DNA from: Actinomycetes bacterium | GTDB taxonomy: Bacteria > Actinomycetota > Acidimicrobiia > Acidimicrobiales > GCA-2861595 | NCBI GenBank assembly: GCA_023264975.1 | Contig: JAHFUS010000003.1 | Location: forward strand, 26,921 to 90,920 | Length of the DNA: 64,000 bases | Direction: 5' to 3' | Shown: positions 1 to 64,000 of the stretch, one piece after another | Layout: the number at the start of each line of letters is the position of its first letter | Numbering within the stretch: the stretch's first letter is position 1 | The notes under the pieces: model-generated | The model's input: only the letters and a program-made list of their open reading frames with translations | Database searches by the model: none | Told to the model about the DNA's origin: nothing | Position numbers and translations under genes: made by a program

Positions 1-142
1 CACGGATGGTGTCCCCGTCGACCACCCGCACGACGGTGGCCGTGCCCGGCGCCTGCGGGGTCGCCGGTTGCAGCCGGCTGCAGGCGCCGCCGCCGAGGAC
101 GGCGGCGACGGCAAGGGCGAGTACGGCGGCGGTGGACCTCAC
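1..142 (-). CDS. Exported lipoprotein, staphylococcal-nuclease (SNase/thermonuclease)-like; only the N-terminal 47 codons lie in the window
   Basis: The reverse complement of 1-142 starts with GTG (142-140) and reads VRSTAAVLALAVAAVLGGGACSRLQPATPQAPGTATVVRVVDGDTIR. This is a hydrophobic signal ending in a Cys (lipobox-like GGAC), followed by VVRVVDGDTI, the usual first strand of SNase-fold nucleases. It is truncated by the window edge and so absent from the ORF track. Confidence 0.45.
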   Translation of the reverse strand, partial: MRSTAAVLALAVAAVLGGGACSRLQPATPQAPGTATVVRVVDGDTIR

Positions 143-197
143 GGGCCCATTGTGGCGGCCGGGTGCGACAGGCTCCCGCCCGGTAGCGTTGCCCGGC

Positions 198-395
198 GTG
201 GGCGAGCTCTTTCTCGACGAGCGGGGCCAGGCCCTCCGGGTCACCTGGCACGCCGAAGCCGAGGTGGTGGTGCTGAGCGTGTGGCGGGCCGAGGAGTGCG
301 TCGGCACCGTGCGCCTGGCGGCCGACGAGGCACACCGCCTGGCCGCCTTCCTCGACGGTGTCATCGCCACGCCGGCGGAGGCACCCACGGCGTAG
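198..395 (+). CDS. Small hypothetical protein (65 aa)
   Basis: An in-frame GTG at 198 lies inside track ORF 6-395. The translation VGELFLDERGQALRVTWHAEAEVVVLSVWRAEECVGTVRLAADEAHRLAAFLDGVIATPAEAPTA is non-repetitive with high GC3. The upstream part of the ORF overlaps the divergent nuclease gene and looks like a shadow. No motif recognised. Confidence 0.35.
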   Translation: MGELFLDERGQALRVTWHAEAEVVVLSVWRAEECVGTVRLAADEAHRLAAFLDGVIATPAEAPTA

Positions 396-512
396 CCGCG
401 GGGCGGCCGTGCCGTACTGGGCGGGCGCCTCATACACCGCGCAACAGCGCGCCGCACATACTGCGCAACGGAAGGAGCTCCCGACGTTGGGGTTCGGGCC
501 GAGCAGCACAGG

Positions 513-650
513 TCAGGCGGCGGCCCTGCGGGTGGCCTCGACGAGGGCGGCCCTGGCCTCGGCCAGGCCCTGACGACCGAGGCGGCGGGTCTCCTCGTCG
601 AGGCGCCAGTCGATGGCGTTGTCATCGAGGAGCATGAGCTGTCGTTCCAT
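513..650 (-). CDS. Possible 45-aa small protein
   Basis: ATG (650-648) to TGA (515-513) reads MERQLMLLDDNAIDWRLDEETRRLGRQGLAEARAALVEATRRAAA. GC3 is high. It is below the ORF-track length cutoff. No motif recognised. Confidence 0.25.
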   Translation of the reverse strand: MERQLMLLDDNAIDWRLDEETRRLGRQGLAEARAALVEATRRAAA

Positions 651-864
651 GTGCCCGAGTATGAACGGGGGGTGTGACATTTAGGCCTCCCGGGTCGGTC
701 CGGGCCCTGCCCCCGCCCCGATCGGCCGTGGCGACATACCTCGCTCGGCGCCGCGCGTGCCACGATGGCGCCGTGCACCGAGCCCTGCATCGACCCGAGC
801 GCCCGTCCGACGAAGTCGTCGAGCGCGCAGTCCGCCCCCCCGGCCCGACCCCGGAGGCGAGGCG

Positions 865-1209
865 GTGACGCCCAAGGACCGCACGATCGCGGTGGGCCTC
901 GCCGTCGCCATCGGCCTGATCGGGATGCTCAGCTTCGCCCTCCTTCCGCTCAAGGCGGCCGGCGGGCTGAAGTGCGAGTCGCCCCTGAAGGGGGCCGACC
1001 CCAAGGAGAGGGCGACCCAGGGGTACCTGGTGGGCAGGGAGGACAAGGCCTGTAGCACCAAGAGCGGGAGCCGGATCACGATCGTGGGCATCGTGGGCGT
1101 GGTGTTCATCGCCTTCGCCGTCTCGGCCGTCGTCCTGCCCGAGAGCAACATCGAGCGCATCGCATTCGGGGGCGAGGACCCCGAGGACGTCTACGAGACC
1201 AACAACTGA
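865..1209 (+). CDS. Small membrane protein, two predicted TM helices
   Basis: GTG at 865 is in frame with track ORF 757-1209 and is preceded by GGAGG (853-857). There are two hydrophobic stretches (IAVGLAVAIGLIGMLSFALLPL and ITIVGIVGVVFIAFAVSAVVL) and an acidic C-terminus. Confidence 0.5.
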   Translation: MTPKDRTIAVGLAVAIGLIGMLSFALLPLKAAGGLKCESPLKGADPKERATQGYLVGREDKACSTKSGSRITIVGIVGVVFIAFAVSAVVLPESNIERIAFGGEDPEDVYETNN

Positions 1210-1278
1210 TCCTGCCGCCGGTTCTTTCCGACGTCTTGCAGGAAGCTGCCTAGCAGCGTCGAACATCTACCGGACCAG

Positions 1279-1914
1279 ATGCGACAGACCGGGAGTAGCG
1301 GGGACCGGTTCGCGAGCCTGGCCCGGAAGTCCGCCCTGTACGTGCTGGCGGGCGCCATCTGGGCGATGGTGTTCTGCGAGCCTGCGGGGGCGCCGTCTCA
1401 GTGGCAGGCGATGGTGGCCCGGCCTGTGAGCCCCTACGGCGAGATCAGCCGGGCCATGGCCGAGCGCACCGGCCAGTTGAGCGTGGCCGCCTCCCGGTCG
1501 GCGCCGCTCGTGGCGGTCGAAGAGGCGCCCGACATCGTGTGGCCGGCCCGGGGCGCCCTTACCGGTTGGTTCGGCGAGCGCCGGAGTGCCCACCGCCACC
1601 CGGGCGTCGACATCGACGGGGCGACGGGCGACGAGGTGGTGGCTGCCGCCGCCGGCCGCGTCATCGTGGCCGGCCCGGCGCCGGCCGGCTATGCCGGGTA
1701 CGGCACGGTGGTCATCATCGACCACGGCGAGGGCGTCACCAGCATCTCCGCCCACCTCTCCCGCACGGTGGTGAAGGCGGGCCAGGAGGTCGAGCCCGGC
1801 CAGCGCGTCGGCAGCGTGGGCACCAGCGGCAACGTCACCGGCTCCCATCTGCACTTCGAGCTCCGCAGGGGCGGCGTGGCGGTCGATCCGAAGGGCTGGC
1901 TACCCGGGCGCTGA
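1279..1914 (+). CDS. M23/LytM-family metallopeptidase
   Basis: Track ORF. M23 signatures are HRHPGVDID (HxxxD) and GSHLHFE (HxH), with GYGTVVIIDHGEGVTSISAHL between them. The N-terminal hydrophobic segment ALYVLAGAIWAMVF suggests export or anchoring. Confidence 0.85.
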   Translation: MRQTGSSGDRFASLARKSALYVLAGAIWAMVFCEPAGAPSQWQAMVARPVSPYGEISRAMAERTGQLSVAASRSAPLVAVEEAPDIVWPARGALTGWFGERRSAHRHPGVDIDGATGDEVVAAAAGRVIVAGPAPAGYAGYGTVVIIDHGEGVTSISAHLSRTVVKAGQEVEPGQRVGSVGTSGNVTGSHLHFELRRGGVAVDPKGWLPGR

Positions 1915-1955
1915 TCGCCGACGCCGCGTGAACGAGGGCGACATGGCCTGGGGGG

Positions 1956-2540
1956 TCACGCGGTCCGGCCAGGGCGCCGCACCAGGCCGGTGGGGCGCGG
2001 CGGCAGCGGCACGAGCCGGCGGCCCACCCGGCCGAGCACGGCGCCGAGGGCGGCCCCGGCGAGCACGTCGGAGGCGTGGTGGATGCGCACGTAGGCCCGG
2101 CTCGTGGACACCACGACGGCGAGGGCGTAGTACAGCGGCCACAACGGGTCGTCGTCGGCCAGCAGGGCGGCCACCGTGAAGGCGGCGGAGGCGTGCCCGC
2201 TGGGGAACGAACTGGTGCGGGGGCGGCGGAGGGGGTGAGGGCGGTCGCCCTCGAACGCCGGCCGCGAGCGGCGGAACAGCGACTTGATACCCACGTTGAC
2301 CAGGGCCGACTCGGCGAACACGCCGGCGCCCACCCGCATGGCGGCATACCAGTCGTGCTCCGAGCGCAGGCCCCGCAGCGCCCCGAGGATGAGCCAGCCC
2401 ACGCTGTGGTCGAACACGGCGGAGGCCCCGTAGAAGACCCGGTCGGCAGCGGCGTGGCCGCGGAGGTGGTCGAGGGCGGCGTCGGCCCACGCGTCGAAGT
2501 CGGCGACGCCCCGGCGGGCGTGTCGGGAGAGCAATGGCAC
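1956..2540 (-). CDS. PAP2-family (acid phosphatase / lipid phosphate phosphatase) membrane protein
   Basis: All three PAP2 motifs are present in order: KSLFRRSRP, PSGH and SRAYVRIHHASD. There are several hydrophobic segments. Confidence 0.85.
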   Translation of the reverse strand: MPLLSRHARRGVADFDAWADAALDHLRGHAAADRVFYGASAVFDHSVGWLILGALRGLRSEHDWYAAMRVGAGVFAESALVNVGIKSLFRRSRPAFEGDRPHPLRRPRTSSFPSGHASAAFTVAALLADDDPLWPLYYALAVVVSTSRAYVRIHHASDVLAGAALGAVLGRVGRRLVPLPPRPTGLVRRPGRTA

Positions 2541-2715
2541 GGGGCCGGAAGTCCCGCCTCTCAGCCGGCGACGGCGCCGGCGAGCACGCCGCTCGCCGGT
2601 CGGGGGTCGCCGCCGATCGCCGGGCGGTAGTCCTTGAACGACGCCACCCGCGAGGGCGACAGCGAGGTGGGAAGCGGCGACGCCATCGAAGGCAGGCTAG
2701 GCGGCGGTGAGACGG

Positions 2716-3558
2716 TCAGAGGCGTCCGAAGGCGGTGGCCACGGCCTGCGCCACCAGGTCGGGGTCTTCGAGGGGGGCCAGGTGCCCGACGCCGGGGAGG
2801 ACGTCGACCCGCCCGTTCGGAAGACGTTCGGCCCAGGCCTCCAGCACGCCGGCCGGAACGGCGACGGAGGCGTCACCCCGCGCCAGCACGACGGGGCAGC
2901 GGACGTCGCCCAGGCGCCGGCGCACGTCGTGGGCGAAGCCGTACTCATACATGTGGGCCTCGTGTTCGGGCCGGCACTTGAGGCGGACGGAGCCGTCCTC
3001 GGCGTCGGCGAACCCGTGCTCCACGTAGGCATGCAGCCCCTCGGGCGACAGGGCGGACAGGGGCGGCTTGGCGCCGTAGGTCGCTTCCGCCTCCTCCCGG
3101 GAGGCGAACGCGGCGCGCCGGCGCCGGGCCCCGACGGCCATGGGGCGGTCGGGCATGGGCGGGTAGTCGTCGTCGGTCGGCGGCCCGATCGGCTCGAAGC
3201 AGTAGAGGGCGGAGAACGTGCCGGGCCGGGCCGCCTCGGCCAGGAGCAGGGCGGTTGCGCCGCTCGAATGGGCGAGCCCGAGGGGCCGGTCGAGCCCGAG
3301 GGCGTCGACCACCGCCAGCGCGTCCCGGGCCAGCGTCGCCCAGTCCCAGCCATCGGCCGGGTCGCCCTCGACGACGGAGTCGCCGTGGCCGCGCACGTCG
3401 TAGGCGATGCAGTGGAAGCGGTCCGCCAGCCGGCGGGCGACGGGCTCCCACGCCCGCCCGTGGAACCCGGCGGCGTGGGCGAGGAAGACGTCGGGGCCGC
3501 TCCCGCCAAGGTCGTGCACGGCGATCGCAGGCCCACCGGGCACGGGGACGGTGCGCAT
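2716..3558 (-). CDS. Alpha/beta-fold hydrolase
   Basis: HG oxyanion region (VFLAHAAGFHG), nucleophile elbow LAHSSGA, and a C-terminal GVGHLAPLEDP histidine motif. Length 280 aa. Confidence 0.85.
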   Translation of the reverse strand: MRTVPVPGGPAIAVHDLGGSGPDVFLAHAAGFHGRAWEPVARRLADRFHCIAYDVRGHGDSVVEGDPADGWDWATLARDALAVVDALGLDRPLGLAHSSGATALLLAEAARPGTFSALYCFEPIGPPTDDDYPPMPDRPMAVGARRRRAAFASREEAEATYGAKPPLSALSPEGLHAYVEHGFADAEDGSVRLKCRPEHEAHMYEYGFAHDVRRRLGDVRCPVVLARGDASVAVPAGVLEAWAERLPNGRVDVLPGVGHLAPLEDPDLVAQAVATAFGRL

Positions 3559-3615
3559 CGGGCGAAGCTACCCCCGCGGGTGGTCCGCTCGGCGAAGGGA
3601 GGCCGCTAGCCTCCC

Positions 3616-4029
3616 ATGGTGGACTCCACCACCGAGGTGCGAGACGCCAACCGGGCCTTTTACGAGGCCTTCGAGGCGCGCGACCTCGACGCCATGTCGG
3701 GCGTGTGGGAGCGTTCCGAGCGGGCGCTGTGCACCCATCCCGGCTGGGCGACCCTCCAGGGGTGGGGGGCGGTGGCGTCGTCGTTCTTCGCCCTCTTCCA
3801 GAACGCGCAGTCGCTCCAGTTCGTGCTCACCGAGGAGCGGGTGCAGGTGCAGGACGGGGTGGCGTGGGTGACCGTCGACGAGAACCTGCTGGGGGACCAG
3901 GGCGGCTCAACGGTGGCGGCCGTGAACGTGTTCGTGCGTGACGCGGCCGGGGGTGGGTGGCGGCTGGTGTGCCACCACGGTTCGCTGGTCAGCTCCAGCA
4001 CGCCGTCAGAGGGCGACGAGAGCGGCTAG
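3616..4029 (+). CDS. SnoaL/NTF2-like (DUF4440-type) small protein
   Basis: The N-terminal ANRAFYEAFEARDLDAMSGVWE and C-terminal GGWRLVCHHGS patterns are typical of the NTF2-like fold family. Length 137 aa. The 3' end overlaps the convergent DUF72 gene by 24 nt. Confidence 0.7.
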   Translation: MVDSTTEVRDANRAFYEAFEARDLDAMSGVWERSERALCTHPGWATLQGWGAVASSFFALFQNAQSLQFVLTEERVQVQDGVAWVTVDENLLGDQGGSTVAAVNVFVRDAAGGGWRLVCHHGSLVSSSTPSEGDESG

Positions 4030-4890
4030 CTCCGCCGCGTTGGACACGGCGTCGTCGCGCCAGCAGTTGGAGAACAGCACGTGCACCTCGGCCGCGCCCG
4101 CGGCCAGCTCCCGGATCGGCTCCACCCACGCCGCCAGCTCGTCGGCCGGGTACCTGTAGGCGTAGCGCTCGCCGATCTCCAGATCGGGCTCGTCCCAGTT
4201 TCCCGGATTGCGGCCACCGAAGCGCACCACGGCCAGATCGCTGGTGGTGGCCACCACCGGCGGGCCCTGTCTCGGGTCCACACATACGAACCCGAGGTCC
4301 TGCTCCTCCAGGAACTCCAGTGTGGACTCGCACTCCCGGGCCTCGAGCCACCGCCGGTGGGTGAGCTCCACCGCCAGCGCCATGGCCGGAAGCTCCGCAC
4401 GCGCCTCGGCCAGCAGCCTGCGGCCGGTGTCGCCCGGCGGCAGCCACGCCGGGTACCGCAGGATCACGGCGCCGAGGCGGCCGTTGGCGGCGAGCGGCGC
4501 CAGGGCGTGGCGGAAGCGGGCCCACGCCTCCTGGCGGCCGGCCGGGGACAGGTGGTTGAGGTACAGCCGCCGACGGTCGCGGAGCTCGGGTCGCACCTCC
4601 TCGCGCAGGTCCTCCCACAGCGAGTCGGGTAGTGCGGCGCCACCGCACAGAAGCGTCCAGGCGGCCACGTCGATGGTGAAGTCGGCCGGCGTGCGGTCGA
4701 CCCACTGGCGGGACAGGTCAGGGGTGGGCGGGAAGCGCGCGGTGGCGTCGATCTCCACCAGCGGGAACTGCGCCGCGTAGTAGGCGATCCGCTCGGCCGC
4801 CTTCATCGAGCGCTTGGGGTACCAGCCGCTCTCGTGCACCAGCGTCCGCTCGGACCACGAGCTCGTGCCCACCAGGATGCGGGCGGTCAA
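4006..4890 (-). CDS. DUF72 (UPF0759) family protein
   Basis: This is the C-terminal 294 aa of track ORF 4006-6090. It starts at TTG (4890-4888), giving LTARILVGTSSWS, the canonical DUF72 N-terminus (IGTSGW). The TTGA overlap with the stop of the upstream oxidoreductase suggests translational coupling. Confidence 0.8.
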   Translation of the reverse strand: MTARILVGTSSWSERTLVHESGWYPKRSMKAAERIAYYAAQFPLVEIDATARFPPTPDLSRQWVDRTPADFTIDVAAWTLLCGGAALPDSLWEDLREEVRPELRDRRRLYLNHLSPAGRQEAWARFRHALAPLAANGRLGAVILRYPAWLPPGDTGRRLLAEARAELPAMALAVELTHRRWLEARECESTLEFLEEQDLGFVCVDPRQGPPVVATTSDLAVVRFGGRNPGNWDEPDLEIGERYAYRYPADELAAWVEPIRELAAGAAEVHVLFSNCWRDDAVSNAAELAALVAL

Positions 4891-6470
4891 GCGCGGCGCT
4901 TGCTCCCGAGGCGCAACCGGTCGCCCAGCAGGGCGGCCCGCGCCGCGTTCGCCCCGCACGCGCCGTGCACCCCACCGCCGGGATGGGCGGACGCAGAGCC
5001 GAGGTAGAGGCCCCGCACCGGCGTCTCGGCCCGGCCCAGGCCGGCGACGGGACGGAACACCAGCTGTTGGTGCAGCTGCCCGGTGCCGCCGTTGGTGGCC
5101 CCCCCGACCAGGTTGGCGTCGGCCGCCTCCATGCTGCGCGGCGTGAGGACGTGCCGCCCCCGGACGAGGGACCGGAAGCCGGGCGCCAGCAGCTCGATCT
5201 CCGCCTCCACCCTGTCGGCCATGGCGTCGGCCTCCGCCGTGTCCCACACGCCGGTGATGCCGCTGTCGCCTGCATCGCCCCGCACGTGCTGGGGCACGTG
5301 GGTGTAGGCCCACGCCACCTCCTTGCCGGCCGGGGCGCGGCTCGGGTCGGCGAGGCCCTGCTGGCCCACGATGAGGAACAGGGGGTCCGGGACCAGACCC
5401 ACGGCCAGCTGGGCGGCCTGCACGGTGAGGGCGTCCACGCTGTCGCAGACGTGTACTGTGCCCGCCCGCCGGGCGTCGTCTGCTTCCCACTGGATGGGTC
5501 CGTCGAGGGTCCAGTCCACCTTCACCGTGGCGTGGTCCCACTCGAAGTGCCGCACGGCCTGCACGAACCCCGCCGGCAGGTGGTCCGGGCCCACCAGGTC
5601 GAGGAAGAGGGCAGGGGCGGCCACGTCGGCCACCACCGCCCGGGTGGCGTCGATCTCGACCCCCGCGGCGGTGCGCACCGCCACTGCCCGGCGCCCTCGC
5701 ACCACCACCGACGCCACGGGCGACGAGCATTCGATGCGCCCACCCGCGTTCTGCAGCCGGGCCACCAGGGCATCGGTGAGCCGGCCCGCCCCGCCCTCGG
5801 GCACCGGCCATCCCACGTCCTGGCCGAGGGCGGCCAGCAGCCAGCCCACCACGGCGCCGATGGACGACTCCGGGAACAGGTCGGTGTGCAGCGCGCAACC
5901 GGCAAGGAGTCGCCGTCCCTCCTCGCCGGCGAACGTCTCCTCGCCCAACCGGCGCACCGACAGGGTGAGGAAGCGGGTCAGGTCGCCCAGGTCGGAGCGG
6001 CGCTGGGCCCCCAGCAGCTTGAGGCTGCCCCGCACCGGCGGGAACGGCCGCAGGACGCAGTCGAGCAGCGGCCCGCCCATGCGCTCCCACCGCCCGTAGA
6101 GGCGCCGCCAGCCGTCCCCGTCACCCGGGGTGTGGCGGTCGAGGGCGGCGGCCGTCTCGTCGATGTCCGTCGACAGCACGGCGCACGTGCCGTCGGTCGC
6201 CGGGTGGGCCAGCGCCAGGGGGGCCCGCTTCCAGCGCAGGCCGAAGGCGCCGAGGTCGAGGTCGCGCAGGACGGGGGACGCCACGCCGAGCGGGTAGAAG
6301 GCGCTGAAGACGTCGTTCACGAAGCCCGGCTCCACCAGCTCGGCCGACTTCACCGCCCCGCCGGGCACCTCCTGGGCCTCGAGCACCACCACGTCCCAGC
6401 CGCGGTCGGCCAGCAGGTTGGCCGCCACCAGGCCGTTGGGCCCGGCGCCGATCACCACCGCATCGGGCAC
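4887..6470 (-). CDS. FAD-dependent oxidoreductase, phytoene-desaturase (CrtI/CrtD-like) family
   Basis: GTG start at 6470 gives VPDAVVIGAGPNGLVAANLLADRGWDVVVLEA (Rossmann GxGxxG followed by an acidic residue). The C-terminal GLYLGSASAHPGGGVHGACG is typical of this family. Only the last 527 aa of track ORF 4887-8015 are credible. Confidence 0.8.
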   Translation of the reverse strand: MPDAVVIGAGPNGLVAANLLADRGWDVVVLEAQEVPGGAVKSAELVEPGFVNDVFSAFYPLGVASPVLRDLDLGAFGLRWKRAPLALAHPATDGTCAVLSTDIDETAAALDRHTPGDGDGWRRLYGRWERMGGPLLDCVLRPFPPVRGSLKLLGAQRRSDLGDLTRFLTLSVRRLGEETFAGEEGRRLLAGCALHTDLFPESSIGAVVGWLLAALGQDVGWPVPEGGAGRLTDALVARLQNAGGRIECSSPVASVVVRGRRAVAVRTAAGVEIDATRAVVADVAAPALFLDLVGPDHLPAGFVQAVRHFEWDHATVKVDWTLDGPIQWEADDARRAGTVHVCDSVDALTVQAAQLAVGLVPDPLFLIVGQQGLADPSRAPAGKEVAWAYTHVPQHVRGDAGDSGITGVWDTAEADAMADRVEAEIELLAPGFRSLVRGRHVLTPRSMEAADANLVGGATNGGTGQLHQQLVFRPVAGLGRAETPVRGLYLGSASAHPGGGVHGACGANAARAALLGDRLRLGSKRRA

Positions 6471-6497
6471 AGGCCGAGCGTAGGGGAGACTGCGGGA

Positions 6498-8399
6498 ATG
6501 ACAGACGGGCGCGCGTGGGGCGTGCAGCACGGCTACCACGACGACCGGGGCACCTGGCACGACGTGGCGCCCGGGACGGTCGACGCCGTGCTCGACGCCA
6601 TGGGCGCCGGCGACCACCCGCCGGCGCCCATGTCGGCGGCGCCAGGCCCCGACTGCCCGGTGCTGGTGGTCGACGAGGGCGAGAAGGCCGAGGTCCCCGG
6701 CCGCTGGCTGCTGCACACCGAGGACGGCGGCCAGGCCGAGGTCGAGGGCGGCCTGCCGCCGGGCCTGCCGCTCGGGTACCACCGCCTCACCCGCGCCGAC
6801 GACGGCTTCGTGGCCCGCCTCGTGGTGGCGCCGCCCGCCTGCCACCTGCCCCCCGGGCTGCGGGTGTGGGGGTGGGCGGTGCAGCTGTACGCGGCCCGCT
6901 CCCGGGCCAGCTGGGGGATGGGTGATTTGGGTGACCTGGCCCGCATCGGCCGGTGGTCGGCCGCGCACGGCGCCGGCATGGCCATGATCAACCCGCTGCA
7001 CGCAGCCATGCCCACCGGTCCGCAGCAGACCAGCCCGTACTCCCCGTCGAGCCGCAGCTGGCGCAACCCGATGTACCTGCGGCTCGAGGACGTGCCCGGC
7101 TACGCCGGCCTGGACGACGCGCCCGAAGGCGTCGATCTGGCCCGGCTGGCCTACGACGCCCGGGTGCTGAACGACGACCGCCTCATCGACCGCGACAAGG
7201 TGTGGTCCTGCAAGTCGCCCGCGTTGGAGTGGCTTTGGAAGCGCTTCCGGGATTCCGGCGGTGACCCCGCCTTCGACCGCTTCTGCGACGAGCACGGCGC
7301 CTCCCTCGCCGCTTACGCCGCCTTCTGCGCCCTGTCCGAGCGCCACGGCGTGCCGTGGACGGCCTGGCCGGCGGAGTTGCGCGACCCGGAGGGCGCCGGC
7401 GTGCTCGCCTTCGTCGCCGAGGAGCGCGACCGGATCCGGTACCACCAGTGGCTCCAGTGGTTGGTGGACGGCCAGTTGCGCCGGGCCGCCCAGGAGATCG
7501 ACGTGGTGCAGGACCTGGCCATCGGCGTCGACCCGGCGGGCGCCGACGCCTGGCTGTGGCAGGACGTCTTCGCCCTCGGCGTGCGGGTGGGCGCCCCGCC
7601 CGACGAGTTCACCGCGTCCGGCCAGGACTGGGGCCTCCCGCCGATGGACCCGTGGCGCCTCAGGGCCGCCGGCTACCAGCCCTTCATCACGACCGTGCGG
7701 TCCATGCTCCGCCATGGCGGCGGCGTGCGCATCGACCACGTGATGGGCCTGTTCCGCCTGTTCTGGATCCCGCCCGGCCGCTCGCCGGCCGAGGGCGCCT
7801 ACGTGGAATACCCGTGGCGTGACCTGCTCGGCATCCTCGCCCTGGAGAGCACGCGCGCCGGCGCGTGGGTGGTGGGGGAGGACCTCGGCACGGTCGAACC
7901 GTTCGTGCGCGAGGAGCTGGCCCGCCGCAACGTCCTGTCCTACCGGCTGGCCTGGTTCGAGGACGTCCCACCCCGCCACTTCCCCCGCCAGGCCATGGCC
8001 GCCGTCACCACCCACGACCTGCCCACCATCGCCGGCCTGTGGACCGGGTGCGACCTCGAGGAGCAGGAGCGCATCGGCCAGGCGCCCAATGTGGAGTCCA
8101 CCCTCGCCATCCGCCGGCGCCTCCAGCAGTGGGCCGGCGTAGCGGACGACGCGCCTGTCGACGAGGTCGTGCGCCGCACCTACGAGCTGCTGGCCGAGGC
8201 CCCTAGCGCGGTGGTGGCGGCCACCCTGGACGACGCCCTAGGCGTCTGTGAGCGCCCCAACCTCCCGGGCACGGTCTCGGAGCGCCCCAACTGGTGCCTC
8301 GCCCTCCCCGTCCCCCTCGACGAGGTGGAGAGTGACCCACGCGTGGCCGCAGTGGCCGAGGCGCTCTCGCAGGGCCGCCCCCCGCAGCCCTGCGCGTAG
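6498..8399 (+). CDS. malQ: 4-alpha-glucanotransferase (amylomaltase, GH77)
   Basis: ATG at 6498 within track ORF 4965-8399. GH77 hallmarks: GWAVQLYAARS, SPYSPSSR, GVRIDHVMGLFRLFWIP, VVGEDLGTV, THDLPT. Confidence 0.9.
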   Translation: MTDGRAWGVQHGYHDDRGTWHDVAPGTVDAVLDAMGAGDHPPAPMSAAPGPDCPVLVVDEGEKAEVPGRWLLHTEDGGQAEVEGGLPPGLPLGYHRLTRADDGFVARLVVAPPACHLPPGLRVWGWAVQLYAARSRASWGMGDLGDLARIGRWSAAHGAGMAMINPLHAAMPTGPQQTSPYSPSSRSWRNPMYLRLEDVPGYAGLDDAPEGVDLARLAYDARVLNDDRLIDRDKVWSCKSPALEWLWKRFRDSGGDPAFDRFCDEHGASLAAYAAFCALSERHGVPWTAWPAELRDPEGAGVLAFVAEERDRIRYHQWLQWLVDGQLRRAAQEIDVVQDLAIGVDPAGADAWLWQDVFALGVRVGAPPDEFTASGQDWGLPPMDPWRLRAAGYQPFITTVRSMLRHGGGVRIDHVMGLFRLFWIPPGRSPAEGAYVEYPWRDLLGILALESTRAGAWVVGEDLGTVEPFVREELARRNVLSYRLAWFEDVPPRHFPRQAMAAVTTHDLPTIAGLWTGCDLEEQERIGQAPNVESTLAIRRRLQQWAGVADDAPVDEVVRRTYELLAEAPSAVVAATLDDALGVCERPNLPGTVSERPNWCLALPVPLDEVESDPRVAAVAEALSQGRPPQPCA

Positions 8400-8412
8400 C
8401 CCAGCCGGCGTT

Positions 8413-8456
8413 CTGGTACCGGAAATCGACCGCCACCGGTCGATTTCCGGTACCAG
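8413..8456. terminator. Perfect 20-bp-stem / 4-nt-loop hairpin between malQ and the ligase gene
   Basis: CTGGTACCGGAAATCGACCG-CCAC-CGGTCGATTTCCGGTACCAG. I verified this base by base. There is no U-tract, as is common in high-GC actinobacteria. Confidence 0.6.
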
Positions 8457-8485
8457 ATGGCGGTGGCGCCTAGGTTCGCGGGCCA

Positions 8486-9553
8486 ATGGACCTGCCCGTG
8501 ATGCCGCCAGTGGCGCCGATGCTGGCCAAGCCGGCCAAGGCGCTGCCGGCCGCGGGTGGGATGCTCTTCGAGCCCAAGTGGGACGGGTTCCGCTGCATCG
8601 TGTTCCGCGACGGCGACGAGGTGGAACTGGGCAGCCGGAACGAGAAGCCCCTCACCCGCTACTTCCCCGAGGTGGTCGCCGCCATCCGGGACCAGCTGCC
8701 CGCCAAGGTGGTGCTCGACGGGGAGATCGTGATCGCCGCCGACAAGGGGCTCGACTTTGAGGCGCTCCTACAGCGCATCCACCCGGCGGACTCGCGGGTG
8801 AAGCGCCTGGCCGAGGAGACGCCGGCGTCGTTCGTGGCCTTCGACATCCTCGCCCTCGACGACCGCGACCTCCGCAAGGTGGTGTTCGCCGAGCGCCGGG
8901 GCCTGCTGTGCGAGGCCCTGGCCGGCGTCCGCCCGCCGGTCCACGTCACCCCCTGTACCGACGACCGCGAGGTGGCCACCGACTGGTTCCACCGCTTCGA
9001 GGGCGCCGGACTCGACGGCGTGATCGCCAAGCCATCCGACCTCTCGTACCGGGAGAACGTCCGGGCCATGGTGAAGGTGAAGCACGAGCGCACGGCCGAC
9101 TGCGCCGTCGTCGGCTTCCGCTGGCACAAGAGCGGCCCCATCGTCGGCTCCCTCGTGCTCGGCCTCTACGACGACGACGGGCTGCTCCACCATGTCGGGG
9201 TGAGCGCGTCGTTCACCATGCAGCGCCGCAAGGAACTGGTCGACGAGCTGGCCCCGTACCGGGTCGAGAAGGAGGAGCCGGAGGGCGGGCGGGCCGGGCA
9301 CGGCTTCGACGGCCGGGCCCCCCAGGCCCACAGCCGCTGGAACGCCGGCCGCGACCTCTCCTTCGAGCCGCTGCGGCTGGAGCTCGTCTGCGAAGTGGCC
9401 TACGACCACCTGGAAGGTCAGCGCTTCCGCCACGCCACCACGTTCCGCCGGTGGCGGCCCGACCGGGAGCCACGGTCCTGCACCTACGCCCAGCTCGACA
9501 CGGCCGTTCCCGAGGAGCTGGCCAAGGTGTTCGGGGCGACCTCGTCCTCCTGA
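8486..9553 (+). CDS. ligC: ATP-dependent DNA ligase, stand-alone ligase domain (LigC-like)
   Basis: Motif I EPKWDGFR (adenylated Lys), followed by FVAFDIL, GLDGVIAK and VKVKHERTADCAVVG. At 355 aa it has no polymerase or nuclease extension, as in mycobacterial LigC. Confidence 0.85.
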   Translation: MDLPVMPPVAPMLAKPAKALPAAGGMLFEPKWDGFRCIVFRDGDEVELGSRNEKPLTRYFPEVVAAIRDQLPAKVVLDGEIVIAADKGLDFEALLQRIHPADSRVKRLAEETPASFVAFDILALDDRDLRKVVFAERRGLLCEALAGVRPPVHVTPCTDDREVATDWFHRFEGAGLDGVIAKPSDLSYRENVRAMVKVKHERTADCAVVGFRWHKSGPIVGSLVLGLYDDDGLLHHVGVSASFTMQRRKELVDELAPYRVEKEEPEGGRAGHGFDGRAPQAHSRWNAGRDLSFEPLRLELVCEVAYDHLEGQRFRHATTFRRWRPDREPRSCTYAQLDTAVPEELAKVFGATSSS

Positions 9554-9689
9554 CCGTTTTTCACAGTCTGACCACATGCCGTCGCCGCATGTGGAAAGTC
9601 GGCACTTCCGGCCTGCCCCTGCCGCCGGTCAGCCACCGGGGTACTGCTAGTTTCGCCCGGTTGTTCCCCCTAGGCAGGAGCCCGCGGAC

Positions 9690-11264
9690 ATGACCATGAC
9701 CCCACCCAGGCAGAAGGTCGATCGCGACGAGGTCTTCCTCGAGTACACCAAGAGCATCTGCCCCGTCTGCAAGACGGTCATCGACGCCGAGGTGAACGTC
9801 AAGGACAACAAGGTCTTCCTGCGCAAGCGCTGCGCCGAGCACGGCAAGTTCGAGGCCCTCCTCTACGGAGACGCCGAGATGTACTTCGCCTCGATGAAGT
9901 ACAACAAGCCGGGGACGTACCCGCTGGAGACCCAGACCGAGGTCAAGGACGGCTGCCCGCTCGACTGCGGCCTGTGCCCCGAGCACAAGCAGCACGCCTG
10001 CCTCGGCATCATCGAGGTCAACAGCGGTTGCAACCTCGACTGCCCCATCTGCTTCGCCGACTCGGGCCACCAGCCCGACGGCTTCTCGCTCACCATGGAC
10101 CAGGTGGAGGCCGGCCTCGACGCCTTCGTGCGCTCCGAGGGCGAGCCCGAGGTCGTGATGTTCTCGGGCGGCGAGCCCACCATCCACCCCCTCATCCTCG
10201 ACTTCATCAAGATGGCGCAGGACAAGGGCGTCCACATGGTGACGCTCAACACCAACGGCATCCGCCTGGCCCACGACCGCAACTTCGTGCGCCAGCTGGC
10301 CGAGCTGAAGCCCACGATCTACATGCAGTTCGACGGCTTCGACCCCGAGACCCACATCAAGATCCGCGGCCGTGACCTGCGCGAGGCCAAGCAGAAGGCG
10401 CTCGACAACTGCGCCGAGTTCGGCCTCGGCGTCTCCCTGGTGGCGGCCATCGAGAAGGGCCTCAACGAGCACGAGCTGGGCGACATCATCCGCTTCGGCA
10501 TAAAGCACCCGGCCGTGAAGTCCGTGGCCTACCAGCCGGTCACCCACTCCGGTCGCCACGTGGAGTTCGACCCCATGCAGCGGCTCACCAACTCCGACAT
10601 CATCCACGGCCTGGTGGACCAGTGCAGCGACTGGTTCAAGCTCTCCGACTTCGTGCCCGTGCCGTGCTGCTTCCCCACCTGCCGCTCCATCACCTACCTG
10701 CTGGTGGAGGGCGACAACGTGGTGCCCATCCCGCGCCTGCTCGACGTGGACAACTACCTCGACTACGTGAGCAACCGGGTCATGCCCGACATGAGCGTGC
10801 GGGGCGCCCTGGAGAAGCTGTGGAGCGCGTCGGCCGTCCCCGGCGGCGACGGCAACACCAGCAGCCAACTGGAGTGCGCCACCTGCGGCATCGACCTGCC
10901 GGAGGCGCTGAAGGACATCGCCGACAAGTCGTTCATGGTCGTGATCCAGGACTTCCAGGACCCCTACACGCTCAACGTGAAGGCCCTGATGAAGTGCTGC
11001 GTCGAGGAGATCACCCCCGACGGCCGCCTCATCCCCTTCTGCGCCTACAACTCGGTGGGCTACCGCGAGGAGATCCGTGAGCAGCTCAGCGGCGCCTTCG
11101 TGCCCACCATCGTGCCCAACGCCACCGAGCTCCAGCCCATCCTCCTCACCACCAAGTACGGCTCCAAGATGTTCGGCCAGGCGGCCAACGGCGGCGACGA
11201 GGCGTCCGACCCGTCCAAGCACGTCCCCGCCGACGCCACCAACATCGGCAAGACCCTCCGGTGA
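9690..11264 (+). CDS. Radical SAM enzyme with N-terminal zinc-ribbon and extra Cys clusters (COG1964 / MJ0619-Tes-like architecture)
   Basis: CxxxCxxC cluster GCNLDCPICF (about 10028-10051) followed by FSGGEPT. The N-terminal ICPVCKTVI...CAEHG looks like a zinc ribbon. Additional Cys clusters are CPLDCGLCPEHKQHAC, PCCFPTC (about 10655-10685) and KCCVEEITPDGRLIPFCAYN. Confidence 0.85.
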   Translation: MTMTPPRQKVDRDEVFLEYTKSICPVCKTVIDAEVNVKDNKVFLRKRCAEHGKFEALLYGDAEMYFASMKYNKPGTYPLETQTEVKDGCPLDCGLCPEHKQHACLGIIEVNSGCNLDCPICFADSGHQPDGFSLTMDQVEAGLDAFVRSEGEPEVVMFSGGEPTIHPLILDFIKMAQDKGVHMVTLNTNGIRLAHDRNFVRQLAELKPTIYMQFDGFDPETHIKIRGRDLREAKQKALDNCAEFGLGVSLVAAIEKGLNEHELGDIIRFGIKHPAVKSVAYQPVTHSGRHVEFDPMQRLTNSDIIHGLVDQCSDWFKLSDFVPVPCCFPTCRSITYLLVEGDNVVPIPRLLDVDNYLDYVSNRVMPDMSVRGALEKLWSASAVPGGDGNTSSQLECATCGIDLPEALKDIADKSFMVVIQDFQDPYTLNVKALMKCCVEEITPDGRLIPFCAYNSVGYREEIREQLSGAFVPTIVPNATELQPILLTTKYGSKMFGQAANGGDEASDPSKHVPADATNIGKTLR

Positions 11265-11282
11265 GCCCCCGAAGCCGGTCCC

Positions 11283-11319
11283 GAGTAAATAGGGTGTCAA
11301 AACGACGCCCTATTTACTC
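11283..11319. repeat. AT-rich inverted repeat (12-bp perfect arms, 13-nt spacer) between the radical-SAM and methyltransferase genes
   Basis: GAGTAAATAGGG (11283-11294) pairs with CCCTATTTACTC (11308-11319). It stands out as an AT-rich island in about 70% GC DNA. It could be an operator or an attenuator/terminator. Confidence 0.5.
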
Positions 11320-11328
11320 GAAAGGCGG

Positions 11329-12132
11329 GTGGGGGGCGTGAGCGAGGCGGCGCAGGACCCCGAGGACGTGAAGCTGTGCTGCGCCACCGCGTACCAGCGT
11401 GACGCCGTCGCCCTGATCCTGGGCGAGTCTTACCACCCGGGCGGGCTCGATCTCACCCGCCGGCTGGGGCGGGCCCTCGAGCTGCGGCGGGGCCAGCGGG
11501 TGCTCGACGTGGCCAGCGGGCCCGGCGCCACCGCGTTCCTCCTGGCCGCCGAGTTCGGTGTGGCCGTGGAGGGCGTGGACCTGGGCGACCAGTCGGTCGC
11601 TTCGGCCAACGCCAAGGCGGCGGCCAACGGCCTGGGCGACACGGTGCGCTTCACCGTTGGCGACGCCGAGCGGCTGCCCCTCGACGACGAGTCGGTCGAC
11701 GCGGTGGTGTGCGAGTGCGCCTTCTGCACGTTCCCCGACAAGGCCACCGCCGCGTCGGAGATGGCCCGGGTGCTCAAGCCCGGCGGGCGCATCGGGATCA
11801 CCGACGTGGCCCTCGACCCCAACCGCCTGCACGACGAGCTGAAGACGCTGGCCGGATGGGTGGCCTGCCTTGCCGACGCCCGGCCCGTGGAGCAGTACGT
11901 CGACCTCCTCGGCGACGCCGGCCTGAAGGTCACCGTGCGGGAGGACCACCACGACGCCCTGGCCAAGATGATCGACCAGATCGACGCCCGCCTCATCGCC
12001 TTCCGCATGGCCAGGGTGCCGGCGCTGGAGTCGATCGACTTCGACACCGCCCGCCAGCGGGTCGCCTTGGCCGCCCAGGCCGTGCGCGACGGCATCGCCG
12101 GCTACACCCTGCTGATCGCCGAGAAGGTCTAG
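11329..12132 (+). CDS. Class I SAM-dependent methyltransferase, ArsM (arsenite methyltransferase)-like
   Basis: SAM motif I is VLDVASGPGATAF. The layout is ArsM-like: N-terminal CC pair (VKLCCATAY), CECAFCTFPDK where ArsM has SNCVINLSPDK, VLKPGGRIGITDV, and WVACLADA where ArsM has the CIAGA cysteine. The GCGNP cysteine is replaced (SYHPGG). Confidence 0.75.
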   Translation: MGGVSEAAQDPEDVKLCCATAYQRDAVALILGESYHPGGLDLTRRLGRALELRRGQRVLDVASGPGATAFLLAAEFGVAVEGVDLGDQSVASANAKAAANGLGDTVRFTVGDAERLPLDDESVDAVVCECAFCTFPDKATAASEMARVLKPGGRIGITDVALDPNRLHDELKTLAGWVACLADARPVEQYVDLLGDAGLKVTVREDHHDALAKMIDQIDARLIAFRMARVPALESIDFDTARQRVALAAQAVRDGIAGYTLLIAEKV

Positions 12133-12258
12133 CCCCCCCGTTCTCGTCGGCGTGGAGCGGACTTCGCGCCGTTGTACCGACAGGAACGGACCGGCTGCTC
12201 GCAGGACCGGCGTCGATCGGGCATGCTCTGGGGCATTCACGCTTCCGGAGGTCGCCAG

Positions 12259-12636
12259 ATGCACCGTCGAGTCGCCGCGTTCGCCGTCGTCCTGCTGAGC
12301 GGGCTGGTGCTCGCCGGCTGCGGTGCAGACGACACGGGCGGCGCTGTCGCCGAGCCGCCCGCCGCCGACGTGAAGAAGGTCGACGTGAAGGCGGCCGGCT
12401 TCGCCTTCAACCCGACCGCGATCCAGCTCACGGCGGGCGAGGACGTGCAGTTCGTGATCGACAACGGCGACGAGGTCGAGCACAGCCTCACCATCGACGG
12501 CCTCGGCGTGGACCAGGACGTCGAGGGCGGGAAGTCCGCCGAGGCGCCTGTCACCAAGGACCTCAAGGCAGGCACCTACAAGTACCACTGCAAATACCAC
12601 CCGGCGCAGATGCAGGGGACCGTCACCGTCACCTGA
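12259..12636 (+). CDS. Cupredoxin-fold (type-1 copper) lipoprotein
   Basis: ATG at 12259 is preceded by GGAGG. The signal ends in lipobox LAGC. Candidate ligand set is EH...C-x2-H-x3-M (VEHSL ... YHCKYHPAQM). Confidence 0.75.
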   Translation: MHRRVAAFAVVLLSGLVLAGCGADDTGGAVAEPPAADVKKVDVKAAGFAFNPTAIQLTAGEDVQFVIDNGDEVEHSLTIDGLGVDQDVEGGKSAEAPVTKDLKAGTYKYHCKYHPAQMQGTVTVT

Positions 12637-12660
12637 CGAGGGCCTGAGCCTTCGTAGGGG

Positions 12661-12863
12661 CTACAGCGGGCGGAAGCGGCGCAGGCGGAGGCTATTGGAG
12701 ACGACGAACACGCTCGACAGGCCCATCGACGCCCATAGCTCTGCGGCTCGCCGTCGGGGCGGGTGATGACGAAGCGATAGGGCCCGCCCGCCGCATCGGG
12801 CGTCGTGGTTGCCGGCGCCGGCCAGGCCGGCGCCGAAGGCGGCAGCTGGGCGCGGGCGTTCAT
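12661..12863 (-). pseudogene. Remnant of a copper P-type ATPase (copA/ctpV-like) directly downstream of copZ
   Basis: The reverse strand ending at TAG (12663-12661) reads ...LWASMGLSSVFVVSNSLRLRRFRPL*, the characteristic last TM and C-terminus of CopA-type P1B ATPases. An ATG overlaps the copZ stop (ATGA at 12863-12860) and opens a different frame whose translation has no ATPase motifs. About 200 nt remain where about 2.2 kb would be expected. Confidence 0.5.
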
Positions 12864-13066
12864 GACGCCAGTTCGTAGCCGGCCTCGTCGACGGCCTCGG
12901 CCACCGAGGCCCGGTCCAGCGGCTCGGTGCTCTCCACGGTGACGGCGCCGGTGGCGAGGTCGACGTCCACCAGGGTGACGCCTTCGAGGTGGCTGAGCCC
13001 CGTGGTGACCGCGTTCTTGCAGTGGTCGCATGTCATGCCGGTGACGGTGAAGGTCTCGCTGGCCAT
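12860..13066 (-). CDS. copZ: Copper chaperone CopZ (heavy-metal-associated domain)
   Basis: ATG at 13066 is preceded by GAGGAG. The protein MASETFTVTGMTCDHCKNAV... carries the GMTCxxC motif. Length 68 aa. Confidence 0.85.
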   Translation of the reverse strand: MASETFTVTGMTCDHCKNAVTTGLSHLEGVTLVDVDLATGAVTVESTEPLDRASVAEAVDEAGYELAS

Positions 13067-13103
13067 GGTCGGCTCCTCGCTCTTGGGACTGCTGTAAAGA
13101 CAC

Positions 13104-13122
13104 CATACCCCACTAGGGTATG
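13104..13122. promoter_or_regulatory. CsoR-type operator-like palindrome upstream of copZ
   Basis: CATACCC-CACTA-GGGTATG has perfect 7-bp arms and lies 38 nt upstream of the copZ ATG. It resembles the ATACCC...GGGTAT operators bound by CsoR in Bacillus, Streptomyces and Mycobacterium. Confidence 0.5.
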
Positions 13123-13287
13123 ACCGACCGGGTCGCCGAGACTTCCGGGGGCGGCGGGCCGTCGGGTCGGCGAAACGCTGCGAGAAGGGTGACGACCTGC
13201 CGACCAGAATCACGGAACCGGACAGGAAGCTCGCAAAAGCGAGCGTAATTACTAGGAGAAGCTTGCGGGTGCGGCTACACTCGCCGA

Positions 13288-13695
13288 GTGGGGCCGAAGC
13301 ATGCGTACCGCCTGGGCCAGGCCGCCGAGCTCCTCGGCGTGAGCGTCGACACCGTGCGCCGGTGGGCCGACGACGGCCAGCTCGTCACGACCCGCACGGG
13401 GGGAGGGCAGCGCATGGTGGACGGCGCCTCGCTGGCGGCGTTCCTCGCCGACCACGGCGACGCCCCCGATGCGGCCGCCGTGGTCGGGCAGTCCGCCCGC
13501 AACCGACTCCCCGTCATTGTGACCCGGGTGGTGAAGGACAAGGTGGCGGCGCAGGTGGAGATGCGGGCCGGGCCCTTCCGGATCGTGTCGCTGATGACCC
13601 GGGAGGCGGCCGACGAGCTCGGCCTGGCGCCGGGCGTGCTGGCGGTGGCGTCGGTGAAGTCCACCAACGTGGTCGTCGAGCTCACCGCCCGGTGA
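13288..13695 (+). CDS. HTH (MerR/excisionase-type) plus TOBE/Mop-domain molybdate-responsive regulator
   Basis: The N-terminal YRLGQAAELLGVSVDTVRRWADDGQL is an HTH. The C-terminal SARNRLPVIVTRVVKDKVAAQVEMRAGPFRIVSLMT...VKSTNVVVE is a TOBE domain. Its stop overlaps the modA start (GTGATG at 13692-13697). Confidence 0.8.
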   Translation: MGPKHAYRLGQAAELLGVSVDTVRRWADDGQLVTTRTGGGQRMVDGASLAAFLADHGDAPDAAAVVGQSARNRLPVIVTRVVKDKVAAQVEMRAGPFRIVSLMTREAADELGLAPGVLAVASVKSTNVVVELTAR

Positions 13696-14516
13696 TGCCC
13701 CGCCGGGCATGCGCGATCGTGGCGCTCACGGTCTGCTGTGCGTTGGCAGCCGGCGCCTGTGGGTCGGGCAACGCAGCCACGACCACCACGGCGGCGACCG
13801 CCACGACCACGACTACAACCACGGTGGCCGACCCCGTGACGGGCGAACTCGTTGTGCTGGCCGCCTCGTCGCTCGTCGAACCGTTCGAGGAGCTGGGCCG
13901 GATGTTCGAGGCCGGGCACCCCGACGTGAAGGTGACCTTCAGCTTCGCCGGGTCCTCCGACCTGGCCCGCCAGATCGACGCCGGTGCGCCCGCCGACGTG
14001 TTCGCCAGCGCCGACGAGAAGACCATGGCGGCCGTGGTCGCCGCCGGGCAGGCCGCCGAGCCTGTGGTTGTGGCCCGCAACCGCCTGGCCGTCATCGTGG
14101 AGAAGGGCAACCCCAAGGGCGTCCGGACGCTGGCCGACCTGGCGAGGAGCGATGTCGTTCTTGTGCTTTGCGCAGCCGAGGTGCCGTGCGGCCGCCTGGC
14201 TGCGGCCGCCTTCCGGAAGGCCGGGGTGGCCGCCGAGCCGGCGTCGCTCGAAGCAAACGTGAAGGCCGTCGTGTCGAAGGTGACGCTGGGCGAGGCCGAT
14301 GCCGGCATCGTCTACCGCAGTGACGTGCAGGCGGCCCGCGACAAGGTTGAGGGCGTCGACGTGGTCGAAGGTGCCGACGCCGCCCTTCAGGCCGTGTACC
14401 CGGTGGCCCTCACCACGGCCGCCGCCAACCGGGTTGCAGCCAAGGCATGGGTGGACCTCGTCAGGTCAGCGGGCGGCCTGCGGGCGCTTGCGGCGGCGGG
14501 CTTCCTCGGGCCATGA
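13695..14516 (+). CDS. modA: Molybdate ABC transporter substrate-binding lipoprotein
   Basis: Signal plus lipobox (LAAGAC) and a Thr-rich linker. ModA-like core: LVVLAASSL...FSFAGSSDLARQI...DVFASAD...GIVYRSD. Confidence 0.85.
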   Translation: MPRRACAIVALTVCCALAAGACGSGNAATTTTAATATTTTTTTVADPVTGELVVLAASSLVEPFEELGRMFEAGHPDVKVTFSFAGSSDLARQIDAGAPADVFASADEKTMAAVVAAGQAAEPVVVARNRLAVIVEKGNPKGVRTLADLARSDVVLVLCAAEVPCGRLAAAAFRKAGVAAEPASLEANVKAVVSKVTLGEADAGIVYRSDVQAARDKVEGVDVVEGADAALQAVYPVALTTAAANRVAAKAWVDLVRSAGGLRALAAAGFLGP

Positions 14517-15304
14517 GCCGCCGGCCGGCGCTGTCGCCGGCGGTCGCCGTCCCTGCCGTTGCCGCCGGCGCCTTCCTCGCCCTGCCCCTCGCGGCCCTCG
14601 TGTGGCGGGCGCCGTGGGCCGCTCTATGGTCCGACCTCACCGATCCGGCCGCCCGCACGGCCCTGCGTCTCTCACTGGTCTGCTCACTGTGGGCCACCGT
14701 CCTGGCGGTGGGCCTGGGCCTGCCCCTGGCGTGGGCCCTGGCCCGGGTGCCGTTCCCGGGCCGGCGCCTGGTGCGCGCCTTGGTGCTCGTGCCCCTCGTG
14801 CTTCCGCCGGTGGTGGGCGGTGTCGCCCTGCTGCTGGCGCTCGGACGGCGGGGGGTGGTGGGCCGGTACCTCGACCAGTGGTTCTCCCTCAGACTGCCGT
14901 TCACCACGGCGGGGGCGGCCGTGGCCGAGGCCTTCGTGGCCATGCCCTTCCTGGTGCTCACCGCCGAGGCCGCCTTCCGCAGCGCCGACCGGCGCTACGA
15001 GGACGCCGCCCGCACCCTCGGCGCCGGCGGGTGGACGGTGTTCCGACGGGTCACGCTGCCCCTGACGTGGCCGGCGCTGGCCGCCGGCGGCCTGCTGGCG
15101 TGGGCGCGCGCCCTCGGCGAGTTCGGCGCCACCATCACCTTCGCCGGCAACGCTCCCGGTCGCACCACCACCATCCCCCTCCAGGTCTTCCTGCTGCTGG
15201 AGTCGGGCCGGCTCGGCTCCGCCCTGGCCCTCAGTCTGGTGCTCCTGGCCGTCTCGGTGACGGTGCTGGCCGTGCTGCGGGACCGGTGGCTGGGGGCCCT
15301 GTGA
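14513..15304 (+). CDS. modB: Molybdate ABC transporter permease
   Basis: ATGA overlap with modA. Multi-TM protein with an EAA-type loop (EDAARTLGAGGWTVFRRVTLP). Confidence 0.9.
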   Translation: MSRRPALSPAVAVPAVAAGAFLALPLAALVWRAPWAALWSDLTDPAARTALRLSLVCSLWATVLAVGLGLPLAWALARVPFPGRRLVRALVLVPLVLPPVVGGVALLLALGRRGVVGRYLDQWFSLRLPFTTAGAAVAEAFVAMPFLVLTAEAAFRSADRRYEDAARTLGAGGWTVFRRVTLPLTWPALAAGGLLAWARALGEFGATITFAGNAPGRTTTIPLQVFLLLESGRLGSALALSLVLLAVSVTVLAVLRDRWLGAL

Positions 15305-16365
15305 CCGCCTCCGACGGGCTCTCGGCCGAGGTCGAGGTCCGCCTCGGAGCGCTCGACCTGCGCGTCCGCTTGGCCGTGGCGCCGGGCGAGACGGTGGCCG
15401 TGCTCGGGCCCAACGGCGCCGGGAAGACCACTCTGCTGCGGGCCCTGGCCGGCCTCCACGATGTCGACTCCGGCACGGTCGTGCTCGACGGCGAGGTGCT
15501 GGAGGACACCGCCGGCGGTCGGCGGGTGCCCTGTGAGCAGCGTTCCGTCGGCATGGTGTTCCAGGCCAACCTGCTGTTCCCTCACATGTCCGCTCTCGAG
15601 AACGTGGCGTTCGGGCTGCGGGCGCGGGGCGTCCGCAAGGGCGAGGCGCGCCGGCGGGCGGGGGACTGGCTCGACCGGGTGGGGCTGGCTGCCCACGCCC
15701 AGGCCACGCCGGACCGGCTGTCCGGCGGCGAGGCCCAGCGTGTGGCCCTGGCCCGGGCGCTGGCCGGCGACCCTCGCCTCCTGCTGCTCGACGAGCCCCT
15801 GGCCGCCCTCGACGCCTCGGTCCGGGGCGCCATGCGGCGCGAACTCCGCACCCACCTCGCTGCTGCGCCCGGCGTCCGGGTGGTGGTGACGCACGATGCG
15901 GTGGATGCGGCTGCGCTGGCCGACCGCCTCGTGGTGCTCGAGGGCGGGCGGGTCACCCAGGAGGGAACGCTGGCCGAGCTCACCGCCCGCCCCCGGTCGC
16001 GGTACGTGGCCGACCTGGTGGGGGTGAACCTGTTCACGGGCCGGGCCGACGGCACGGCCGTCACCGTCACCGGCGGCTTCGTCCTCACCGTGGCGGAGCA
16101 GGCGTCGGGCGACGTGTTGGTGGCCGTGCCTCCCCGGGCTGTCACGCTCCATCACCGCCGGCCGGACGGGTCTCCCCGCAACGTCTGGGAGGCGTCGGCG
16201 GCGGCGGTCGAACATGAGGGCGACCGCGTCCGGGTGTCCCTGGCCGGCCCTGTCGCCATCGTGGCCGAGGTGACGGCGGCGGCGGCCGGCGAGCTGGCGC
16301 TGGAGGCGGGCGGCCCGGTGTGGGTGGCCGTGAAGGCCACCGAGATCGACGTCTTCCCCGCCTGA
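15301..16365 (+). CDS. modC: Molybdate ABC transporter ATPase with C-terminal TOBE-like domain
   Basis: GTGA overlap with modB. Walker A GPNGAGKT, signature LSGGEAQR, Walker B LLLLDEP. Confidence 0.9.
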   Translation: MTASDGLSAEVEVRLGALDLRVRLAVAPGETVAVLGPNGAGKTTLLRALAGLHDVDSGTVVLDGEVLEDTAGGRRVPCEQRSVGMVFQANLLFPHMSALENVAFGLRARGVRKGEARRRAGDWLDRVGLAAHAQATPDRLSGGEAQRVALARALAGDPRLLLLDEPLAALDASVRGAMRRELRTHLAAAPGVRVVVTHDAVDAAALADRLVVLEGGRVTQEGTLAELTARPRSRYVADLVGVNLFTGRADGTAVTVTGGFVLTVAEQASGDVLVAVPPRAVTLHHRRPDGSPRNVWEASAAAVEHEGDRVRVSLAGPVAIVAEVTAAAAGELALEAGGPVWVAVKATEIDVFPA

Positions 16366-16524
16366 GCCCTGAACGGCGCATCAGACTGCGTCACCACAGC
16401 CAGCGGTACCCGAATCGCACCAATCAGTTCGTAAGCATTGACATCGGTCGGGTGCTCTGGTTCTCTTCCCCCCAAGAGAGCAGTTTCGGACCCGTGCGGG
16501 ATACGGGCTCAGCCAGGGGGCAAT

Positions 16525-17766
16525 GTGCGATCGTTCAAGACGGTCGCCCGCGGCTCGCGACCCTTCGGGGGCGCGACGGCGGGCGGCCCCAGACGGGCGC
16601 GCCGGTACGGCGTGCCGGCCGCCGCGGCTGCTGCCATGGCTGCCGCTCTCGTGTCCGTCGCCGGGAGCGGCGGCGACCCGGCGCAGCGGATCAGCGCCGG
16701 CGGCTCGGCACCGGGCGGCGCCACCGCTCAGATCGCCGCTGCTGCGGCTGCGCCGGCCGCCCCGGGCCCGCCCCGGGCCTTCACCACCACCCTCGGCGTG
16801 GGCACCGTCAACGGCCGCGCCCGCATCGAGCGCTCGCTCGGGTGCGCGGCGGGTGGTGATGCCGACTACTGGCACTTCTCGTCCGAGGCGCCGCTGCCCG
16901 CCGGCGTGATCACCGGACCCCAGTCGACGCTCGCAGGCGACGCCCGCCTGTTCGCCGACCTGCACTCGCCCTTCCACGCCGTGCGGGCAACACCGGAGCC
17001 GGTGGCGGGGCCGGCCAACGAGTCGGCCTTCCTGCTCCCCGACGCCAGCCGGGTGGCCCTCTCCAACCAGCGGGGCACTGTGAAGCTCAAAATCGGCTCG
17101 GGTACCTGCGCCCGTGACGGCCAGACGCTCGACTTCGACGGCACCACGGCCAGGACGAACGAGAAGCCCGGCACGTGGAGCATCGTCTCGGCCTCCGGCA
17201 GCTACCGCTCGGCCGCCGGTTCGGGCGACTTCGACCTCGAGGCCGACGTGTCGCCCGGCGCCGACAACCCCTGGAAGCTCGTCCTGCGGGGCGGCGTCGG
17301 CGTGCTCCAGCCCGCCCTCCAGGTCACCGTGGCGGAGACGTACTGGGGCCGCGACGGCGTCGACTACGCCAAGCGCCAGGTGGCCGTCGCCTACGACGTC
17401 ACCAACACAGGCCCCGGCGACTCCTTCGCCACCTTCCTCCAGACGGCGTCGTCACCCACCCCCGGCGCATCATTGGTCGCCATCATCATCAACGGCGACA
17501 ACCTCCTCATCGACGGCAACACGCCGGTCGGCACGTTCCCCCGGTCCCTCGGCGACCTCGCCTCGGGCGAGACCACCCGGGTCACGCTCAAGTGGCAACT
17601 GCCCCTGCCCTCGGGCAGCCCGCCGTGCGGTCTGGTGATCCTCAACTGCCGGTTCGACACCACCCTCGGCTTCCGGCTGCCGGACGCCCTCGACGTGGCG
17701 GCATCGCCCGACCCGTCGTTCACGCTCCATGTCAATGCCCCCAACCTCCCGCCGCCTGTCTCATGA
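16525..17766 (+). CDS. Exported hypothetical protein (413 aa), first gene of the giant-protein operon
   Basis: GTG at 16525 is in frame with track ORF 16438-17766. The N-terminus RRARRYGVPAAAAAAMAAALVSVAGS looks like a (possibly Tat-type) signal, followed by an Ala/Gly linker. The C-terminal half (VAVAYDVTNTGPGDS ... TRVTLKWQLPLP) resembles CARDB-like Ig folds. Its stop overlaps the next start (ATGA). Confidence 0.6.
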   Translation: MRSFKTVARGSRPFGGATAGGPRRARRYGVPAAAAAAMAAALVSVAGSGGDPAQRISAGGSAPGGATAQIAAAAAAPAAPGPPRAFTTTLGVGTVNGRARIERSLGCAAGGDADYWHFSSEAPLPAGVITGPQSTLAGDARLFADLHSPFHAVRATPEPVAGPANESAFLLPDASRVALSNQRGTVKLKIGSGTCARDGQTLDFDGTTARTNEKPGTWSIVSASGSYRSAAGSGDFDLEADVSPGADNPWKLVLRGGVGVLQPALQVTVAETYWGRDGVDYAKRQVAVAYDVTNTGPGDSFATFLQTASSPTPGASLVAIIINGDNLLIDGNTPVGTFPRSLGDLASGETTRVTLKWQLPLPSGSPPCGLVILNCRFDTTLGFRLPDALDVAASPDPSFTLHVNAPNLPPPVS

Positions 17767-20700
17767 GGACTTCCATGAACGCCCTGCGCACCTTCGGCCC
17801 GATGCGCCGGCCGTGGCTGCTCTTCATCGCCGGCGTGCTCCTGATCGGCGCCGTCCTCGGCAGCCGGTCAACGGTCGACATCTCGGGTGCGGAGAAGACG
17901 GCCGTGCCCTTCCCGTCGCTCGTCTACGGCATCGAGGCAGAGTCCAACGGGCACCAAGCCTCGATCCTCAACCTCGGCATCGGCTACCTCAACACGCTCC
18001 AGGCGCCCTTGCCGGTGGACGTCGACGGCGACCTGCTGCCCGACGTCACCGTCGCTGTGAACCTGGTCGACACCCAGGGCCTGCACAACCCGCCCCAGCC
18101 GGGCGACATCATCCGGCCCAACGTCGAGATCAACCGCTTCCCCCTCGAGCTGGGCACCACCCTGCTCGGCCGCCCCAGCCCGCCGCTGAAGATCAAGGTG
18201 GTCTTCAAGATCTACGACCTCCAGGGCGAGACCGACACCATGACGGCCAAGTTCGGTTACGACACCGGGCCCGGCGGGTCCATCCCCGGCTACTTCCAGG
18301 CGACTCTCGACGGCATCACCGACTTCTTCAGTCCGGTCACCGCCACCATTTCCACCAAGGGCGACATCATCACGCAGAGCTCGGCCCCCCTCTGGTACCA
18401 GGGCCCGCTCACCGTGATCGGCGGCTTCCAGCAGGGCGCCTTCAAGGCCGACCTCGGCCTCGGGTACGCCCCGTTCCCCGACAAGGTGGCCGTCACCTAC
18501 CGCCACGACGACGCCGGTGACCACATCGACTACACGCACGCAGCCGAGGGAGAGGTGGACCTGCTCACCAAGGCGGTGGTGGAGGACAAGGGCGAGCGAA
18601 TCGACGTGGCCGCAAACGTCAGCCGCCTGCCCCGCACCCTCGGCCTCGACCTGCTCAAGGCGGCCCAGGGCGGCGCCGTGCACTTCGACACCACGGCCGA
18701 CGGGCGCCTCCCCGACGCCGACGTGCGGTTCAAGGGGCCGCTGCTGGGCGACGTGTTCGACGCCCACCTGGCCATCGAGGACCTGCCCACGTCCATGGAT
18801 GCCAAGTGGTCCCTGCCCAAGGACGGACCGATCAACGCGATCTTCGACTCCTCGGGCCAAGGCATAGGGGCCATCGAGGCGGAGATCCAGAACAGGAACG
18901 GGGCGCCCACCGGCCTGCCCCCGTTCCTGTTCGCCGAGAAGCAAATCGCAGCGGCCCAGCTCAACACCGCCACCGACGCGTTGCGCCTCGGCGCGCGCCT
19001 CGAGCGCATCCGCCACGCGGAGGTGGCGGCCACGCCGGCCGGAAACGTCGACGCCACCATCAACATCGGTGACGGCGAGCTGCCGCTCCAGCTGGCCGGC
19101 TTCGTCGACCTCCGCAGCAAGGGTGGACCGCTGATCGACGCCTCGTCCACCTTCTCGCCACTGCCCGGCACCATCGGCGTGTCCCTGAAGCCGGCGGGTG
19201 ACAACCAGAGGACCGACCCGCTCAAGTTGGTGTACTCGGCCAGCGAGGCGGTGGATGTGGACGCGAGGGTGCTCGTGCGCACCAAGGACGCCACGTCCGC
19301 CACGTGCGGCGCCTCGGGCGTGATCTGCGGCGATCTGCGGATGCGCCACATCCCGACGCGCATCGAGGCCCGTATCGGCGGGTTCACGAACGCCGAGGGC
19401 AAGCAGGAGACCCGCATCGAGACCGACACCGTCGGCCCCGGCCACGTCGACGTGTTCGCCGACGTGAAGGTGGGCCCCGACGTGGTCAACGGTGTCCCCG
19501 CCCAGCTGGCGGGCAAGCCGCTGGTCGCCCGCCTGGAGATGCTGGGCCTGGCCAGGAACGCCCGGGTGCGCACCATCGAGGGCCAGGACGACACGCTCCA
19601 GCGCACCGAGTTCCACTCGTGCGCCTTCGACTATGCCGCCGACGCCTGCCCCGCCGGCACACAGGGCGACCGCATCGGCGCTCTCCAGTTCGGGGTGGCC
19701 AACTTTCTGCCCACGGCCCGGCCGGCCGACCTGCCGCCCGCCTACGCGGCGACCCCGAACTTCGCCACCATCACCGCTCGCGGGCGCAGCAACGGCACGT
19801 CGGTGGACTTCGAAGCCACCGGCCGGGTGAGCGACATCCGCGAGCTCACCTACGTGAACCAGGGGGCGTTCGGGTACCGCAGCGACATCGGGGGCGGCGG
19901 CGACCTGGCCACCCTCGTCGACGTCGACAACATCGCCTTCGGCGCCGGCGGCCCCGGCTCGGACCTGTTCGACGTCACCGGCAACGTGCTCATCCACCCG
20001 CTGCCCCAGAGGATGTCCTTCTGCCTGAACGCTTCCGGCCAGGCCATCGTGGCGCCGCCCTCGTCGATCACCGCCCCGTGCCAGGACAAGAACCCGTTCT
20101 CCGCGGCGGCCAACCGGCCGTCGCTGACCAAGTCGCCGATGTCTGTCGCATACGACGGGTCCAGGGGCGACGGCAGCGCGCAGGAGTTCGACGTCGATGT
20201 CGACGCCGAACTGCTGGCCCACAACGGCGCCGGCACCGACGACGACCGTCGCGTGCGCGGCACCCTCGACATCGACCACATCCCGGCCACCATCCATGCC
20301 CACGTCCTCGACCCGAAGGACCAGGCGGCAGGCGGGCCGCTCAAGGTCCTGGTGGACGCACCCACCCTCGGCCCGCAATTGACGGTCTTCGCCAAGGCGA
20401 GCCTGCTCGACGGTGACCTGCAGTGCGAGGACCCCCGTGTCCCCAAGCGCATCGACAGCGACACCACCCAGGCGTCCGTGTGCGCCCAGGGCCGGATCAA
20501 CAACGTGCCCAACCGGATGACGCTCGCGTACGACGCCGACGCCGCGACCGACAACTTCGTGCTCGACGGCACCGGCGAGAAGCAACTCAGCTTCACCGAC
20601 CTCAAGGTCGCGGCCGTCACCCGCGACGAGCCGACGGCCGACGACCCGCCCGGCACGGCCGCCCGCGCCCAGGTGCTGGTGGCCACCGGCGAGATCCTCG

Positions 20701-23700
20701 GCCTGCCCAAGCGGGTCGAGGGCACGCTCAAGACGCCCGCCCCCGGCCGGCCCGACGATCCCGTGCTGATCGACCTCACCGGCACGCCCCTCCTGGTCGA
20801 CCAGATCAACGCATCCGTCCGCAACTTCATCGCCCCCGACCCCATCCCCGACATGCCTGCGCAACGCCAGGGCCTGGCCGACCCCAAGGCCATCGGTGGC
20901 GACGGCAAGCCGGCCGGGGACTGGGCCTCGTTCATCCAGCGGGGCGACGCCTTCAAGGCCGACGTGCACGTCAGTTCCATCAAGCGGGTCGGCTTCAAGA
21001 ACCAGGTCGACGCCAACGGCAAGGCCCTCGACACCAGCGTGGTGAGCGTGGACTTCGGAAAGGACAAGGTCGTCCGCGGCTACGTCGACATCGACAAGGA
21101 CGGCACCGACCGCCTCATCGGCGACGTAACCATCGAGGACATCCCGGCCGGAATCCAGGTGTGCGTCCGGCCGCCCACCACCAAGAACATCACGCCGGCC
21201 GCCGGCACCGCGACCTTCTGCGACAACACTCCCGCCCCGGTGGCGGCACGGGCCAAGACCGGCGCCTTCGAGGCCCGCATGTCCTCCGCCGTCGGCGCCC
21301 AACTCGACGTCGACGCCTTCGTGCGCAGCGCCAAGGGGGGCGGCGCCGACATCCTCTCCGCCCGCGTCGACATCGACAACATCCCCAACGTGGTGCGTGG
21401 CACCTTCGGCGACGGCAAGGTCGACGTCGGCGGCTTCACCCTCGCGGGTGTGCCCGACGGCATCGACCGCATCTACGCCAACGCGGCGAGCTTCGACCTG
21501 TCCGACGACCTCAACCGATCGGACGACGGAGACGGCTGGACGCCGGCCACCCGTCCCTACAGCCCCCGCTTCGTCACCAGGACGCCGTTCCCGACCCCGT
21601 TCCCGGCCGGCCAGCACGTGGCCGTGCGGGCCGACGACGCCGACTTCGAGGTGCGGGCCCGCATCGGGGCGGTCGAGCCGAGCGTGGAGCCCGCATCCGA
21701 CCTGCACCGCATCCAGCTGTCGGACACGCCGTGCGGCAAGCCCGTCGGGGTGGACTACGGGTCCGGGGCACCCGACTACGGCCCGCGTCCCGACTTCCCG
21801 TTCCTGCCGGACGACGGTTCCAAGTACACATGCATCCGGGGTGACTTCGAGCCGGTGGGCCCGACCGAGGTCGACCCCCTCGACCTGTCGGTGATCATCG
21901 ACAAGGGCGGCAAGCGGCTGTCGCTGGAGAAGGGCCTCCTCGACGACATTCCCGAGTTCTTCCAGGTCAACGTGGCCGACGCCAACCCGCTTCAGAACCA
22001 GGACGACCGCCGCCTCCGGCCGCACTGCATCGGCCTGGGTCGTACCCAGCCGGCCAACTGCGTGGCCCCCCTGGTGCGCCTGGACACACCGGGCAACGCC
22101 AGGCTGAGCGGCATCGTGCAGTACGGCGCCCTGGCCGACCTGGGCCGCCTGGGAACGGTGAGACCTCGTGAGGCGTTGCCGGTGGACGTCGACAGCGCCG
22201 GCAACATCGCCTTCGCCGGCAACGAGATCCGTGCCCGCATCGGTTCCTTCGGAGCCAGCACAGCCGCCCGCGCCGCCTTCCGCATCCCGATCCCGGCCTC
22301 GTTCACCATCGACCAGGTCCAGAGCTGGTCGATGAGCAACGTCAGCGGCAAGCCGAACTACCTCGACGCCAGCGACCTGCATTTCCGCTACGCGGCCCGC
22401 AACCCCGACGGCTCGTCGATCGGCGTACTGCTCAAGCTGAGCGCCATGATCCACTCGTCCGCCGACGGCACCCAGATCCTGCTGTCGGACGACGACCCGA
22501 GCCAGGGCGTGCAGATCCCGGGCGACCTCGGGGTCGAGATGTTCACCCGCAACCACAACGGCAACGGCCGGAACTTCCTCCAGATCGACGGCCGGTCCAC
22601 TGCGCCCGACCTCGACCTGCGGGCCCGGCTCCTCGGCACCGGTGGCAGCCCCATCGGCCGCCTCGACGCCCAGGTCCGCAACGTGCCGCCGGCGGCCACC
22701 GCCTACCCGGCGACCAACGCGCCGCTGACCGCCTATGGCGAGCCCTCGTTCCGCATCCGGGCAGAGACGCTGGGCGAGGGCAAGGAGCCCCCGGACCCGT
22801 CGGGTGCGGATAGTGCCAGCGGAGGCGAGCCGCCCAAGGAGAAGGAGTGCTCGCCGCTCCTCTGCATCCTCACCCAGGTGCGGCTCAAGAGCGTGAACGT
22901 GCAGTTCGACTTCAAGCCCGGCACGTCGCCCACGTACGCCCGTCTGCTGGAGGCGGTCATCCGCACCGACGGCACCAAGAACGGCGTGGAGGTCCGGGGC
23001 TTCTCGGTCATCGACAACGACGTCGACAACGACGGCGTGATCGACCAGAACATCGCCTCGCCCTTCCTGGCCGGCGCCCAGCTGGACGTGGACCCGATCA
23101 ATCTGTTCGTCCACGCCGGCATCCCTTTGCTCGCCAGCCTCGACTTCATTCTGCTGTCCGACCTCGACGCCGCCGCCAGCGTGGGCGGCAACTTCAAGAA
23201 CGGCACGATCTGGAGCACGGGCCAGTACGACCCGGGCGGGCTCGTGCCCCAGCTCGAGGGAGCCGGCTCCACCAACTTCAGCCTGAAGCAGAACCTGCTC
23301 AAGATGACGGTGTCCAACAACGGGCCGGACGGCTCGTTCTCCCAGATCGGCCCGATCGACTTCAACGTGAAGGTGATGCACGGCGAGGCCTGGGGCCTGT
23401 TCGTGAAGCTCCTCGGCGTCGACTGGGTGCCGCCCGGCTCGTCGCTGCGTCTGCCGTTCATCGAGTGCAGCACCCTCGGCGCCCTCAACAGCGAGGTCGT
23501 CAAGGTTCCGGAGCCGCTCATCGACGGCGACGGCGACGGCAGCAGGAGCGTTGTCCCCTGGCCGTTCTATTCCGTGCTCCACCCGCCCGGGAAGATCGTC
23601 TACAGCGGCCTGCTGGGCGGGGCGCTCACCCTGGTGGGCGACCTGGCCGGGCCGTTCTTCTGCGTGCTCGACACCGATCAGGACCTGATCGACGACGGGG

Positions 23701-26700
23701 CCAAGCCCCACCCGGCGGACCCACTCGGTATCGGCATCACCCAGAGCAAGGTGCCCGAGGCGCGCGTCGACGGGTCGCAGTTGGTGCAGTCGGCGGACGA
23801 CACGGGCCCCGACCTCCTGCCCGACATCACGGTCGGCAACTCCACGCCGGCAATGTGCGGGACGAAGAGCTACAACAACTTCACCATCCCGTCCGGCGTC
23901 ACCCTGAACGTGGCCACGGCCGCCGACGCCACGAAGATCGACGGCGTCGACGCCTGCCCCGCAGGGGCGGAAGGCACGGTCGAGATCGTCGCCACCGGGA
24001 ACGTCACGGTGAACGGCGTCCTCGAGGCCGGCAACCGCATGATCCTCACCAATGCCTCCGGCAACGGCGGTGGCGGCCACGGCGTGCCCCCGTTCCTCAT
24101 TTTCCCGGAGGAGGGCCGCGGCGGCAACGGTGGCACCAGCGGCTCCGGCGGGCCGGCTTACGGCGACCGCTTCGGCGACTTCGACATCGAGGTCGGCCGG
24201 GCAGGGAGCGCCACGACGACGCCCGCCGGTAACGGCGGCGACGCCGGCAAGGGCGGCGGCAGCATCAAGATCATCGCCGACAAGCTCAGCGTGGGCCCGT
24301 CCGGCGCCGTGCGGGCCGATGGCGGCGGTGGGTCATCCAAGGGCACCAGCCCGGCGGATTGCTTCGACCCCGACGTCGACGGCAACGGCCCCGACACGGG
24401 CCACCCGAACATCGGCTTCGCCGGCGGTGGCGGCGGTGCGGGTGGCGGCATCGTGCTGCACCTGGCCGAGTACGCGGTGGCCGCGGGCGGCTCCGTCAGC
24501 GTCAACGGTGGGCCGGGCGGCGCCGGCTCCCGCGGCGGTGGCGGCGGTGGCGGTGGCGGCAACGTCAAGCTGGACACGGCCCTCGTGTCCGGCGCGGTTC
24601 CCACCGCCACCGGGGGCGCCGGCGGGGCCGACTTGTGCGGTGGGAACAACACGGACGACCCCGGGACGGCGGGCGGCGGCGGCGACACCTACGGGAACCC
24701 GCCGGTGAACGTGGCGCCCAAGAGCCGGGTCGACATCCGGAAGCTGTCGGACGCCGACCTCAAGAACTTCAGCTTCTGGAACACCACGGCCGGCGACAAG
24801 TCGCTGGTCGTGCCCTACCAGGCCGCCGCCGAGGTCGTCGGCGCAAGCGACGACTTCGACGTCGTGCTGTGCGCCACCCCGCGGACGACGGCGATCGACC
24901 TACCCACCGACAAGTCGCTGTCCGAGGTCCTCATGCCCGCCCAGCCGGGCAACGTGAGCCTCGACAATCCGTGCGGCACGTTCGGCATCGGGACCATCGT
25001 GGGGAACCCTGGCCTGGGCCAGCCCGGCGTGCAGGCGGTGAAACACTTCAGCGGCCGACGCACCACGTCGACCTTCTCCGTGGCCTCGATGGCCGAGTCC
25101 TATTACGGCCTCTACACCATGCTGTGGAAGACCACGGCCGATGGCAACGACTGCTTCAACCCATTCGACCAGGGCTACGACCCCTTCAACCCCACAAGCG
25201 GCCGGCTGTTCGACGTCGCCCGCTGCACGGCAGAGCCTGCGCCCACCAGCCCCGACCTCAGCATCGGGATCGACAACGCGGCGCCCAACATCCAGAACCT
25301 CGTCGTAAACGGCGTCACCGTGCGGGGCGGCGACGGCAGCCCCGTGGCCGGCGCCCAGCCCGTGTCGTCCAGCGCCGGCACCATCGCCATCAGCTGGAAC
25401 GACACCGACAATCTGTCCAAGGTGGTCGGCCGAGAGTGCACCGGCGCCAACGGCGCGATCGGGTTCCGGAACTGCGTGAGCGGCCAGACGGTCGCCATGA
25501 CGAACGGTGACGGCACCAAGACGGTCGCCGTGAGGCTCATCGACGGAGCGGGGAACACGGACACCTTCACGGCCACCGTGCTGGTGGACACCACCGTGCC
25601 CGCCTCGTCTGGCCAGGTCATGACGGCCACGGCCACTCAGCTTCAGAACGGCTGGTTCCTCAGCTCCCCGGGCTTCCGCCTGTTCGGCTACAACGACGGC
25701 GCCGGCACGGGTGCGCCGGCGGTGCCGTGGGAGTACCAGTTCGACGACGGCGACCTCAAGCCGTGCAACGACCTCGACTGCACGATCGGCGACGGCCCCG
25801 GCGAGGACCTGCCGGGCATCGGGCGCCACCGGCTGCGCTGGACGGCGATCGACAAGGTGGGCAACAAGTTCACCGCCGACGACAACCCGAACACCCCGGG
25901 CGTCGACGGCCGTCAGCAGCTGGCCGTGAAGGTCGACGGGGCCAAGCCGATCTCGGCCCTTCTCAGCGTGCCGGCCACTCCCAACGGGGCGAACGGCTGG
26001 TACTCAGGGGCCACCTGGATCACCTTCGGTGCCTTCGACCAGCCCGGCGCATCCGGGTTCAAGAAGGCGGTCGACGACACCACCCAGATCGGCGGCGTGG
26101 CGTTCCAGATCACCCACGAGGGCGTCACCACGCCGGGCACGTTCGACGTGGCCAACCCCTCGCCCGTCCGACTCGAACCGGGCACCTCCACGGTGTGCTG
26201 GCAGGCCAAGGACCAGGCCGGCAACGTCGACCTGTCGATGGCCGACCAGTGCCGCACCTTCAAGGTCGACGAGGCCGACCCCGTCACCAGCCTGCCCACC
26301 ACGGCCAACACGCCCGACGGGGTCGCCGGGTGGTACACGACCAAGCCGGTCGTCAACCCCACCGTCGCCGACGGGGGCACCCTCGGCTCCGGGGTCGGCA
26401 CCGACACGGTGAACCTGTGCACCCAGAACCCGCTGATCGCCGCGCCCGCTCCGACGGGCACGTGCATCTCGATCGACGGGGCGCCGTTCATCCCGGTCGA
26501 CCACAACGCCGACAAGTACCTGGTGACGCTGGGAGAGGGGCTGCACGAAATGCGGGCCTTCTCCACCGACGCCGCCGGCCGGCGCTCGGCCATCACCACG
26601 AGGCTCTACCAGGTGGACCTGTCCAACCCGGTTGCGGTGGCCCGCACCATCATGGCGAGGGCGTCGGCCGGGAAGTGGTGGCGTGAGGTGCCCACGGTTG

Positions 26701-27326
26701 TGCTGCGCGCCGCCGACGGGGACCAGCACGGCTCCGGCATCGTCCGCACCCGCTACCAGTTCAGCGGCACGGCCGCGGTCGCCCCGTGCACGGCCGCACC
26801 CTGCACGTACACGGGACCGTTCACCGTGCCCGAGGGCGTCTACCGGGTCACCTACTGGGCCGAGGACGTGGCCGGCAGAGTCCAGGCCCCGCAGACGCTG
26901 AAGGTTGCCGTCGACACCACGCCGCCCGTGCCCAAGGCCACCACCCCCAACCCGGCGCTGTGGCTGCGCAGCAAGCTGGGCCTGCCCCTCACCTCGCCCA
27001 CCGTCGACCTGCGCTGGACGCTGCAGGAGAATCTCTCCGGGGTGGCGTCAGCCGACAACACGCCGCCCGACAGGGCGAACGTGAAGGTCGTGGTCTACGA
27101 CGTGACGGGTTTCCCGGTGCGAACGCTGAACGCCGGCGACTTCGTGGTGACGCCGGGCCAGACCCTGGCCGGCAAGGCGGTGTGGGACGGCAAGGGTGCC
27201 AACCTCACGTCGCTGCTGCCGGTCGGCACGTACTACTACCGGGTGGTGGCCACCGACGCAGCCGGCAACGTGGCCATGAGCGGCGAGTCCACCAAGCTCG
27301 TCATCGCCGTCAGCCTGCTGCTTTAG
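17763..27326 (+). CDS. Giant (3187 aa) N-terminally anchored or secreted surface protein: long beta-rich region, Gly-rich beta-helix-like segment, C-terminal Ig-like array ending in a FlgD-Ig-like domain
   Basis: ATG at 17763 is in frame with track ORF 17175-27326. The N-terminus is MRTSMNALRTFGPMRRPWLLFIAGVLLIGAVLGS (TM or signal). A [DN]-[ILV]-P motif recurs through about 18600-22710. A Gly-rich block lies at about 24050-24700. Four or five modules carry (N)GW(Y/F)...D.AGN (OmpL47/chitobiase-C-like Ig), and the final module is WDGKGANLTSLLPVGTYYYRVVATDAAGNV (FlgD-Ig-like). GC3 is uniformly high over 9.5 kb. Confidence 0.85.
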   Translation: MRTSMNALRTFGPMRRPWLLFIAGVLLIGAVLGSRSTVDISGAEKTAVPFPSLVYGIEAESNGHQASILNLGIGYLNTLQAPLPVDVDGDLLPDVTVAVNLVDTQGLHNPPQPGDIIRPNVEINRFPLELGTTLLGRPSPPLKIKVVFKIYDLQGETDTMTAKFGYDTGPGGSIPGYFQATLDGITDFFSPVTATISTKGDIITQSSAPLWYQGPLTVIGGFQQGAFKADLGLGYAPFPDKVAVTYRHDDAGDHIDYTHAAEGEVDLLTKAVVEDKGERIDVAANVSRLPRTLGLDLLKAAQGGAVHFDTTADGRLPDADVRFKGPLLGDVFDAHLAIEDLPTSMDAKWSLPKDGPINAIFDSSGQGIGAIEAEIQNRNGAPTGLPPFLFAEKQIAAAQLNTATDALRLGARLERIRHAEVAATPAGNVDATINIGDGELPLQLAGFVDLRSKGGPLIDASSTFSPLPGTIGVSLKPAGDNQRTDPLKLVYSASEAVDVDARVLVRTKDATSATCGASGVICGDLRMRHIPTRIEARIGGFTNAEGKQETRIETDTVGPGHVDVFADVKVGPDVVNGVPAQLAGKPLVARLEMLGLARNARVRTIEGQDDTLQRTEFHSCAFDYAADACPAGTQGDRIGALQFGVANFLPTARPADLPPAYAATPNFATITARGRSNGTSVDFEATGRVSDIRELTYVNQGAFGYRSDIGGGGDLATLVDVDNIAFGAGGPGSDLFDVTGNVLIHPLPQRMSFCLNASGQAIVAPPSSITAPCQDKNPFSAAANRPSLTKSPMSVAYDGSRGDGSAQEFDVDVDAELLAHNGAGTDDDRRVRGTLDIDHIPATIHAHVLDPKDQAAGGPLKVLVDAPTLGPQLTVFAKASLLDGDLQCEDPRVPKRIDSDTTQASVCAQGRINNVPNRMTLAYDADAATDNFVLDGTGEKQLSFTDLKVAAVTRDEPTADDPPGTAARAQVLVATGEILGLPKRVEGTLKTPAPGRPDDPVLIDLTGTPLLVDQINASVRNFIAPDPIPDMPAQRQGLADPKAIGGDGKPAGDWASFIQRGDAFKADVHVSSIKRVGFKNQVDANGKALDTSVVSVDFGKDKVVRGYVDIDKDGTDRLIGDVTIEDIPAGIQVCVRPPTTKNITPAAGTATFCDNTPAPVAARAKTGAFEARMSSAVGAQLDVDAFVRSAKGGGADILSARVDIDNIPNVVRGTFGDGKVDVGGFTLAGVPDGIDRIYANAASFDLSDDLNRSDDGDGWTPATRPYSPRFVTRTPFPTPFPAGQHVAVRADDADFEVRARIGAVEPSVEPASDLHRIQLSDTPCGKPVGVDYGSGAPDYGPRPDFPFLPDDGSKYTCIRGDFEPVGPTEVDPLDLSVIIDKGGKRLSLEKGLLDDIPEFFQVNVADANPLQNQDDRRLRPHCIGLGRTQPANCVAPLVRLDTPGNARLSGIVQYGALADLGRLGTVRPREALPVDVDSAGNIAFAGNEIRARIGSFGASTAARAAFRIPIPASFTIDQVQSWSMSNVSGKPNYLDASDLHFRYAARNPDGSSIGVLLKLSAMIHSSADGTQILLSDDDPSQGVQIPGDLGVEMFTRNHNGNGRNFLQIDGRSTAPDLDLRARLLGTGGSPIGRLDAQVRNVPPAATAYPATNAPLTAYGEPSFRIRAETLGEGKEPPDPSGADSASGGEPPKEKECSPLLCILTQVRLKSVNVQFDFKPGTSPTYARLLEAVIRTDGTKNGVEVRGFSVIDNDVDNDGVIDQNIASPFLAGAQLDVDPINLFVHAGIPLLASLDFILLSDLDAAASVGGNFKNGTIWSTGQYDPGGLVPQLEGAGSTNFSLKQNLLKMTVSNNGPDGSFSQIGPIDFNVKVMHGEAWGLFVKLLGVDWVPPGSSLRLPFIECSTLGALNSEVVKVPEPLIDGDGDGSRSVVPWPFYSVLHPPGKIVYSGLLGGALTLVGDLAGPFFCVLDTDQDLIDDGAKPHPADPLGIGITQSKVPEARVDGSQLVQSADDTGPDLLPDITVGNSTPAMCGTKSYNNFTIPSGVTLNVATAADATKIDGVDACPAGAEGTVEIVATGNVTVNGVLEAGNRMILTNASGNGGGGHGVPPFLIFPEEGRGGNGGTSGSGGPAYGDRFGDFDIEVGRAGSATTTPAGNGGDAGKGGGSIKIIADKLSVGPSGAVRADGGGGSSKGTSPADCFDPDVDGNGPDTGHPNIGFAGGGGGAGGGIVLHLAEYAVAAGGSVSVNGGPGGAGSRGGGGGGGGGNVKLDTALVSGAVPTATGGAGGADLCGGNNTDDPGTAGGGGDTYGNPPVNVAPKSRVDIRKLSDADLKNFSFWNTTAGDKSLVVPYQAAAEVVGASDDFDVVLCATPRTTAIDLPTDKSLSEVLMPAQPGNVSLDNPCGTFGIGTIVGNPGLGQPGVQAVKHFSGRRTTSTFSVASMAESYYGLYTMLWKTTADGNDCFNPFDQGYDPFNPTSGRLFDVARCTAEPAPTSPDLSIGIDNAAPNIQNLVVNGVTVRGGDGSPVAGAQPVSSSAGTIAISWNDTDNLSKVVGRECTGANGAIGFRNCVSGQTVAMTNGDGTKTVAVRLIDGAGNTDTFTATVLVDTTVPASSGQVMTATATQLQNGWFLSSPGFRLFGYNDGAGTGAPAVPWEYQFDDGDLKPCNDLDCTIGDGPGEDLPGIGRHRLRWTAIDKVGNKFTADDNPNTPGVDGRQQLAVKVDGAKPISALLSVPATPNGANGWYSGATWITFGAFDQPGASGFKKAVDDTTQIGGVAFQITHEGVTTPGTFDVANPSPVRLEPGTSTVCWQAKDQAGNVDLSMADQCRTFKVDEADPVTSLPTTANTPDGVAGWYTTKPVVNPTVADGGTLGSGVGTDTVNLCTQNPLIAAPAPTGTCISIDGAPFIPVDHNADKYLVTLGEGLHEMRAFSTDAAGRRSAITTRLYQVDLSNPVAVARTIMARASAGKWWREVPTVVLRAADGDQHGSGIVRTRYQFSGTAAVAPCTAAPCTYTGPFTVPEGVYRVTYWAEDVAGRVQAPQTLKVAVDTTPPVPKATTPNPALWLRSKLGLPLTSPTVDLRWTLQENLSGVASADNTPPDRANVKVVVYDVTGFPVRTLNAGDFVVTPGQTLAGKAVWDGKGANLTSLLPVGTYYYRVVATDAAGNVAMSGESTKLVIAVSLLL

Positions 27327-27336
27327 GTTCTTCGTC

Positions 27337-28053
27337 GTGAACAAGCGAACCGTTGCACTCGCGCTCGTCGCCGTCTTCGCCGTCACCGCCATCGGCGCCG
27401 TCGTCGTCGCCATCACCGGCGGCGACGGCGGCGACGTGGTGGCCGGACCGGAGGCGACGACGACGACCACGGCCGCCCTCAACGACGAGGCCCAGGAGCT
27501 GGTGGACCGGTTGGTGGCGGCCCGCAAGCGCCCGCTGCACCTGACGTATGCGGGCGGCCTGGCCGCCGCCCCGAAGACGGGCGCGCTGACCATCGAGATC
27601 TGGTGGGACGGCGAGCTGACCCGCCAGGACATCAGGACCGAGGCGCCGGCCGGAAAGCAGCAGCAGTCCTCGTTCGCGCTCCCGAGCGGGAACGTCTCCT
27701 GCGTGAAAGGCGCCGACGGCGCATGGGCATGCCAGCGAGCCGCCTCGGTGGCCACAGCCGCGGGCAAGCCGGCGAGCATCATCGACTCGCTGGTGGCGCA
27801 GCTCAACGGCAAGCCGGTCACGGTGGCCAAGGCCAAGGTCGGCGACACCGACGCCGACTGCTACACGCTGGACCCGACGACCGACGATGTGGTGTGCCTG
27901 CGCGAGGACGGGGTGCCCGTGAAGTTCACACTTTCGGGCTCGGAGCTGGTGGCGACCGGCGTCGCCACGGACGTGGACGCCGGCGACTTCAAACCGCCGG
28001 CCGAGCCGACCGAGCTCCCGGCCACACCCACCACACCGACCTCGGGGGGATGA
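27337..28053 (+). CDS. Membrane-anchored exported protein (238 aa), third gene of the giant-protein operon
   Basis: GTG lies 10 nt after the giant's stop. TM VALALVAVFAVTAIGAVVVAI is followed by a Thr-rich linker and a globular part with two Cys pairs. That part is vaguely reminiscent of LolA/RseB-like beta-half-barrels, which is a weak inference. Confidence 0.6.
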   Translation: MNKRTVALALVAVFAVTAIGAVVVAITGGDGGDVVAGPEATTTTTAALNDEAQELVDRLVAARKRPLHLTYAGGLAAAPKTGALTIEIWWDGELTRQDIRTEAPAGKQQQSSFALPSGNVSCVKGADGAWACQRAASVATAAGKPASIIDSLVAQLNGKPVTVAKAKVGDTDADCYTLDPTTDDVVCLREDGVPVKFTLSGSELVATGVATDVDAGDFKPPAEPTELPATPTTPTSGG

Positions 28054-28167
28054 GCCGTGCCCCAGGAACCGGGGAGACGACGGCGCACCGCCCTGGCATC
28101 GTCGAGGCCGCTGCCGCCGAGCTCGGCAGCGCGACGGGAGCGTCGCGTTGCAGGCCTTCCGGCATGG

Positions 28168-30063
28168 CTACGGGCGGGCGGCCTCGGCTCGGGCAGTGAA
28201 CAAGCGGGCCACTGCGTCGCCGTCCTCGGCGGCGCCGTCGGGTGGCTCGACGGGAGCGGCGCTCCCTGGCTGCGGCGCCGACACGGGGCCATCGGCGCCC
28301 CGGGGGGGAACCGGCACGGGTGCCGGGCCGGCGACGGCCATCTTGGCCGCCAGCTTGGTGCGCAGTGCCGCAATTTGGCGGGTGAACTCGTCCTGGCGGG
28401 GAGGAGGCGGGGCGGCGGCCATGGCACGGGTGTGGGCCTCGGGGCGCAGGTAGCCACGGAGGTCGGGCAGGTCGGTGCGGGGCGTGTCTCGGGTGATGAG
28501 CCCCTCGAAGGTCGCGGCCGCCGCCTCCCGTGCCGAAAGGGGGGCGGTGCCCGGGGCGAAGAGCTTGCGGACGGTGCGGGGGATGGAGGCGTGGTCGTAG
28601 AGGGTGTCGTCCCAGCGCTGGTCGATGCGGGGCGAAATGATCACCGTCGGGACGCGCGGGCCGAGCACGTTGAACCGGAACCGGGAGTCGGGTTGCTCGA
28701 CGAACCAGCCGATCAAGCGGGGCATCCATGACCGGCGGGGCCGTCCGAACGGCTCGGGCGCGGCCGCGTCGGTGGGCGGCAGGACGTGGTCGTAGAGGCC
28801 GCCGTGCTCGTCGTAGGTGATGACCAGCACGGTCTTGTCGAACACCTCGGGGTTGACCCGGAGGGCCTCGTAGACCTCGATGATCAGGTTCTCGCCCCGC
28901 TGGAAGTCCCACAGGCCGCCGTCCTCGGGCCCGCTGTTGTCGTCGTTGTTGCCCGGGTGCTGGCTATTCGAGAGCTTGCCGTCGTGGCACGGCTCCAGGA
29001 ACGAATAGGCGGGAAGCCGGTCGTGCTCCACGTCGTCGGCGAAGTCCTGCAGGCGCCGCCAGTTGCCGATCTGGGCGTCGTCCGACAGCCACCCGAACGC
29101 CATCACCTGCGCCAGCGAGCCGGGATCGCGGTAGATCGCCCACGATTTCCCCGCCTCGTGCAGCCGGTTGAAGACCGTGGGGTTCCGGTAGAAGCCGACC
29201 TCGATGTCGACCGTGCCGTCGGATGTGCCGGCGTGGGCGAAGTTGCGGTTCGGCCACGTGGCACCGGGCACCGAGCAGTGCCAACGGGTGCAGACGGCGA
29301 ACGACTTGGCCAGCGTGGCCAGCGCCGGCAGCTGCTCCATCGGCTTCATGCAGCGCATGATCTGGGAGGCCTGGTCCGTGGCCACCGGGGGCGGCTTGGC
29401 GACCTTCCTCCGCTTGCGCAGGACGGCCAGGGCGCCGGCGGCGCCGACGACCGCGGCGTTGGCCAGCATGCGCAGCGGGAACCCGAAGTGGCGGCCGAGC
29501 AGTGCCGAGAGGCCACCGACCGCCGCCACCACCCCCGCCGGCGCCACGAAGGCGCCGGTCCATGCGTCGACGGGGAGCGCCTGACGCCGCATGTAGGCGA
29601 ACGTCACCGCGCCGTACCCGACGAGCAGCACGCCCGCCGCGCCGGCGACGAGCGGGCCGGTCGCCGGCAGGGCGAGCAGGCCGGCAACGGCCGCGGCCGC
29701 GGCGCCCACCACCACGAAGATGCGGTCGAAGTGGATCACGGGCAGCCCCGACTCCCGGCCGGCGATCTTGCGCGCGTACGAGGCGATGAAGCCCTCCATG
29801 GTCGGTGCGCCCAGCGGTCGGAGGCCGAGTTGCTCGATTACGCTGGCGTGGGAGTGCGGCGGGTCGAACCTGAGGTCGGGCGAGCCGTCGTCGCTGACGT
29901 TGACCCGTCCCTTGGAGGCATCCGTCGGGTCGACCGGGTTGGAGAAGGCGGGGTCGTCGAGGCGCACACCCGGGTACTTCAGGTCGTCGTAGAGGAAGCC
30001 GAGCAGATGGTCGAAGGAGCGGTTCTCGAACATCAGGACCACGACGTGCTCGATGTCGGTCAC
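28168..30063 (-). CDS. Phosphoesterase-family enzyme (phospholipase C / AcpA acid phosphatase family) interrupted by a four-TM insertion
   Basis: Family motifs are in order: VVVLMFENRSFDHLLG, PPHSH, GATWPNRNFAHAGTS, ITYDEHGGLYDHV. About 125 aa with four hydrophobic helices lie between the second and third motifs (aa about 105-230, nt about 29374-29751). There is no N-terminal signal. Confidence 0.85.
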   Translation of the reverse strand: MTDIEHVVVLMFENRSFDHLLGFLYDDLKYPGVRLDDPAFSNPVDPTDASKGRVNVSDDGSPDLRFDPPHSHASVIEQLGLRPLGAPTMEGFIASYARKIAGRESGLPVIHFDRIFVVVGAAAAAVAGLLALPATGPLVAGAAGVLLVGYGAVTFAYMRRQALPVDAWTGAFVAPAGVVAAVGGLSALLGRHFGFPLRMLANAAVVGAAGALAVLRKRRKVAKPPPVATDQASQIMRCMKPMEQLPALATLAKSFAVCTRWHCSVPGATWPNRNFAHAGTSDGTVDIEVGFYRNPTVFNRLHEAGKSWAIYRDPGSLAQVMAFGWLSDDAQIGNWRRLQDFADDVEHDRLPAYSFLEPCHDGKLSNSQHPGNNDDNSGPEDGGLWDFQRGENLIIEVYEALRVNPEVFDKTVLVITYDEHGGLYDHVLPPTDAAAPEPFGRPRRSWMPRLIGWFVEQPDSRFRFNVLGPRVPTVIISPRIDQRWDDTLYDHASIPRTVRKLFAPGTAPLSAREAAAATFEGLITRDTPRTDLPDLRGYLRPEAHTRAMAAAPPPPRQDEFTRQIAALRTKLAAKMAVAGPAPVPVPPRGADGPVSAPQPGSAAPVEPPDGAAEDGDAVARLFTARAEAARP

Positions 30064-30181
30064 TGCTTCTCCTCACTCCGGTAGCAGGCCAGCGCTTCCG
30101 TCGATCCTACGAAGGTCGTGGCGCCTCCGGCTCGCACGGCGGTTCGTCCGGCCGGCACAGCGGACAGGCGCCGAGGCACAT

Positions 30182-31693
30182 TCAACCGATCGGGCGCTCT
30201 CGGGGGTTGTTGCCGGCCCGCACGGCGAGGGGTGGGGCGTCGAGGGGGCAGTGGTGAGTCGGTCGCCCGGGCGGCCGTGAGGCATCGGGTGCCGGGCGCC
30301 GAGCGGGCATCGTCGCGAACGCCAGCGCGCCGGCGCCGACGCAGGCGACGAAGGCGGTACGGGCCACGCCTTGGAGGCCGTCGACGACGGCGGCCGGGCC
30401 CACGGGTCCCTCCGGGTCGAACCCCGTGAGCAGCGGCACGGCGGCGACGGCCAGCAGTCCGGCCGTCCTGGCCACGGCGTTGTTGACCGCCGACGCCACG
30501 CCGGCCCGCCGTGCCTCGGCCGCCGCCAGCACGGCGGCGGTCAGGGGCGCCACCGTGAGGGCGAGGCCGAGACCGAACACGACGAGCGCAGGCAGGACCG
30601 TGGTGACGTAGCTGTGGCCCGACTCGACCCGCACGAGGAGGCCGAGGCCGGCGCCGATCACCACCGGCCCGAACGTCAGCGGAAGGCGGGGGCCGATGCG
30701 CTCGGCCAGGGCGCCGCTGCGAGAGGACAGCGTCAGCATGATGAGTGTGACGGGCAGGAGCGAGCCGCCGGCTGCCAACGGCGAGTAGCCAAGGCCGACC
30801 TGGAGGGTTATGGCGATCAGGAACAGGGAGGCGCCGAGGGCGCCGTAGACGACGAAGGTGACCGCGTTGATGGCGCTGAACAACCGGTTGGCGAACACCT
30901 CGAGCGGGAGCATGGGCGCCTCGGCCCGTGCCTCGATGGCGACGAAGGCGGCGAGTACGAGCACGCCCGCGAGGGCGACGGCGACGCTGCGGTCGATGAG
31001 CCCATAGGTGGCGGCGGCCAGTCCGATCGAACCGGTGAGCGCGCCGGTCACGTCGATGCGGCGGCCGGCGGCGCCCGGGTCGAGCGACTCGGGGACGTGG
31101 CGGACGGCGATGGTCACGACGGCAGCACCGAGCGGAAGGTTGAGCAGGAAGATCCACCGCCACGACGCCGCCTCCACGAGCCACCCGCCGAGGAACGGAC
31201 CGACGGCGGCGGCGATGCCGCCGAGGCCCGACCACGCGCCCACCGCCCGCCCCCGGTCCTCGGCGCAGAACGACGCCGAGATCACGGCCAGGCTCCCAGG
31301 TGTGAGGAGGGCGCCGCCTGCTCCCTGCAGCAGTCGGGCGGCGACGAGCACTCCCACGCTCGGCGCCGCTGCGCACAACGCCGACGCGACTGCGAACCAC
31401 ACGACGCCCCACGCGAACGTGCGGCGCCGGCCGAAGCGGTCGGCCAGCGAGCCGCCCACCAGCAACAGCGAGGCGAGCGTCAGCGTGTAGCCGGTGATCA
31501 CCCACTGGAGCCCGGCGAAGCCGGTGCCGAGATCCCGGGCGATGCTCGGCAGGGCGACGTTGACCACCGTGGCGTCGAGCGTCGCCATCCCCGACCCCAG
31601 CACGGCGGCTGCTATCACCCACCGCCCGGCCGCCGTGTCGAGCCGCAGCGGCCCCGCCGCCGCCTGCCCCGCGTCGGCGGCCATGCGGGGCAA
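30182..31693 (-). CDS. MFS transporter, DHA2 (EmrB/QacA, 14-TM) drug-efflux family
   Basis: LDATVVNVALPSIARDLG...LQWVITGYTLTLASLLLVGGSLADRFGRRRTF is the DHA2 signature region. The 503-aa protein is hydrophobic throughout. Confidence 0.85.
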   Translation of the reverse strand: MPRMAADAGQAAAGPLRLDTAAGRWVIAAAVLGSGMATLDATVVNVALPSIARDLGTGFAGLQWVITGYTLTLASLLLVGGSLADRFGRRRTFAWGVVWFAVASALCAAAPSVGVLVAARLLQGAGGALLTPGSLAVISASFCAEDRGRAVGAWSGLGGIAAAVGPFLGGWLVEAASWRWIFLLNLPLGAAVVTIAVRHVPESLDPGAAGRRIDVTGALTGSIGLAAATYGLIDRSVAVALAGVLVLAAFVAIEARAEAPMLPLEVFANRLFSAINAVTFVVYGALGASLFLIAITLQVGLGYSPLAAGGSLLPVTLIMLTLSSRSGALAERIGPRLPLTFGPVVIGAGLGLLVRVESGHSYVTTVLPALVVFGLGLALTVAPLTAAVLAAAEARRAGVASAVNNAVARTAGLLAVAAVPLLTGFDPEGPVGPAAVVDGLQGVARTAFVACVGAGALAFATMPARRPAPDASRPPGRPTHHCPLDAPPLAVRAGNNPRERPIG

Positions 31694-31781
31694 GGTAGCC
31701 GGGGCGCTCTGCCCGTCGCCCGGCCGGCGCCGCCTACTCGCAGAACTCCGCCCGAACTCGCAGGGTCAGTACGCTCGACGG

Positions 31782-32030
31782 GTGATCCGGCTGCTCGTCG
31801 CCGTGGCGATGTTCCTCGTCATCATGAAGTTCGGCCTGATGATCCTGCGGATGCTGGCCCGTCCGGTCCCGGGGCCGCCGCCGGCCGGGGAGATGCGCAG
31901 GGTCAACCTGCGCTACCGATGTGGGAGCTGTGGCGTGGAGCTCAAGATGACGGCCGCCCCCGACCAGGACCCTCCCCCGCCCCGCCACTGCCTGGAGGAC
32001 ATGAGCCTGGTTGCTCCGCCCATTGAGTGA
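31782..32030 (+). CDS. Small membrane protein with C-terminal Cys/His motif (82 aa)
   Basis: GTG at 31782 is in frame with track ORF 31494-32030. TM VIRLLVAVAMFLVIMKFGLMILRML is followed by a Pro-rich stretch and then YRCGSCGVELKM...PRHC. GC3 is high. Confidence 0.45.
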   Translation: MIRLLVAVAMFLVIMKFGLMILRMLARPVPGPPPAGEMRRVNLRYRCGSCGVELKMTAAPDQDPPPPRHCLEDMSLVAPPIE

Positions 32031-32040
32031 AGGGACGGGT

Positions 32041-34722
32041 TCAGCCGTCTGCCGGCCCGGCGGTCGGCTCCTGGCCGTAGAACAGGCGCTCCACCACGCG
32101 GCGCGCCCGGCGGGTGACCCGGCGGTACTCCTCCCGCAGCGCGGCCGCAGTGGTGGCGCGACTGCGGGCGAGCCTGGCCAGCTGGTCGGCCTGGGCTGGG
32201 AGAGCGTCGCCCGGTGCGCCCTTGACCAGGAACCACCGGTTGCGGACCTGCTCGCAGAACCGGTACGCCTCACCGAGCACGGCAGCGTCGCCCGGTGCGA
32301 GGGCGCCTGCGGTGGTGAGGCGGCGGAGCGCCTCCATGGTTCCGGGCGCCGGCACGCCCGCCTGGAGCTGGAGGAGCTGGGCCGTCCACTCGACGTCCGA
32401 CAGGGACCCACGCCCGAGCTTGAGATGGAACTGCGGGTCGCCGCCGGCCGGTATGCGCTCGCGTTCGATGCGGGCCTTCATACGGCGGACCTCGCGGACC
32501 TGGTCGTCGGTGACGGGCGTTCCCCAGAGCACCTCGTCGACCAGCTCCATGAAGCGGGCCCCGACGGCCGGGTCGCCCGCCACCACCCGTGCCCGCAGCA
32601 GCGACTGTCGTTCCCACGTCTGGGCCCACCGCCGGTGGTAGGTGTGGTATCCCTCGATGCTTCGGGCCAGCGGGCCGTCGCGTCCTTCGGGGCGCAGCCC
32701 GGCATCGACGGCGTAGATGCGTTCGGCCGGCGTGGCGCCATTGACGAAGCGGAGCAGCTCGCCCGCCGATTTCTCGGCCGCGGCGAAGTGTTCTGCGGTG
32801 GAGCCGTCGTAGACGAGCAGCACGTCGAGGTCGCTGCCGTAGGACAGCTCGGCCCCGCCGAAGCGGCCCATGGCCACGACCGCCATCGGCACCCCCGGCT
32901 CCACTGTCTCGAGGGCTGACTCGAGCACGGCCTCGGCCAGCGCGGTGAGGCTCCACGATGTCTCCTCGAGGCCGGCCAGGTCCAGCACGTCGCGTGACGC
33001 GATGCGGGTGAACTCAGCCCGCCGCAACCGGTGCAGGCCGCTGCGCCGCGCGGCCGTGTCGCCCCGCCATGCGAGCGACGAGCGAGCCCGCTCGCAAAGC
33101 TCGGCGCGGTCCAGCGCGGCCATGGCCCGATCGTTGCCGAGGGAGGGGATGAGCTCGGGGTGGTGCTCGAAGCCGGCCCGCAGCAGGGGACTGGTGCCGA
33201 GCAGAAGGCAGAGACGGCGGGCCGCCTCAGGTGACTCCCGGAAGGCAGCCACCAGTTGCGACGTTCGGTGCGGACCGGTGGCGAGGGCCCGCAGCCCCAG
33301 CATTCCGAGGTCGGGGTCGGGCGACTCCGACAGCCAGCCCAGCAGCAGGGCCAGCATCTGCTGCATGAGCCGGGACGAGCGGGTGATGCCGCGGGTGAGC
33401 TCGGCGAACGCCTGGCGGGTGCGCTCGGCGTCGGTGAAGCCGAAGGCGGCCAGCCTGGCCTCCACCGCCTCGGCCGGCATCGGCGACACGCCGGTGAACG
33501 CCTCGAGCAGGGGCCGGAAGAAGAGGCGTTCGTGGATCGACCGCACCGTCGCCTGATGGCGGCGCAGGTCGGCGTCGAAGCGGGCGACCGCGGTCTGGCC
33601 GGCGTCGTCGCGATGACCGAGCACCCGGGCCACCTGTGCCCGGGCGCCGGCGCCGGCGGGCACGGCGTGTACCTGCTGGCCCTCCACCAGTTGGAGTCGG
33701 TGCTCCAGCGTGCGCAAGAAGCGGTAGGCATCGGAGAGTGCGGCGGCGTCGTCGGGGTCGACGTAATCGGCGTCGGCCAGCTCCCGCAGGGCGGTCAGCG
33801 TGGTGGGGGACCGCAGGCCGGGGTCGTTGCGCCCGTGCACGAGCTGGAGCAGCTGGACGGCGAACTCGATGTCGCGGATGCCGCCCCGCCCCCGTTTGAC
33901 CTCCCGTTCGGAGAGCCCCCGTCTGGCCAGCAGCCCCTCGGCCCGCGCCTTCATGGCCCGCACCTCGTAGAGCTCGTCGGCGCCGAACGGCCGTCGCCAC
34001 ACCCGCTCGGACGCGGCGGCGGAGAACCGGGCGCCGAGCGCAGGGTCACCCGCCACCGGTCGGGCCTTCAGCATGGCCTGGAACTCCCAGGTGGAGGCCC
34101 ACCGGTCCCAGTACGCCTCGTACGACGCCAGGCTGCGTACGAGTGGCCCGTTGCGTCCCTCGGGGCGCAGGTCGGCGTCGACCCGGAAACAGGTGCGGGC
34201 CGCGTCCATGACGTGGCGGGCGTCGCCCTCGCCCACGAACAGAACGTCGATGTCGCTGGCGTAGTTGAGCTCCTGCCCGCCGAGCTTGCCCATGCCGACC
34301 ACGGCCAGGCCCGACCCGTCGTCTCCGCCGAGGCGACAGGCGGCGGCCAGGACGGCGTCGGCCAGCCGGGACAGGTTGGCCCCGACCGCTTCGAGGACGT
34401 CGAGGCCGGTGAGGTCGCGCCCGGCGATGCGCAGCAGCTCCCGCTGCTTCTCGGCTGCCAGCTCCTCGACCGCCGCCCCCGGCACGGGCACCGGCCGGTC
34501 GAGGTCCTCCAGCACCGAGAGCGCGCCGGTGTCGGTGGTCAGCAGGCGGGCCAGGAACCGGCTGGCGCCGGTGACGGCGACCATCGTGTGCAGGAGGTCG
34601 GCGTCGTGCTCGAGCCGGTCGCGCAGCCCGGGGTGGATGCCGGCCACGGCGTCGAGGGCGATGGCGACAGCGACGGGCGCGGCCGACCGCTCGACGGCCC
34701 GGTCCACCGCGCTGTCGGCCAC
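32041..34722 (-). CDS. glnE: Bifunctional glutamine-synthetase adenylyltransferase / adenylyl-removing enzyme
   Basis: Two nucleotidyltransferase modules are present (GKLGGQELNYASDIDVLFV and GRFGGAELSYGSDLDVLLV) with GlnE-specific linkers. The start is set at in-frame GTG 34722 and is approximate. It cannot extend past the divergent nadE at 34777. Confidence 0.85.
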   Translation of the reverse strand: MADSAVDRAVERSAAPVAVAIALDAVAGIHPGLRDRLEHDADLLHTMVAVTGASRFLARLLTTDTGALSVLEDLDRPVPVPGAAVEELAAEKQRELLRIAGRDLTGLDVLEAVGANLSRLADAVLAAACRLGGDDGSGLAVVGMGKLGGQELNYASDIDVLFVGEGDARHVMDAARTCFRVDADLRPEGRNGPLVRSLASYEAYWDRWASTWEFQAMLKARPVAGDPALGARFSAAASERVWRRPFGADELYEVRAMKARAEGLLARRGLSEREVKRGRGGIRDIEFAVQLLQLVHGRNDPGLRSPTTLTALRELADADYVDPDDAAALSDAYRFLRTLEHRLQLVEGQQVHAVPAGAGARAQVARVLGHRDDAGQTAVARFDADLRRHQATVRSIHERLFFRPLLEAFTGVSPMPAEAVEARLAAFGFTDAERTRQAFAELTRGITRSSRLMQQMLALLLGWLSESPDPDLGMLGLRALATGPHRTSQLVAAFRESPEAARRLCLLLGTSPLLRAGFEHHPELIPSLGNDRAMAALDRAELCERARSSLAWRGDTAARRSGLHRLRRAEFTRIASRDVLDLAGLEETSWSLTALAEAVLESALETVEPGVPMAVVAMGRFGGAELSYGSDLDVLLVYDGSTAEHFAAAEKSAGELLRFVNGATPAERIYAVDAGLRPEGRDGPLARSIEGYHTYHRRWAQTWERQSLLRARVVAGDPAVGARFMELVDEVLWGTPVTDDQVREVRRMKARIERERIPAGGDPQFHLKLGRGSLSDVEWTAQLLQLQAGVPAPGTMEALRRLTTAGALAPGDAAVLGEAYRFCEQVRNRWFLVKGAPGDALPAQADQLARLARSRATTAAALREEYRRVTRRARRVVERLFYGQEPTAGPADG

Positions 34723-34776
34723 GGCCGGAGTCTCGCACCGGCCGTCGCCGGGCCACTGCCGTCGTAGGCTTCGGGG

Positions 34777-36489
34777 GTGGCCCGGATCCGTATCGCGGCG
34801 TGCCAGGTGAACAGCGTGGTGGGCGACCTCGACGGCAACGTGGGACGCATCCTCGCCGCCCTCGACACGGCCGAGGCGGCCGGCGCCGACGTCGCCGTGT
34901 TTCCCGAGCTGGCCATCACCGGCTACCCGCCGGAGGACCTGCTGCTCAAGCCCGGGTTCGTGGAGGACAACCTGGAGGCGCTGCACAAGCTGGCCGCCCG
35001 CACGGGCCGCTGCGCGGCCGCCGTCGGTTTCGTCGACCGGGACCGGGACCTGTTCAACGCCGCCGCCGTGTGCGCCTTCGGCACCGTGCGGGGCGTCTAC
35101 CACAAGCGGGTCCTGCCGAACTACGCCGTGTTCGACGAGCAGCGCTACTTCAGCGCCGGCGTGGCCCCGCTCACGCTGTTCGTGATCGGCGGCGTGCCAT
35201 GCGGCGTGTCGGTGTGCGAGGACGCGTGGGCGCCGGCGGGCCCCATCGCCGAGCAGGCGGCCGGCGGGGCCGAGCTGGTGCTCAACCTCAACGCCTCGCC
35301 CTACTACCGGGGCCGGCTGGCCGAGCGGGAGCGCATGCTGGCCACCCGCGCTGCGGACGCCTCGTGCGCCATCGTCTACGTCAACCAGGTGGGCGGCCAG
35401 GACGAGCTGGTCTTCGACGGGGCGTCGATGGTGCTCGACGCCGACGGCCGCGTCGTCGGGTCGGCCCCGCAGTTCGTGGAGGACGTGCTGGTGGTCGACC
35501 TCGACGTCCACCCCGTGTTCCGTAAGCGCCTGGTCGACCCGCGCGGCCGGGCCAGCGCACCCGCCCTGACCATGCACGTGGTGACCGACCGGCCTGCGCC
35601 AACCGACGCCCGGTGGCCCGCCCGCATCACGGCGGCCGTCGATCCGGTCGACGAGGTCCACGGCGCCCTTGTCCTCGGGACCCGTGACTACGTCACCAAG
35701 AACGGGTTCACCGACGTGGTGATCGGGCTGTCCGGAGGCATCGACTCGTCGCTGACCGCCGCGGTGGCGGTCGACGCCCTGGGCGCCGCCCATGTTCACG
35801 GCGTCGCCATGCCCTCACGCTTCTCCAGCGGCGGGTCCGAGGCGGACGCCGCCCGCCTGGCCGATGCCCTCGGCATCGACCTGCGGGTCATCCCCATCGA
35901 GGCCGCCCACGCCGCCCTGCTGGAGATGCTTGCGCCGGCCTTCGCCGGCCGTCCGGCCGGCATCGCCGAGGAGAACCTCCAGTCCCGCATCCGGGGCACC
36001 GTGCTGATGGGCCTGTCCAACAAGCTCGGCTGGATGGTGCTCACCACCGGCAACAAGAGCGAGATGGCGGTGGGCTACTCCACGCTGTACGGCGACACCG
36101 CCGGTGGCTTCGCCGTCATCAAGGACGTGCCCAAGACGCTCGTGTACGGGCTCAGCAGGCGGGTCAACGAGCGGGCCGGGCGAGCGGTGATCCCCGACGA
36201 CGTGCTCACCAAGCCCCCGTCGGCCGAGCTGCGGGCCGACCAGCGTGACGACGACTCGCTGCCTCCCTACGAGGTGCTCGACCCCGTCCTCGAGGCCTAC
36301 GTGGAGGGCGACCGCACCGCCGGCGAGCTGGTGGAGTCGGGTTTCGACGCAGACATCGTGCGCCAGGTGGTCCGCCTGGTCGACCTGGCCGAGTACAAGC
36401 GGCGCCAGACGCCGCCGGGGGTGCGGGTCAGCCCCAAGGCCTTCGGCAAGGACCGCCGGGTCCCCATCACCAACCGCTACCACGGATAG
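34777..36489 (+). CDS. nadE: Glutamine-dependent NAD+ synthetase
   Basis: N-terminal CN-hydrolase domain (RIAACQVN...VFPELAITGYPPEDL) and C-terminal PP-loop GLSGGIDSS. Length 570 aa. Confidence 0.9.
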   Translation: MARIRIAACQVNSVVGDLDGNVGRILAALDTAEAAGADVAVFPELAITGYPPEDLLLKPGFVEDNLEALHKLAARTGRCAAAVGFVDRDRDLFNAAAVCAFGTVRGVYHKRVLPNYAVFDEQRYFSAGVAPLTLFVIGGVPCGVSVCEDAWAPAGPIAEQAAGGAELVLNLNASPYYRGRLAERERMLATRAADASCAIVYVNQVGGQDELVFDGASMVLDADGRVVGSAPQFVEDVLVVDLDVHPVFRKRLVDPRGRASAPALTMHVVTDRPAPTDARWPARITAAVDPVDEVHGALVLGTRDYVTKNGFTDVVIGLSGGIDSSLTAAVAVDALGAAHVHGVAMPSRFSSGGSEADAARLADALGIDLRVIPIEAAHAALLEMLAPAFAGRPAGIAEENLQSRIRGTVLMGLSNKLGWMVLTTGNKSEMAVGYSTLYGDTAGGFAVIKDVPKTLVYGLSRRVNERAGRAVIPDDVLTKPPSAELRADQRDDDSLPPYEVLDPVLEAYVEGDRTAGELVESGFDADIVRQVVRLVDLAEYKRRQTPPGVRVSPKAFGKDRRVPITNRYHG

Positions 36490-36702
36490 GAACGGAAGAT
36501 GGTCGAAAGACCTTTGTAGGGGAGGGGATGGCGGCCCTGCGTCGAACCTCCTTGCGGGGGAACTAGGTCGGGGAAGGCCCTTGACTCCGCCGGTATGGTG
36601 AGAAGAGAGACGTCTTACACCCAGTCCCTCCTGGGGACGATGCTTCGCCTCCGGCGGAAGAGGAGGCTTTGGTGACTGCAGGGCGACGAAGGGTTTGGGA
36701 CC

Positions 36703-37641
36703 GTGGCTAAGGAACGAGTAGAGCGGGACGAGGAGGACCTCGTCCGCCTGTACCTCACGGACATCGGGCAGTACCCGTTGCTCACCAAGGACGACGAGGT
36801 CCGCCTGGCCCAGGCCATCGAGGCCGGCAACGAGGCGCGGGTCGAGCTGGAGCGCACGGGCAAGGGCCTCGCCGCCGCCCGCCGCCGGGAACTGCGCCGC
36901 CACCTCAAGGGCGGCGATGACGCCCAGCGCACCTTCGTGCAGTCGAACCTGCGCCTGGTCGTCTCGATCGCGAAGAAGTACCAGGCGTCGGGCCTGCCCC
37001 TCCTGGACCTGATCCAGGAAGGGAACCTGGGCCTCATGCACGCCGTCGAGAAGTTCGACTGGCGCAAGGGGTTCAAGTTCTCCACCTACGCCACCTGGTG
37101 GATCCGCCAGGCCATCACCCGCGGCATCGCCAACACGGGCCGCACCATCCGCCTGCCCGTCCACGCCGGCGACACCCTGGCCCGCCTCCAGAAGGCTCGT
37201 GCCCGCCTGGAGCTGAAGCTGGGCCGCCCGGCCACCCTGTCCGAACTGTCGGCCGAGGTCGAGATGCCCGAGGACAAGGTCACCGAGGCCCTGCGCTTCG
37301 CGGCCGAGCCGCTCTCGCTCTCCGAGCCCCTCCGCGAGGACGGCGACGCCGAGCTGGGCGATGTGGTCGAGGACCGCTCGGCCGAGTCCCCCTTCGAGGT
37401 GGCCGCCACCTCCCTGTTGCCGGACGAAATCTCCCGTCTCCTCGGCCCCCTCGACGAGCGCGAACGCGAGATCCTGCGCCTGCGCTTCGGCCTCGACCGC
37501 GGCGAGCCCCGCACCCTCGAAGAGGTCGGCGAGCACTTCAACCTGACGAGGGAGCGCATCCGCCAGATCGAGGCCAGGGCCATGTCCAAGCTCCGCCACC
37601 CCAGTTCCGACACAGGAGCCAGAGACCTCCTGACGGTGTAG
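36703..37641 (+). CDS. RNA polymerase sigma-70 family factor, group-2 (principal-like, no region 1.1)
   Basis: Region 2 is DLIQEGNLGLMHAVEKFDWRKGFKFSTYATWWIRQAITR. Region 3 is present, and region 4.2 is LTRERIRQIEARAMSKLR. It is preceded by a 213-nt lower-GC leader. Confidence 0.9.
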   Translation: MAKERVERDEEDLVRLYLTDIGQYPLLTKDDEVRLAQAIEAGNEARVELERTGKGLAAARRRELRRHLKGGDDAQRTFVQSNLRLVVSIAKKYQASGLPLLDLIQEGNLGLMHAVEKFDWRKGFKFSTYATWWIRQAITRGIANTGRTIRLPVHAGDTLARLQKARARLELKLGRPATLSELSAEVEMPEDKVTEALRFAAEPLSLSEPLREDGDAELGDVVEDRSAESPFEVAATSLLPDEISRLLGPLDEREREILRLRFGLDRGEPRTLEEVGEHFNLTRERIRQIEARAMSKLRHPSSDTGARDLLTV

Positions 37642-37663
37642 GGCAGCCCGAGGCAAGAGAGCA

Positions 37664-37703
37664 GGGGTGGTGGGCGCCGGCTCCGCCGGCTGCCCACCAC
37701 CCC
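37664..37703. terminator. Strong GC hairpin between the sigma-factor gene and convergent tRNA-Sec
   Basis: GGGGTGGTGGGCGCCGG-CTCCG-CCGGC(T)GCCCACCACCCC forms a 17-bp stem with one bulge and a 5-nt loop. Confidence 0.6.
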
Positions 37704-37745
37704 TCAAGCTCGCCAGAGCAACCTCCGGTTGCGACGGCGAAACTG

Positions 37746-37838
37746 CGGAGGTGGACGGGAATCGAACCCGCCGGACGGGGATCACCCGTCCCACCCGCTT
37801 TGAAGGCGGGGGAGCCCACCAGGTACCCGGACACCTCC
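37746..37838 (-). tRNA. selC: tRNA-Sec (anticodon UCA)
   Basis: Hand-folded sequence: GGAGGUGU/CC/D-arm/C/CCCGC-CUUCAAA-GCGGG/long variable arm GGACGGG-UGAUC-CCCGUCC/G/GCGGG-UUCGAUU-CCCGU/CCACCUCC/G. The anticodon is UCA in a 7-nt loop. The variable arm has a 7-bp stem. Acceptor plus T helix totals 13 bp (8/5 type with one U.C mismatch). The discriminator is G and the length is 93 nt. CCA is not encoded. Confidence 0.75.
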
Positions 37839-37895
37839 TCGCCGGCGCCCCTGGTGCCTGCGGTGCCAGCCAGAGAACCCTACTAGGGTTGGCCC

Positions 37896-37970
37896 ATGAA
37901 GAAGCTGCTCCTGCTGGTCGTCATCATCGCCCTCGGCGCCGTGGCGGCCAAGAAGCTCCGCGTCGAGTAG
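37896..37970 (+). CDS. Possible 24-aa hydrophobic peptide
   Basis: MKKLLLLVVIIALGAVAAKKLRVE is a single TM flanked by Lys residues. It is too short for the track, and there is no other support. Confidence 0.25.
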   Translation: MKKLLLLVVIIALGAVAAKKLRVE

Positions 37971-38048
37971 CTCCCAAGCTCTCGCCGCACCACAGTCCCC
38001 AGGTCCGACGCCCATCGGGTGGAGGGCCGCGCCGCTGAGGCCGGCGGG

Positions 38049-38267
38049 CTAGCGCTGGCGCTGTGACGCTTCGCGGAGCAGGCGGTCGAACTGCCGGGCC
38101 ACGAACGCCTCGGCGAACTCGGGCGTGCTGCGCCGGGCCCGTGCCGCGCCCAGGATGAGGCGGCAGGGCGACAGCAGTCGCCGCTCGGCGACGGCCGACA
38201 GGTACAGCACGGCGGCCAGCACAGCGCACGTCCCCGGCACCGCCAGCAGGAACAGGCGGCTTTGCAT
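38049..38267 (-). CDS. Small membrane protein (72 aa)
   Basis: Track ORF with high GC3. One TM (LFLLAVPGTCAVLAAVLYLSAV) is followed by a basic tail. It is divergent from the tad locus. Confidence 0.4.
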   Translation of the reverse strand: MQSRLFLLAVPGTCAVLAAVLYLSAVAERRLLSPCRLILGAARARRSTPEFAEAFVARQFDRLLREASQRQR

Positions 38268-38318
38268 GAGCCGTTCGTAGCCCGGGCCGGTTTTGGCGAA
38301 ACCTGACCCGAAGGCCTT

Positions 38319-39044
38319 GTGTCCCGGCGGCAGGCACCGTACGATCTGAAGCGACCTCTTCCCCCGGAGCCCGTTCGGCGCGCCCGGAGAAGACAGATCG
38401 TGCTTGTTGCCTGCTGGTCCGTGAAGGGGGGCAGCGGAACCACCGTGGTGGCGGCCGCCCTCGGCCTCCTCCTTGCCTCGGCCGACCCCCGCGGGTCGTG
38501 CCTCGTCGACCTCGGCGGCGACCTGCCCGCCGCCCTCGGGATCGCCGAACCTCGGGGCCCGGGGGTCGGGGAGTGGCTGGCGGCCGGCGACGACGTAGCT
38601 GCCGACGCCCTGGCCCGCCTCGAGGTCGAGGTCAGCCCCGGCCTGCGCCTGGTGGCCAGGGGCGACGGGCCGCTGCCGTCCATCGGCGGCGAGCGCCTGG
38701 CGGCAGCTCTGTCAGGCGACGGGCATGCCGTGGTCGACTGCGGCGCGCCAGGGTCGAGCGCCGGCCTGGCTGTGGCGGCCGCCGCCGGTCTGTCGCTGCT
38801 GGTGCTGCGGCCCTGCTACCTGGCGCTCCGGCGGGCGTTGGCCGTCCCGGTGCGCCCGTCGGGCGTCATCCTGGTGACGGAGCACGGGCGCTCGCTCGGC
38901 CGGCGCGACGTGGAGAGCGTGCTCGGCGTCCCGGTGCGGGCCGAGGTGGCGTGGGACGCGGCCATCGCCCGCCACGTCGACGCCGGCCTGCTGGGCGGGC
39001 ACCTTCCCCGCTCCCTGGAGCGGGCGTTGCGGCGGGCGGCGTGA
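38319..39044 (+). CDS. TadZ/CpaE-like (Ssd-like) ParA/MinD-family ATPase, first gene of the tad locus
   Basis: Deviant Walker A is SVKGGSGTT. The start is uncertain (alternative GTG at 38400). Its stop overlaps the tadA start (GTGA). Confidence 0.7.
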   Translation: MSRRQAPYDLKRPLPPEPVRRARRRQIVLVACWSVKGGSGTTVVAAALGLLLASADPRGSCLVDLGGDLPAALGIAEPRGPGVGEWLAAGDDVAADALARLEVEVSPGLRLVARGDGPLPSIGGERLAAALSGDGHAVVDCGAPGSSAGLAVAAAAGLSLLVLRPCYLALRRALAVPVRPSGVILVTEHGRSLGRRDVESVLGVPVRAEVAWDAAIARHVDAGLLGGHLPRSLERALRRAA

Positions 39045-40255
39045 ACGGTCGCTCCGCCCAGATCGGCGCCGACGTCCCCACGCTCGCCGACCGGGTTCAC
39101 GCCCGGCTCCTGGATGTCCGTCCGGGGCGCCCCCAGCCCCCGGTGAGCAGGGAGTTGGTGGCACGCCTGGCCCGCTCCGAGGCGCCGCTGGTCGACGCGG
39201 CCGGGCTGGACCGGGCGGTCACCGAGGTCCTGGCCCGTGCCACCGGCCTCGGGCTGTTGGAGCCGTTGCTGGCCGACCCGGCGGTGAGCGAGGTCATGGT
39301 GAGCGGACCCGGCCGGGTGTGGGTGGAGCGTGGCGGGGTGTTGGAGCGGGTGGCGCTCGACCTTGACGGCCCCGCCATCGAGCACCTGATCGAGAAGATC
39401 GTCGGGCCTCTCGGCCTGCGGGCCGACCGCTCGTCGCCCATGGTCGACGCCCGCCTCCCGGACGGGTCCCGGGTCAACGCGGTGGTGCCTCCGCTGGCCG
39501 TCGACGGGCCGTGCCTCACCATCCGCCGCTTCACCGCCGAGGCCGTCCCCCTTGCCGCCTTCTGCCCGCCCGGCGTGGCCGCGCTGCTGGCGTGGGCGGT
39601 GCGCGCCCGCATGAACGTGCTGATCTCGGGCGCCACGTCGTCGGGGAAGACCACCCTGCTCAACGCCCTGGCGGCCGAGATCCCCGCGGGGGAGCGGGTC
39701 GTGACGGTGGAGGACGCCGCCGAGCTGCGCCTGCCCCAGCCCCACGTGGTTCGGCTGGAAGCCCGGCCGGCCAACGCCGACGGGGCGGGCGAGGTGCGGG
39801 TGCGTGACCTCGTCCGCAATGCCCTGCGCATGCGCCCCGACCGCATCGTGGTGGGCGAGGTCCGTGACGAGGCGGCCCTCGACATGCTGCAGGCGATGAA
39901 CACGGGCCACGAGGGCTCGCTGTCGACCTGCCACGCCAACGGCCCGGCCGACGCCCTACGGCGCCTGGAGACCATGGTGCTCCTGGGCGACGTGGGCCTC
40001 CCGCTCGACGCCGTCCGTGACCAGATCGCGTCCTCGCTCGACCTGGTGGTGCAGATTGCCCGGCGGCCCGCCGGGGGGCGGCGCATCGTCGACATCGCCG
40101 AGGTTGCCGTCGACGACGCCTCCCGGGTCGTGCGGCTGGCCGACGAGCACGGTCTCCACCGCCTCCCCGACCGCCCCGCCCGGGCACCCGAGGCGCCGGC
40201 GCCGGACCCGAGCTGGCTCCAGCACGCGCCGCCCGGGGCTGGTGGTCGCCTGTGA
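39041..40255 (+). CDS. tadA: Tad/Flp pilus secretion ATPase (CpaF/TadA, VirB11 superfamily)
   Basis: Walker [10 protein letters not shown], Asp box VTVEDAAEL, Walker [12 protein letters not shown], His box [14 protein letters not shown]. Confidence 0.9.
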
Positions 40256-41262
40256 TGCCCGTCGAGTTGTCGCCGGGAGTCTCGGCGCACGACGTCGTGT
40301 CGCCGGCCGTCGTGGTGGCCGCCGTCGTGGTGCCCGCCGTCGTGGCTGCTCTCCTGGTCGTGGTGGGTGCCGGTGCGCTGCGGGCCGGCGTCGTCGGGTG
40401 GCAGGCGCGCCGCGCCGCGGCCCGGGCCCGTTCTGCCGGCGTCCCGGCATTCTGGTCGGCTGACCGCTGCGAAGTTCGACACGTTTCGCCGACCAGGACG
40501 GCCTTGGCGCGTCTGTTGGTGGCTCCGGCGTGGGTCGGCCCCCGGCTGGCGGACACCGGTCTGGTCCTCGACCCGGCCACGGCCTGGGCGGTGTGGGTGC
40601 TCGGGGCGGTCGCCGTGATCGCCTGGGCGGCGACAGCGGCCGGCTTCGGGGCCGGCGTTTTGGCGGCCGGCGTGATGGTGGGGAGCCCGTGCCTGCAGTG
40701 GCGGCTCCTCCGTCACCGGGGTGAGGCGGCCCTCGAGGCGGGCCTGCCCGCTGCCGTGGAGGCGGTGGCGGCCGGGCTGCGCTCGGGCGCGTCCTTGCGC
40801 CAGGCGGTCGGTGAGGCGGCGGCCGCCACCCCCGGCGCCCTCGGCGCCGACCTGGCTGCCGTGGCGCAGGCGACCGAGCGCGGGTCGGGCATCGTCGCCG
40901 CCCTCGAAGCGTGGGCGGTCCGGCGCCCGCTGCCCGGGGTGCGGCTGATCGTGGCCGCGCTGTGCCTGTCGGCCGAGACGGGCGGAGCCGCTGCCCAGGC
41001 CGTCGACGCGGTGGCGGCCACGCTCCGTCAACGCCTGGCCGCGCAGGGCGAGGCGCGGGCGTTGGCCACCCAGGCCCGGACGTCGGCCGCCGTCATGGCC
41101 GCTGCACCCGTGGTGTTCTGCGCCCTGTCGGCGGCGCTCGACCCCCGGTCGTCGGCGTTCCTGCTGCGTACCCCGCTCGGCCTGGCTCTCCTCGCCGCCG
41201 GTCTCGGCCTCGACGCGGCCGGCGCCGTCTGGATGGCCCGCCTGACGAGGGTGGCGACGTGA
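40252..41262 (+). CDS. tadB: Type II secretion F-domain membrane protein (TadB-like)
   Basis: Position after tadA with an overlapping start. Contains the T2SF-type loop ([22 protein letters not shown]...) flanked by TM helices. Confidence 0.75.
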
Positions 41263-41326
41263 CCGGCCCGGGAGGACGGTCCAGACGCAATGCACGGGTG
41301 CGGCATCTCGAAGCGAGGGTGCACCA

Positions 41327-42211
41327 GTGATGACCGCGATGGTGGCTGGGGCGGCATGGGCAGTGCTGGTCCTGCTGGCCGCGCACCGGCACCGGCCGCC
41401 CCCGGCACGCGCCCTCGCTCTGATCGGGCGCGCCGCGGCGCCCCGGCCGGTGGGCGCCGTGCGCGCGGACCCGCTCGCCGTCCTCGGCGTCGTCGTCCTC
41501 CGCTGCCTGCCTCCGGGCGCCCGGGCGAGGGCGGATCGCCTGACGCCCCTTGCGCATGCGCCCGCCCCGGCCGGCGCCCTCCCAACTGCATCCGACGACA
41601 GCCGACCGGGGCCGTACCGGGGCACCGCGGCCAGGGCGGTGGGCGCCCTCAGCATCGCCGCCGTCGTGGCGTTGGTGGTGGCGCCACCCGTGGCGCCCCT
41701 CGTCGTGGTGGCGGGGGTGGTGGTGCCCCGGAGCCGGGCGCGCGCGGCGCAGCGGCGGCGCCTGCGCCGGCTCGAGGCGGCCCTGCCGGACACCGTCGAC
41801 CTCCTCGTGCTCGCGGTCGGTGCCGGGTGCAACGTCCCGCTGGCCCTGGCCGCCGCCGGGCGGCGGGGGACCGGCGAGCTTGCGGCCGAACTGAAGCGGG
41901 TGTCGGCCGACGTCGGGCGGGGCCGGCGGCTGGCCGACGCCCTGGACGACCTGCCCGCCCGTGCCGGCGAGCCCACCCGGGCGCTGGCCGGAGTCCTCGC
42001 CGGGTGCGAGCGCTACGGCACGCCCGTGCTCCCGGCCCTCAACCGCCTGGCCGACGAGGTCCGCCTCCAACGCCAGCGCCGGGCCGAGGCGGCCGCCCGC
42101 CGTGTGCCCGTCACGCTCCTCTTCCCCCTGGTCCTGTGCATCCTCCCCGCTTTCGCGCTGCTCACCGTGGCGCCTCTCGTCGCCGGCGCCCTCCGGGAGC
42201 TGCGCCTCTAG
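41327..42211 (+). CDS. tadC: Type II secretion F-domain membrane protein (TadC-like)
   Basis: [22 protein letters not shown]...RLADAL... followed by C-terminal TM helices. Position after tadB. Confidence 0.75.
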
Positions 42212-42241
42212 AAGTTGTCGTCCCGACCCAGGGAGAACCGA

Positions 42242-42475
42242 ATGCTCGCCATCTACGTCTTCGTCCAGTCATCCCTCGCAGTCCTGCCGTCGCCGCTGGC
42301 GGCCCTCACCCGGCGCCGCCACGACGAGCGGGGCCAGGCCTCCGCCGAGTACGCCCTCGTGCTCCTCGGCGCCGCCGCCGTCGCCCTGCTCGTCACCGGC
42401 TGGGCCGCCCGCACCAACCGGGTGGGCCGCCTCCTCGACGCCGTCATGGATCAGCTCCTCGACCGGGTCGAGTGA
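42242..42475 (+). CDS. flp: Flp-family type IVb prepilin (actinobacterial DUF4244-type)
   Basis: ATG at 42242 is preceded by GGGAG. The Flp processing motif G-x4-EY (ERG/QASAEYALVLLGAAAVALLV) is followed by a hydrophobic helix. Length 77 aa. Confidence 0.7.
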   Translation: MLAIYVFVQSSLAVLPSPLAALTRRRHDERGQASAEYALVLLGAAAVALLVTGWAARTNRVGRLLDAVMDQLLDRVE

Positions 42476-42924
42476 GCCCGGTCGGGCCGCCCGGAGCCGG
42501 GAACGACCCGTGTTCCCTGTCGTCCGCGACACCTGCGGCGGCCGGGCTCCGCCGCCGCATCCGTGACAGCGGCGGCCAGGCCGCCGTCGAGTTGGCACTG
42601 GTGCTGCCGTTGCTCGCCATGCTGATGCTCCTCGTGGTGCAGACGGCGCTGGTGGTGCGCGACCAGGTGCTGGTCGTCCACGCCGCCAGGGAGGCCGCCC
42701 GGGCGGCGGCGGTCGACCCGTCGGCCGGCGCCCCCCGGCGGGCGGCACTGGCGGCGGCGTCCCTCGACCCGGCCCGGCTGGTCGTGCGGGTGGCGCCGGC
42801 GTCCACCGGCCGCCAGGTCGCTGTGACTGTTTCGTATAGGTCGGCGACGATTGCCCCTATCATTGGCCTGCTGTTGCCCGACATTCTCCTGGAGGGGCGT
42901 GCCTCCATGAGACGGGAGTTCTGA
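42472..42924 (+). CDS. TadE-like pseudopilin
   Basis: GTGA overlap with flp. The TadE N-terminal motif is GQAAVELALVLPLLAMLMLLVVQ. Only the last 150 aa of track ORF 41290-42924 are credible. Confidence 0.7.
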   Translation: MSPVGPPGAGNDPCSLSSATPAAAGLRRRIRDSGGQAAVELALVLPLLAMLMLLVVQTALVVRDQVLVVHAAREAARAAAVDPSAGAPRRAALAAASLDPARLVVRVAPASTGRQVAVTVSYRSATIAPIIGLLLPDILLEGRASMRREF

Positions 42925-43079
42925 GCGGTTCCGACCAACTTGTTCGAGATGCCCCAGGCCGCCGGTCGATGCAGCGGCAAAGGGCGTCATCGAACTGCGG
43001 CCGGGCCGTCTAGTGATTGGTTGTCGCACCGAGCATGCGGAGCGGCGGCACGGGTTTGACGAAAGGGACGGGACGCAAG

Positions 43080-44285
43080 ATGGCAAGGATCCGACGGCTC
43101 GCAGCACTCGCGGCGGCCACCGCACTTATGGGCGCCTTCGTAGCGGGCCCCGCTTCGGCGCAGACTGCCAAGCCCGAGTCCTATGTGGGGAGCGCGGCCG
43201 GCGCCGCCCTCGACCTCAGTGTGCTGTCCCTACCCAAGGTCACACTGGGCGTGTCCACCAGCAAGGTCACCTCGCTGCTCACCGCTGTCGGTGAAGGCGC
43301 GGGCTCGCTCGGCCTGCTCGGGTCCACGATCCGGGCCGAGGTGAACACCTCGGGCAACGACGTGAAGGGCCCGAGCTGCGCGCTGCCCCTGCCCGTCGCG
43401 AACCTGTTGAACCTGGGCCTGGCCTGCGGCTCGGCCACCGCCAACATCACCGCCAACAACCCGGTGGCGACGAGCGAGGGTTCGGTGGCATCCATCGACG
43501 TGTCCGGCCAGAACCTGCTCGACTCGGTCGCTTCCGTCACCGACCTGGTGAGCGGCACGGTGGCGACCGCCCTCGCCCCGGTCTGCACCACCCTGGCGGT
43601 CCTCTGCCCGGTCACCGCCACCGTGAACGACGTGCTGAGCAGCGTGCTCGACACCAAGACCCTCGAGGTCGCGGCAGGCAAGTCGGTGTCCACCGTTACC
43701 ACCGCCGCCGGCAAGGTAACCGCCAAGGCGATCTCGGAGGGCGCCGTGATCAAGCTGCTGCCCCTGCCGGTGGTGGGCGGTGTGGTCAGCGACGAGCCGC
43801 TGGCCACCATCACCGTCGGCACGGCCGCGGCCACGGCCGTTTACGACCGGGCCACCGGCGTCGCCACGCCCACCATCGACCCTGCCCTCGTGACGGTGAA
43901 GCTCAACACGGTGCTCACCACCGCCCTGGGCATCCCCGCCACGATCAGCGTCCCCATCGGCACCAGCCTGATCCTGCCCGGCACTGCCGGCACGCCGCTG
44001 GAGACCGAGATCGTGGTTGCTGCCGGCCGCACGGTCAAGAACGCCGACGGCACCGTCAGCGCCTTCGCCGACGCCGTCAAGATCCACGCTCTCAAGGGCG
44101 TGAGCGGCGGCATCCTGCTCAACCTGGCACGGGCCGAAGCGGGCGTGGGCGGTACGGTCGCCGTGGCCGCGCCCCCGGTCCTCGAGCTGCCCCGCACGGG
44201 CGGCACGCCGTGGCTGCCGCTCGCCGGCGTCGGCGTGCTCGGGCTCGCGGTCCTGGTCCGCAGGTTCGTCGTCCGCCCCAACTAA
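43080..44285 (+). CDS. LPXTG-anchored cell-wall surface protein (401 aa), Thr/Val/Ala/Leu-rich
   Basis: ATG at 43080. The signal peptide ends in ASA-QT. The C-terminal sorting signal is LPRTG plus hydrophobic segment (TPWLPLAGVGVLGLAVLV) plus RRFVVR. Confidence 0.8.
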   Translation: MARIRRLAALAAATALMGAFVAGPASAQTAKPESYVGSAAGAALDLSVLSLPKVTLGVSTSKVTSLLTAVGEGAGSLGLLGSTIRAEVNTSGNDVKGPSCALPLPVANLLNLGLACGSATANITANNPVATSEGSVASIDVSGQNLLDSVASVTDLVSGTVATALAPVCTTLAVLCPVTATVNDVLSSVLDTKTLEVAAGKSVSTVTTAAGKVTAKAISEGAVIKLLPLPVVGGVVSDEPLATITVGTAAATAVYDRATGVATPTIDPALVTVKLNTVLTTALGIPATISVPIGTSLILPGTAGTPLETEIVVAAGRTVKNADGTVSAFADAVKIHALKGVSGGILLNLARAEAGVGGTVAVAAPPVLELPRTGGTPWLPLAGVGVLGLAVLVRRFVVRPN

Positions 44286-44431
44286 CCCAACCGAAGGACA
44301 CTGTGCGGTTCCTGGAAATCCGGGAACCGTCCGGGTCGCAGCGCCGTTGGTGACATCGAGGGTCAGCGTGTGGTCGCCCTTGTTGGCCCTGTCCGTCCGT
44401 GTTTCGAGCCGCCCACGCCGAGGAGAAGACC

Positions 44432-45055
44432 GTGGACCCGCTGATCAACATGCTCCGTCGATCCCGCGGAGCCCGCTTCGGGCTCTCCGCACTGTCGGTG
44501 GTGCTGTTCCTCTCGGCCGTGGGGCTGCTCGGGTATCCCGTGTACACGAACTTCTACCAGACCAGGGTCCAGAGCCGGCTCGACAAGGAGATCGCCAGCC
44601 CCGAGCACATCGCCCGCTACAAGGCCGGCGCGCTCAAGGACGGCGACGCCCTCACAAGGATCAAGATCCCGGCGCTCGATGTCGACGTGGTGGTGGTGGA
44701 GGGCACCTCTGCCAGTGCGCTGCGGGCCGGAGCCGGCCATTACCCGAAGACACCGCTGCCCTGCGAGGCGGGCAACGTGTCCATCGCCGGGCACCGCACC
44801 ACCTACGGCAAGCCGTTCGCCAACGTCGACCGGCTCAAGACGGGTGACACGATCATCCTGGAGACGCCAATCGGCTCGTGCACCTACGAGGTGAGCAGGG
44901 CGCCCTTCGTCACCACGCCGGTCGACTTCTCTGTCGTGGCCAACGACCCGGCGGTCCACGCCCTCACCCTCACCACGTGCAATCCCAAGGGCTCGGCCAG
45001 GGAGCGCCTCGTCATCAAGGCCACGCTCACAAAGGGCGCGGCGACCCAGGCATGA
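44432..45055 (+). CDS. Sortase (class E-like) transpeptidase
   Basis: GTG at 44432 lies 6 nt after GAGGAG. There is an N-terminal TM anchor. Catalytic His is in IAGHRTTYG, Cys in TLTTCNP, and Arg in ERLVIKA. Confidence 0.85.
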   Translation: MDPLINMLRRSRGARFGLSALSVVLFLSAVGLLGYPVYTNFYQTRVQSRLDKEIASPEHIARYKAGALKDGDALTRIKIPALDVDVVVVEGTSASALRAGAGHYPKTPLPCEAGNVSIAGHRTTYGKPFANVDRLKTGDTIILETPIGSCTYEVSRAPFVTTPVDFSVVANDPAVHALTLTTCNPKGSARERLVIKATLTKGAATQA

Positions 45056-46464
45056 CGGCTCGCCTGCCCAGGGGGGTGGTGGCCGCCAGCGTCGTGCTGG
45101 CGGGGTTGGTCATGCAGGCCCAGCCGGCGTCGGCGCACGCCACGGTGACGGTCTCGTCGCCCGGCGCCAGCCAGGTGCTCGACGTTCCCGAGGGCACCGT
45201 TACCGGGCAGATCTCGCTCGGCACGCACACCCTGGGCGGCACCTCGGTCGACAAGGTCACCATGAGGCTGTCGCTCGGCGGCCAGCCCGACGTCACGGCC
45301 AACCAGGCCCCGACCGGCAACACCTTCTCCTTCCCGGTCGACCTCCCCCGCAACGGCTCGTACGACGTCACGATCTCGGCGTTGTGGAAGCACACCGCCT
45401 TCGGTGACAGCACCACCGGCACCGCCGCTGCCACCCGGACCTTCCTCGTCGCCGTTTTTCCCGCCCGGCCCAAGAACGTGAGGACCGCCGTCGACGCCGC
45501 CTCCCGCTCCGTGGCGGTCACGTGGGACAAGAACGCCGAGCCCGACCTCATCCGCTACGAGGTCAGGCGGTTCAAGGGCACCAGCTCCGACTTCACCACC
45601 GTGGCCAAGCCCAGGCCAAGCGAGACCAGCTTCGTCGACGCCACCACCTCAGCCGCCGGCGGCGACTACCGCTACCAGGTAGTGGCCGTGCGCAAGGGCG
45701 TGCCGGGGAACGAGGAGCTCAGCTCCGACCCGTCCGAGATGACGGCCGAGTCCACCGCCAAGGTGCCCGACCCGCCGCCCCCGCCCACCACCGCCGCTCC
45801 GGCCGGCTCCGCCGGTACCGCCGGTACCGCCGGTACCGCCGGTGCCGCCGCCGCCGCCGGCGGCGGGACGGGCACAGCGTCCTCCATCCCCGCCGGCAGC
45901 CCGGGCGCCCTCACAACCCCCGGCACCGTCGACGTGTCGGGCTTCAACAACGTGCGCAACCAGACCCGCTCCGTCACGCCCCGCACGCTCCCCCTGCCCG
46001 ACCCTGGTTTCCAGAGCACCCTGCCCTTCGCCCCCGGTGAGAGGATCGCCGACGAGCCCCTGGTCGACGAGGGCGGCGACCTGGGCGAGGTGGCCGCCGA
46101 CAGCCGGTACCGGGAGCTGGGTGACGAGACGTCGAGCACCGACAAGGCCCGCACGATGGCCTTCTTCGCCGCCGGCCTGCTGGCGACGGTGCTGCTCATG
46201 CACGTCCTGTGGGTGAAGAGCGAGGTGAGGCGGGTCCCGCTCGAGGCGCTCGAGCCCGAGGACCTGGTGCCGGCAGACGGGTGGTCGTCGTCGGGCAAGG
46301 GTCGCCGCGGCCGCCGCAAGGACGGCCCGGGCCCCACTCTCGATGACATCGGCGAGACCGACTACGCGCCCGTTGTCGTGGCCCCCGACCTGAAGGGCGC
46401 CAGGGGGCCCGCCCGCCCAGGCGCCCGGGCCGGGCGCCGCCAGAGGGTCACCACCGGCGCCTGA
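45052..46464 (+). CDS. Exported FN3-domain protein with Pro/Gly/Ala linker and C-terminal TM anchor (470 aa)
   Basis: ATGA overlap with the sortase stop. Signal ...AQPASA-HA. The Ig/FN3-like part is PKNVRTAVDAASRSVAVTWDKNAEPDLIRYEVRR...YRYQVVAV. A PPPPP-GTAGTAG linker precedes TM MAFFAAGLLATVLLMHVLWV and a basic cytoplasmic tail. Confidence 0.7.
   Translation: MTARLPRGVVAASVVLAGLVMQAQPASAHATVTVSSPGASQVLDVPEGTVTGQISLGTHTLGGTSVDKVTMRLSLGGQPDVTANQAPTGNTFSFPVDLPRNGSYDVTISALWKHTAFGDSTTGTAAATRTFLVAVFPARPKNVRTAVDAASRSVAVTWDKNAEPDLIRYEVRRFKGTSSDFTTVAKPRPSETSFVDATTSAAGGDYRYQVVAVRKGVPGNEELSSDPSEMTAESTAKVPDPPPPPTTAAPAGSAGTAGTAGTAGAAAAAGGGTGTASSIPAGSPGALTTPGTVDVSGFNNVRNQTRSVTPRTLPLPDPGFQSTLPFAPGERIADEPLVDEGGDLGEVAADSRYRELGDETSSTDKARTMAFFAAGLLATVLLMHVLWVKSEVRRVPLEALEPEDLVPADGWSSSGKGRRGRRKDGPGPTLDDIGETDYAPVVVAPDLKGARGPARPGARAGRRQRVTTGA
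45802..45846 (+). repeat. 9-bp tandem repeat (5 units, 3 identical) inside the FN3-protein linker
   Basis: GCCGGCTCC GCCGGTACC GCCGGTACC GCCGGTACC GCCGGTGCC encodes AGS-AGT-AGT-AGT-AGA. Confidence 0.8.
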
Positions 46465-46473
46465 CGGTCATGG

Positions 46474-46569
46474 TCGATGGACCGGCCTCCCGGGCGGTCA
46501 CTGGTGCACCATCCCTACGGGATGCCGCACAGTGCATTGCTCGATGGACCGGCCTCCCGGGCCGGTCAC
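46474..46569. repeat. Two copies of a 28/29-nt element, each containing a hairpin, in the intergenic region upstream of the STAS gene
   Basis: Copy 1 (46474-46501) is TCGATGGACCGGCCTCCCGGGCGGTCAC. Copy 2 (46541-46569) is TCGATGGACCGGCCTCCCGGGCCGGTCAC. Copy 2 folds as GACCGGCC-TCCCG-GGCCGGTC. Confidence 0.7.
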
Positions 46570-46699
46570 GGGACCTCCTCGCTGAACTCGGCCGGGCCCC
46601 CATGAGGGCCGCCGTCCGGACGTCGAGTGTCTGGTCCGAGCCGGTGCGGGGTAGCTTTCCGGGGCAAGCGGCGCGCGGGCGCCCGGAGGGAGGATCGTC

Positions 46700-47041
46700 A
46701 TGGATCTCGGTCTCGACGTCACCGAGTACGACAACGGCATCACCGTGCTCGCGGTTCGTGGCGAGGTCGACGTGTACACGGCGCCCAGGCTCCGGGAGAA
46801 ACTCGTCGAGCTGGTGAGCAAGGGCAAGCACCAGATCGTGGTCGACCTGGAGGCGGTGGACTTCCTGGACTCCACCGGGCTCGGCGTGCTGGTGGGCGGC
46901 CTCAAGCGCCTGCGCAGCCACGAGGGGGACCTCAGCCTGGTGTGCACGCAGCAGCGCATCCTGAAGGTGTTCGAGATCACCGGCCTCACCAAGGTGTTCA
47001 CGATCTACGAGTCCGTCGACGCCGCCACCACGGCTAAGTAG
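46700..47041 (+). CDS. Anti-sigma-factor antagonist (STAS domain, RsbV/SpoIIAA-like)
   Basis: [17 protein letters not shown] contains the phosphorylatable Ser context (DSTG). Length 113 aa. Confidence 0.9.
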
Positions 47042-47048
47042 GAACCGG

Positions 47049-47513
47049 ATGGAAGCGGTGGAGGCGGCCCCCGTGATCGAGCTGGAGATCCCCGCCCGGG
47101 CGGAGTACGTGGGGCTGGCCCGCCTGGTGATGTCGTCGTTGGCCACGGCCCGGCGAGCGCTGGCCGAGGAGCGGATCGACGACCTGAAGTTGGCTGTCTC
47201 CGAGGCGTGCACCAATGCCATCGAGGCGCACGCCGACGTCGACGTCGACGAGCGGGTCACCCTGCGCTGGTCCGAGGGCGACGACCGCCTGGAGGTCCAG
47301 ATCGAGGACCGGGGCCAGGGTTTCGACCCGGGTCAGCTCCCCGAGCACCCGCCCGTCACCGACCCGGAGCGCCTCAACTTCGAGCGGGGCCTCGGCATCC
47401 CCCTCATCCGCACCCTGGTCGACGAGGTTTCCTTCGACCCGTCCGAAGCGGGCACATCGGTGCGGTTGGTCATGTTCTGCGGTCCTGCCGACGATCTCGA
47501 CGTGTCGTCGTAA
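47049..47513 (+). CDS. Anti-sigma factor / serine protein kinase (RsbW/SpoIIAB-like, HATPase_c)
   Basis: N-box VSEACTNAIEH-like (AVSEACTNAIEAH), G-boxes DRGQGF and GLGIPLIRTLVD. It is adjacent to the STAS partner. Confidence 0.85.
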   Translation: MEAVEAAPVIELEIPARAEYVGLARLVMSSLATARRALAEERIDDLKLAVSEACTNAIEAHADVDVDERVTLRWSEGDDRLEVQIEDRGQGFDPGQLPEHPPVTDPERLNFERGLGIPLIRTLVDEVSFDPSEAGTSVRLVMFCGPADDLDVSS

Positions 47514-47539
47514 CGGCGTCCATGCGCTACAACTGATCC

Positions 47540-47905
47540 ATGGCGCTCAAGAAGGCGTTCAAGCGCTTCACCACCCCGGTCAGCGAACTCGATCGCGACC
47601 GCCTGCGGGACTTCTGCTCCAAGGTCGACGGCGTCACCTGCATCAGCGACTGCCAGCCCCGCGCCGAGGTCACCGTGGTCGGCGAGATCACCAACGTCCG
47701 CATCGTCCCCCGGCCGGACGGCTCGCCGTGGCTGGAGGCGACGGTGAAGGACGGCACCGGCTCGCTCGAGGTCATGTGGACCGGCCGCACCCACATCGCC
47801 GGCGTGGTGGCAGGCCGCCGGCTCATCGTGAGCGGTCGGGGCAGCCCCAAGGGCCGAGGCGGCCGCCTCCTCGTCACCAACCCCCGCTACCAGCTGCTCG
47901 CCTAG
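47540..47905 (+). CDS. OB-fold nucleic-acid-binding domain protein
   Basis: VTVVGEITNVRIVPRPDGSPWLEATVKDGTGSLEVMWTGR has a tRNA_anti-like OB pattern. It is the conserved actinobacterial neighbour of trkA. Confidence 0.7.
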   Translation: MALKKAFKRFTTPVSELDRDRLRDFCSKVDGVTCISDCQPRAEVTVVGEITNVRIVPRPDGSPWLEATVKDGTGSLEVMWTGRTHIAGVVAGRRLIVSGRGSPKGRGGRLLVTNPRYQLLA

Positions 47906-47940
47906 CGTCTTCGTCCGCCGCCCTCCCCGGCGACTGCGGC

Positions 47941-47958
47941 CGCCGGCTTCCGCCGGCG
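47941..47958. terminator. Short GC hairpin between the convergent OB-fold and trkA genes
   Basis: CGCCGGC-TTCC-GCCGGCG, a 7-bp stem. Confidence 0.35.
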
Positions 47959-47978
47959 CTCTGCTACTCGGGCCGCCC

Positions 47979-48635
47979 CTACCGCCCGACGAGGATCCTC
48001 CTCACTGCTTCCTCGGACTCCGGCGTCACCAGCACGAGGACCTCGTCGCCGGCCTGGAGGACGGTGTCGCCCCTGGGGACGATGACGTGGCTCTCGCGGA
48101 CGACGGCCACGACGGTGGCGTCCCGGGGGGCCCCGAGCTCCTGGATCGACTGCTTGGCGGCCGGCGAGTCGTCGGCCAGGGTGACCTCGACCAGCTGGGC
48201 GTCTCGGAACTGGAGCAGGCGCACGAGTGATCCCACCGACACCGCTTCCTCCACCAGGGCGGTGAGGAGGTGGGGCGTGGACACCGAGACGTCGACGCCC
48301 CAGGACTCGTTGAACAGCCAGTAGTTCTTGGGGTGGTTCACCCGGGCGACCACGCGCGGCACCGCGAACTCCTGCTTCGCCAGCAGCGACACGACCAGGT
48401 TGTCTTCGTCGTCGCCGGTGGCGGCCACCACCACGTCGGCGTCGGCCAGGCCGGCCTCGTGGAGGTTGTTGACCTCGCAGGCGTCGCCCACGTACCACTG
48501 CACGTCGACGGTGGGCGACACCCGCGCCACCACGTCAGGGTCCTGCTCGATGATGAGGACCTCGTGGCCGGCGGCGTGCAGGTCGGCCGCGATGTACGTG
48601 CCGACGTTGCCCCCGCCGGCGATGGCGACCTTCAC
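47979..48635 (-). CDS. trkA: Potassium uptake protein TrkA (RCK/NAD-binding)
   Basis: MKVAIAGGGNVGTYIAADL Rossmann motif plus a C-terminal TrkA_C domain. Confidence 0.85.
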   Translation of the reverse strand: MKVAIAGGGNVGTYIAADLHAAGHEVLIIEQDPDVVARVSPTVDVQWYVGDACEVNNLHEAGLADADVVVAATGDDEDNLVVSLLAKQEFAVPRVVARVNHPKNYWLFNESWGVDVSVSTPHLLTALVEEAVSVGSLVRLLQFRDAQLVEVTLADDSPAAKQSIQELGAPRDATVVAVVRESHVIVPRGDTVLQAGDEVLVLVTPESEEAVRRILVGR

Positions 48636-49300
48636 CTGGCTGCCTCCGCCCCCGCCTGCAGGCGGAGCTCCAGATCGTCCACGCTGTCACGCGACACCAT
48701 GATGTGCAGCACGTCGCCCTCCTGGCCCACCAGGTTCGGCCCCACCATCTTGGCCACGCCGGCCCGGGTGACGGCGGCCACGCGGAAGGCATCCTGGTGG
48801 CCCATCCGGCTGAGGCGCTGGCCGGCCCAACCATCCGGCAGCACTCGTTCGACCATGGAGATGCCGCCCGAGGCGTCGGCCCACTCGACCACGGACGCGG
48901 CCGGGAACAGCCGGCGCAGCATCTGGTCTGTGGTCCACTGGACCTGGGCAACCGTCGGGATGCCGAGGCGCTCGTAGATCACGGCCCGGCGGGGATCCTG
49001 GATCCGGGCCACCACCGAGGGGATCTGGTAGGTCTCCCGGGCGATGCGGGCGGTGAGGATGTTGGAGTTGTCGCCGCCGGTGGCCGCCGCCAGCGCCTGC
49101 GCCTCCCTGACGCCAGCCTGCTCGAGATGGTCACGGTCGAAGCCGAAGCCCACCACCGCCTTCCCTCCCCAGTCGTCGGGCAGGTAGCGCTGGAAGGACC
49201 TGCGGTCCTTGTCGATCACGGCGACGGAGTGGCCGGCTCCGTCGAGGTTCATCGCCAGCTCCGATCCCACCCGTCCGCACCCAACCACCACGACATGCAT
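48632..49300 (-). CDS. trkA: Potassium uptake protein TrkA (second paralogue)
   Basis: ATG at 49300 gives MHVVVVGCGRVGSELAMNL. Its stop overlaps the downstream trkA start. Confidence 0.85.
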   Translation of the reverse strand: MHVVVVGCGRVGSELAMNLDGAGHSVAVIDKDRRSFQRYLPDDWGGKAVVGFGFDRDHLEQAGVREAQALAAATGGDNSNILTARIARETYQIPSVVARIQDPRRAVIYERLGIPTVAQVQWTTDQMLRRLFPAASVVEWADASGGISMVERVLPDGWAGQRLSRMGHQDAFRVAAVTRAGVAKMVGPNLVGQEGDVLHIMVSRDSVDDLELRLQAGAEAAR

Positions 49301-49434
49301 CGCCCCATCCAAATGCAGGCCACGGCTCGGCACAACTTCACCACCGGCCGGCGCCGTCCGGGAGGGCCCACCGCCCACCTCGTGCTCCAGCCGCCGACTG
49401 CGACGCCGCCACGCTGAAACGGGGATCTTGGTCG

Positions 49435-49463
49435 TTGTTTTTCGGCTGGCAAAATTGTAAGTT
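49435..49463 (+). promoter_or_regulatory. Candidate sigma-70-type promoter for the DtxR-family gene
   Basis: TTGTTT (49435-49440), a 17-nt spacer, then TAAGTT (49458-49463), in an AT-rich divergent intergenic region. AGAGG lies 9 nt before the ATG at 49479. Confidence 0.3.
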
Positions 49464-49478
49464 CAGAGGTCGAGAACT

Positions 49479-50209
49479 ATGGATGCATCACTTACGAAGT
49501 CCGAACGCGAGACGCTGAAGTCGATCTACCGGCTCACCGGTGGTCACGACGCCGCTCCCGACGCCCACACCGGGATGCTGGCCGAGGCGCTGAAGGTGAG
49601 CCCCGGCACGGTGACCGCGACCGTCAAGCGCCTGGCCGACCGGGGCCTGGCCGACCACAAGCCGTACCGAGGCGTCGAGCTCACCGCCCAGGGCCGCCGA
49701 GCGGCGGTCGCCGCCATCCGCCGCCACCGCATCGTGGAGCGGTTCCTGGCCGACATGCTCGGTTACGCGTGGAACGAGGCCGACCGCTTCGCCGCCAGCT
49801 TCGAACACGAGCTGCCCCAGGAGGTGGAGGACCGCCTGTACGTGGCGCTCGACCGTCCCGCTGCCTGCCCGCACGGGTTCCCCATTCCCGCCCCCGAGAT
49901 GGCCGACATCCCCGAGCTGCCGCCCCTGTACGCCCTGGAGCCGGGTGACGTGGCCGTAGTGGCCGTGCCCGGGTCCACCGACGCCGATGTCGTCGCCTTC
50001 CTCGACACCCTGGGCCTGCGCCCCGGTGTGCGGGTGGAGGTCCGTGAGAAGCACCCGTTCGACGGCCCCATGGTGCTGCTGGTGGACGGCCACCGGCGCA
50101 CCGTGGGCGACAAGGTCGCCCGCCAGATCTACGTCCGCCTGGAAGCGGTCGAGCCACCCGCGCCCGACCCACTCGTCCAGGCTCCCCTCGAAGCTGAAAA
50201 GGAGTCCGC

Positions 50210-50213
<4 letters not shown>
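49479..50213 (+). CDS. DtxR/IdeR/MntR-family metal-dependent transcriptional regulator with SH3-like/FeoA C-domain
   Basis: HTH region MLAEALKVSPGTVTATVKRL. Metal-site helix RRHRIVERFLADMLGY...ASFEHELPQEVEDRL...CPHGFPIP. Confidence 0.85.
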
Positions 50214-52876
<2,663 letters not shown>

Positions 52877-53481
52877 TCGGAAGCAGGTACTTGTCGACGT
52901 CGACCGCCTCGCCCAGCGCGTAGCCGATCATGGTGACGCCGACGCCCCACAGCAGGCCGCCCACCACGTTGTAGGTGGCGAAGGTGCGGTAGGGCATGTC
53001 GCTCATGCCGGCCACGATGGGGGCGAAGGTGCGTACGACGGGCACGAAGCGGGCCAGCACGATGGTGCGTGGGCCCTTGTCGTCGAAGTAGGCCTGCGCC
53101 TTCTCGAGGTGCTTCTTCTTGAACAGGCGGGAGTCGGGCCGGCCGAACAGGGCCGGCCCGACCTTGTTGCCGAAGGCGTAGCCCACCTGGTCGCCGACCA
53201 CCGCCGCCAGGAAGACGCCGACGAGGATGACCGGCAGGTTCAGGTCGCCCTTGGCGGCGAAGACACCGGCGGTGACCAGCAGCGAGTCGCCGGGCAGGAA
53301 GAAGCCGAACATCAGGCCCGACTCGGCGAAGACGACCAGGATCACCCCGATGGTGCCGAAAGTGGTGATCAGGTGGTCGGGGTTCACCAGGTCCATCGGT
53401 GGAGGCTACCGGGGGGTGTCGCGCCCGCTCGTGAGTGCCACGTTTGACAAGAGCCGTCGTGCCGCCCACGCTGACGCCGTC

Positions 53482-56211
53482 ATGCCCAAGCCCCTCGTCA
53501 TCGTGGAGTCGCCGGCCAAGGCGAAGACCATCGCCGGCTACCTCGGCTCCGGCTACGTAGTCGAGTCGTCCGTCGGCCACGTCCGCGACCTGCCCAACGA
53601 CGCCTCGGAGATCCCCGCCGCCTACCAGGGAGAACCGTGGGCCCGGCTGGGGATCGACGTCGACAACGACTTCAAGCCCCTCTACGTGCTGTCGGGCAGG
53701 GGAAAGGACGTGGTCAAGCGGCTCAAGGCCCTGCTCAAGGACGCCAGCGAGTTGTACCTCGCGACCGATGAGGACCGCGAGGGCGAAGCCATCGCCTGGC
53801 ACCTGAGCGAGGTGCTGGCGCCTCGCGTGCCGGTGAAGCGGATGGTGTTCCACGAGATCACCGCGCCGGCCATCAGGCGGGCGGTGGAGGACACCCGCGA
53901 CCTCAACATGCCCCTGGTCGACGCCCAGGAGACGCGCCGCCTCCTCGACCGGCTCTACGGCTTCGAGGTTTCGCCGGTGCTGTGGCGGCGGATCAAGCCC
54001 AAGCTTTCGGCCGGGCGGGTCCAGAGCGTGGCCACCCGCATGACCGTCGAGCGGGAGCGGGAGCGCATGAAGTTCCGGGCCGCCGGCTGGTGGGACCTGG
54101 ACGCGGCGCTGGCCAAGCACGACAGCACGGTCAACGCCGGCCTCGTCGCCCTCGACGGCAGGCGCCTGGCCACAGGCAAGGACTTCACCCAGGACGGCTC
54201 TCTCAAGCCCGCCGCCGACGTGGTGCGCCTCGGCGAGGCCGATGCCTCCGGCCTGGCCGGCCGCCTGGCCGACTCGGCCTTCACCGTTCGCTCGGTGGAG
54301 GAGAAGCCGTACCGCCGCTCGCCGTACGCGCCGTTCATGACGTCGACGCTCCAGCAGGAGGCCGGTCGCCAGCTGCGGTTCGACTCCAAGCGCACCATGC
54401 AGGTGGCGCAGCGACTGTACGAGAACGGCTTCATCACCTACATGCGCACCGACAGCACGAGCCTGTCCGCCGCCGCCGTGGCGGCTGCCCGCCGGCAGGC
54501 TTCGCAGCTGTACGGCAGCCAGTACGTGCCCGACCAGCCCCGCCGGTACGCCCGCAAGGTGAAGAACGCCCAGGAGGCGCACGAGGCCATCCGTCCCGCC
54601 GGGGACGACTTCCGGATGCCCGACCAGGTCGCCGGCCGGCTCGGCGCCGACGAGCGTCGCCTGTACGAGCTGATCTGGAAGCGCACGGTGGCGTCGCAGA
54701 TGGCGGACGCGGTGGGCAACACGGTGCAGGTGCGCATCGGGGCGGTGTCGTCCACCGGCGAGGACGCAGAGTTCGCCACCAGCGGCAAGGTCATCACCTT
54801 TCCCGGCTTCTTCCGTGCCTACGTCGAGGGCTCCGACGATCCCGACGCCGTTCTCGAGGACCGCGAGGTGCGCCTGCCGGCGCTGGCGGTGGGCGACGCC
54901 CTCGACCTCCGCCGCCTCGAGGCCAAGTCCCACACCACCCAGCCCCCGGCCCGGTTCACCGAGGCATCGCTGGTCAAGGCGCTGGAGGACAAGGGGGTGG
55001 GCCGCCCGTCCACCTACGCCAGCATCATCTCCACCATCCAGGCCCGCGAGTACGTCTGGAAGCGGGGCCAGGCCCTCGTGCCCACCTTCACCGCCTTCGC
55101 CGTGGTGAACCTGCTGGAGCAGCATTTCGCCCACCTGGTCGACTACGACTTCACGGCCAGGCTGGAGGACGAGCTCGACGGCATCGCGGCCAAGCGCCAG
55201 GAGCGGGTGCCGTGGCTGTCGAAGTTCTATTTCGGGGGCGACACGCCGGGCCTCAAGGCCCTGGTGGCAGACCGGCTCGACCAGATCGACCCGAGGGAGA
55301 TCAACTCGATCCCCATCGGCGCCGACGCAGAAGGCCGTGAGATCGTCGTGCGGGTGGGGCGCTACGGCCCCTACCTCCAGCGGGGTGAGGACCGGGCAAG
55401 CGTTCCCGACGAGCTCGCACCCGACGAGATCACCATCGAGAAGGCGGGTGAGCTCCTCGACGCCCCGAGCGGCGACCGGGAGCTCGGCACCGACCCGGCG
55501 ACGGGGCTGGCCGTGGCGGTGAAGGCGGGGCGCTACGGGCCCTACGTCCAGTTGGGAGCGATCGAGGGCACCGGGTCCAAGGCGGCCAAGCCGCCCACCG
55601 CATCGCTGTTCAAGACCATGACGCCCGAGGCCGTCACCCTCGAGGACGCCCTGCGCCTGCTCACCCTGCCCCGCGTGGTGGGTGTCGACCCGACGGGCGA
55701 CGAGGAGATCGTGGCCCTCAACGGCCGGTACGGGCCGTACCTGAGGAAGGGCACCGACAGCCGCAGCCTGGAGTCCGAGGAGCAGCTGTTCTCGGTGACC
55801 CTCGACGAGGCGCTGGCGATCTACGCCCAGCCCAAGACGCGGCGGGGCCAGACTGCTGCCGCCCCCCTCCGGGAGCTGGGCGACGACCCGGTCACCGGCA
55901 CCCCGATGGTGATCAAGGACGGCCGCTTCGGTCCCTACCTCACCGAGGGCACGGTCAACGTCACCGTCCCGCGGGGCGAGGCGGTGGAGGACATCACGCC
56001 CGAGCGGGCGGCCGAACTGCTGGCCGACAAGCGGGCCAAGGGCCCGGCGCCCAAGCGCAAGAAGGCGGCCCGCACGACCAAGGCGGCCGCCACGAAGCGC
56101 AAGCCGGCGGCCGGTGCGTCCAAGGCCTCGAAGGCCACGAAGACCACCAAGTCGGCAGCCAAGAAGGTCGCCGGCGCAACCGGGGTGAAGCAGCGGCGGA
56201 AGACAGGATGA
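53482..56211 (+). CDS. topA: DNA topoisomerase I
   Basis: TOPRIM N-terminus LVIVESPAKAKTIAGYLG, DEDREGEAIAWH, and active-site Tyr region GFITYMRTDS. The repeated GRYGPY C-terminal modules and Lys/Ala-rich basic tail are typical of actinobacterial TopA. Confidence 0.95.
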   Translation: MPKPLVIVESPAKAKTIAGYLGSGYVVESSVGHVRDLPNDASEIPAAYQGEPWARLGIDVDNDFKPLYVLSGRGKDVVKRLKALLKDASELYLATDEDREGEAIAWHLSEVLAPRVPVKRMVFHEITAPAIRRAVEDTRDLNMPLVDAQETRRLLDRLYGFEVSPVLWRRIKPKLSAGRVQSVATRMTVERERERMKFRAAGWWDLDAALAKHDSTVNAGLVALDGRRLATGKDFTQDGSLKPAADVVRLGEADASGLAGRLADSAFTVRSVEEKPYRRSPYAPFMTSTLQQEAGRQLRFDSKRTMQVAQRLYENGFITYMRTDSTSLSAAAVAAARRQASQLYGSQYVPDQPRRYARKVKNAQEAHEAIRPAGDDFRMPDQVAGRLGADERRLYELIWKRTVASQMADAVGNTVQVRIGAVSSTGEDAEFATSGKVITFPGFFRAYVEGSDDPDAVLEDREVRLPALAVGDALDLRRLEAKSHTTQPPARFTEASLVKALEDKGVGRPSTYASIISTIQAREYVWKRGQALVPTFTAFAVVNLLEQHFAHLVDYDFTARLEDELDGIAAKRQERVPWLSKFYFGGDTPGLKALVADRLDQIDPREINSIPIGADAEGREIVVRVGRYGPYLQRGEDRASVPDELAPDEITIEKAGELLDAPSGDRELGTDPATGLAVAVKAGRYGPYVQLGAIEGTGSKAAKPPTASLFKTMTPEAVTLEDALRLLTLPRVVGVDPTGDEEIVALNGRYGPYLRKGTDSRSLESEEQLFSVTLDEALAIYAQPKTRRGQTAAAPLRELGDDPVTGTPMVIKDGRFGPYLTEGTVNVTVPRGEAVEDITPERAAELLADKRAKGPAPKRKKAARTTKAAATKRKPAAGASKASKATKTTKSAAKKVAGATGVKQRRKTG

Positions 56212-56247
56212 CCGGACCGGGAGCCTCCGTCCCATAGCCTGAGCGGC

Positions 56248-57783
56248 GTGGCCGAGGCGTCCCGCAGGAGGAAGCCCCGGGCGCGTCCCGGCGACGAGCC
56301 GCCCACGGAGCCGCTGCCCGCCCCGCACCCAACGCCGCCTCGGGCGCCGGCCCCCGGGCCCGACCAGGCGGCCACCGCTGCGATGAGCGCAGCCACCGCT
56401 GCGATGAGCACAGGGCGGCCGCCGCCCCCGGGCCCCCACGAGGTGACCTCGGTCACCCGCCTGTTCGGCTCACCGACCTTCTTCCGCCTGTGGATGGCCC
56501 AGGTGGTCTCGTCACTCGGCGACTGGATCGGCTTCGTGGCCGTCACCGCCATCGCCGCCCGCCTCGGCGGCAAGTCGAGCGAGACGGCGGTGGCCGTCGT
56601 GCTGTCCGCCCGCCTCCTGCCCGGCTTCTTCCTCGCTCCCGCCGCCGGCGTGTTCATCGACCGGTGGGACCGAAAGAAGGTGATGGTGTCGTGCGACATC
56701 GGGCGCGGGCTGGTGCTGGCCACGCTGCCCTTCGTAGAAACCATCCCAGGGCTGTTCTTCGCCTCGCTGCTCCTCGAGGTGTTCACCCTCATGTGGTCGC
56801 CGGCCAAGGAGGCGTCGGTGCCCAACATGGTGCGCCCGGAGTTCCTGGCCAACGCCAACTCGCTGTCGCTCGTCGCCGCCTACGGCACCTTCCCGATCGG
56901 CGCCGCCCTGTTCGCGTTCCTGGCCACGGTGGCCAAATGGCTGGGGAACGTCGATGCCCTGGGCGCCCTGAAGGTCGACCAGGAGTTCGTGGCCATCTAC
57001 TTCGACGTCCTCACCTTCTTCCTGTCGGCGAGCCTGATATCCACCCTCACCCTGCCCCGGTCCGAGCGTTCGGTCGACGTTGGCAAGGGCGGCATCGACT
57101 TCCGGCGCACCTTCCGGGAACTGGCCGAAGGCGGACGCTTCATCCGTGACAGCGCCGTGGTGCGAGCCGTGATCCTGGGCATCGGCACGGGCCTCATCGG
57201 CGGCGGGATGGTGGTGCCGCTCGGGCCGGTGGCCTCCGCCAAGATCTACGGCGCCGGCACAGCCGGCTTCGGGCTGTTGCTGGCCGCCTTGGGCTTCGGT
57301 GTGGCGGCCGGCATCATCGGGCTCAGCATCCTGCAGAAACGCGTGCAGCACGAACGGATTTTCGTGATCTCGGTGCTGGGCGCCGGCGCCTCCCTGGTGA
57401 CCGCTGCGTGCATGTCCACCATCACCTTGGCCGTCGTGTTCGCCGCCGCCCTGGGGCTGTGCGCCGGGTCGGTGTACATCCTCGGCTTCACGATTCTGCA
57501 GACCAACGTGGAGGACGAACTGCGGGGGCGAATCTTCGCCCTCCTGTACACGCTCGTGCGCTTCTGCCTCCTGCTCGCCTTCACGCTCGCCCCGGCCACG
57601 TCGCGCCTGCTCGACAGCCTGTCGGACCACCTGTTCGACCGCTCGGTGTCCTTCGGCGGCTTCACCGTCTTCCTGCCCGGCGTGCGCATCACCCTGTGGC
57701 TCGGCGGCATCATCATCCTCGTCGCCGGCCTGCTGGCCCACAGGGGCCTCAAGGTCGCCTCCGCCCGGGGGGCGGACCAGTGA
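56248..57783 (+). CDS. MFS transporter (EntS/MFS_3-like)
   Basis: FFRLWMAQVVSSLGDWIGFVAVTAIA... with 12 hydrophobic segments. The start is uncertain because the N-terminal about 70 aa are Pro/Ala-rich. Confidence 0.8.
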   Translation: MAEASRRRKPRARPGDEPPTEPLPAPHPTPPRAPAPGPDQAATAAMSAATAAMSTGRPPPPGPHEVTSVTRLFGSPTFFRLWMAQVVSSLGDWIGFVAVTAIAARLGGKSSETAVAVVLSARLLPGFFLAPAAGVFIDRWDRKKVMVSCDIGRGLVLATLPFVETIPGLFFASLLLEVFTLMWSPAKEASVPNMVRPEFLANANSLSLVAAYGTFPIGAALFAFLATVAKWLGNVDALGALKVDQEFVAIYFDVLTFFLSASLISTLTLPRSERSVDVGKGGIDFRRTFRELAEGGRFIRDSAVVRAVILGIGTGLIGGGMVVPLGPVASAKIYGAGTAGFGLLLAALGFGVAAGIIGLSILQKRVQHERIFVISVLGAGASLVTAACMSTITLAVVFAAALGLCAGSVYILGFTILQTNVEDELRGRIFALLYTLVRFCLLLAFTLAPATSRLLDSLSDHLFDRSVSFGGFTVFLPGVRITLWLGGIIILVAGLLAHRGLKVASARGADQ

Positions 57784-58376
57784 GCCTGCTGATCGCCTTC
57801 GAAGGAGGCGAGGCATGCGGCAAGACGACACAGTCGGCCCTGCTGGCCGACCGCCTCCGCGGTGTCCTGACGCGCGAGCCTGGCGGCACGGCGATGGGGG
57901 AGCGGGTGCGGGGTCTGCTGCTCGACACGGCGTCGGGCGCGATCGACCCGCGCGCCGAGGCCATGCTCCTCGCCGCCGCCCGGGCCCAGCACGTGGCCCA
58001 GGTGGTGGCGCCGGCGCTGGCCGCCGGGCGCCACGTGGTCACCGACCGGTACTCCCACTCGTCCCTGGCCTACCAGGGCTACGGGCGGGGGCTCGCGCTC
58101 GACGAGGTGCGTCACCTGTCGGACTGGGCCACCCGCGGCCTGTGGCCCGACGCCGTGATCCTGCTCGACCTGCCGCCCGAGGTGGCCGAGGCCAGGCGGG
58201 GCCACCCCGACCGCTTCGAGGCGGAGGGCCGGGCCTTCCACCGCCGGGTCGAGGAGGGCTTCCGCACGCTGGCCGCCGACGACCCTGTGCACTGGCGGGT
58301 GGTGGACGGGTCCGGGTCGGTCGACGAGGTGGCGGCGCGGGTGTGGGCGTCGGTGGCGGGGCTGGTGGCGTCGTGA
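57780..58376 (+). CDS. tmk: Thymidylate kinase
   Basis: GTGA overlap with the MFS stop. P-loop FEGGEACGKTT, TREPGGT, DRYSHSSLAYQG. Confidence 0.9.
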   Translation: MSLLIAFEGGEACGKTTQSALLADRLRGVLTREPGGTAMGERVRGLLLDTASGAIDPRAEAMLLAAARAQHVAQVVAPALAAGRHVVTDRYSHSSLAYQGYGRGLALDEVRHLSDWATRGLWPDAVILLDLPPEVAEARRGHPDRFEAEGRAFHRRVEEGFRTLAADDPVHWRVVDGSGSVDEVAARVWASVAGLVAS

Positions 58377-58503
58377 GTGGCGCCTGGCGGCCCGCGCCCC
58401 GACCGTTCCTGCCGGCAGATCGTCGTGGTTTTCGCAGCGACTCGCCGACACGCTGGTCGGGGACGGTGGAACTCCGAGGTCGACGGCAGGGTGGGCCTCG
58501 CGA

Positions 58504-59631
58504 GTGAGGCGGGAGTCGTGGGTGGAAGGCGCTGCTGCAACGGACGGGCCGGCTGGGACCGGGCAGCTGTTCGCCGGGCTCATCGGCCAGGAGCGGGTCG
58601 TGGCCCAGCTATGGGGCGCCGCCGCGTCGCCGGTGCACGCCTACCTGCTGGTCGGGCCGCCGGGCACCGGCAAGCGGGCGGCGGCCCGCTCGTTCGCCGC
58701 TGCTCTGCTGTGTCCCGACGGCGGCTGCGGCGACTGCGGCGAGTGCACCCGGGCGCTCAGTGGTGTGCACCCCGATGTTGTGGTGCGCGAGCGCACCGGC
58801 GCCTACATCTCGGTGGGCGACGCTCGGGAGATCGGGCGGCTGGGCTCCCTGAGCCCGGTGGAAGGGCGCCGGAAGGTGCTGGTGCTGGTGGACTTCCACC
58901 TCGTCGAGGACGCCGCCCCTGCGCTCCTCAAGGCCATCGAGGAGCCCCCGGCGACCACGGTGTACGTGATCCTGGCCGAGCACGTCCCGCCCGAGTTGGT
59001 CACCATCGCCAGCCGCTGCGCCCAGCTCGACTTCGCCCCGGTGCCGGCCGATCGCCTGACCGCCGCTCTGGTCGCCGAAGGCCTCGACCCGCAGGTGGCG
59101 GCGGAGGTGGCGTCGGCATCGGGTGGCCGCCCTGACCGGGCCCGCCTCCTCGCATCCGACGCAGGCTTCGCCGCCCGCCGTGCCGCCTGGCGCGACGCCG
59201 CTGGCCGCCTGGACGGCACCGGCTTCGCGGCCGCCTCGCTGGCCGACGAGCTGCTGGCCGGCCTGGAGACGGTGGTGGAGCCGCTCACGGCCCGCCAGGC
59301 CGAGGAGGTGGCCGAGCTGGCCGAGCGGGTGCGCCTCTACGGCGACAGGCCGGGGGAACGCAAGGAGCTGGACGCCCGCCACAAGCGGGAGGAGCGGCGC
59401 ATCCGTACCGACGAGCTCCGCTTCGGCCTCGCCACCCTCGCCGCCGCCTACCGGGACCGCCTGGCCGCCGCCAGGGACCCCGGCCCTGCGCTGGCGGCCG
59501 TGCAGGCGGTCCATGCGGCCAACGAGGCGCTCGCCCGCAACCCCAACGTCACCCTGTTGCTCCAGGCCCTCCTGGTCCGCCTCGGCCGCTTGGAAGTAGG
59601 CGTCGCCGGCCCTCGCCCGCCGCTACGCTGA
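58504..59631 (+). CDS. holB: DNA polymerase III delta-prime subunit
   Basis: HAYLLVGPPGTGK, Zn-module CPDGGCGDCGEC, LLKAIEEPP, SRC sensor motif (IASRC). The start codon is approximate. Confidence 0.85.
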   Translation: MRRESWVEGAAATDGPAGTGQLFAGLIGQERVVAQLWGAAASPVHAYLLVGPPGTGKRAAARSFAAALLCPDGGCGDCGECTRALSGVHPDVVVRERTGAYISVGDAREIGRLGSLSPVEGRRKVLVLVDFHLVEDAAPALLKAIEEPPATTVYVILAEHVPPELVTIASRCAQLDFAPVPADRLTAALVAEGLDPQVAAEVASASGGRPDRARLLASDAGFAARRAAWRDAAGRLDGTGFAAASLADELLAGLETVVEPLTARQAEEVAELAERVRLYGDRPGERKELDARHKREERRIRTDELRFGLATLAAAYRDRLAAARDPGPALAAVQAVHAANEALARNPNVTLLLQALLVRLGRLEVGVAGPRPPLR

Positions 59632-59639
59632 ACGCTCAC

Positions 59640-59712
59640 GCCCGGGTAGCTCAGACGGCAGAGCAACGCACTCGTAATGCGTAGGTCAGGAGTTCGATTC
59701 TCCTCTCGGGCT
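59640..59712 (+). tRNA. tRNA-Thr (anticodon CGU)
   Basis: GCCCGGG-UA-GCUC-AGACGGCA-GAGC-A-ACGCA-CUCGUAA-UGCGU-AGGUC-AGGAG-UUCGAUU-CUCCU-CUCGGGC-U forms a canonical cloverleaf of 73 nt. CCA is not encoded. Confidence 0.9.
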
Positions 59713-59809
59713 CTACCAGGGGTTTTATGCCCGGAGGGGCTGGCGCACCGCTTCCACAGCGAATAACCTGGCCAAAATGAAGAGGCAGAAACTTGCCCCT
59801 GACCAGGGC

Positions 59810-59902
59810 ATGGGCGACCTTTCCACCCTCCTCGAGAGCTGGCGCATCACGCTGCGGGCCCAGAACAAGGCGCCCCGCACGATCGACCTCATCCCCACGT
59901 AG
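59810..59902 (+). pseudogene. N-terminal stub (30 aa) of a tyrosine recombinase/integrase
   Basis: MGDLSTLLESWRITLRAQNKAPRTIDLIPT* matches the SAM-like N-terminal domain pattern of phage integrases (L..W...L.A.N.AP.TI). It is cut off by TAG at 59900-59902. Confidence 0.5.
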
Positions 59903-59928
59903 CCGCCTTCCGTCGAAGGGAGGCGGCT
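59901..59928 (+). promoter_or_regulatory. Hairpin that includes the Shine-Dalgarno sequence of the HIRAN gene
   Basis: AGCCGCCTTC-CGTC-GAAGG(GAGG)CGGCT. The 3' arm contains GAAGGGAGG, 9 nt before the ATG at 59932. Confidence 0.4.
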
Positions 59929-59931
59929 GTC

Positions 59932-60696
59932 ATGACCGATCAGCCGGACGACGGCCAGGAACGGAGCCTGTTCGTCTCATGGCGCGACCCGGTCGGTTCC
60001 AACCATCCGATCGGGCGCCTTCTTCGTCGGCTTGGCCCGGACGGCGAGGCGTACCGCTTCTCCTACCTGAAAGCGGTCGAACAGCTCGAAGAATTCGAAC
60101 CCCTGCCCGGTCTTCCCGACCTTCACCGCAGGTACGAGAGCAGTCGCCTGTTCCCCGTGTTCGCCAACCGGCTGATGCCGCGCAGTCGTCCCGATTTCGG
60201 CCTGCTGGCATCGCGCGTCGATCTCGACCGCGACGCCGACCCGTTCGAGGTCCTCGCCCGCACCGGGGGTCGACGGGTCACCGATCGGATCGAGGTCTTT
60301 GCTCCGCCCGAGCGCACTCCGGCCGGCGAGAGCACCCTGCTGTTCCTGGCTCGGGGAATCCGCGACGTCCCCGGTGCCGTCGAGGCCGTGGCGAGGCTCG
60401 CAGCCGGCGATCGCCTGGTCGTCGCGGATCAGCCGGACAATGAGTCCAGCGCTCGGGCCATCCTCCGGCGGGCGACCGACGCCAGCCAGATCGGGTGGGT
60501 GCCCGACTATCTCGTCGAGCACGTGCACGAGCTGCGCCAGCTCAACGGCGAAGACCCCGTGATCACCGTCGAGCACGTGAACGACGCCACGGTCGCCGCC
60601 CACATGCGTCTGTTGTGCCGGCTCAGAGCGCCATGGCCCGACGGGTACAAGCCGTTCGCCGACGAGGCGTTCCAGCCTCTCGCCGATCTGGCCTGA
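59932..60696 (+). CDS. HIRAN-domain protein (N-terminal conserved domain plus C-terminal HIRAN)
   Basis: The C-terminal GDRLVVADQPDNESSARAILRRATDASQIGWVPDYLVEHV fits the HIRAN pattern (G..L.L..EP.N..D.NAI.V......IGYVP). The N-terminal SWRDP...PIGRL...YRFSY...SSRLFPVFANRLMPRSRPDF... matches the domain usually fused to HIRAN in about 250-aa bacterial proteins. Confidence 0.6.
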   Translation: MTDQPDDGQERSLFVSWRDPVGSNHPIGRLLRRLGPDGEAYRFSYLKAVEQLEEFEPLPGLPDLHRRYESSRLFPVFANRLMPRSRPDFGLLASRVDLDRDADPFEVLARTGGRRVTDRIEVFAPPERTPAGESTLLFLARGIRDVPGAVEAVARLAAGDRLVVADQPDNESSARAILRRATDASQIGWVPDYLVEHVHELRQLNGEDPVITVEHVNDATVAAHMRLLCRLRAPWPDGYKPFADEAFQPLADLA

Positions 60697-60933
60697 TCGG
60701 CGGTACCTTTCCGGGGCTCTACCGATCCGTCCTCGTGGCGCGGGAGCGTCGTGCCTGTACTGAGCGAAGAGAGCCAGTCTGGCGACAGTGGGCCCTGCTG
60801 GCCGCCCAGCCCGACGCCGGCGCTCGAGTCGGGCAGCCTGCCGTCGGGTCGACGTGAAATACGAGTCGCTGCCTCGGAGTAGTGCTCCGCTTCATCGAGC
60901 GGCTGATGATGACGGACGCGGGCGGGCTTGGCG

Positions 60934-61854
60934 TCAGCCGGCTGCTCGGAACGCCTCGTACCGCTCTGCAAGCGAGTTTGGGTTCGGACGATGGTCCTTG
61001 CGCGACGGGACGACCACGAGCTTGTTGCCCTGTAGGTCTTGGAGGCCGTGGCGGAGCATGGGTCCATCGACTTCGGCGAGCACGTCCTGCCGGATTTCCA
61101 CGACGAGGTCGGGCCTGATCCCCACGATGTTTCGGTCGAACGCCGCATGGTGGAGCTTGCACATGGCGAGACCGTTGCTCACCACGGGAAGCCCTCCCGG
61201 GTGGGAGTCGGGGAGAATGTGAGCGGCATCTAGGAGCTCGACATGGTTGAGCCGGCACACGGCACATGAATCGCGGTAGGCAAGGAGCACACGCTGACGG
61301 AACGCGAGCTGGTGGAGACGTTGACGCGCCAGGCGGGTGACGTAGGCGCGTCGAGCGTCATCTACGACCTCCACGGTCAGGTCTGGCCGTAGAACCTGCG
61401 GGTCGTCCATGGCGATCGTGAACGTCAGGGACGACGGGTCGTCGTGGACGATGAAGACGGGCCACTCGGGGCGATACCAGCCCGGCGCCGTCCCGAACAA
61501 GTAGACCAGCGGTAGCTGACGCTCCATCGCTCGCCGAAGGCCGACATTGTCGTGGTGGAGTGGGTTGATCCCGCGGTAGCGGTAGCGCAAGAAGCCGTCG
61601 GCTCCCACTTCGTCTTCGTACGGGCGGTCCCGGCCCTCGACCACGGGCACGGTTGTGACGCTCAGCGGCGCATCGGGAAGGACCGCCGGCTTGAAAATCC
61701 CTTGAGGGCCCATGAGCGGGACTCGCCTGCCTTCGAGGCTGAAACCCTGACGCAGCACGTCAATCGGGAGAACCTCTCCTCGCTGATCGACTTGTTCCTT
61801 GAGCCATTGAAACGCCGCCAGCCGAACGAAGCGGTCACGGTCGGCGCTGTCCAC
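60934..61854 (-). CDS. HNH_2-family endonuclease (COG3440-like putative type IV restriction enzyme) with an N-terminal reader-like domain
   Basis: C-terminal CAVCRLNHVELLDAAHILPDSHPGGLPVVSNGLAMCKLHHAAFDRNIVGI is an HNH_2 motif. The N-terminal YEDEVGADGFLRYRYRGINPLHHDNVGLRRAMERQLPLVYLFG is typical of this family. Confidence 0.8.
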   Translation of the reverse strand: MDSADRDRFVRLAAFQWLKEQVDQRGEVLPIDVLRQGFSLEGRRVPLMGPQGIFKPAVLPDAPLSVTTVPVVEGRDRPYEDEVGADGFLRYRYRGINPLHHDNVGLRRAMERQLPLVYLFGTAPGWYRPEWPVFIVHDDPSSLTFTIAMDDPQVLRPDLTVEVVDDARRAYVTRLARQRLHQLAFRQRVLLAYRDSCAVCRLNHVELLDAAHILPDSHPGGLPVVSNGLAMCKLHHAAFDRNIVGIRPDLVVEIRQDVLAEVDGPMLRHGLQDLQGNKLVVVPSRKDHRPNPNSLAERYEAFRAAG

Positions 61855-61935
61855 CTCGTGGTTCTACACCTATGCGGGCATTGAATGGACGGGCTGGCCG
61901 GGGTGGGCCAATAGCGCACCATGACCACGACGAGA

Positions 61936-62153
61936 TCCGACCTCGTCGTCGAGCGGGACGACGGGGCCGGCGTGGCGCTCGAGGTGAAGGCCGCCGCGCG
62001 GGTTGGTGGTGGGGATCTCAAGCGGCTTGCGCAAGCTCCGGGGCGCCAATGGCGACTCGTTCCTCGCCGGTGTCGTGCTCGACGCCGGGGACCGTTCGTA
62101 CGACGTCGACGACCGCTCTACGTCATGCCCATCGACCGGCTCTGGACCACGCC
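61936..62153 (+). pseudogene. C-terminal fragment of a DUF4143 (AAA-ATPase-associated) gene, 5'-truncated and frameshifted
   Basis: Frame A reads SDLVVERDDGAGVALEVKAAARVGGGDLKRL. Frame B reads LRKLRGANGDSFLAGVVLDAGDRSYDVDDR. Frame A then resumes as LYVMPIDRLWTTP. Together these reconstruct the usual DUF4143 C-terminus. The ATPase part is missing. Confidence 0.55.
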
Positions 62154-62195
62154 GCGAGCTGGTCGAACTCGGCGGCCCGATGGTATGACCGCGGC

Positions 62196-62453
62196 CTACT
62201 TGTTCGGCCCCGCAGCCCGGGATCGTCGTGCCTGCGCCGAGCGGAGAGCCAGCTTGGTGAAGTGGGCCTTCCTGGCCGCCTCGGCGCGGCGCTGGCGCTC
62301 GGCGTCGGGCAGGGTTCCGTCCGGGTCGACCTGGCGCTCGAAGCGGGCGAGGAAGGCGGCCCTGGCCGGCGCGGTCGTCTCCCGTGGGTCGCGCTTGGCG
62401 TGCAGGGAGTACGCCGCAATCCGAGCTCGCATGCTTCGCTCGGTCGGGGTCAC
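62196..62453 (-). CDS. Small basic hypothetical protein (85 aa)
   Basis: Track ORF. The sequence is non-repetitive and helical-looking (ARIAAYSLHAKRDPRETTAPARAAFLARFERQVDP...). It sits in a mobile-element context. Confidence 0.5.
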   Translation of the reverse strand: MTPTERSMRARIAAYSLHAKRDPRETTAPARAAFLARFERQVDPDGTLPDAERQRRAEAARKAHFTKLALRSAQARRSRAAGPNK

Positions 62454-62648
62454 GACGCCGCCCTGGCTGACTCTCGGTGCCTCATGGCCCTACTACTGGT
62501 GCGGAGGGGGTGGTCCGTATTGCAGATGTGGAGCAATCCGTGCTCGAGCCCCACTCGCATCTTTGCCGTCCTTCCAGGATCGGATGCCGGCCCCAACGGG
62601 GCCAGAGGTTGGCATCCGAGCCATGGTCAGCCGTCGCCGTCGCCGCGT

Positions 62649-62722
62649 GACGGGTCAAGGGAGGGGCGAAGCCCCAGCGGGGAGCGCAGCGCAGCGGAGC
62701 CCGGAGCGACCCTTGACGCGTC
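62649..62722. repeat. Imperfect 13-nt inverted repeat with a 48-nt spacer containing a nested hairpin
   Basis: GACGGGTCAAGGG (62649-62661) pairs with CCCTTGACGCGTC (62710-62722) at 12 of 13 positions. The inner hairpin is GGGGC-GAA-GCCCC. Confidence 0.5.
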
Positions 62723-62778
62723 GTGAGCGGCGATGGCACCGGTCTTCTTCTGCGCCTCCGTCCGTCACCGTCACACCG

Positions 62779-64000
62779 CTACAGGTCGATCCCAAGGTCG
62801 CTGACATTTAGGTGAGGGGCGAGTTCGGGCGCGGCGAGATCCGCCACGTGGTCCCAGGCCAGCGCGTCGAGATAGTCGGCCGGCCGAGGGCCGATGGCAC
62901 CGGCCAGCCCATACTCGTCGGTGACGAACCCGTCGGCGGGACTGCGGCCGAGCTCGCGGTGGCGGTAGGACTCGATGCGCTCGGCGCCGTCATGCCACCG
63001 GCTCGACCGATCCGTCCGGTCGGGGTGCTCGCCGAGGGCCGACACGAGGTACGCCGATGATGCGGACACGGCGGCCGAGATCTGGCGATCCAGCGCCGAC
63101 TCCACCACGTCCAGACGCTCGGGCACGAGCTGCCGGGTCGGCAGGCTCGCTTCGACGGCCCCCAGTGCCGATTCGGCCTCCTGCACGGCGTCGAGGGCGG
63201 CGGCCTGGCGGCGGTCGGCGGCGTCCAGCGACTGGCGAGCCACGTCGATGCCGTGGCGGTCGCGGCGCCACCGTGGCGCCTCAAGCTCGCTGAGCCGATC
63301 GGCCAGGGTGGCGCGATCGGCCTCGACCTCGGAGAGATGGCGCCGGGCAAAGGCCACCGTTGCGGCGGCGCCGTCGTGTCGCCCCGGAGCGAGCCCGATG
63401 GCCAGCTGGCGTTGCAGATAGCGCCGTTCGACCGCCAGCTCAGCCGGCGACCGGCGGGCCAGGTGGACGACCTCGGCTCGTCGGAGCAGCGCAGCCGTCG
63501 TCTCGTAGTGGGCCATGGCGCTCCCGGTGGGAGCGGACCCCAGCGCCCAGGTGGCTCCGGCACCATCCTCGATCGGCGTCACGGCGAAACGGGCCCTGTA
63601 GACGGCGACCTCGCCGACGGCCCGGTCCCATTCCCTTCGGTCGAGGCCCCCGGCCGGACGCGGGCCGAGCCGCGCCACCAGGGCCGGATCGGGTTCGAGG
63701 CAGGCGGCGCTGGCGATCGCGGCGGCAGCCTGGCGGTACGCCCGGGCGGGGAGCGAGGTCGCCGGGTCCGGGCTGGCCTGGGCCAGCGACACCAGATCGG
63801 CCAGGTTGTGCGAGCGGCGCAGAGACGCCACCTCGACGGCGGCCGGGTCGGCGTCGACGGCGAGGCGCTCGGCTCGCTGCGCCTCCAGTTGGCGGACGAC
63901 GGCCTCCAGGGTGGTGCTGTCGTTCTCCAGGCGGGGCAGGCCGAGGTGCTGGTCGGCCGACGGAGCAAGGTCGCGACGGCGCACCATGTACAGCCGGGCG
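62779..64000 (-). CDS. Large hypothetical protein, C-terminal 400+ aa only (open at the window edge); relaxase/helicase-tail-like
   Basis: Track ORF 62779-63987. The frame stays open to 64000. It carries two copies of an R..W..A...I..YR.R motif (DRREWDRAVGEVAVYRARF and RSSRWHDGAERIESYRHRE). From memory these resemble the C-terminal regions of actinobacterial MobF/TraA-type relaxases, so the functional call is weak. Confidence 0.5.
   Translation of the reverse strand, partial: ARLYMVRRRDLAPSADQHLGLPRLENDSTTLEAVVRQLEAQRAERLAVDADPAAVEVASLRRSHNLADLVSLAQASPDPATSLPARAYRQAAAAIASAACLEPDPALVARLGPRPAGGLDRREWDRAVGEVAVYRARFAVTPIEDGAGATWALGSAPTGSAMAHYETTAALLRRAEVVHLARRSPAELAVERRYLQRQLAIGLAPGRHDGAAATVAFARRHLSEVEADRATLADRLSELEAPRWRRDRHGIDVARQSLDAADRRQAAALDAVQEAESALGAVEASLPTRQLVPERLDVVESALDRQISAAVSASSAYLVSALGEHPDRTDRSSRWHDGAERIESYRHRELGRSPADGFVTDEYGLAGAIGPRPADYLDALAWDHVADLAAPELAPHLNVSDLGIDL

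Follow-up and report, generated by a model that had tools for sequence, protein, structure and literature searches.

A linked radical-SAM and ArsM-like methyltransferase gene pair in a branch of the tetraether synthase superfamily

The gene pair and its surroundings

The window (the whole 64,000-nucleotide stretch of DNA analysed) carries adjacent genes for a radical-SAM enzyme and a class-I SAM methyltransferase (Table 1). Translation of the window gave both open reading frames (ORFs) and every motif quoted in an earlier reading made from the letters alone (the sequence-only reading): the CPVC...C..H ribbon, CNLDCPIC and the further Cys clusters of the 524-residue protein translate as given (aa 24–51, 89–104, 114–121, 325–331 and 435–454), and the methyltransferase ORF follows after a gap of exactly 64 nt, with boundaries in exact agreement. 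Both ORFs are real genes rather than high-GC shadow ORFs, given the Pfam domain matches in each: Radical_SAM (PF04055; 5e-23) and Zn_ribbon_HMPTM (PF23545; 1e-17) in the first, and Methyltransf_11 (1e-22), together with Methyltransf_25/31, in the second. Homologues of the two proteins number in the thousands. The spacer hairpin has a folding energy of −46.6 kcal/mol (z −5.56); its repeat occurs only once in the window, an equivalent spacer hairpin with compensatory changes is present at one other locus (L003), and an Rfam search with it returned no match. A promoter and terminator scan of 9300–13300, uninformative at such GC content, detected none.

Table 1. Coordinates of the gene pair, its motifs and neighbouring genes in the window
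Feature	Position	Strand	Remarks
Radical-SAM enzyme gene, 524 aa	9690..11264	+	ATG start; Tes/TrsS (GDGT-MAS, HMPTM zinc-ribbon) superfamily; unnamed clade
N-terminal rubredoxin-like ribbon, CPVC...C..H (aa 24-51)	9735..9866	+	C24, C27, C48, H51 = GDGT-MAS C9, C12, C33, H36 (alignment to 7TOL)
CPLDCGLCPEHKQHAC (aa 89-104)	9954..10001	+	C89, C93, C96, H99 = Tes [4Fe-4S]N ligands; H102, C104 extra
CNLDCPIC (aa 114-121; C114/C118/C121)	10029..10052	+	Canonical CX3CX2C radical-SAM cluster motif
PCCFPTC (aa 325-331)	10662..10682	+	C326, C327, C331; 80/80 in family
CATC, CxxC pair C396/C399	10875..10886	+	Query clade and few related non-Tes clades; absent from M. jannaschii Tes
MVVIQDFQD	10935..10961	+	Q420 at place of labile Met439 ligand of Tes [4Fe-4S]C cluster (HMMER alignment)
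MKCCVEEITPDGRLIPFCAYN including KCC...PFCAYN (aa 435-454)	10989..11051	+	C436, C451 = MJ C455, C470, universal
64-nt spacer	11265..11328	+	17-bp hairpin at 11282-11320, then Shine-Dalgarno-like AAAGGCGG, then GTG start
Class-I SAM methyltransferase gene, 267 aa	11329..12132	+	GTG start; DVU_1556/ArsM-like lineage
KLCCATAY (aa 15-22), N-terminal Cys pair C17/C18	11371..11394	+	Kept in 75/77 and 76/77 sequences
YHPGGL, invariant H36	11431..11448	+	His at ArsM GCG Cys position; 77/77 sequences
DAVVCECAFCTFPDK including CECAFCTFPDK (aa 128-138)	11698..11742	+	C130 aligns with ArsM 'SNC' As(III)-binding Cys (HMMER, Chlamydomonas ArsM 5evj)
WVACLADA (aa 177-184)	11857..11880	+	C180 aligns with ArsM 'ECLAGA' As(III)-binding Cys
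Cupredoxin gene	12172-12636		
CopZ-like HMA gene	12860-13213	-	
ModE-like HTH+TOBE gene	13288-13695		
ModA/ModB/ModC-like genes	13692-16365		

The metal-handling neighbourhood described in the sequence-only reading exists in the window (cupredoxin, CopZ-like and mod-like genes) but is not conserved in the clade, which rules out copper or molybdate handling as the functional context of the clade. Searches (tblastn) with the cupredoxin, CopZ, ModE-like and ligase proteins of the window matched only the closest one to three relatives, with one further weak distant match each for cupredoxin and CopZ, and a cupredoxin directly after the pair recurs in the closest relative only. Consistent with that reading, ArsR, ArsB, Acr3 and ArsC were not seen in the window flanks examined; across all contexts examined, no arsenic resistance or transport gene (Acr3, ArsB, ArsC or a dedicated permease) lies beside the pair. 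ArsR-family regulators are found close by in two of the contexts.

No third gene is universal beside the pair, the next commonest cluster being present in 21 of 80 loci; the neighbour themes are therefore clade-specific and could be incidental. Among upstream families, MerA-like PNDR proteins are the most frequent (13 of 132 ORFs), and MauE, thioredoxin, TlpA-like, CcdA, DsrE-like and rhodanese proteins are other recurrent thiol/disulfide neighbours. Glycerolipid-related neighbours also recur (PlsY, 9; CDP-alcohol phosphatidyltransferase, 7; SRPBCC, 9; Lgt, 3), and fusions of the radical-SAM protein with Lgt and with MobA-like NTP-transferases were found. Related clades lie in other contexts (molybdenum hydroxylase/XdhC; corrinoid/MCR), and a lipid may therefore be the substrate in only some clades, or in none. 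The target could also be a metallocofactor or a protein rather than a lipid, matured or modified by the pair (candidates being the molybdenum cofactor, a copper site and an Fe–S protein): a related Desulfovibrio-type cluster (L096) has both genes flanked by those for a molybdenum hydroxylase, XdhC and redox proteins, and MobA-like fusions and the modE-like, modABC, cupredoxin and CopZ genes ≤4 kb away in the window point the same way. However, the accessory genes of TrsS loci (AMP-ligase, C_GCAxxG_C_C, DUF7479 redox protein, XdhC and molybdenum hydroxylase; DVU_1553/1555/1557-type) are absent from the query locus (tblastn searches with the L096 proteins matched nothing in the window or at any of the 80 clade loci, L001–L080), mod and cop genes lack conservation and the Tes-like fold favours a hydrophobic substrate, so that a cofactor role seems improbable to us.

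The radical-SAM protein and its metal sites

The radical-SAM protein is homologous to GDGT-MAS/Tes over its full length (PDB 7TOL; E 1.8e-79), and its AF2 model matches 7tom/7tol with TM 0.70/0.74, against TM ≤0.40 for fold matches outside Tes. Together with the Pfam domains, these comparisons bear out the MJ0619/Tes architecture named in the sequence-only reading. The query and Tes (MJ0619; 7TOL, 7TOM; NF045702) have a common four-domain architecture of ~490 residues (32–35% identity), with a rubredoxin-like CX2C...CX2H site, a [4Fe-4S]N site (3 Cys + His), the CX3CX2C motif and three universal C-terminal Cys. Strong NCBIfam matches (~1e-100) were all to Tes or TrsS, neither cutoff being reached: 348.7 on the radical-SAM (seleno)protein TrsS (NF045646; cutoff 490) and 343.5 on Tes (NF045702; equivalog cutoff 450), compared with 638 bits for a true Tes representative (P0354) and 502 bits on the TrsS model for P0306. 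No arsenic-related radical-SAM family was among the 25 best NCBIfam matches (down to 28 bits). ArsS and ArsL, which the sequence-only reading had offered as precedents, have no specific relation to the enzyme; given that its full-length matches are all Tes/TrsS, they are analogies only.

Comparison with the metal-site ligands of GDGT-MAS, taken from the structure paper (PMC9433317), located the differences from Tes. The ribbon positions C24/C27/C48/H51 are kept in 76–80 of 80 family sequences. H102 and C104, typical of the non-Tes division, occur in 80/80, their counterparts in M. jannaschii Tes being Thr and Ile. A site table of 97 representatives shows C331 (MJ C338), presumed to be a [4Fe-4S]C ligand, throughout the superfamily; C326 is a hallmark of the non-Tes division and C327 is clade-specific. 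C396 is found in 80/80 family sequences and C399 in 66/80 (13 being alignment gaps), and C437 is conserved across the non-Tes division. Position 420 is Met in Tes-like representatives and His, Gln or Lys in non-Tes clades, with true TrsS keeping Met. The three presumed [4Fe-4S]C Cys ligands (C331, C436 and C451) are thus retained and the Met439 ligand is not; judging from the alignments, the query clade departs from Tes exactly at the predicted coupling cluster, through the replacement of Met439 by Gln and the gain of extra invariant Cys. Tes also lacks the extra invariant H102, C104, C326, C327, C396, C399 and C437, the ~55-aa C-terminal tail of the Actinomycetota members of the query clade and the obligate methyltransferase partner (missing at the two true Tes loci examined), and no isoprenoid genes lie near the query.

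The methyltransferase and its linkage to the radical-SAM enzyme

The top NCBIfam family of the methyltransferase was DVU_1556 (NF045667; 141.8 bits, just under the equivalog cutoff of 155), followed by ArsM (PRK11873), for which the subfamily cutoff was missed widely (107.6 versus 263). TrsS and DVU_1556 are therefore the best-scoring named families, one for each gene and both below cutoff; the N-terminal CC/HPGG extension of the query methyltransferase lies outside the 213-residue DVU_1556 model, and we found no paper naming the locus tags DVU_1554–1556. Foldseek with the AF2 model (pLDDT 82) placed small-molecule methyltransferases such as TleD, RebM and PMT nearest, and ArsM was not among the top 50. 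The proposed ArsM layout thus holds for the catalytic loops and for the second-best family, but not for the overall fold. Both enzymes have a class-I core and Cys at the two As(III)-binding positions ('xxC' after strand 4, then PDK; and 'CLAxA'); the query has a further N-terminal Cys pair, lacks the ArsM C-terminal domain, has His for the GCG Cys and has no ars genes nearby. C130 and C180 occur in 77/77 sequences and also in the clade partners and fusions, C130 in every one. When the four Cys are compared with those of ArsM (Chlamydomonas, 5EVJ), C130 and C180 match and the GCG Cys, correctly reported as missing, is replaced by the invariant His of HPGG; at this position the partner methyltransferases from the TrsS and P0270 clades instead carry Cys, as part of CGN or GCD. 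The CC pair is also found in the P0247-clade methyltransferase and in fused methyltransferase domains, although it could not be confidently aligned with CmArsM Cys44, a segment in which the AF2 model is of low confidence.

The ArsM-type Cys could indicate soluble organoarsenical biosynthesis or detoxification, as in ArsS–ArsM (arsenosugar) and ArsL–ArsM (arsinothricin), which share the logic of a carbon–heteroatom-bond radical-SAM enzyme with an ArsM-type methyltransferase. JGI pipelines often annotate the methyltransferase as an arsenite methyltransferase, the two ArsR contexts would fit and radical-SAM/ArsM pairs have a precedent (bioRxiv 10.1101/2024.02.01.577332). However, ArsS and ArsL belong to unrelated radical-SAM subfamilies and add a SAM-derived fragment to arsenic, as opposed to Tes-like hydrogen abstraction from a separate hydrophobic substrate. 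The missing Acr3, ArsB, ArsC and dedicated permease, the conservation across phyla and clade-specific neighbours that are redox and lipid genes also count against a soluble product, which we consider very unlikely.

The radical-SAM and methyltransferase genes lie side by side in 76 of the 77 genomes that could be evaluated, with loci in four phyla (Actinomycetota, Chloroflexota, Dormibacterota and Acidobacteriota, with Bryobacterales among the members (L077, L079)). Where spacings are given they come from proper gene calls only, and 4-nt stop/start overlaps are common. Natural methyltransferase–radical-SAM fusions in two representatives (P0338 and P0379) have identical Cys motifs. Chance adjacency is ruled out by these fusions and the 76/77 adjacency, and the census proposed in the sequence-only reading showed strong co-conservation: the tightly linked pair is real. 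The sequences are very highly conserved between phyla. Four further radical-SAM clades, true TrsS among them, have a methyltransferase partner; the partners of the three examined are ArsM-like, with ArsM-type Cys and scores of 228.5, 150.8 and 124.6 bits on PRK11873. The pair is conserved or even fused in several bacterial and archaeal lineages. One candidate partner, downstream of P0262, was rejected as NifE/D-like, the contig ending there. Both genes were confirmed side by side at L096 and at L085, a true TrsS locus where the methyltransferase overlaps the 3′ end of the radical-SAM gene, in contrast to the 64-nt gap of the query; H102, C104 and C326 and nearby thiol-redox proteins are further likenesses to TrsS, and position 420 (Met in TrsS, Gln in the query) is a difference.

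This linkage bears on two other readings. The radical-SAM enzyme could be a bacterial synthase of tetraether or other membrane-spanning lipids, performing Tes-type C(sp3)–C(sp3) tail coupling to brGDGT or diabolic-acid-type lipids with the methyltransferase as an accessory lipid methylase. GDGT-MAS is the nearest solved structure, the three presumed coupling-cluster Cys are retained, phospholipid genes lie near, Bryobacterales belong to the clade and the literature takes bacterial Tes homologues as brGDGT candidates (PMC8941075; PMC11868695). This reading is nevertheless unlikely: the Tes equivalog cutoff is failed, the Met439 position is altered, the extra Cys are unexplained, C–C coupling offers no role for an obligate ArsM-like four-Cys partner and both true Tes loci examined do without one. 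Nor is spanning-lipid production known from hosts such as Streptomyces, Saccharopolyspora and Mycobacterium. Alternatively, the pair could be a two-component radical C-methylase, in which the methyltransferase places a methyl group on Cys (its own or the CC motif of the radical-SAM enzyme, as in RlmN/Cfr) and the radical-SAM enzyme moves it to an unactivated carbon. The historical InterPro family name ('Methyltransferase_Class_D'), the conserved Cys in both partners, and the tight coupling and fusions would agree with this, but MJ0619 is no longer regarded as the pterin methylase it was first taken for (PMC9433317), an ArsM-type methyltransferase has no precedent as methyl-Cys donor and the recurrent disulfide reductases are left unexplained; a C-methylase has, in our view, a small chance of being right.

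A possible reaction and its meaning

The two enzymes probably form a catalytic module, a putative complex, and we tentatively propose, with less than even confidence, that it would activate a hydrophobic substrate, probably a lipid, by radical chemistry and couple this step to the thiol-dependent transfer of a methyl group to a thiophilic atom. By homology to GDGT-MAS, in which lipid tails, bacterial phospholipids included, are bound in a hydrophobic tunnel (PMC9433317), the radical-SAM enzyme would bind a hydrophobic molecule, the likeliest being a membrane glycerolipid through its hydrocarbon tail; SAM would be cleaved at the CX3CX2C cluster and the 5′-deoxyadenosyl radical would take hydrogen from an unactivated sp3 carbon. 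Tes traps the carbon radical on its C-terminal cluster and couples a second lipid tail, whereas in the query clade, with the labile Met ligand replaced and the extra Cys/His-rich site gained, the radical may be trapped instead by a thiolate-held thiophilic atom X: As(III) by ArsM precedent or, going by the neighbouring genes, the sulfur of a Cys persulfide or selenium. The methyltransferase would grip X through C130, C180 and the N-terminal CC pair, as its ArsM-type motifs imply, and methylate it with a second SAM. The disulfide left on the methyltransferase might then be returned to the thiol form by a MerA-like flavoprotein, thioredoxin or MauE, whose genes lie next to the pair in many genomes; the window has no adjacent reductase, and a housekeeping thioredoxin would serve. 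The product would be a methyl-X-alkyl lipid, for example a methylthio- or methylarsino-lipid. By analogy only, with no homology claimed, MiaB/RimO methylthiotransferases combine radical C–H activation, an auxiliary Fe–S cluster for C–S bond formation and SAM-dependent sulfur methylation, but each is one polypeptide chain, belongs to another radical-SAM subfamily and acts on tRNA or protein.

For this proposed methyl transfer onto a thiophilic atom we count the Tes architecture over the whole length, its four metal sites included; the departure from Tes at the coupling cluster; the four essentially invariant methyltransferase Cys, two at ArsM metalloid-binding positions; the ArsM-like partners, adjacency, fusions and partnerless true Tes loci; and the recurrent thiol/disulfide and glycerolipid neighbours. 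Against it stand the lack of arsenic genes beside the pair, the small-molecule methyltransferase fold, the missed ArsM cutoff, the missing GCG Cys, the lack of a universal third gene and the differing contexts of related clades; nor are such lipids known from cultured hosts such as Streptomyces. The hedges of the sequence-only reading ('or other C-X bond'; a non-arsenic substrate equally possible) are the part of its interpretation that survives best. There is a slim chance that the pair is the missing arsenolipid synthase, in which a radical made by the Tes-like enzyme at the tip of a fatty-acyl or alkyl chain would be joined to As(III) bound and methylated by the ArsM-like partner to give omega-dimethylarsinoyl fatty acids and hydrocarbons. 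Our literature search found no link between arsenolipids and radical SAM; if true, soil and marine Actinomycetota, SAR202-type Chloroflexota, Dormibacterota and Acidobacteriota would be unrecognised producers.

The authors of the GDGT-MAS structure noted homologues in bacteria without biphytanyl chains, whose reactions were unknown (PMC9433317). On sequence grounds, the bacterial homologues split into Tes proper and a large division with extra Cys/His and an obligate or fused ArsM-like methyltransferase; most non-Tes clades, the query clade included, have lost the predicted Met ligand, which true TrsS keeps. [quoted passage not shown] The pair is a concrete two-gene unit for expression and assay, and the handing of a lipid radical to a thiolate-bound heteroatom, if true, would be new radical-SAM chemistry that could explain methylthio- or arseno-lipids.

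Two adjoining genes and their surroundings

The radical-SAM (rSAM) and methyltransferase (MT) open reading frames (ORFs) are real genes, because each has Pfam domains and thousands of database homologues; translating both recovered all of the motifs quoted in the sequence-only reading. The GC content of the window is approximately 70–75%, and the nearest relatives are Acidimicrobiales/Actinomycetota metagenome-assembled genomes (92–94% protein identity). The 64-nt spacer between the genes contains an AT-rich 17-bp hairpin (CGAGTAAATAGGGTGTC-AAAAC-GACGCCCTATTTACTCG; fold z-score −5.6) in this ~70% GC genome, with a repeat that is unique in the window and has no Rfam match. This element recurs at locus L003 of the query clade, where the outer arms are conserved and the inner stem carries compensatory changes; the L001 spacer contains an unlike, GC-rich hairpin and that of L002 has none. 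A role of the element as an operator is conceivable, as is one as an intercistronic RNA element controlling the ratio of rSAM to MT. The antisense ORF that spans the whole rSAM gene is a high-GC shadow ORF and not a gene; the grouping of similar antisense ORFs from different loci simply reflects conservation of the sense gene.

An ATP-dependent DNA ligase gene lies upstream of the pair, and genes for a cupredoxin, a CopZ-like HMA protein, a ModE-like regulator and a ModABC-like transporter lie downstream. The metal-handling neighbourhood of the sequence-only reading is thus present in the window as copper and molybdate genes, but does not travel with the pair across the clade. Just 39 nt separate the MT gene from the cupredoxin gene. 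At L001, the closest relative, a cupredoxin gene likewise directly follows the pair; cupredoxins are farther off in L023 and in the P0035 context. The cupredoxin gene may be co-transcribed with the pair in the window lineage, but is not conserved in the clade. Two long ORFs in the window probably encode giant surface or secreted proteins.

Coordinates of features in the window and in compared genomic loci
Feature	Sequence	Positions	Strand	Description
rSAM ORF	window	9690–11264	+	524 aa; Pfam Zn_ribbon_HMPTM and Radical_SAM
rSAM C-terminal tail	window	11100–11264		~55 aa (residues ~470–524)
Antisense ORF	window	9561–11300	−	579 aa; rejected
Spacer hairpin	window	11282–11320		between the rSAM and MT genes
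MT ORF	window	11329–12132	+	267 aa; GTG start; class-I methyltransferase domain (Pfam)
Cupredoxin gene	window	12172–12636	+	
442-aa ORF	window	16438–17766		precedes the 3383-aa ORF; no Pfam match
3383-aa ORF	window	17175–27326		sole Pfam match weak (Big_13 Ig-like domain, towards the C terminus)
Second MT	L082	10459–11226		4-nt overlap with the partner MT
TrsS locus	L085	2512–13586		archaeal; true TrsS and ArsM-like MT
P0262-clade locus	L091	1625–4888		NifE/NifD-like gene after rSAM, instead of MT
Desulfovibrio-type cluster	L096	1–9864		complete

The radical-SAM enzyme and its metal sites

A PDB search returned only one close solved relative of the rSAM protein, the tetraether-lipid synthase GDGT-MAS/Tes of M. 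jannaschii (7TOL, E = 1.8e-79), followed by MoaA (1e-5). Consistently, an AlphaFold model (pLDDT 72) gave TM scores of 0.70 and 0.74 on 7TOM and 7TOL, respectively, over ~489 columns, and at best 0.40 outside these structures. Mapping of published Tes ligands (PMC9433317, PMC13459092) by alignment placed the rubredoxin site (Tes C9/C12/C33/H36) at query C24/C27/C48/H51 and [4Fe–4S]N (Tes C73/C77/C80 and His) at C89/C93/C96/H99; the CX3CX2C motif is C114/C118/C121. The NCBIfam scores for TrsS, the sister rSAM family, and Tes are similar (348.7 and 343.5) and both are under the cutoffs (490 and 450), and the protein is therefore a member of neither named family. ArsS and ArsL, which the sequence-only reading had cited as precedents, are analogies: the rSAM protein shares no more than the superfamily core with them. 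The C-terminal tail, which has low model confidence and conserved residues VPN...L...GS...N.G..L, is found in Actinomycetota; matches from Chloroflexota, Dormibacterota and Acidobacteriota stop at residue ~466–469.

A search run exhaustively over 1.84 billion cluster representatives yielded 717 clusters at E ≤ 1e-30, and ligand positions were tabulated for 97 full-length representatives. The three N-terminal sites and C-terminal C331, C436 and C451 (M. jannaschii C338, C455 and C470), which we infer to be [4Fe–4S]C ligands, are near-universal. In the representatives nearest M. jannaschii Tes, among them a true Tes (P0354, 638 bits), the Met439 position is occupied by Met, and query positions 104 and 326 lack a conserved Cys. 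A large second division, which includes the query, has H102, C104, C326 and usually C437, with mostly His, Gln or Lys at the Met439 position; P0306, a true TrsS (502 bits), belongs to this division yet retains the Met. The query clade adds C327, C396, C399 and Gln420 (conserved in 66–80 of 80 sequences). The enzyme thus retains the Tes scaffold, with its alterations lying precisely around the cluster of the Tes C–S intermediate. Tes-like C–C coupling is an unlikely alternative activity.

Other members of the superfamily are fused as Lgt–rSAM, MobA-like NTP transferase (with or without HD)–rSAM or rSAM–DUF5714 (P0286, P0327, P0336 and P0324). The C-terminal cluster Cys are absent altogether from the Lgt-fused group and from several relatives, namely P0269, P0291, P0296, P0311, P0331 and P0360.

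The partner methyltransferase and the age of the pairing

NCBIfam ranked the MT closest to DVU_1556, the family of the sister MT (141.8; cutoff, 155), followed by the arsenite methyltransferase ArsM (PRK11873; 107.6; cutoff, 263), three ArsM-type selenoprotein families and UbiE. Generic small-molecule methyltransferases were the best PDB matches of the full-length protein, and Chlamydomonas ArsM was the top match of residues 112–267 alone; the likeness to ArsM is local (catalytic loops), not global. The ArsM alignment proposed from sequence alone was right: C130 and C180 fall on the 'SNC' and 'ECLAGA' Cys and are each invariant across 77 sequences from four phyla (77/77), as is H36 (77/77), and C17 and C18 are conserved in 75/77 and 76/77. 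In contrast to ArsM, the GCG Cys is replaced by His.

A one-genome-per-species scan found 582 relatives. Among the best 80 of these 582 loci, 76 have an MT homologue directly downstream of the rSAM gene on the same strand, bearing out the co-conservation that the sequence-only reading had named as a check; of the other four, three are cut off by the end of the contig and L062 is a true exception. Where genes were properly called, a 4-nt overlap of the two ORFs is usual, and no third gene is universal beside the pair among the 80 loci. On one Actinomycetota metagenome contig (L082), a second, more generic MT follows the partner (DVU_1556 model, 69.9 bits, without a match in the C-terminal half).

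The pairing is older than the query clade. Among nine clades or contexts sampled, the downstream gene encodes an MT in the true TrsS (L085), P0247 (L086/87), P0270 (L092) and P0246 (L094/95; identified by Pfam only) clades, and the MT is two genes upstream of rSAM in the Desulfovibrio-type clade (L096). True Tes (P0354; L088–90) and P0365 (L093; Tes-like by the site table, without NCBIfam scoring) have no MT downstream, and the P0262 clade (L091) has a NifE/D-like gene before the contig ends; there, the nitrogenase-family gene overlaps rSAM, which is preceded by a MIP/aquaglyceroporin gene. The three partner MTs that were aligned and scored (L085, L086 and L092) are ArsM-like (PRK11873; 228.5, 150.8 and 124.6 bits), with motifs that include CGN/SNCVINL/GCISGA and GCD/TNCVLNL/TCLAGA. 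P0338 and P0379 are single polypeptides with the MT N-terminal to rSAM and the same Cys motifs. The reading of the pair as a two-component C-methylase is quite improbable.

Neighbourhoods and candidate chemistry

When the two closest called genes on either flank were assigned to Pfam families at ~77 loci, the counts were, among 132 upstream ORFs, Pyr_redox_2 (13), MauE (6), SRPBCC (5), DUF3179 (4) and Lgt (3), and among 135 downstream ORFs, PlsY (9), SRPBCC (9), CDP-alcohol phosphatidyltransferase (7) and Pyr_redox_2 (5). The neighbouring flavoprotein is MerA-like, under the MerA cutoff (386 versus 454), and MauE was recently tied to disulfide-bond formation (bioRxiv 10.64898/2026.03.05.709764). 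Streptomyces caeni has one overlapping operon, (187 aa)–DUF427–PNDR–MauE–rSAM–MT, and orthologues of the pair also occur in Kitasatospora hibisci; further pair contexts include thioredoxin, AhpC/TlpA-like redoxins, CcdA, DsrE-like proteins and rhodanese, with ArsR-type regulators or an ECF sigma factor with a zf-HC2 anti-sigma factor. ArsB, Acr3 and ArsC were seen in none of the contexts examined; a soluble organoarsenical pathway, to which the ArsM-like partner might point, is highly improbable.

At the archaeal TrsS locus are genes for corrinoid methyltransferases and for a DVU_1557-like redox protein, together with mcr genes; its TrsS and MT genes lie between two URO-D family (MtaA-like) genes, with mcrBDGA and the gene for a RACo corrinoid activator. 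Neighbours in the P0270 clade are B12-radical-SAM, Lgt and glycosyltransferase genes. The Desulfovibrio-type cluster encodes a molybdenum hydroxylase, dicluster PNDR, DUF7479, MT, C_GCAxxG_C_C, rSAM, AMP-ligase, XdhC and a sigma-54 activator, and links one rSAM–MT clade to molybdenum-cofactor enzymes; a role of the pair in cofactor or protein maturation is nevertheless quite unlikely. Across clades, the rSAM–MT core and thiol-redox proteins are shared, and glycerolipid enzymes are an extra recurrent theme in the query clade.

Both proteins belong to known superfamilies, and the query pair is a variant rather than a new kind, because NCBIfam already names the sister pair (TrsS and the DVU_1556 MT). 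What bacterial GDGT-MAS homologues do is acknowledged as an open question in PMC9433317 and, NCBIfam names excepted, no link of the non-Tes division to an MT partner was found in the accessible literature. Our analysis shows a conserved catalytic duo, the product of which we infer. We tentatively favour a possible route in which the rSAM enzyme would abstract hydrogen, as Tes does, from a hydrophobic, probably lipid, substrate; the carbon radical would be captured by a thiophilic atom bound by thiolates; the ArsM-type partner would methylate this atom; and the disulfide would be recycled by flavoprotein or thioredoxin systems encoded nearby. The MT homology suggests arsenic as the thiophilic atom, and the neighbourhoods and absence of ars genes suggest sulfur or selenium.

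Follow-up and report, generated by a model that had tools for sequence, protein, structure and literature searches.

The fibrillar or giant non-fimbrial adhesins, a class surveyed in PMC9210967, are among the closest described counterparts of the giant protein analysed here. It is encoded by the middle gene of a three-gene cassette (g1, the giant gene and g3) in a 64,000-nucleotide stretch of DNA (the window) from a soil Acidimicrobiales bacterium. Adhesins of the SiiE type, built of BIg repeats, resemble it in being very large, exported and devoid of an enzymatic motif, and in combining Ig-like domains with an extended stalk in which beta modules stand in tandem. Fast evolution and highly similar tandem repeats are common among fibrillar adhesins, whereas the repeats of the giant are ancient and cryptic and far from identical to one another. 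The giant differs from them further in that a beta-hairpin meander, for which neither Pfam nor the PDB has a relative, makes up two thirds of its length, in its lack of a sortase, T1SS or autotransporter signal, and in having two dedicated small partner genes, uniform conservation and no identified adhesive domain.

A second comparison is with the AsmA-like proteins (TamB, YhdP, and YdbH with YnbE/YdbL), with which the giant shares an N-terminal hydrophobic helix, a long, helix-poor, amphipathic antiparallel beta region, variable blocks of strands and loops, and small partner proteins encoded next to it (PMC10345924). However, it has neither sequence or profile similarity to them nor a Foldseek match, its beta region is about 1.5 times as long as the whole of TamB (1,259 aa) and leads into 1,250 aa occupied by beta-helix and Ig-like domains, some members of its family carry cleavable signal peptides, and it comes from an Acidimicrobiales host with no outer-membrane partner gene. 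The beta-belt of ApoB100 (PDB 9e9r, 9coo) is likewise a very long, single-chain, antiparallel amphipathic beta sheet, but this is a likeness of sheet type only, with scores that are not significant, and is not evidence of homology or of lipid binding.

Gene order and distribution of the cassette

As the first-pass annotation had proposed, three co-directional ORFs lie close together on the + strand, to which all coordinates given here refer: g1 (16525..17766, GTG start), encoding a secreted, putatively accessory protein of 413 aa; the giant gene (17763..27326), whose frame is open from ATG 17763 for 3,187 aa and whose exported product would be of about 3,185 aa; and g3 (27337..28053, GTG start), which begins 10 nt past the giant's stop codon and encodes a membrane-anchored protein of 238 aa. 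The GC3 of the three genes is 0.89-0.92 in a window of 71% GC, which is typical of real genes. The close packing stood up to re-examination, but the 4-nt ATGA overlap that had been read between g1 and the giant gene probably did not. ATG 17775 (3,183 aa) is more likely to be the start than ATG 17763, because GAGGA is found upstream of it at 17765-17769 and a database protein that is 100% identical to the giant, P0001, is 3,183 aa long. Given that start, and gaps of 9-12 nt between g1 and the giant gene in homologous loci, the junction is probably an 8-nt spacer, and the tight coupling of the two genes stays.

When 1.84 billion representatives were searched exhaustively with a profile, 203 proteins fell into the giant's family, and the 150 matches listed of these are all collinear, as full-length members or as fragments. 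Those that have been named are either 'hypothetical' or named solely after the C-terminal domain, and on these searches the family is small and closed. Among 185,579 species genomes, a motif-based scan picked out 14 loci; a cultured carrier is Actinospongicola halichondriae Hal317. In the window's clade an orthologue of g1 immediately precedes the giant gene in every distinct locus holding upstream DNA (14/14), and a g3 homologue adjoins the g1-giant pair in every locus with DNA reaching far enough (10/10), several loci having two copies of g3, often both beside the pair. There is one copy of the giant gene per locus; the genomic neighbourhoods are unrelated between loci, and their comparison found no common gene beyond g1 and g3. 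The suggested conservation of the three genes as a unit is thus borne out throughout the window's clade, where we infer that g1 and g3 are dedicated partners of the giant, but it does not extend to three loci of a divergent clade, from which both are absent. Identity is nearly uniform along all 3,187 residues of the giant, at 33-46%, apart from a stretch at aa ~2331-2560.

Architecture of the giant protein

The whole protein contains a single hydrophobic segment (aa 18-37, or aa ~17-35 as mapped at 17811..17867), a signal-peptide h-region or membrane anchor, as had been recognised. Its reading as an anchor has become doubtful: in the giant it is followed by ...ISGAEKTA/VPFP, the stroke marking the onset of the conserved, mature-looking part, and in divergent members canonical AxA sites occur 0-3 residues ahead of the conserved VPVP motif. 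With canonical cleavable signal peptides in those members, a membrane-embedded N-terminus is not conserved across the family, and the giant's own segment may likewise be a signal peptide that can be cleaved off. At its other end the protein has a short hydrophobic tail without a sortase signal. A motif scan agreed with the earlier view that a C-terminal LPXTG and nucleotide-binding or hydrolase motifs are lacking, as no LPXTG was found near the C-terminus, LPXT(A/S)-like strings being internal (aa 2844 and 3074), and no Walker A, HExxH or CxxCH motif was found anywhere in the protein; nor was a T1SS or autotransporter signal found on it. A sortase and an LPRTG substrate are encoded 16 kb from the giant gene. 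The 36 Cys residues of the giant fall into 18 local, near-neighbour pairs which, together with the invariant Cys pairs of g1 and g3, fit extracytoplasmic disulfides.

A conserved N-terminal beta domain (aa 52-215, 17916..18407), recognised from invariant alignment columns, the conservation profile and the AF2 model of tile 1, belongs to the best-conserved parts of the giant, with 42-45% identity to distant members and a dense set of invariant residues, the acidic motif PVDVDGDLLPDV among them. It is followed by an antiparallel beta-hairpin meander (aa 216-1930, 18408..23552), delineated by AF2, strand statistics and hhalign self-comparison, of about 100 amphipathic strands with a median length of 9 aa. 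The AF2 predictions were made on tiles (tile 1, aa 1-1200, pLDDT 81.4, pTM 0.64; tile 2, aa 1151-2350, pLDDT 76.5, pTM 0.62) and give 107 antiparallel strands over aa 52-1932, with 53% strand and 4% helix, in keeping with the beta character first attributed to the region. The same region of about 1900 aa had been called non-repetitive, which proved incorrect, since hhalign self-comparison revealed cryptic modules of some 115-135 aa (~120) at probabilities of 82-97%, many of which bear a hairpin turn of the form 'h-x-(D/N/H)-(I/L/V)-P'. The strands of the meander are two-faced, rich in V/I/L/F/A on one side and with D/R on the other, and its Cys pairs are local and lie in longer loops. A stalk with a packed core and an open hydrophobic groove would both fit the predicted strands. 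In homologues of 4,000 aa the block at aa ~370-950 is present twice in tandem, so an extension of about 580 aa is tolerated, which fits an open-ended stalk and not a closed shell.

The first two thirds of the giant, already considered at the outset unassignable to any characterised family, had no relative in Pfam or NCBIfam, in a profile search of the PDB or by Foldseek. The top Foldseek match of both tiles was the ApoB100 lipid belt, at E-values of 7.6e-3 and 6.9e-2 and TM-scores of 0.15 or below, which are not significant; the best matches of both tiles, equally insignificant, were open single-layer sheets (the ApoB100 belt, LptD, large barrels) and not sandwich domains.

Past the meander comes a short helical linker (aa ~1950-2010, 23610..23792; DSSP helices at positions 802-859 of AF2 tile 2), beyond which composition and tile 2 indicate a Gly-rich, beta-helix-like segment of short strands (aa ~2030-2330, 23850..24752) in which many Gly and Cys residues are invariant in the family. 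In BFVD, Foldseek matched tile 2 to Gly-rich 'collagen-like' proteins of giant viruses and phages (prob 1.0), and we infer that these matches cover the Gly-rich part. Next comes the part of the giant with the lowest conservation (aa ~2331-2560, 24753..25442; 27-31% identity against 33-46% elsewhere), which contains Cys pairs and may be a specificity region. Beyond it are four or five Ig-like domains of ~120 aa, of the Big_13/OmpL47 type (25443..27032; hhalign, Pfam and NCBIfam), whose self-repeats gave hhalign probabilities of 98.5-99.3%, and a C-terminal FlgD-Ig/HYR-like domain (27033..27323; HYR, E 4.9e-4; FlgD structure 3osv, E 0.066), FlgD_ig being present in the homologues P0108 and P0135. 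The only Pfam or NCBIfam matches of the giant are Big_13, barrel_OmpL47 and HYR, all beyond aa ~2,970, and its family profile matched a BIg domain of PDB 2yn3 (E 5e-4), which we take to be the Salmonella giant adhesin SiiE. The Gly-rich segment and Ig-like modules noted at first reading were thus both recovered.

The partner proteins

The g1 protein has an N-terminal signal peptide, four Cys residues that are invariant in the orthologue alignment, and a conserved tail, 'AP.LPPP(L/VS)'. Its export, as originally proposed, is consistent with the signal peptide; the CARDB-like nature of its C-terminal half (aa 281-360, 17365-17604) is less firm, with a sub-threshold E of 0.045, though 7 of 13 orthologues show the signal too, again without its reaching threshold. 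A PDB profile search with g1 gave no match.

In g3 a TM segment (aa 5-27, 27349-27417) is followed by a Thr-rich linker and a domain of ~175 aa (aa 48-222, 27478-28002), and a 22-member alignment shows H68, R96, two Cys pairs and a terminal 'F.PPA' motif to be invariant, so that the membrane anchor, linker and Cys pairs described earlier are all present. A resemblance to LolA or RseB had also been suggested. LolA ends in an 'F.F.PP'-like motif, and g3 agrees with the LolA/LolB/RseB fold in size and in the order of N-terminal helix, 'HAxY', 'xWxxxP/R.D' and terminal 'F.PP', but differs in being TM-anchored with two conserved disulfide-type Cys pairs. The 22 members had no Pfam relative (none matched the LolA clan at E 0.1), a PDB profile search found none either, and the comparison with RseB gave nothing. 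The hhalign alignment with E. coli LolA, at a probability of 0.8%, is weak, though in the expected register; the resemblance is without statistical support and may serve as an unconfirmed lead.

Function of the cassette

Of the two readings first offered, an envelope fibril or adhesin with two accessory factors has fared the better, as judged from the architecture of the proteins. We consider that there is about an even chance that the product of the cassette is a cell-surface fibre, very long and stabilised by disulfides, on an Acidimicrobiales cell of Gram-positive type. Sec would export the giant by way of the hydrophobic segment at the N-terminus, which would then be cleaved or retained as an anchor. 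Residues 52-1930 would form a continuous, open-ended antiparallel beta-hairpin structure derived from ancient ~120-aa modules, a rigid stalk of some tens of nanometres carrying the distal parts through and past the wall, and the distal third (Gly-rich segment, poorly conserved Cys region, Ig-like array and FlgD-Ig-like end) would be the adhesive or ligand-binding end. At a guess, g3 would most plausibly tie the fibre to the membrane through the fibre's conserved N-terminal domain; g1 would be an assembly factor or a subunit. Hydrophobic N-termini on the giant and g1 and the TM anchor of g3 provide the export signals; Big_13, OmpL47-type, HYR and FlgD_ig domains in the distal third are typical of surface adhesins, and the match to a BIg domain of 2yn3, the matches of tile 2 to Gly-rich viral proteins of fibre-like kind and the position of the least conserved stretch in that part would also favour a fibre. 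On the other side, no adhesive domain or ligand was identified for the giant, its uniform conservation is atypical of a fibrillar adhesin, retention at the surface would be hard to explain if the signal peptide is cleaved from a protein with no sortase signal, and the divergent clade without g1 and g3 would count against the roles proposed for them.

That uniform conservation over the full length, with many invariant residues, would better suit a structural part of the envelope than a fast-evolving adhesin. An alternative, although an unlikely one, is a strut that spans the wall or a scaffold of the S-layer-like or sheath kind, with a mechanical or barrier role, in which g1 would be a co-polymerising subunit and g3 a membrane tether. 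It is favoured too by g1, which is conserved, translationally coupled and endowed with an invariant Pro-rich C-terminal tail, and by the rigid predicted architecture (pTM 0.62-0.64 for 1,200-aa tiles), but a general envelope layer would not be expected to have so rare and patchy a distribution with one copy per locus, Pfam and NCBIfam revealed no SLH or other wall-binding module, the divergent clade dispenses with g1 and g3, and there is no sign of self-assembly.

It is more doubtful still that the meander is a conduit for hydrophobic molecules, resembling AsmA/TamB/YhdP or the Lpt bridge, with the hydrophobic side of its strands lining a groove that leads outward from the membrane and g3, possibly LolA-like, loading or receiving cargo. 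The layout, an N-terminal hydrophobic helix and then a very long repeated all-beta region, resembles that of AsmA-like proteins (PMC10345924); the strands are strictly amphipathic, the insignificant best Foldseek matches are open sheets, and g3 has its weak alignment to LolA and its 'F.PPA' terminus. Against this, Pfam, read up to E 10, showed nothing of Chorein_N, AsmA or TamB, hhalign gave E. coli TamB a probability of 0.2%, and neither TamB, VPS13, ATG2 nor any other bridge-like lipid-transfer protein was among the top 50 Foldseek matches, so that the second of the original readings, an AsmA/TamB-style bridge, found no support in sequence or fold. Acidimicrobiales belong to a monoderm class, and the cassette has no outer-membrane partner gene; the cleavable signal peptides of divergent members, the beta-helix and Ig-like domains that take up ~1,250 residues past the meander and suit a distal binding end and not docking, the rarity of the family and the absence of g3 from the divergent clade, with its LolA link statistically null, all argue the same way. 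An Rhs/YD-type or Tc-toxin-like cocoon encapsulating and delivering cargo is highly improbable, for although the hairpin-repeat sheet is comparable in size to the TcB-TcC shell and TcdB2-TccC3 (6suq) was the third Foldseek match of tile 1 (E 0.022, insignificant; TM-score 0.07), it fails the sequence tests (no RHS_repeat or YD signal, Rhs core or toxin domain in Pfam; E. coli RhsA at an hhalign probability of 0.08%), the C-terminus is a conserved Ig-like array and not a polymorphic toxin, and the 580-aa tandem duplication is hard to fit in a closed shell.

Whether as a surface fibre or otherwise, the cassette would, from its distribution among genomes, be accessory rather than housekeeping.

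Layout and conservation of the three-gene locus

The three-gene cassette lies on the forward strand and consists of g1 (16525-17766), which encodes a 413-aa secreted protein, the gene of the giant, an exported protein of ~3,185 aa (17763-27326), and g3 (27337-28053), which encodes a 238-aa membrane-anchored protein. All three ORFs have GC3 values in the coding-type range of 0.89-0.92, and their translations agree with the first-pass annotation's description of them. The GC content of the window is 69-79%, and a scan for promoters and terminators gave no useful signal against so GC-rich a background. On the 5' side the cassette is flanked by genes of a molybdate-type ABC transporter with Pfam matches to SBP_bac_11 (13263-14516) and to ABC_tran and TOBE (14299-16365), and on the 3' side by a convergent phosphoesterase gene on the reverse strand (28168-30063). 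A 4-nt ATGA overlap between g1 and the giant had been proposed, but it is probably incidental and the likely start of the giant is at 17775, because a GAGGA motif at 17765-17769 precedes the ATG there, an identical database protein (P0001) is 3,183 aa long and the gap between the two genes in orthologous loci is 9-12 nt. The trio is tightly packed whichever start holds.

Conservation of the trio was assessed in 16 locus records from the window's clade, two of them representing the same Actinospongicola locus, in which the giants share 33-77% identity over their first 1,000 residues. Each of the 14 distinct loci that include DNA 5' of the giant has a g1 homologue (E 1e-41 to 1e-172) as the gene directly before it, and a g3 homologue adjoins the g1-giant pair in all ten loci with DNA reaching far enough, so that the neighbours which the first-pass annotation had grouped with the giant are indeed conserved with it in this clade. 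The position of g3 is usually downstream, with one locus (L007) having it upstream of g1 and another (L004) having one copy on each side. Two g3 paralogues, either in tandem downstream or as a flanking pair, occur in L002, L004, L008, L009, L013 and L016; a 166-aa ORF with multiple transmembrane segments lies between the two copies in L002 (20180-22194 of that record). Clustering of all ORFs from these loci revealed no common gene beyond the trio. In a divergent clade the giants, which match the profile at E about 1e-75 to 1e-110, have an unchanged overall architecture, and g1 and g3 are absent within 6 kb of the giant in all three loci checked. Kept across the window's clade and lacking g1 and g3 in the divergent loci checked, the trio forms a genuine unit that is specific to its clade. 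A large LuxR-type regulator (AAA_16 plus GerE, ~930-940 aa) adjoins the giant in two of the three divergent loci (L020, 15334-18159; L022, 1532-4330).

A word-indexed database search recovered 57 homologues of the giant, ranging from 1,850 to 4,370 aa and named only 'hypothetical' or 'OmpL47-type beta-barrel domain-containing'. Taxon labels are few among them and point to Acidimicrobiales or Acidimicrobiia MAGs and to the cultured Actinospongicola halichondriae, and every labelled member of the giant family belongs to the Acidimicrobiia or other Actinomycetota. Cluster look-ups of relatives returned 'hypothetical protein' names only. Exhaustively searching 1.84 billion representatives with an HMM built from aa 200-1300 (E <= 1e-3) yielded 203 matching proteins in total; the matches listed (150 of the 203) are all collinear with the profile, either full-length or as fragments, and none forms a bridge to a larger family. 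We read the listed matches as members of the same family, which on these profile matches is small and closed. No description of the family was found in the literature.

Three other regions of the window call for comment. At 4887-8399 each strand carries a long ORF, the pair overlapping over nearly their full length, and Pfam matches one to a GH77 4-alpha-glucanotransferase (+) and the other to a flavin amine-oxidase-like Rossmann domain (-), so at least one of these reading frames is longer than its real gene. Consecutive genes at 9690-12636 (+) encode a radical-SAM protein with an HMPTM-type N-terminal zinc ribbon, a class I SAM methyltransferase and a small cupredoxin, and may form a small modification or cofactor cluster. 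The region 38000-42475 (+) has unusually high GC (up to 0.79) and a strongly negative AT skew; its T2SSF-domain gene (41327-42211) and DUF4244 gene (42215-42475), both on the forward strand, suggest a Tad/Flp-type pilus cluster, and Pfam gives nothing for the ORF at 38319-39044 (+).

Export and architecture of the giant protein

The giant has a single hydrophobic segment, at aa 18-37. When the N-termini of 83 family members were compared, a conserved, mature-looking start, '(V/I/T)P(V/F)P..Y.IE', was found, usually with Ala before it. Members of the divergent clade carry a canonical AxA site 0-3 residues ahead of this start and directly after the h-region, as in ...ANA followed by GPVIPVP or ...ARA followed by EPVPVP; in the window's clade the h-region ends 12-14 residues ahead of the conserved start, with a possible site between ...ISGA and EK. 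Because divergent members have AxA sites by the conserved start, cleavage of the N-terminal segment is plausible and a membrane-embedded N-terminus does not appear, from these alignments, to be a conserved trait of the family. All 36 cysteines of the giant fall into 18 near-neighbour pairs, and motifs of the Walker A, HExxH and CxxCH types are absent. The C-terminus (...KLVIAVSLLL) has no LPXTG or other sorting motif near its end, and the giant is accordingly rejected as a sortase-anchored wall protein. A sortase-anchoring system is present 16 kb away, unused by the giant: at 43017-46464 (+) a 422-aa secreted protein (ORF 43017-44285) with no Pfam match ends in LPRTG, a transmembrane segment and a basic tail, and immediately downstream of its gene come one for a sortase (44399-45055; PF04203, E 6e-30) and an overlapping 528-aa ORF of unassigned function.

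Overlapping pieces of the giant were modelled with AlphaFold2 from an alignment of 22 homologues, giving a pLDDT of 81.4 and a pTM of 0.64 for aa 1-1200 (tile 1), and 76.5 and 0.62 for aa 1151-2350 (tile 2). The stretch aa 52-1932 is modelled as an antiparallel beta-hairpin meander of 107 strands (median 9 aa; 30 joined by tight turns), with 53% strand and only 4% helix. The strands are amphipathic, one face consisting of 68% V/I/L/F/M/A and the opposite face being rich in D and R. A BLASTP self-comparison detected no repeats, and only profile-profile comparison of sub-alignments with hhalign revealed cryptic modules of ~115-135 aa over aa ~216-1300 (for example, aa 288-402 match 529-674, 912-1022 and 1164-1245 at probabilities of 82-96%), together with a register shift of ~51 aa. 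Many modules contain a hairpin with a two-residue turn, '(D/N/H)-(I/L/V)-P'. In homologues of ~4,000 aa a block of ~580 aa (aa ~370-950) is tandemly duplicated, implying an open-ended, extensible architecture.

The claim that the N-terminal two thirds can be assigned to no characterised family has held up. Even at a cut-off of E 10, Pfam gave no match N-terminal to aa ~2,580, whether searched with the whole giant or with a set of six 600-aa tiles that overlap one another, and NCBIfam, PHROGs and PADLOC gave no match in the first ~2,500 residues. Searches of the PDB with the single sequence and the full-length family profile matched only C-terminal Ig and FlgD domains, the profile finding a BIg domain of 2yn3 (which we take to be SiiE) at E 5e-4 and FlgD weakly, plus scFv entries that in our reading are artefacts of their Gly-rich linkers. 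Foldseek comparison of the two tiles with the PDB gave no match at E <= 1e-3; the best were the ApoB100 beta-belt, TcdB2-TccC3, TonB-dependent receptors, CymA, LptD and BamA, with TM-scores <=0.16 and probabilities <=0.25, which for these predicted models we read as indicating only a single-layer antiparallel meander and not homology.

The distal third and the two accessory proteins

C-terminal to the meander come short helices (aa ~1950-2010) and a Gly-rich stretch of short strands with many invariant Gly (aa ~2030-2330). In a Foldseek search of BFVD, tile 2 matched proteins of giant viruses and phages that are Gly-rich and 'collagen-like' (probability 1.0 over ~360-440 columns), and these matches probably cover the Gly-rich part. 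Conservation is lowest at aa ~2300-2600. The Ig-like modules recognised in the first-pass annotation are real: four or five repeats of ~120 aa occupy aa 2561-3080 (hhalign probabilities 98.5-99.3%), with matches above cut-off to Big_13 (PF19077; 33.1 bits against 27, and 43.8 bits on a tile) and to the OmpL47-type model NF047446 (54.3 bits against 40), and the C-terminal end is HYR/FlgD-Ig-like. Neither Pfam nor NCBIfam identified a known adhesive domain in the giant.

The g1 orthologues share a signal peptide, four invariant Cys and a conserved C-terminal tail, 'AP.LPPP(L/VS)'. The CARDB match of the window's g1 (PF07705, 14.4 bits, E 0.045) is below the gathering score of 22.7, and weak CARDB matches recur in 7 of 13 orthologues (best E 0.015); the g1 profile had no match in the PDB. 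Orthologues of g3 comprise a transmembrane anchor, a linker and a domain of ~175 aa, the invariant features being H68, R96, two Cys pairs and a terminal 'F.PPA'. A vague resemblance of g3 to LolA or RseB had been suggested, and in an hhalign comparison with LolA the first helix, 'HAxY' and 'xWxxxP' fall in register at a probability of only 0.8%, while RseB gave nothing. Pfam returned no LolA-clan match at E below 0.1 for 22 g3 members, the g3 profile found no relative in the PDB, and a re-search of a 5.8e9-protein database recovered g3 family members only and no known family. A LolA-like g3 may thus be treated as a lead. The conserved ends of both proteins are Pro-rich (codons at 17742-17766 for g1 and 27990-28010 for g3), and modules of the giant repeatedly use '(I/L/V)P' turns.

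Possible functions and implications

What is new here is a giant surface protein with an unrecognised architecture of ~1,900 aa. The best-supported reading, which we hold about as readily as we doubt it, is that the giant is an exported, disulfide-stabilised surface fibre, in which a new type of beta-hairpin module would form the stalk, the distal third would be adhesin-like and two clade-specific proteins would be accessory. With fibrillar adhesins the giant shares an export signal and a stalk of tandem repeats, here the cryptic modules and the Ig-like array. Between them g1 and g3 would supply a membrane tether and an assembly factor, and the fibre would be anchored to the surface by its N-terminal segment or by g3. 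A purely structural scaffold of the envelope is a less likely role for the protein.

The Acidimicrobiia are a monoderm class. Formation of a hydrophobic conduit by the meander, akin to the AsmA/TamB-style bridge that was the more speculative suggestion of the first-pass annotation, is improbable. It would account for the layout, the amphipathic strands and the type of sheet seen by Foldseek, but, judged by AsmA-like proteins as defined in PMC10345924, the giant matches them neither in the sequence comparisons nor in the Foldseek searches. Homology is rejected on an hhalign probability of 0.2% between the family profile (A5) and E. coli TamB and on the absence of Chorein_N, AsmA, AsmA_2 and TamB (DUF490) from the Pfam results, and TamB, VPS13 and ATG2 are absent from the top 50 Foldseek matches of the tiles. 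The cleavable signal peptides predicted in divergent members, the long distal Ig-like region and the rarity of the family also argue against a conduit, as does the lack of an outer-membrane partner, g1 and g3 being the only conserved neighbours. It would be a long shot to regard the ~1,880-residue meander as a new fold class, a single-chain amphipathic beta sheet reaching tens of nm in length (at most ~50 nm, with all 107 strands side by side), which would use its hydrophobic face to bind lipids or other hydrophobic compounds, or to channel them, at or through an envelope that has no outer membrane. In that case a LolA-like, membrane-tethered g3 would be its partner, and the giant would be a functional counterpart, of independent origin in Actinomycetota, to the AsmA/Lpt bridges or the lipid belt of ApoB. 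An Rhs-like shell is scarcely credible, given an hhalign probability of 0.08% against E. coli RhsA, no RHS_repeat in Pfam, a conserved Ig-like array at the C-terminus, and, in long variants, a 580-aa tandem duplication that rules against a closed cocoon.

Acidimicrobiia are common in soils and oceans and have been little studied in culture. The family described here contributes a confidently predicted beta architecture of ~1,900 residues that is recognised by no domain or structure database, and the families of small proteins to which g1 and g3 belong, both new, travel with it. The cultured carrier Actinospongicola halichondriae Hal317, with a complete genome (CP171622, locus at 391.5-419.6 kb), makes the question experimentally testable. 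The giant is a candidate for long surface structures in Acidimicrobiia without sortase signals. If the meander is a stalk, the known repertoire of fibrillar surface proteins would gain a new stalk module; if it is a hydrophobic groove, bridge-type lipid handling would extend to monoderm Actinomycetota.
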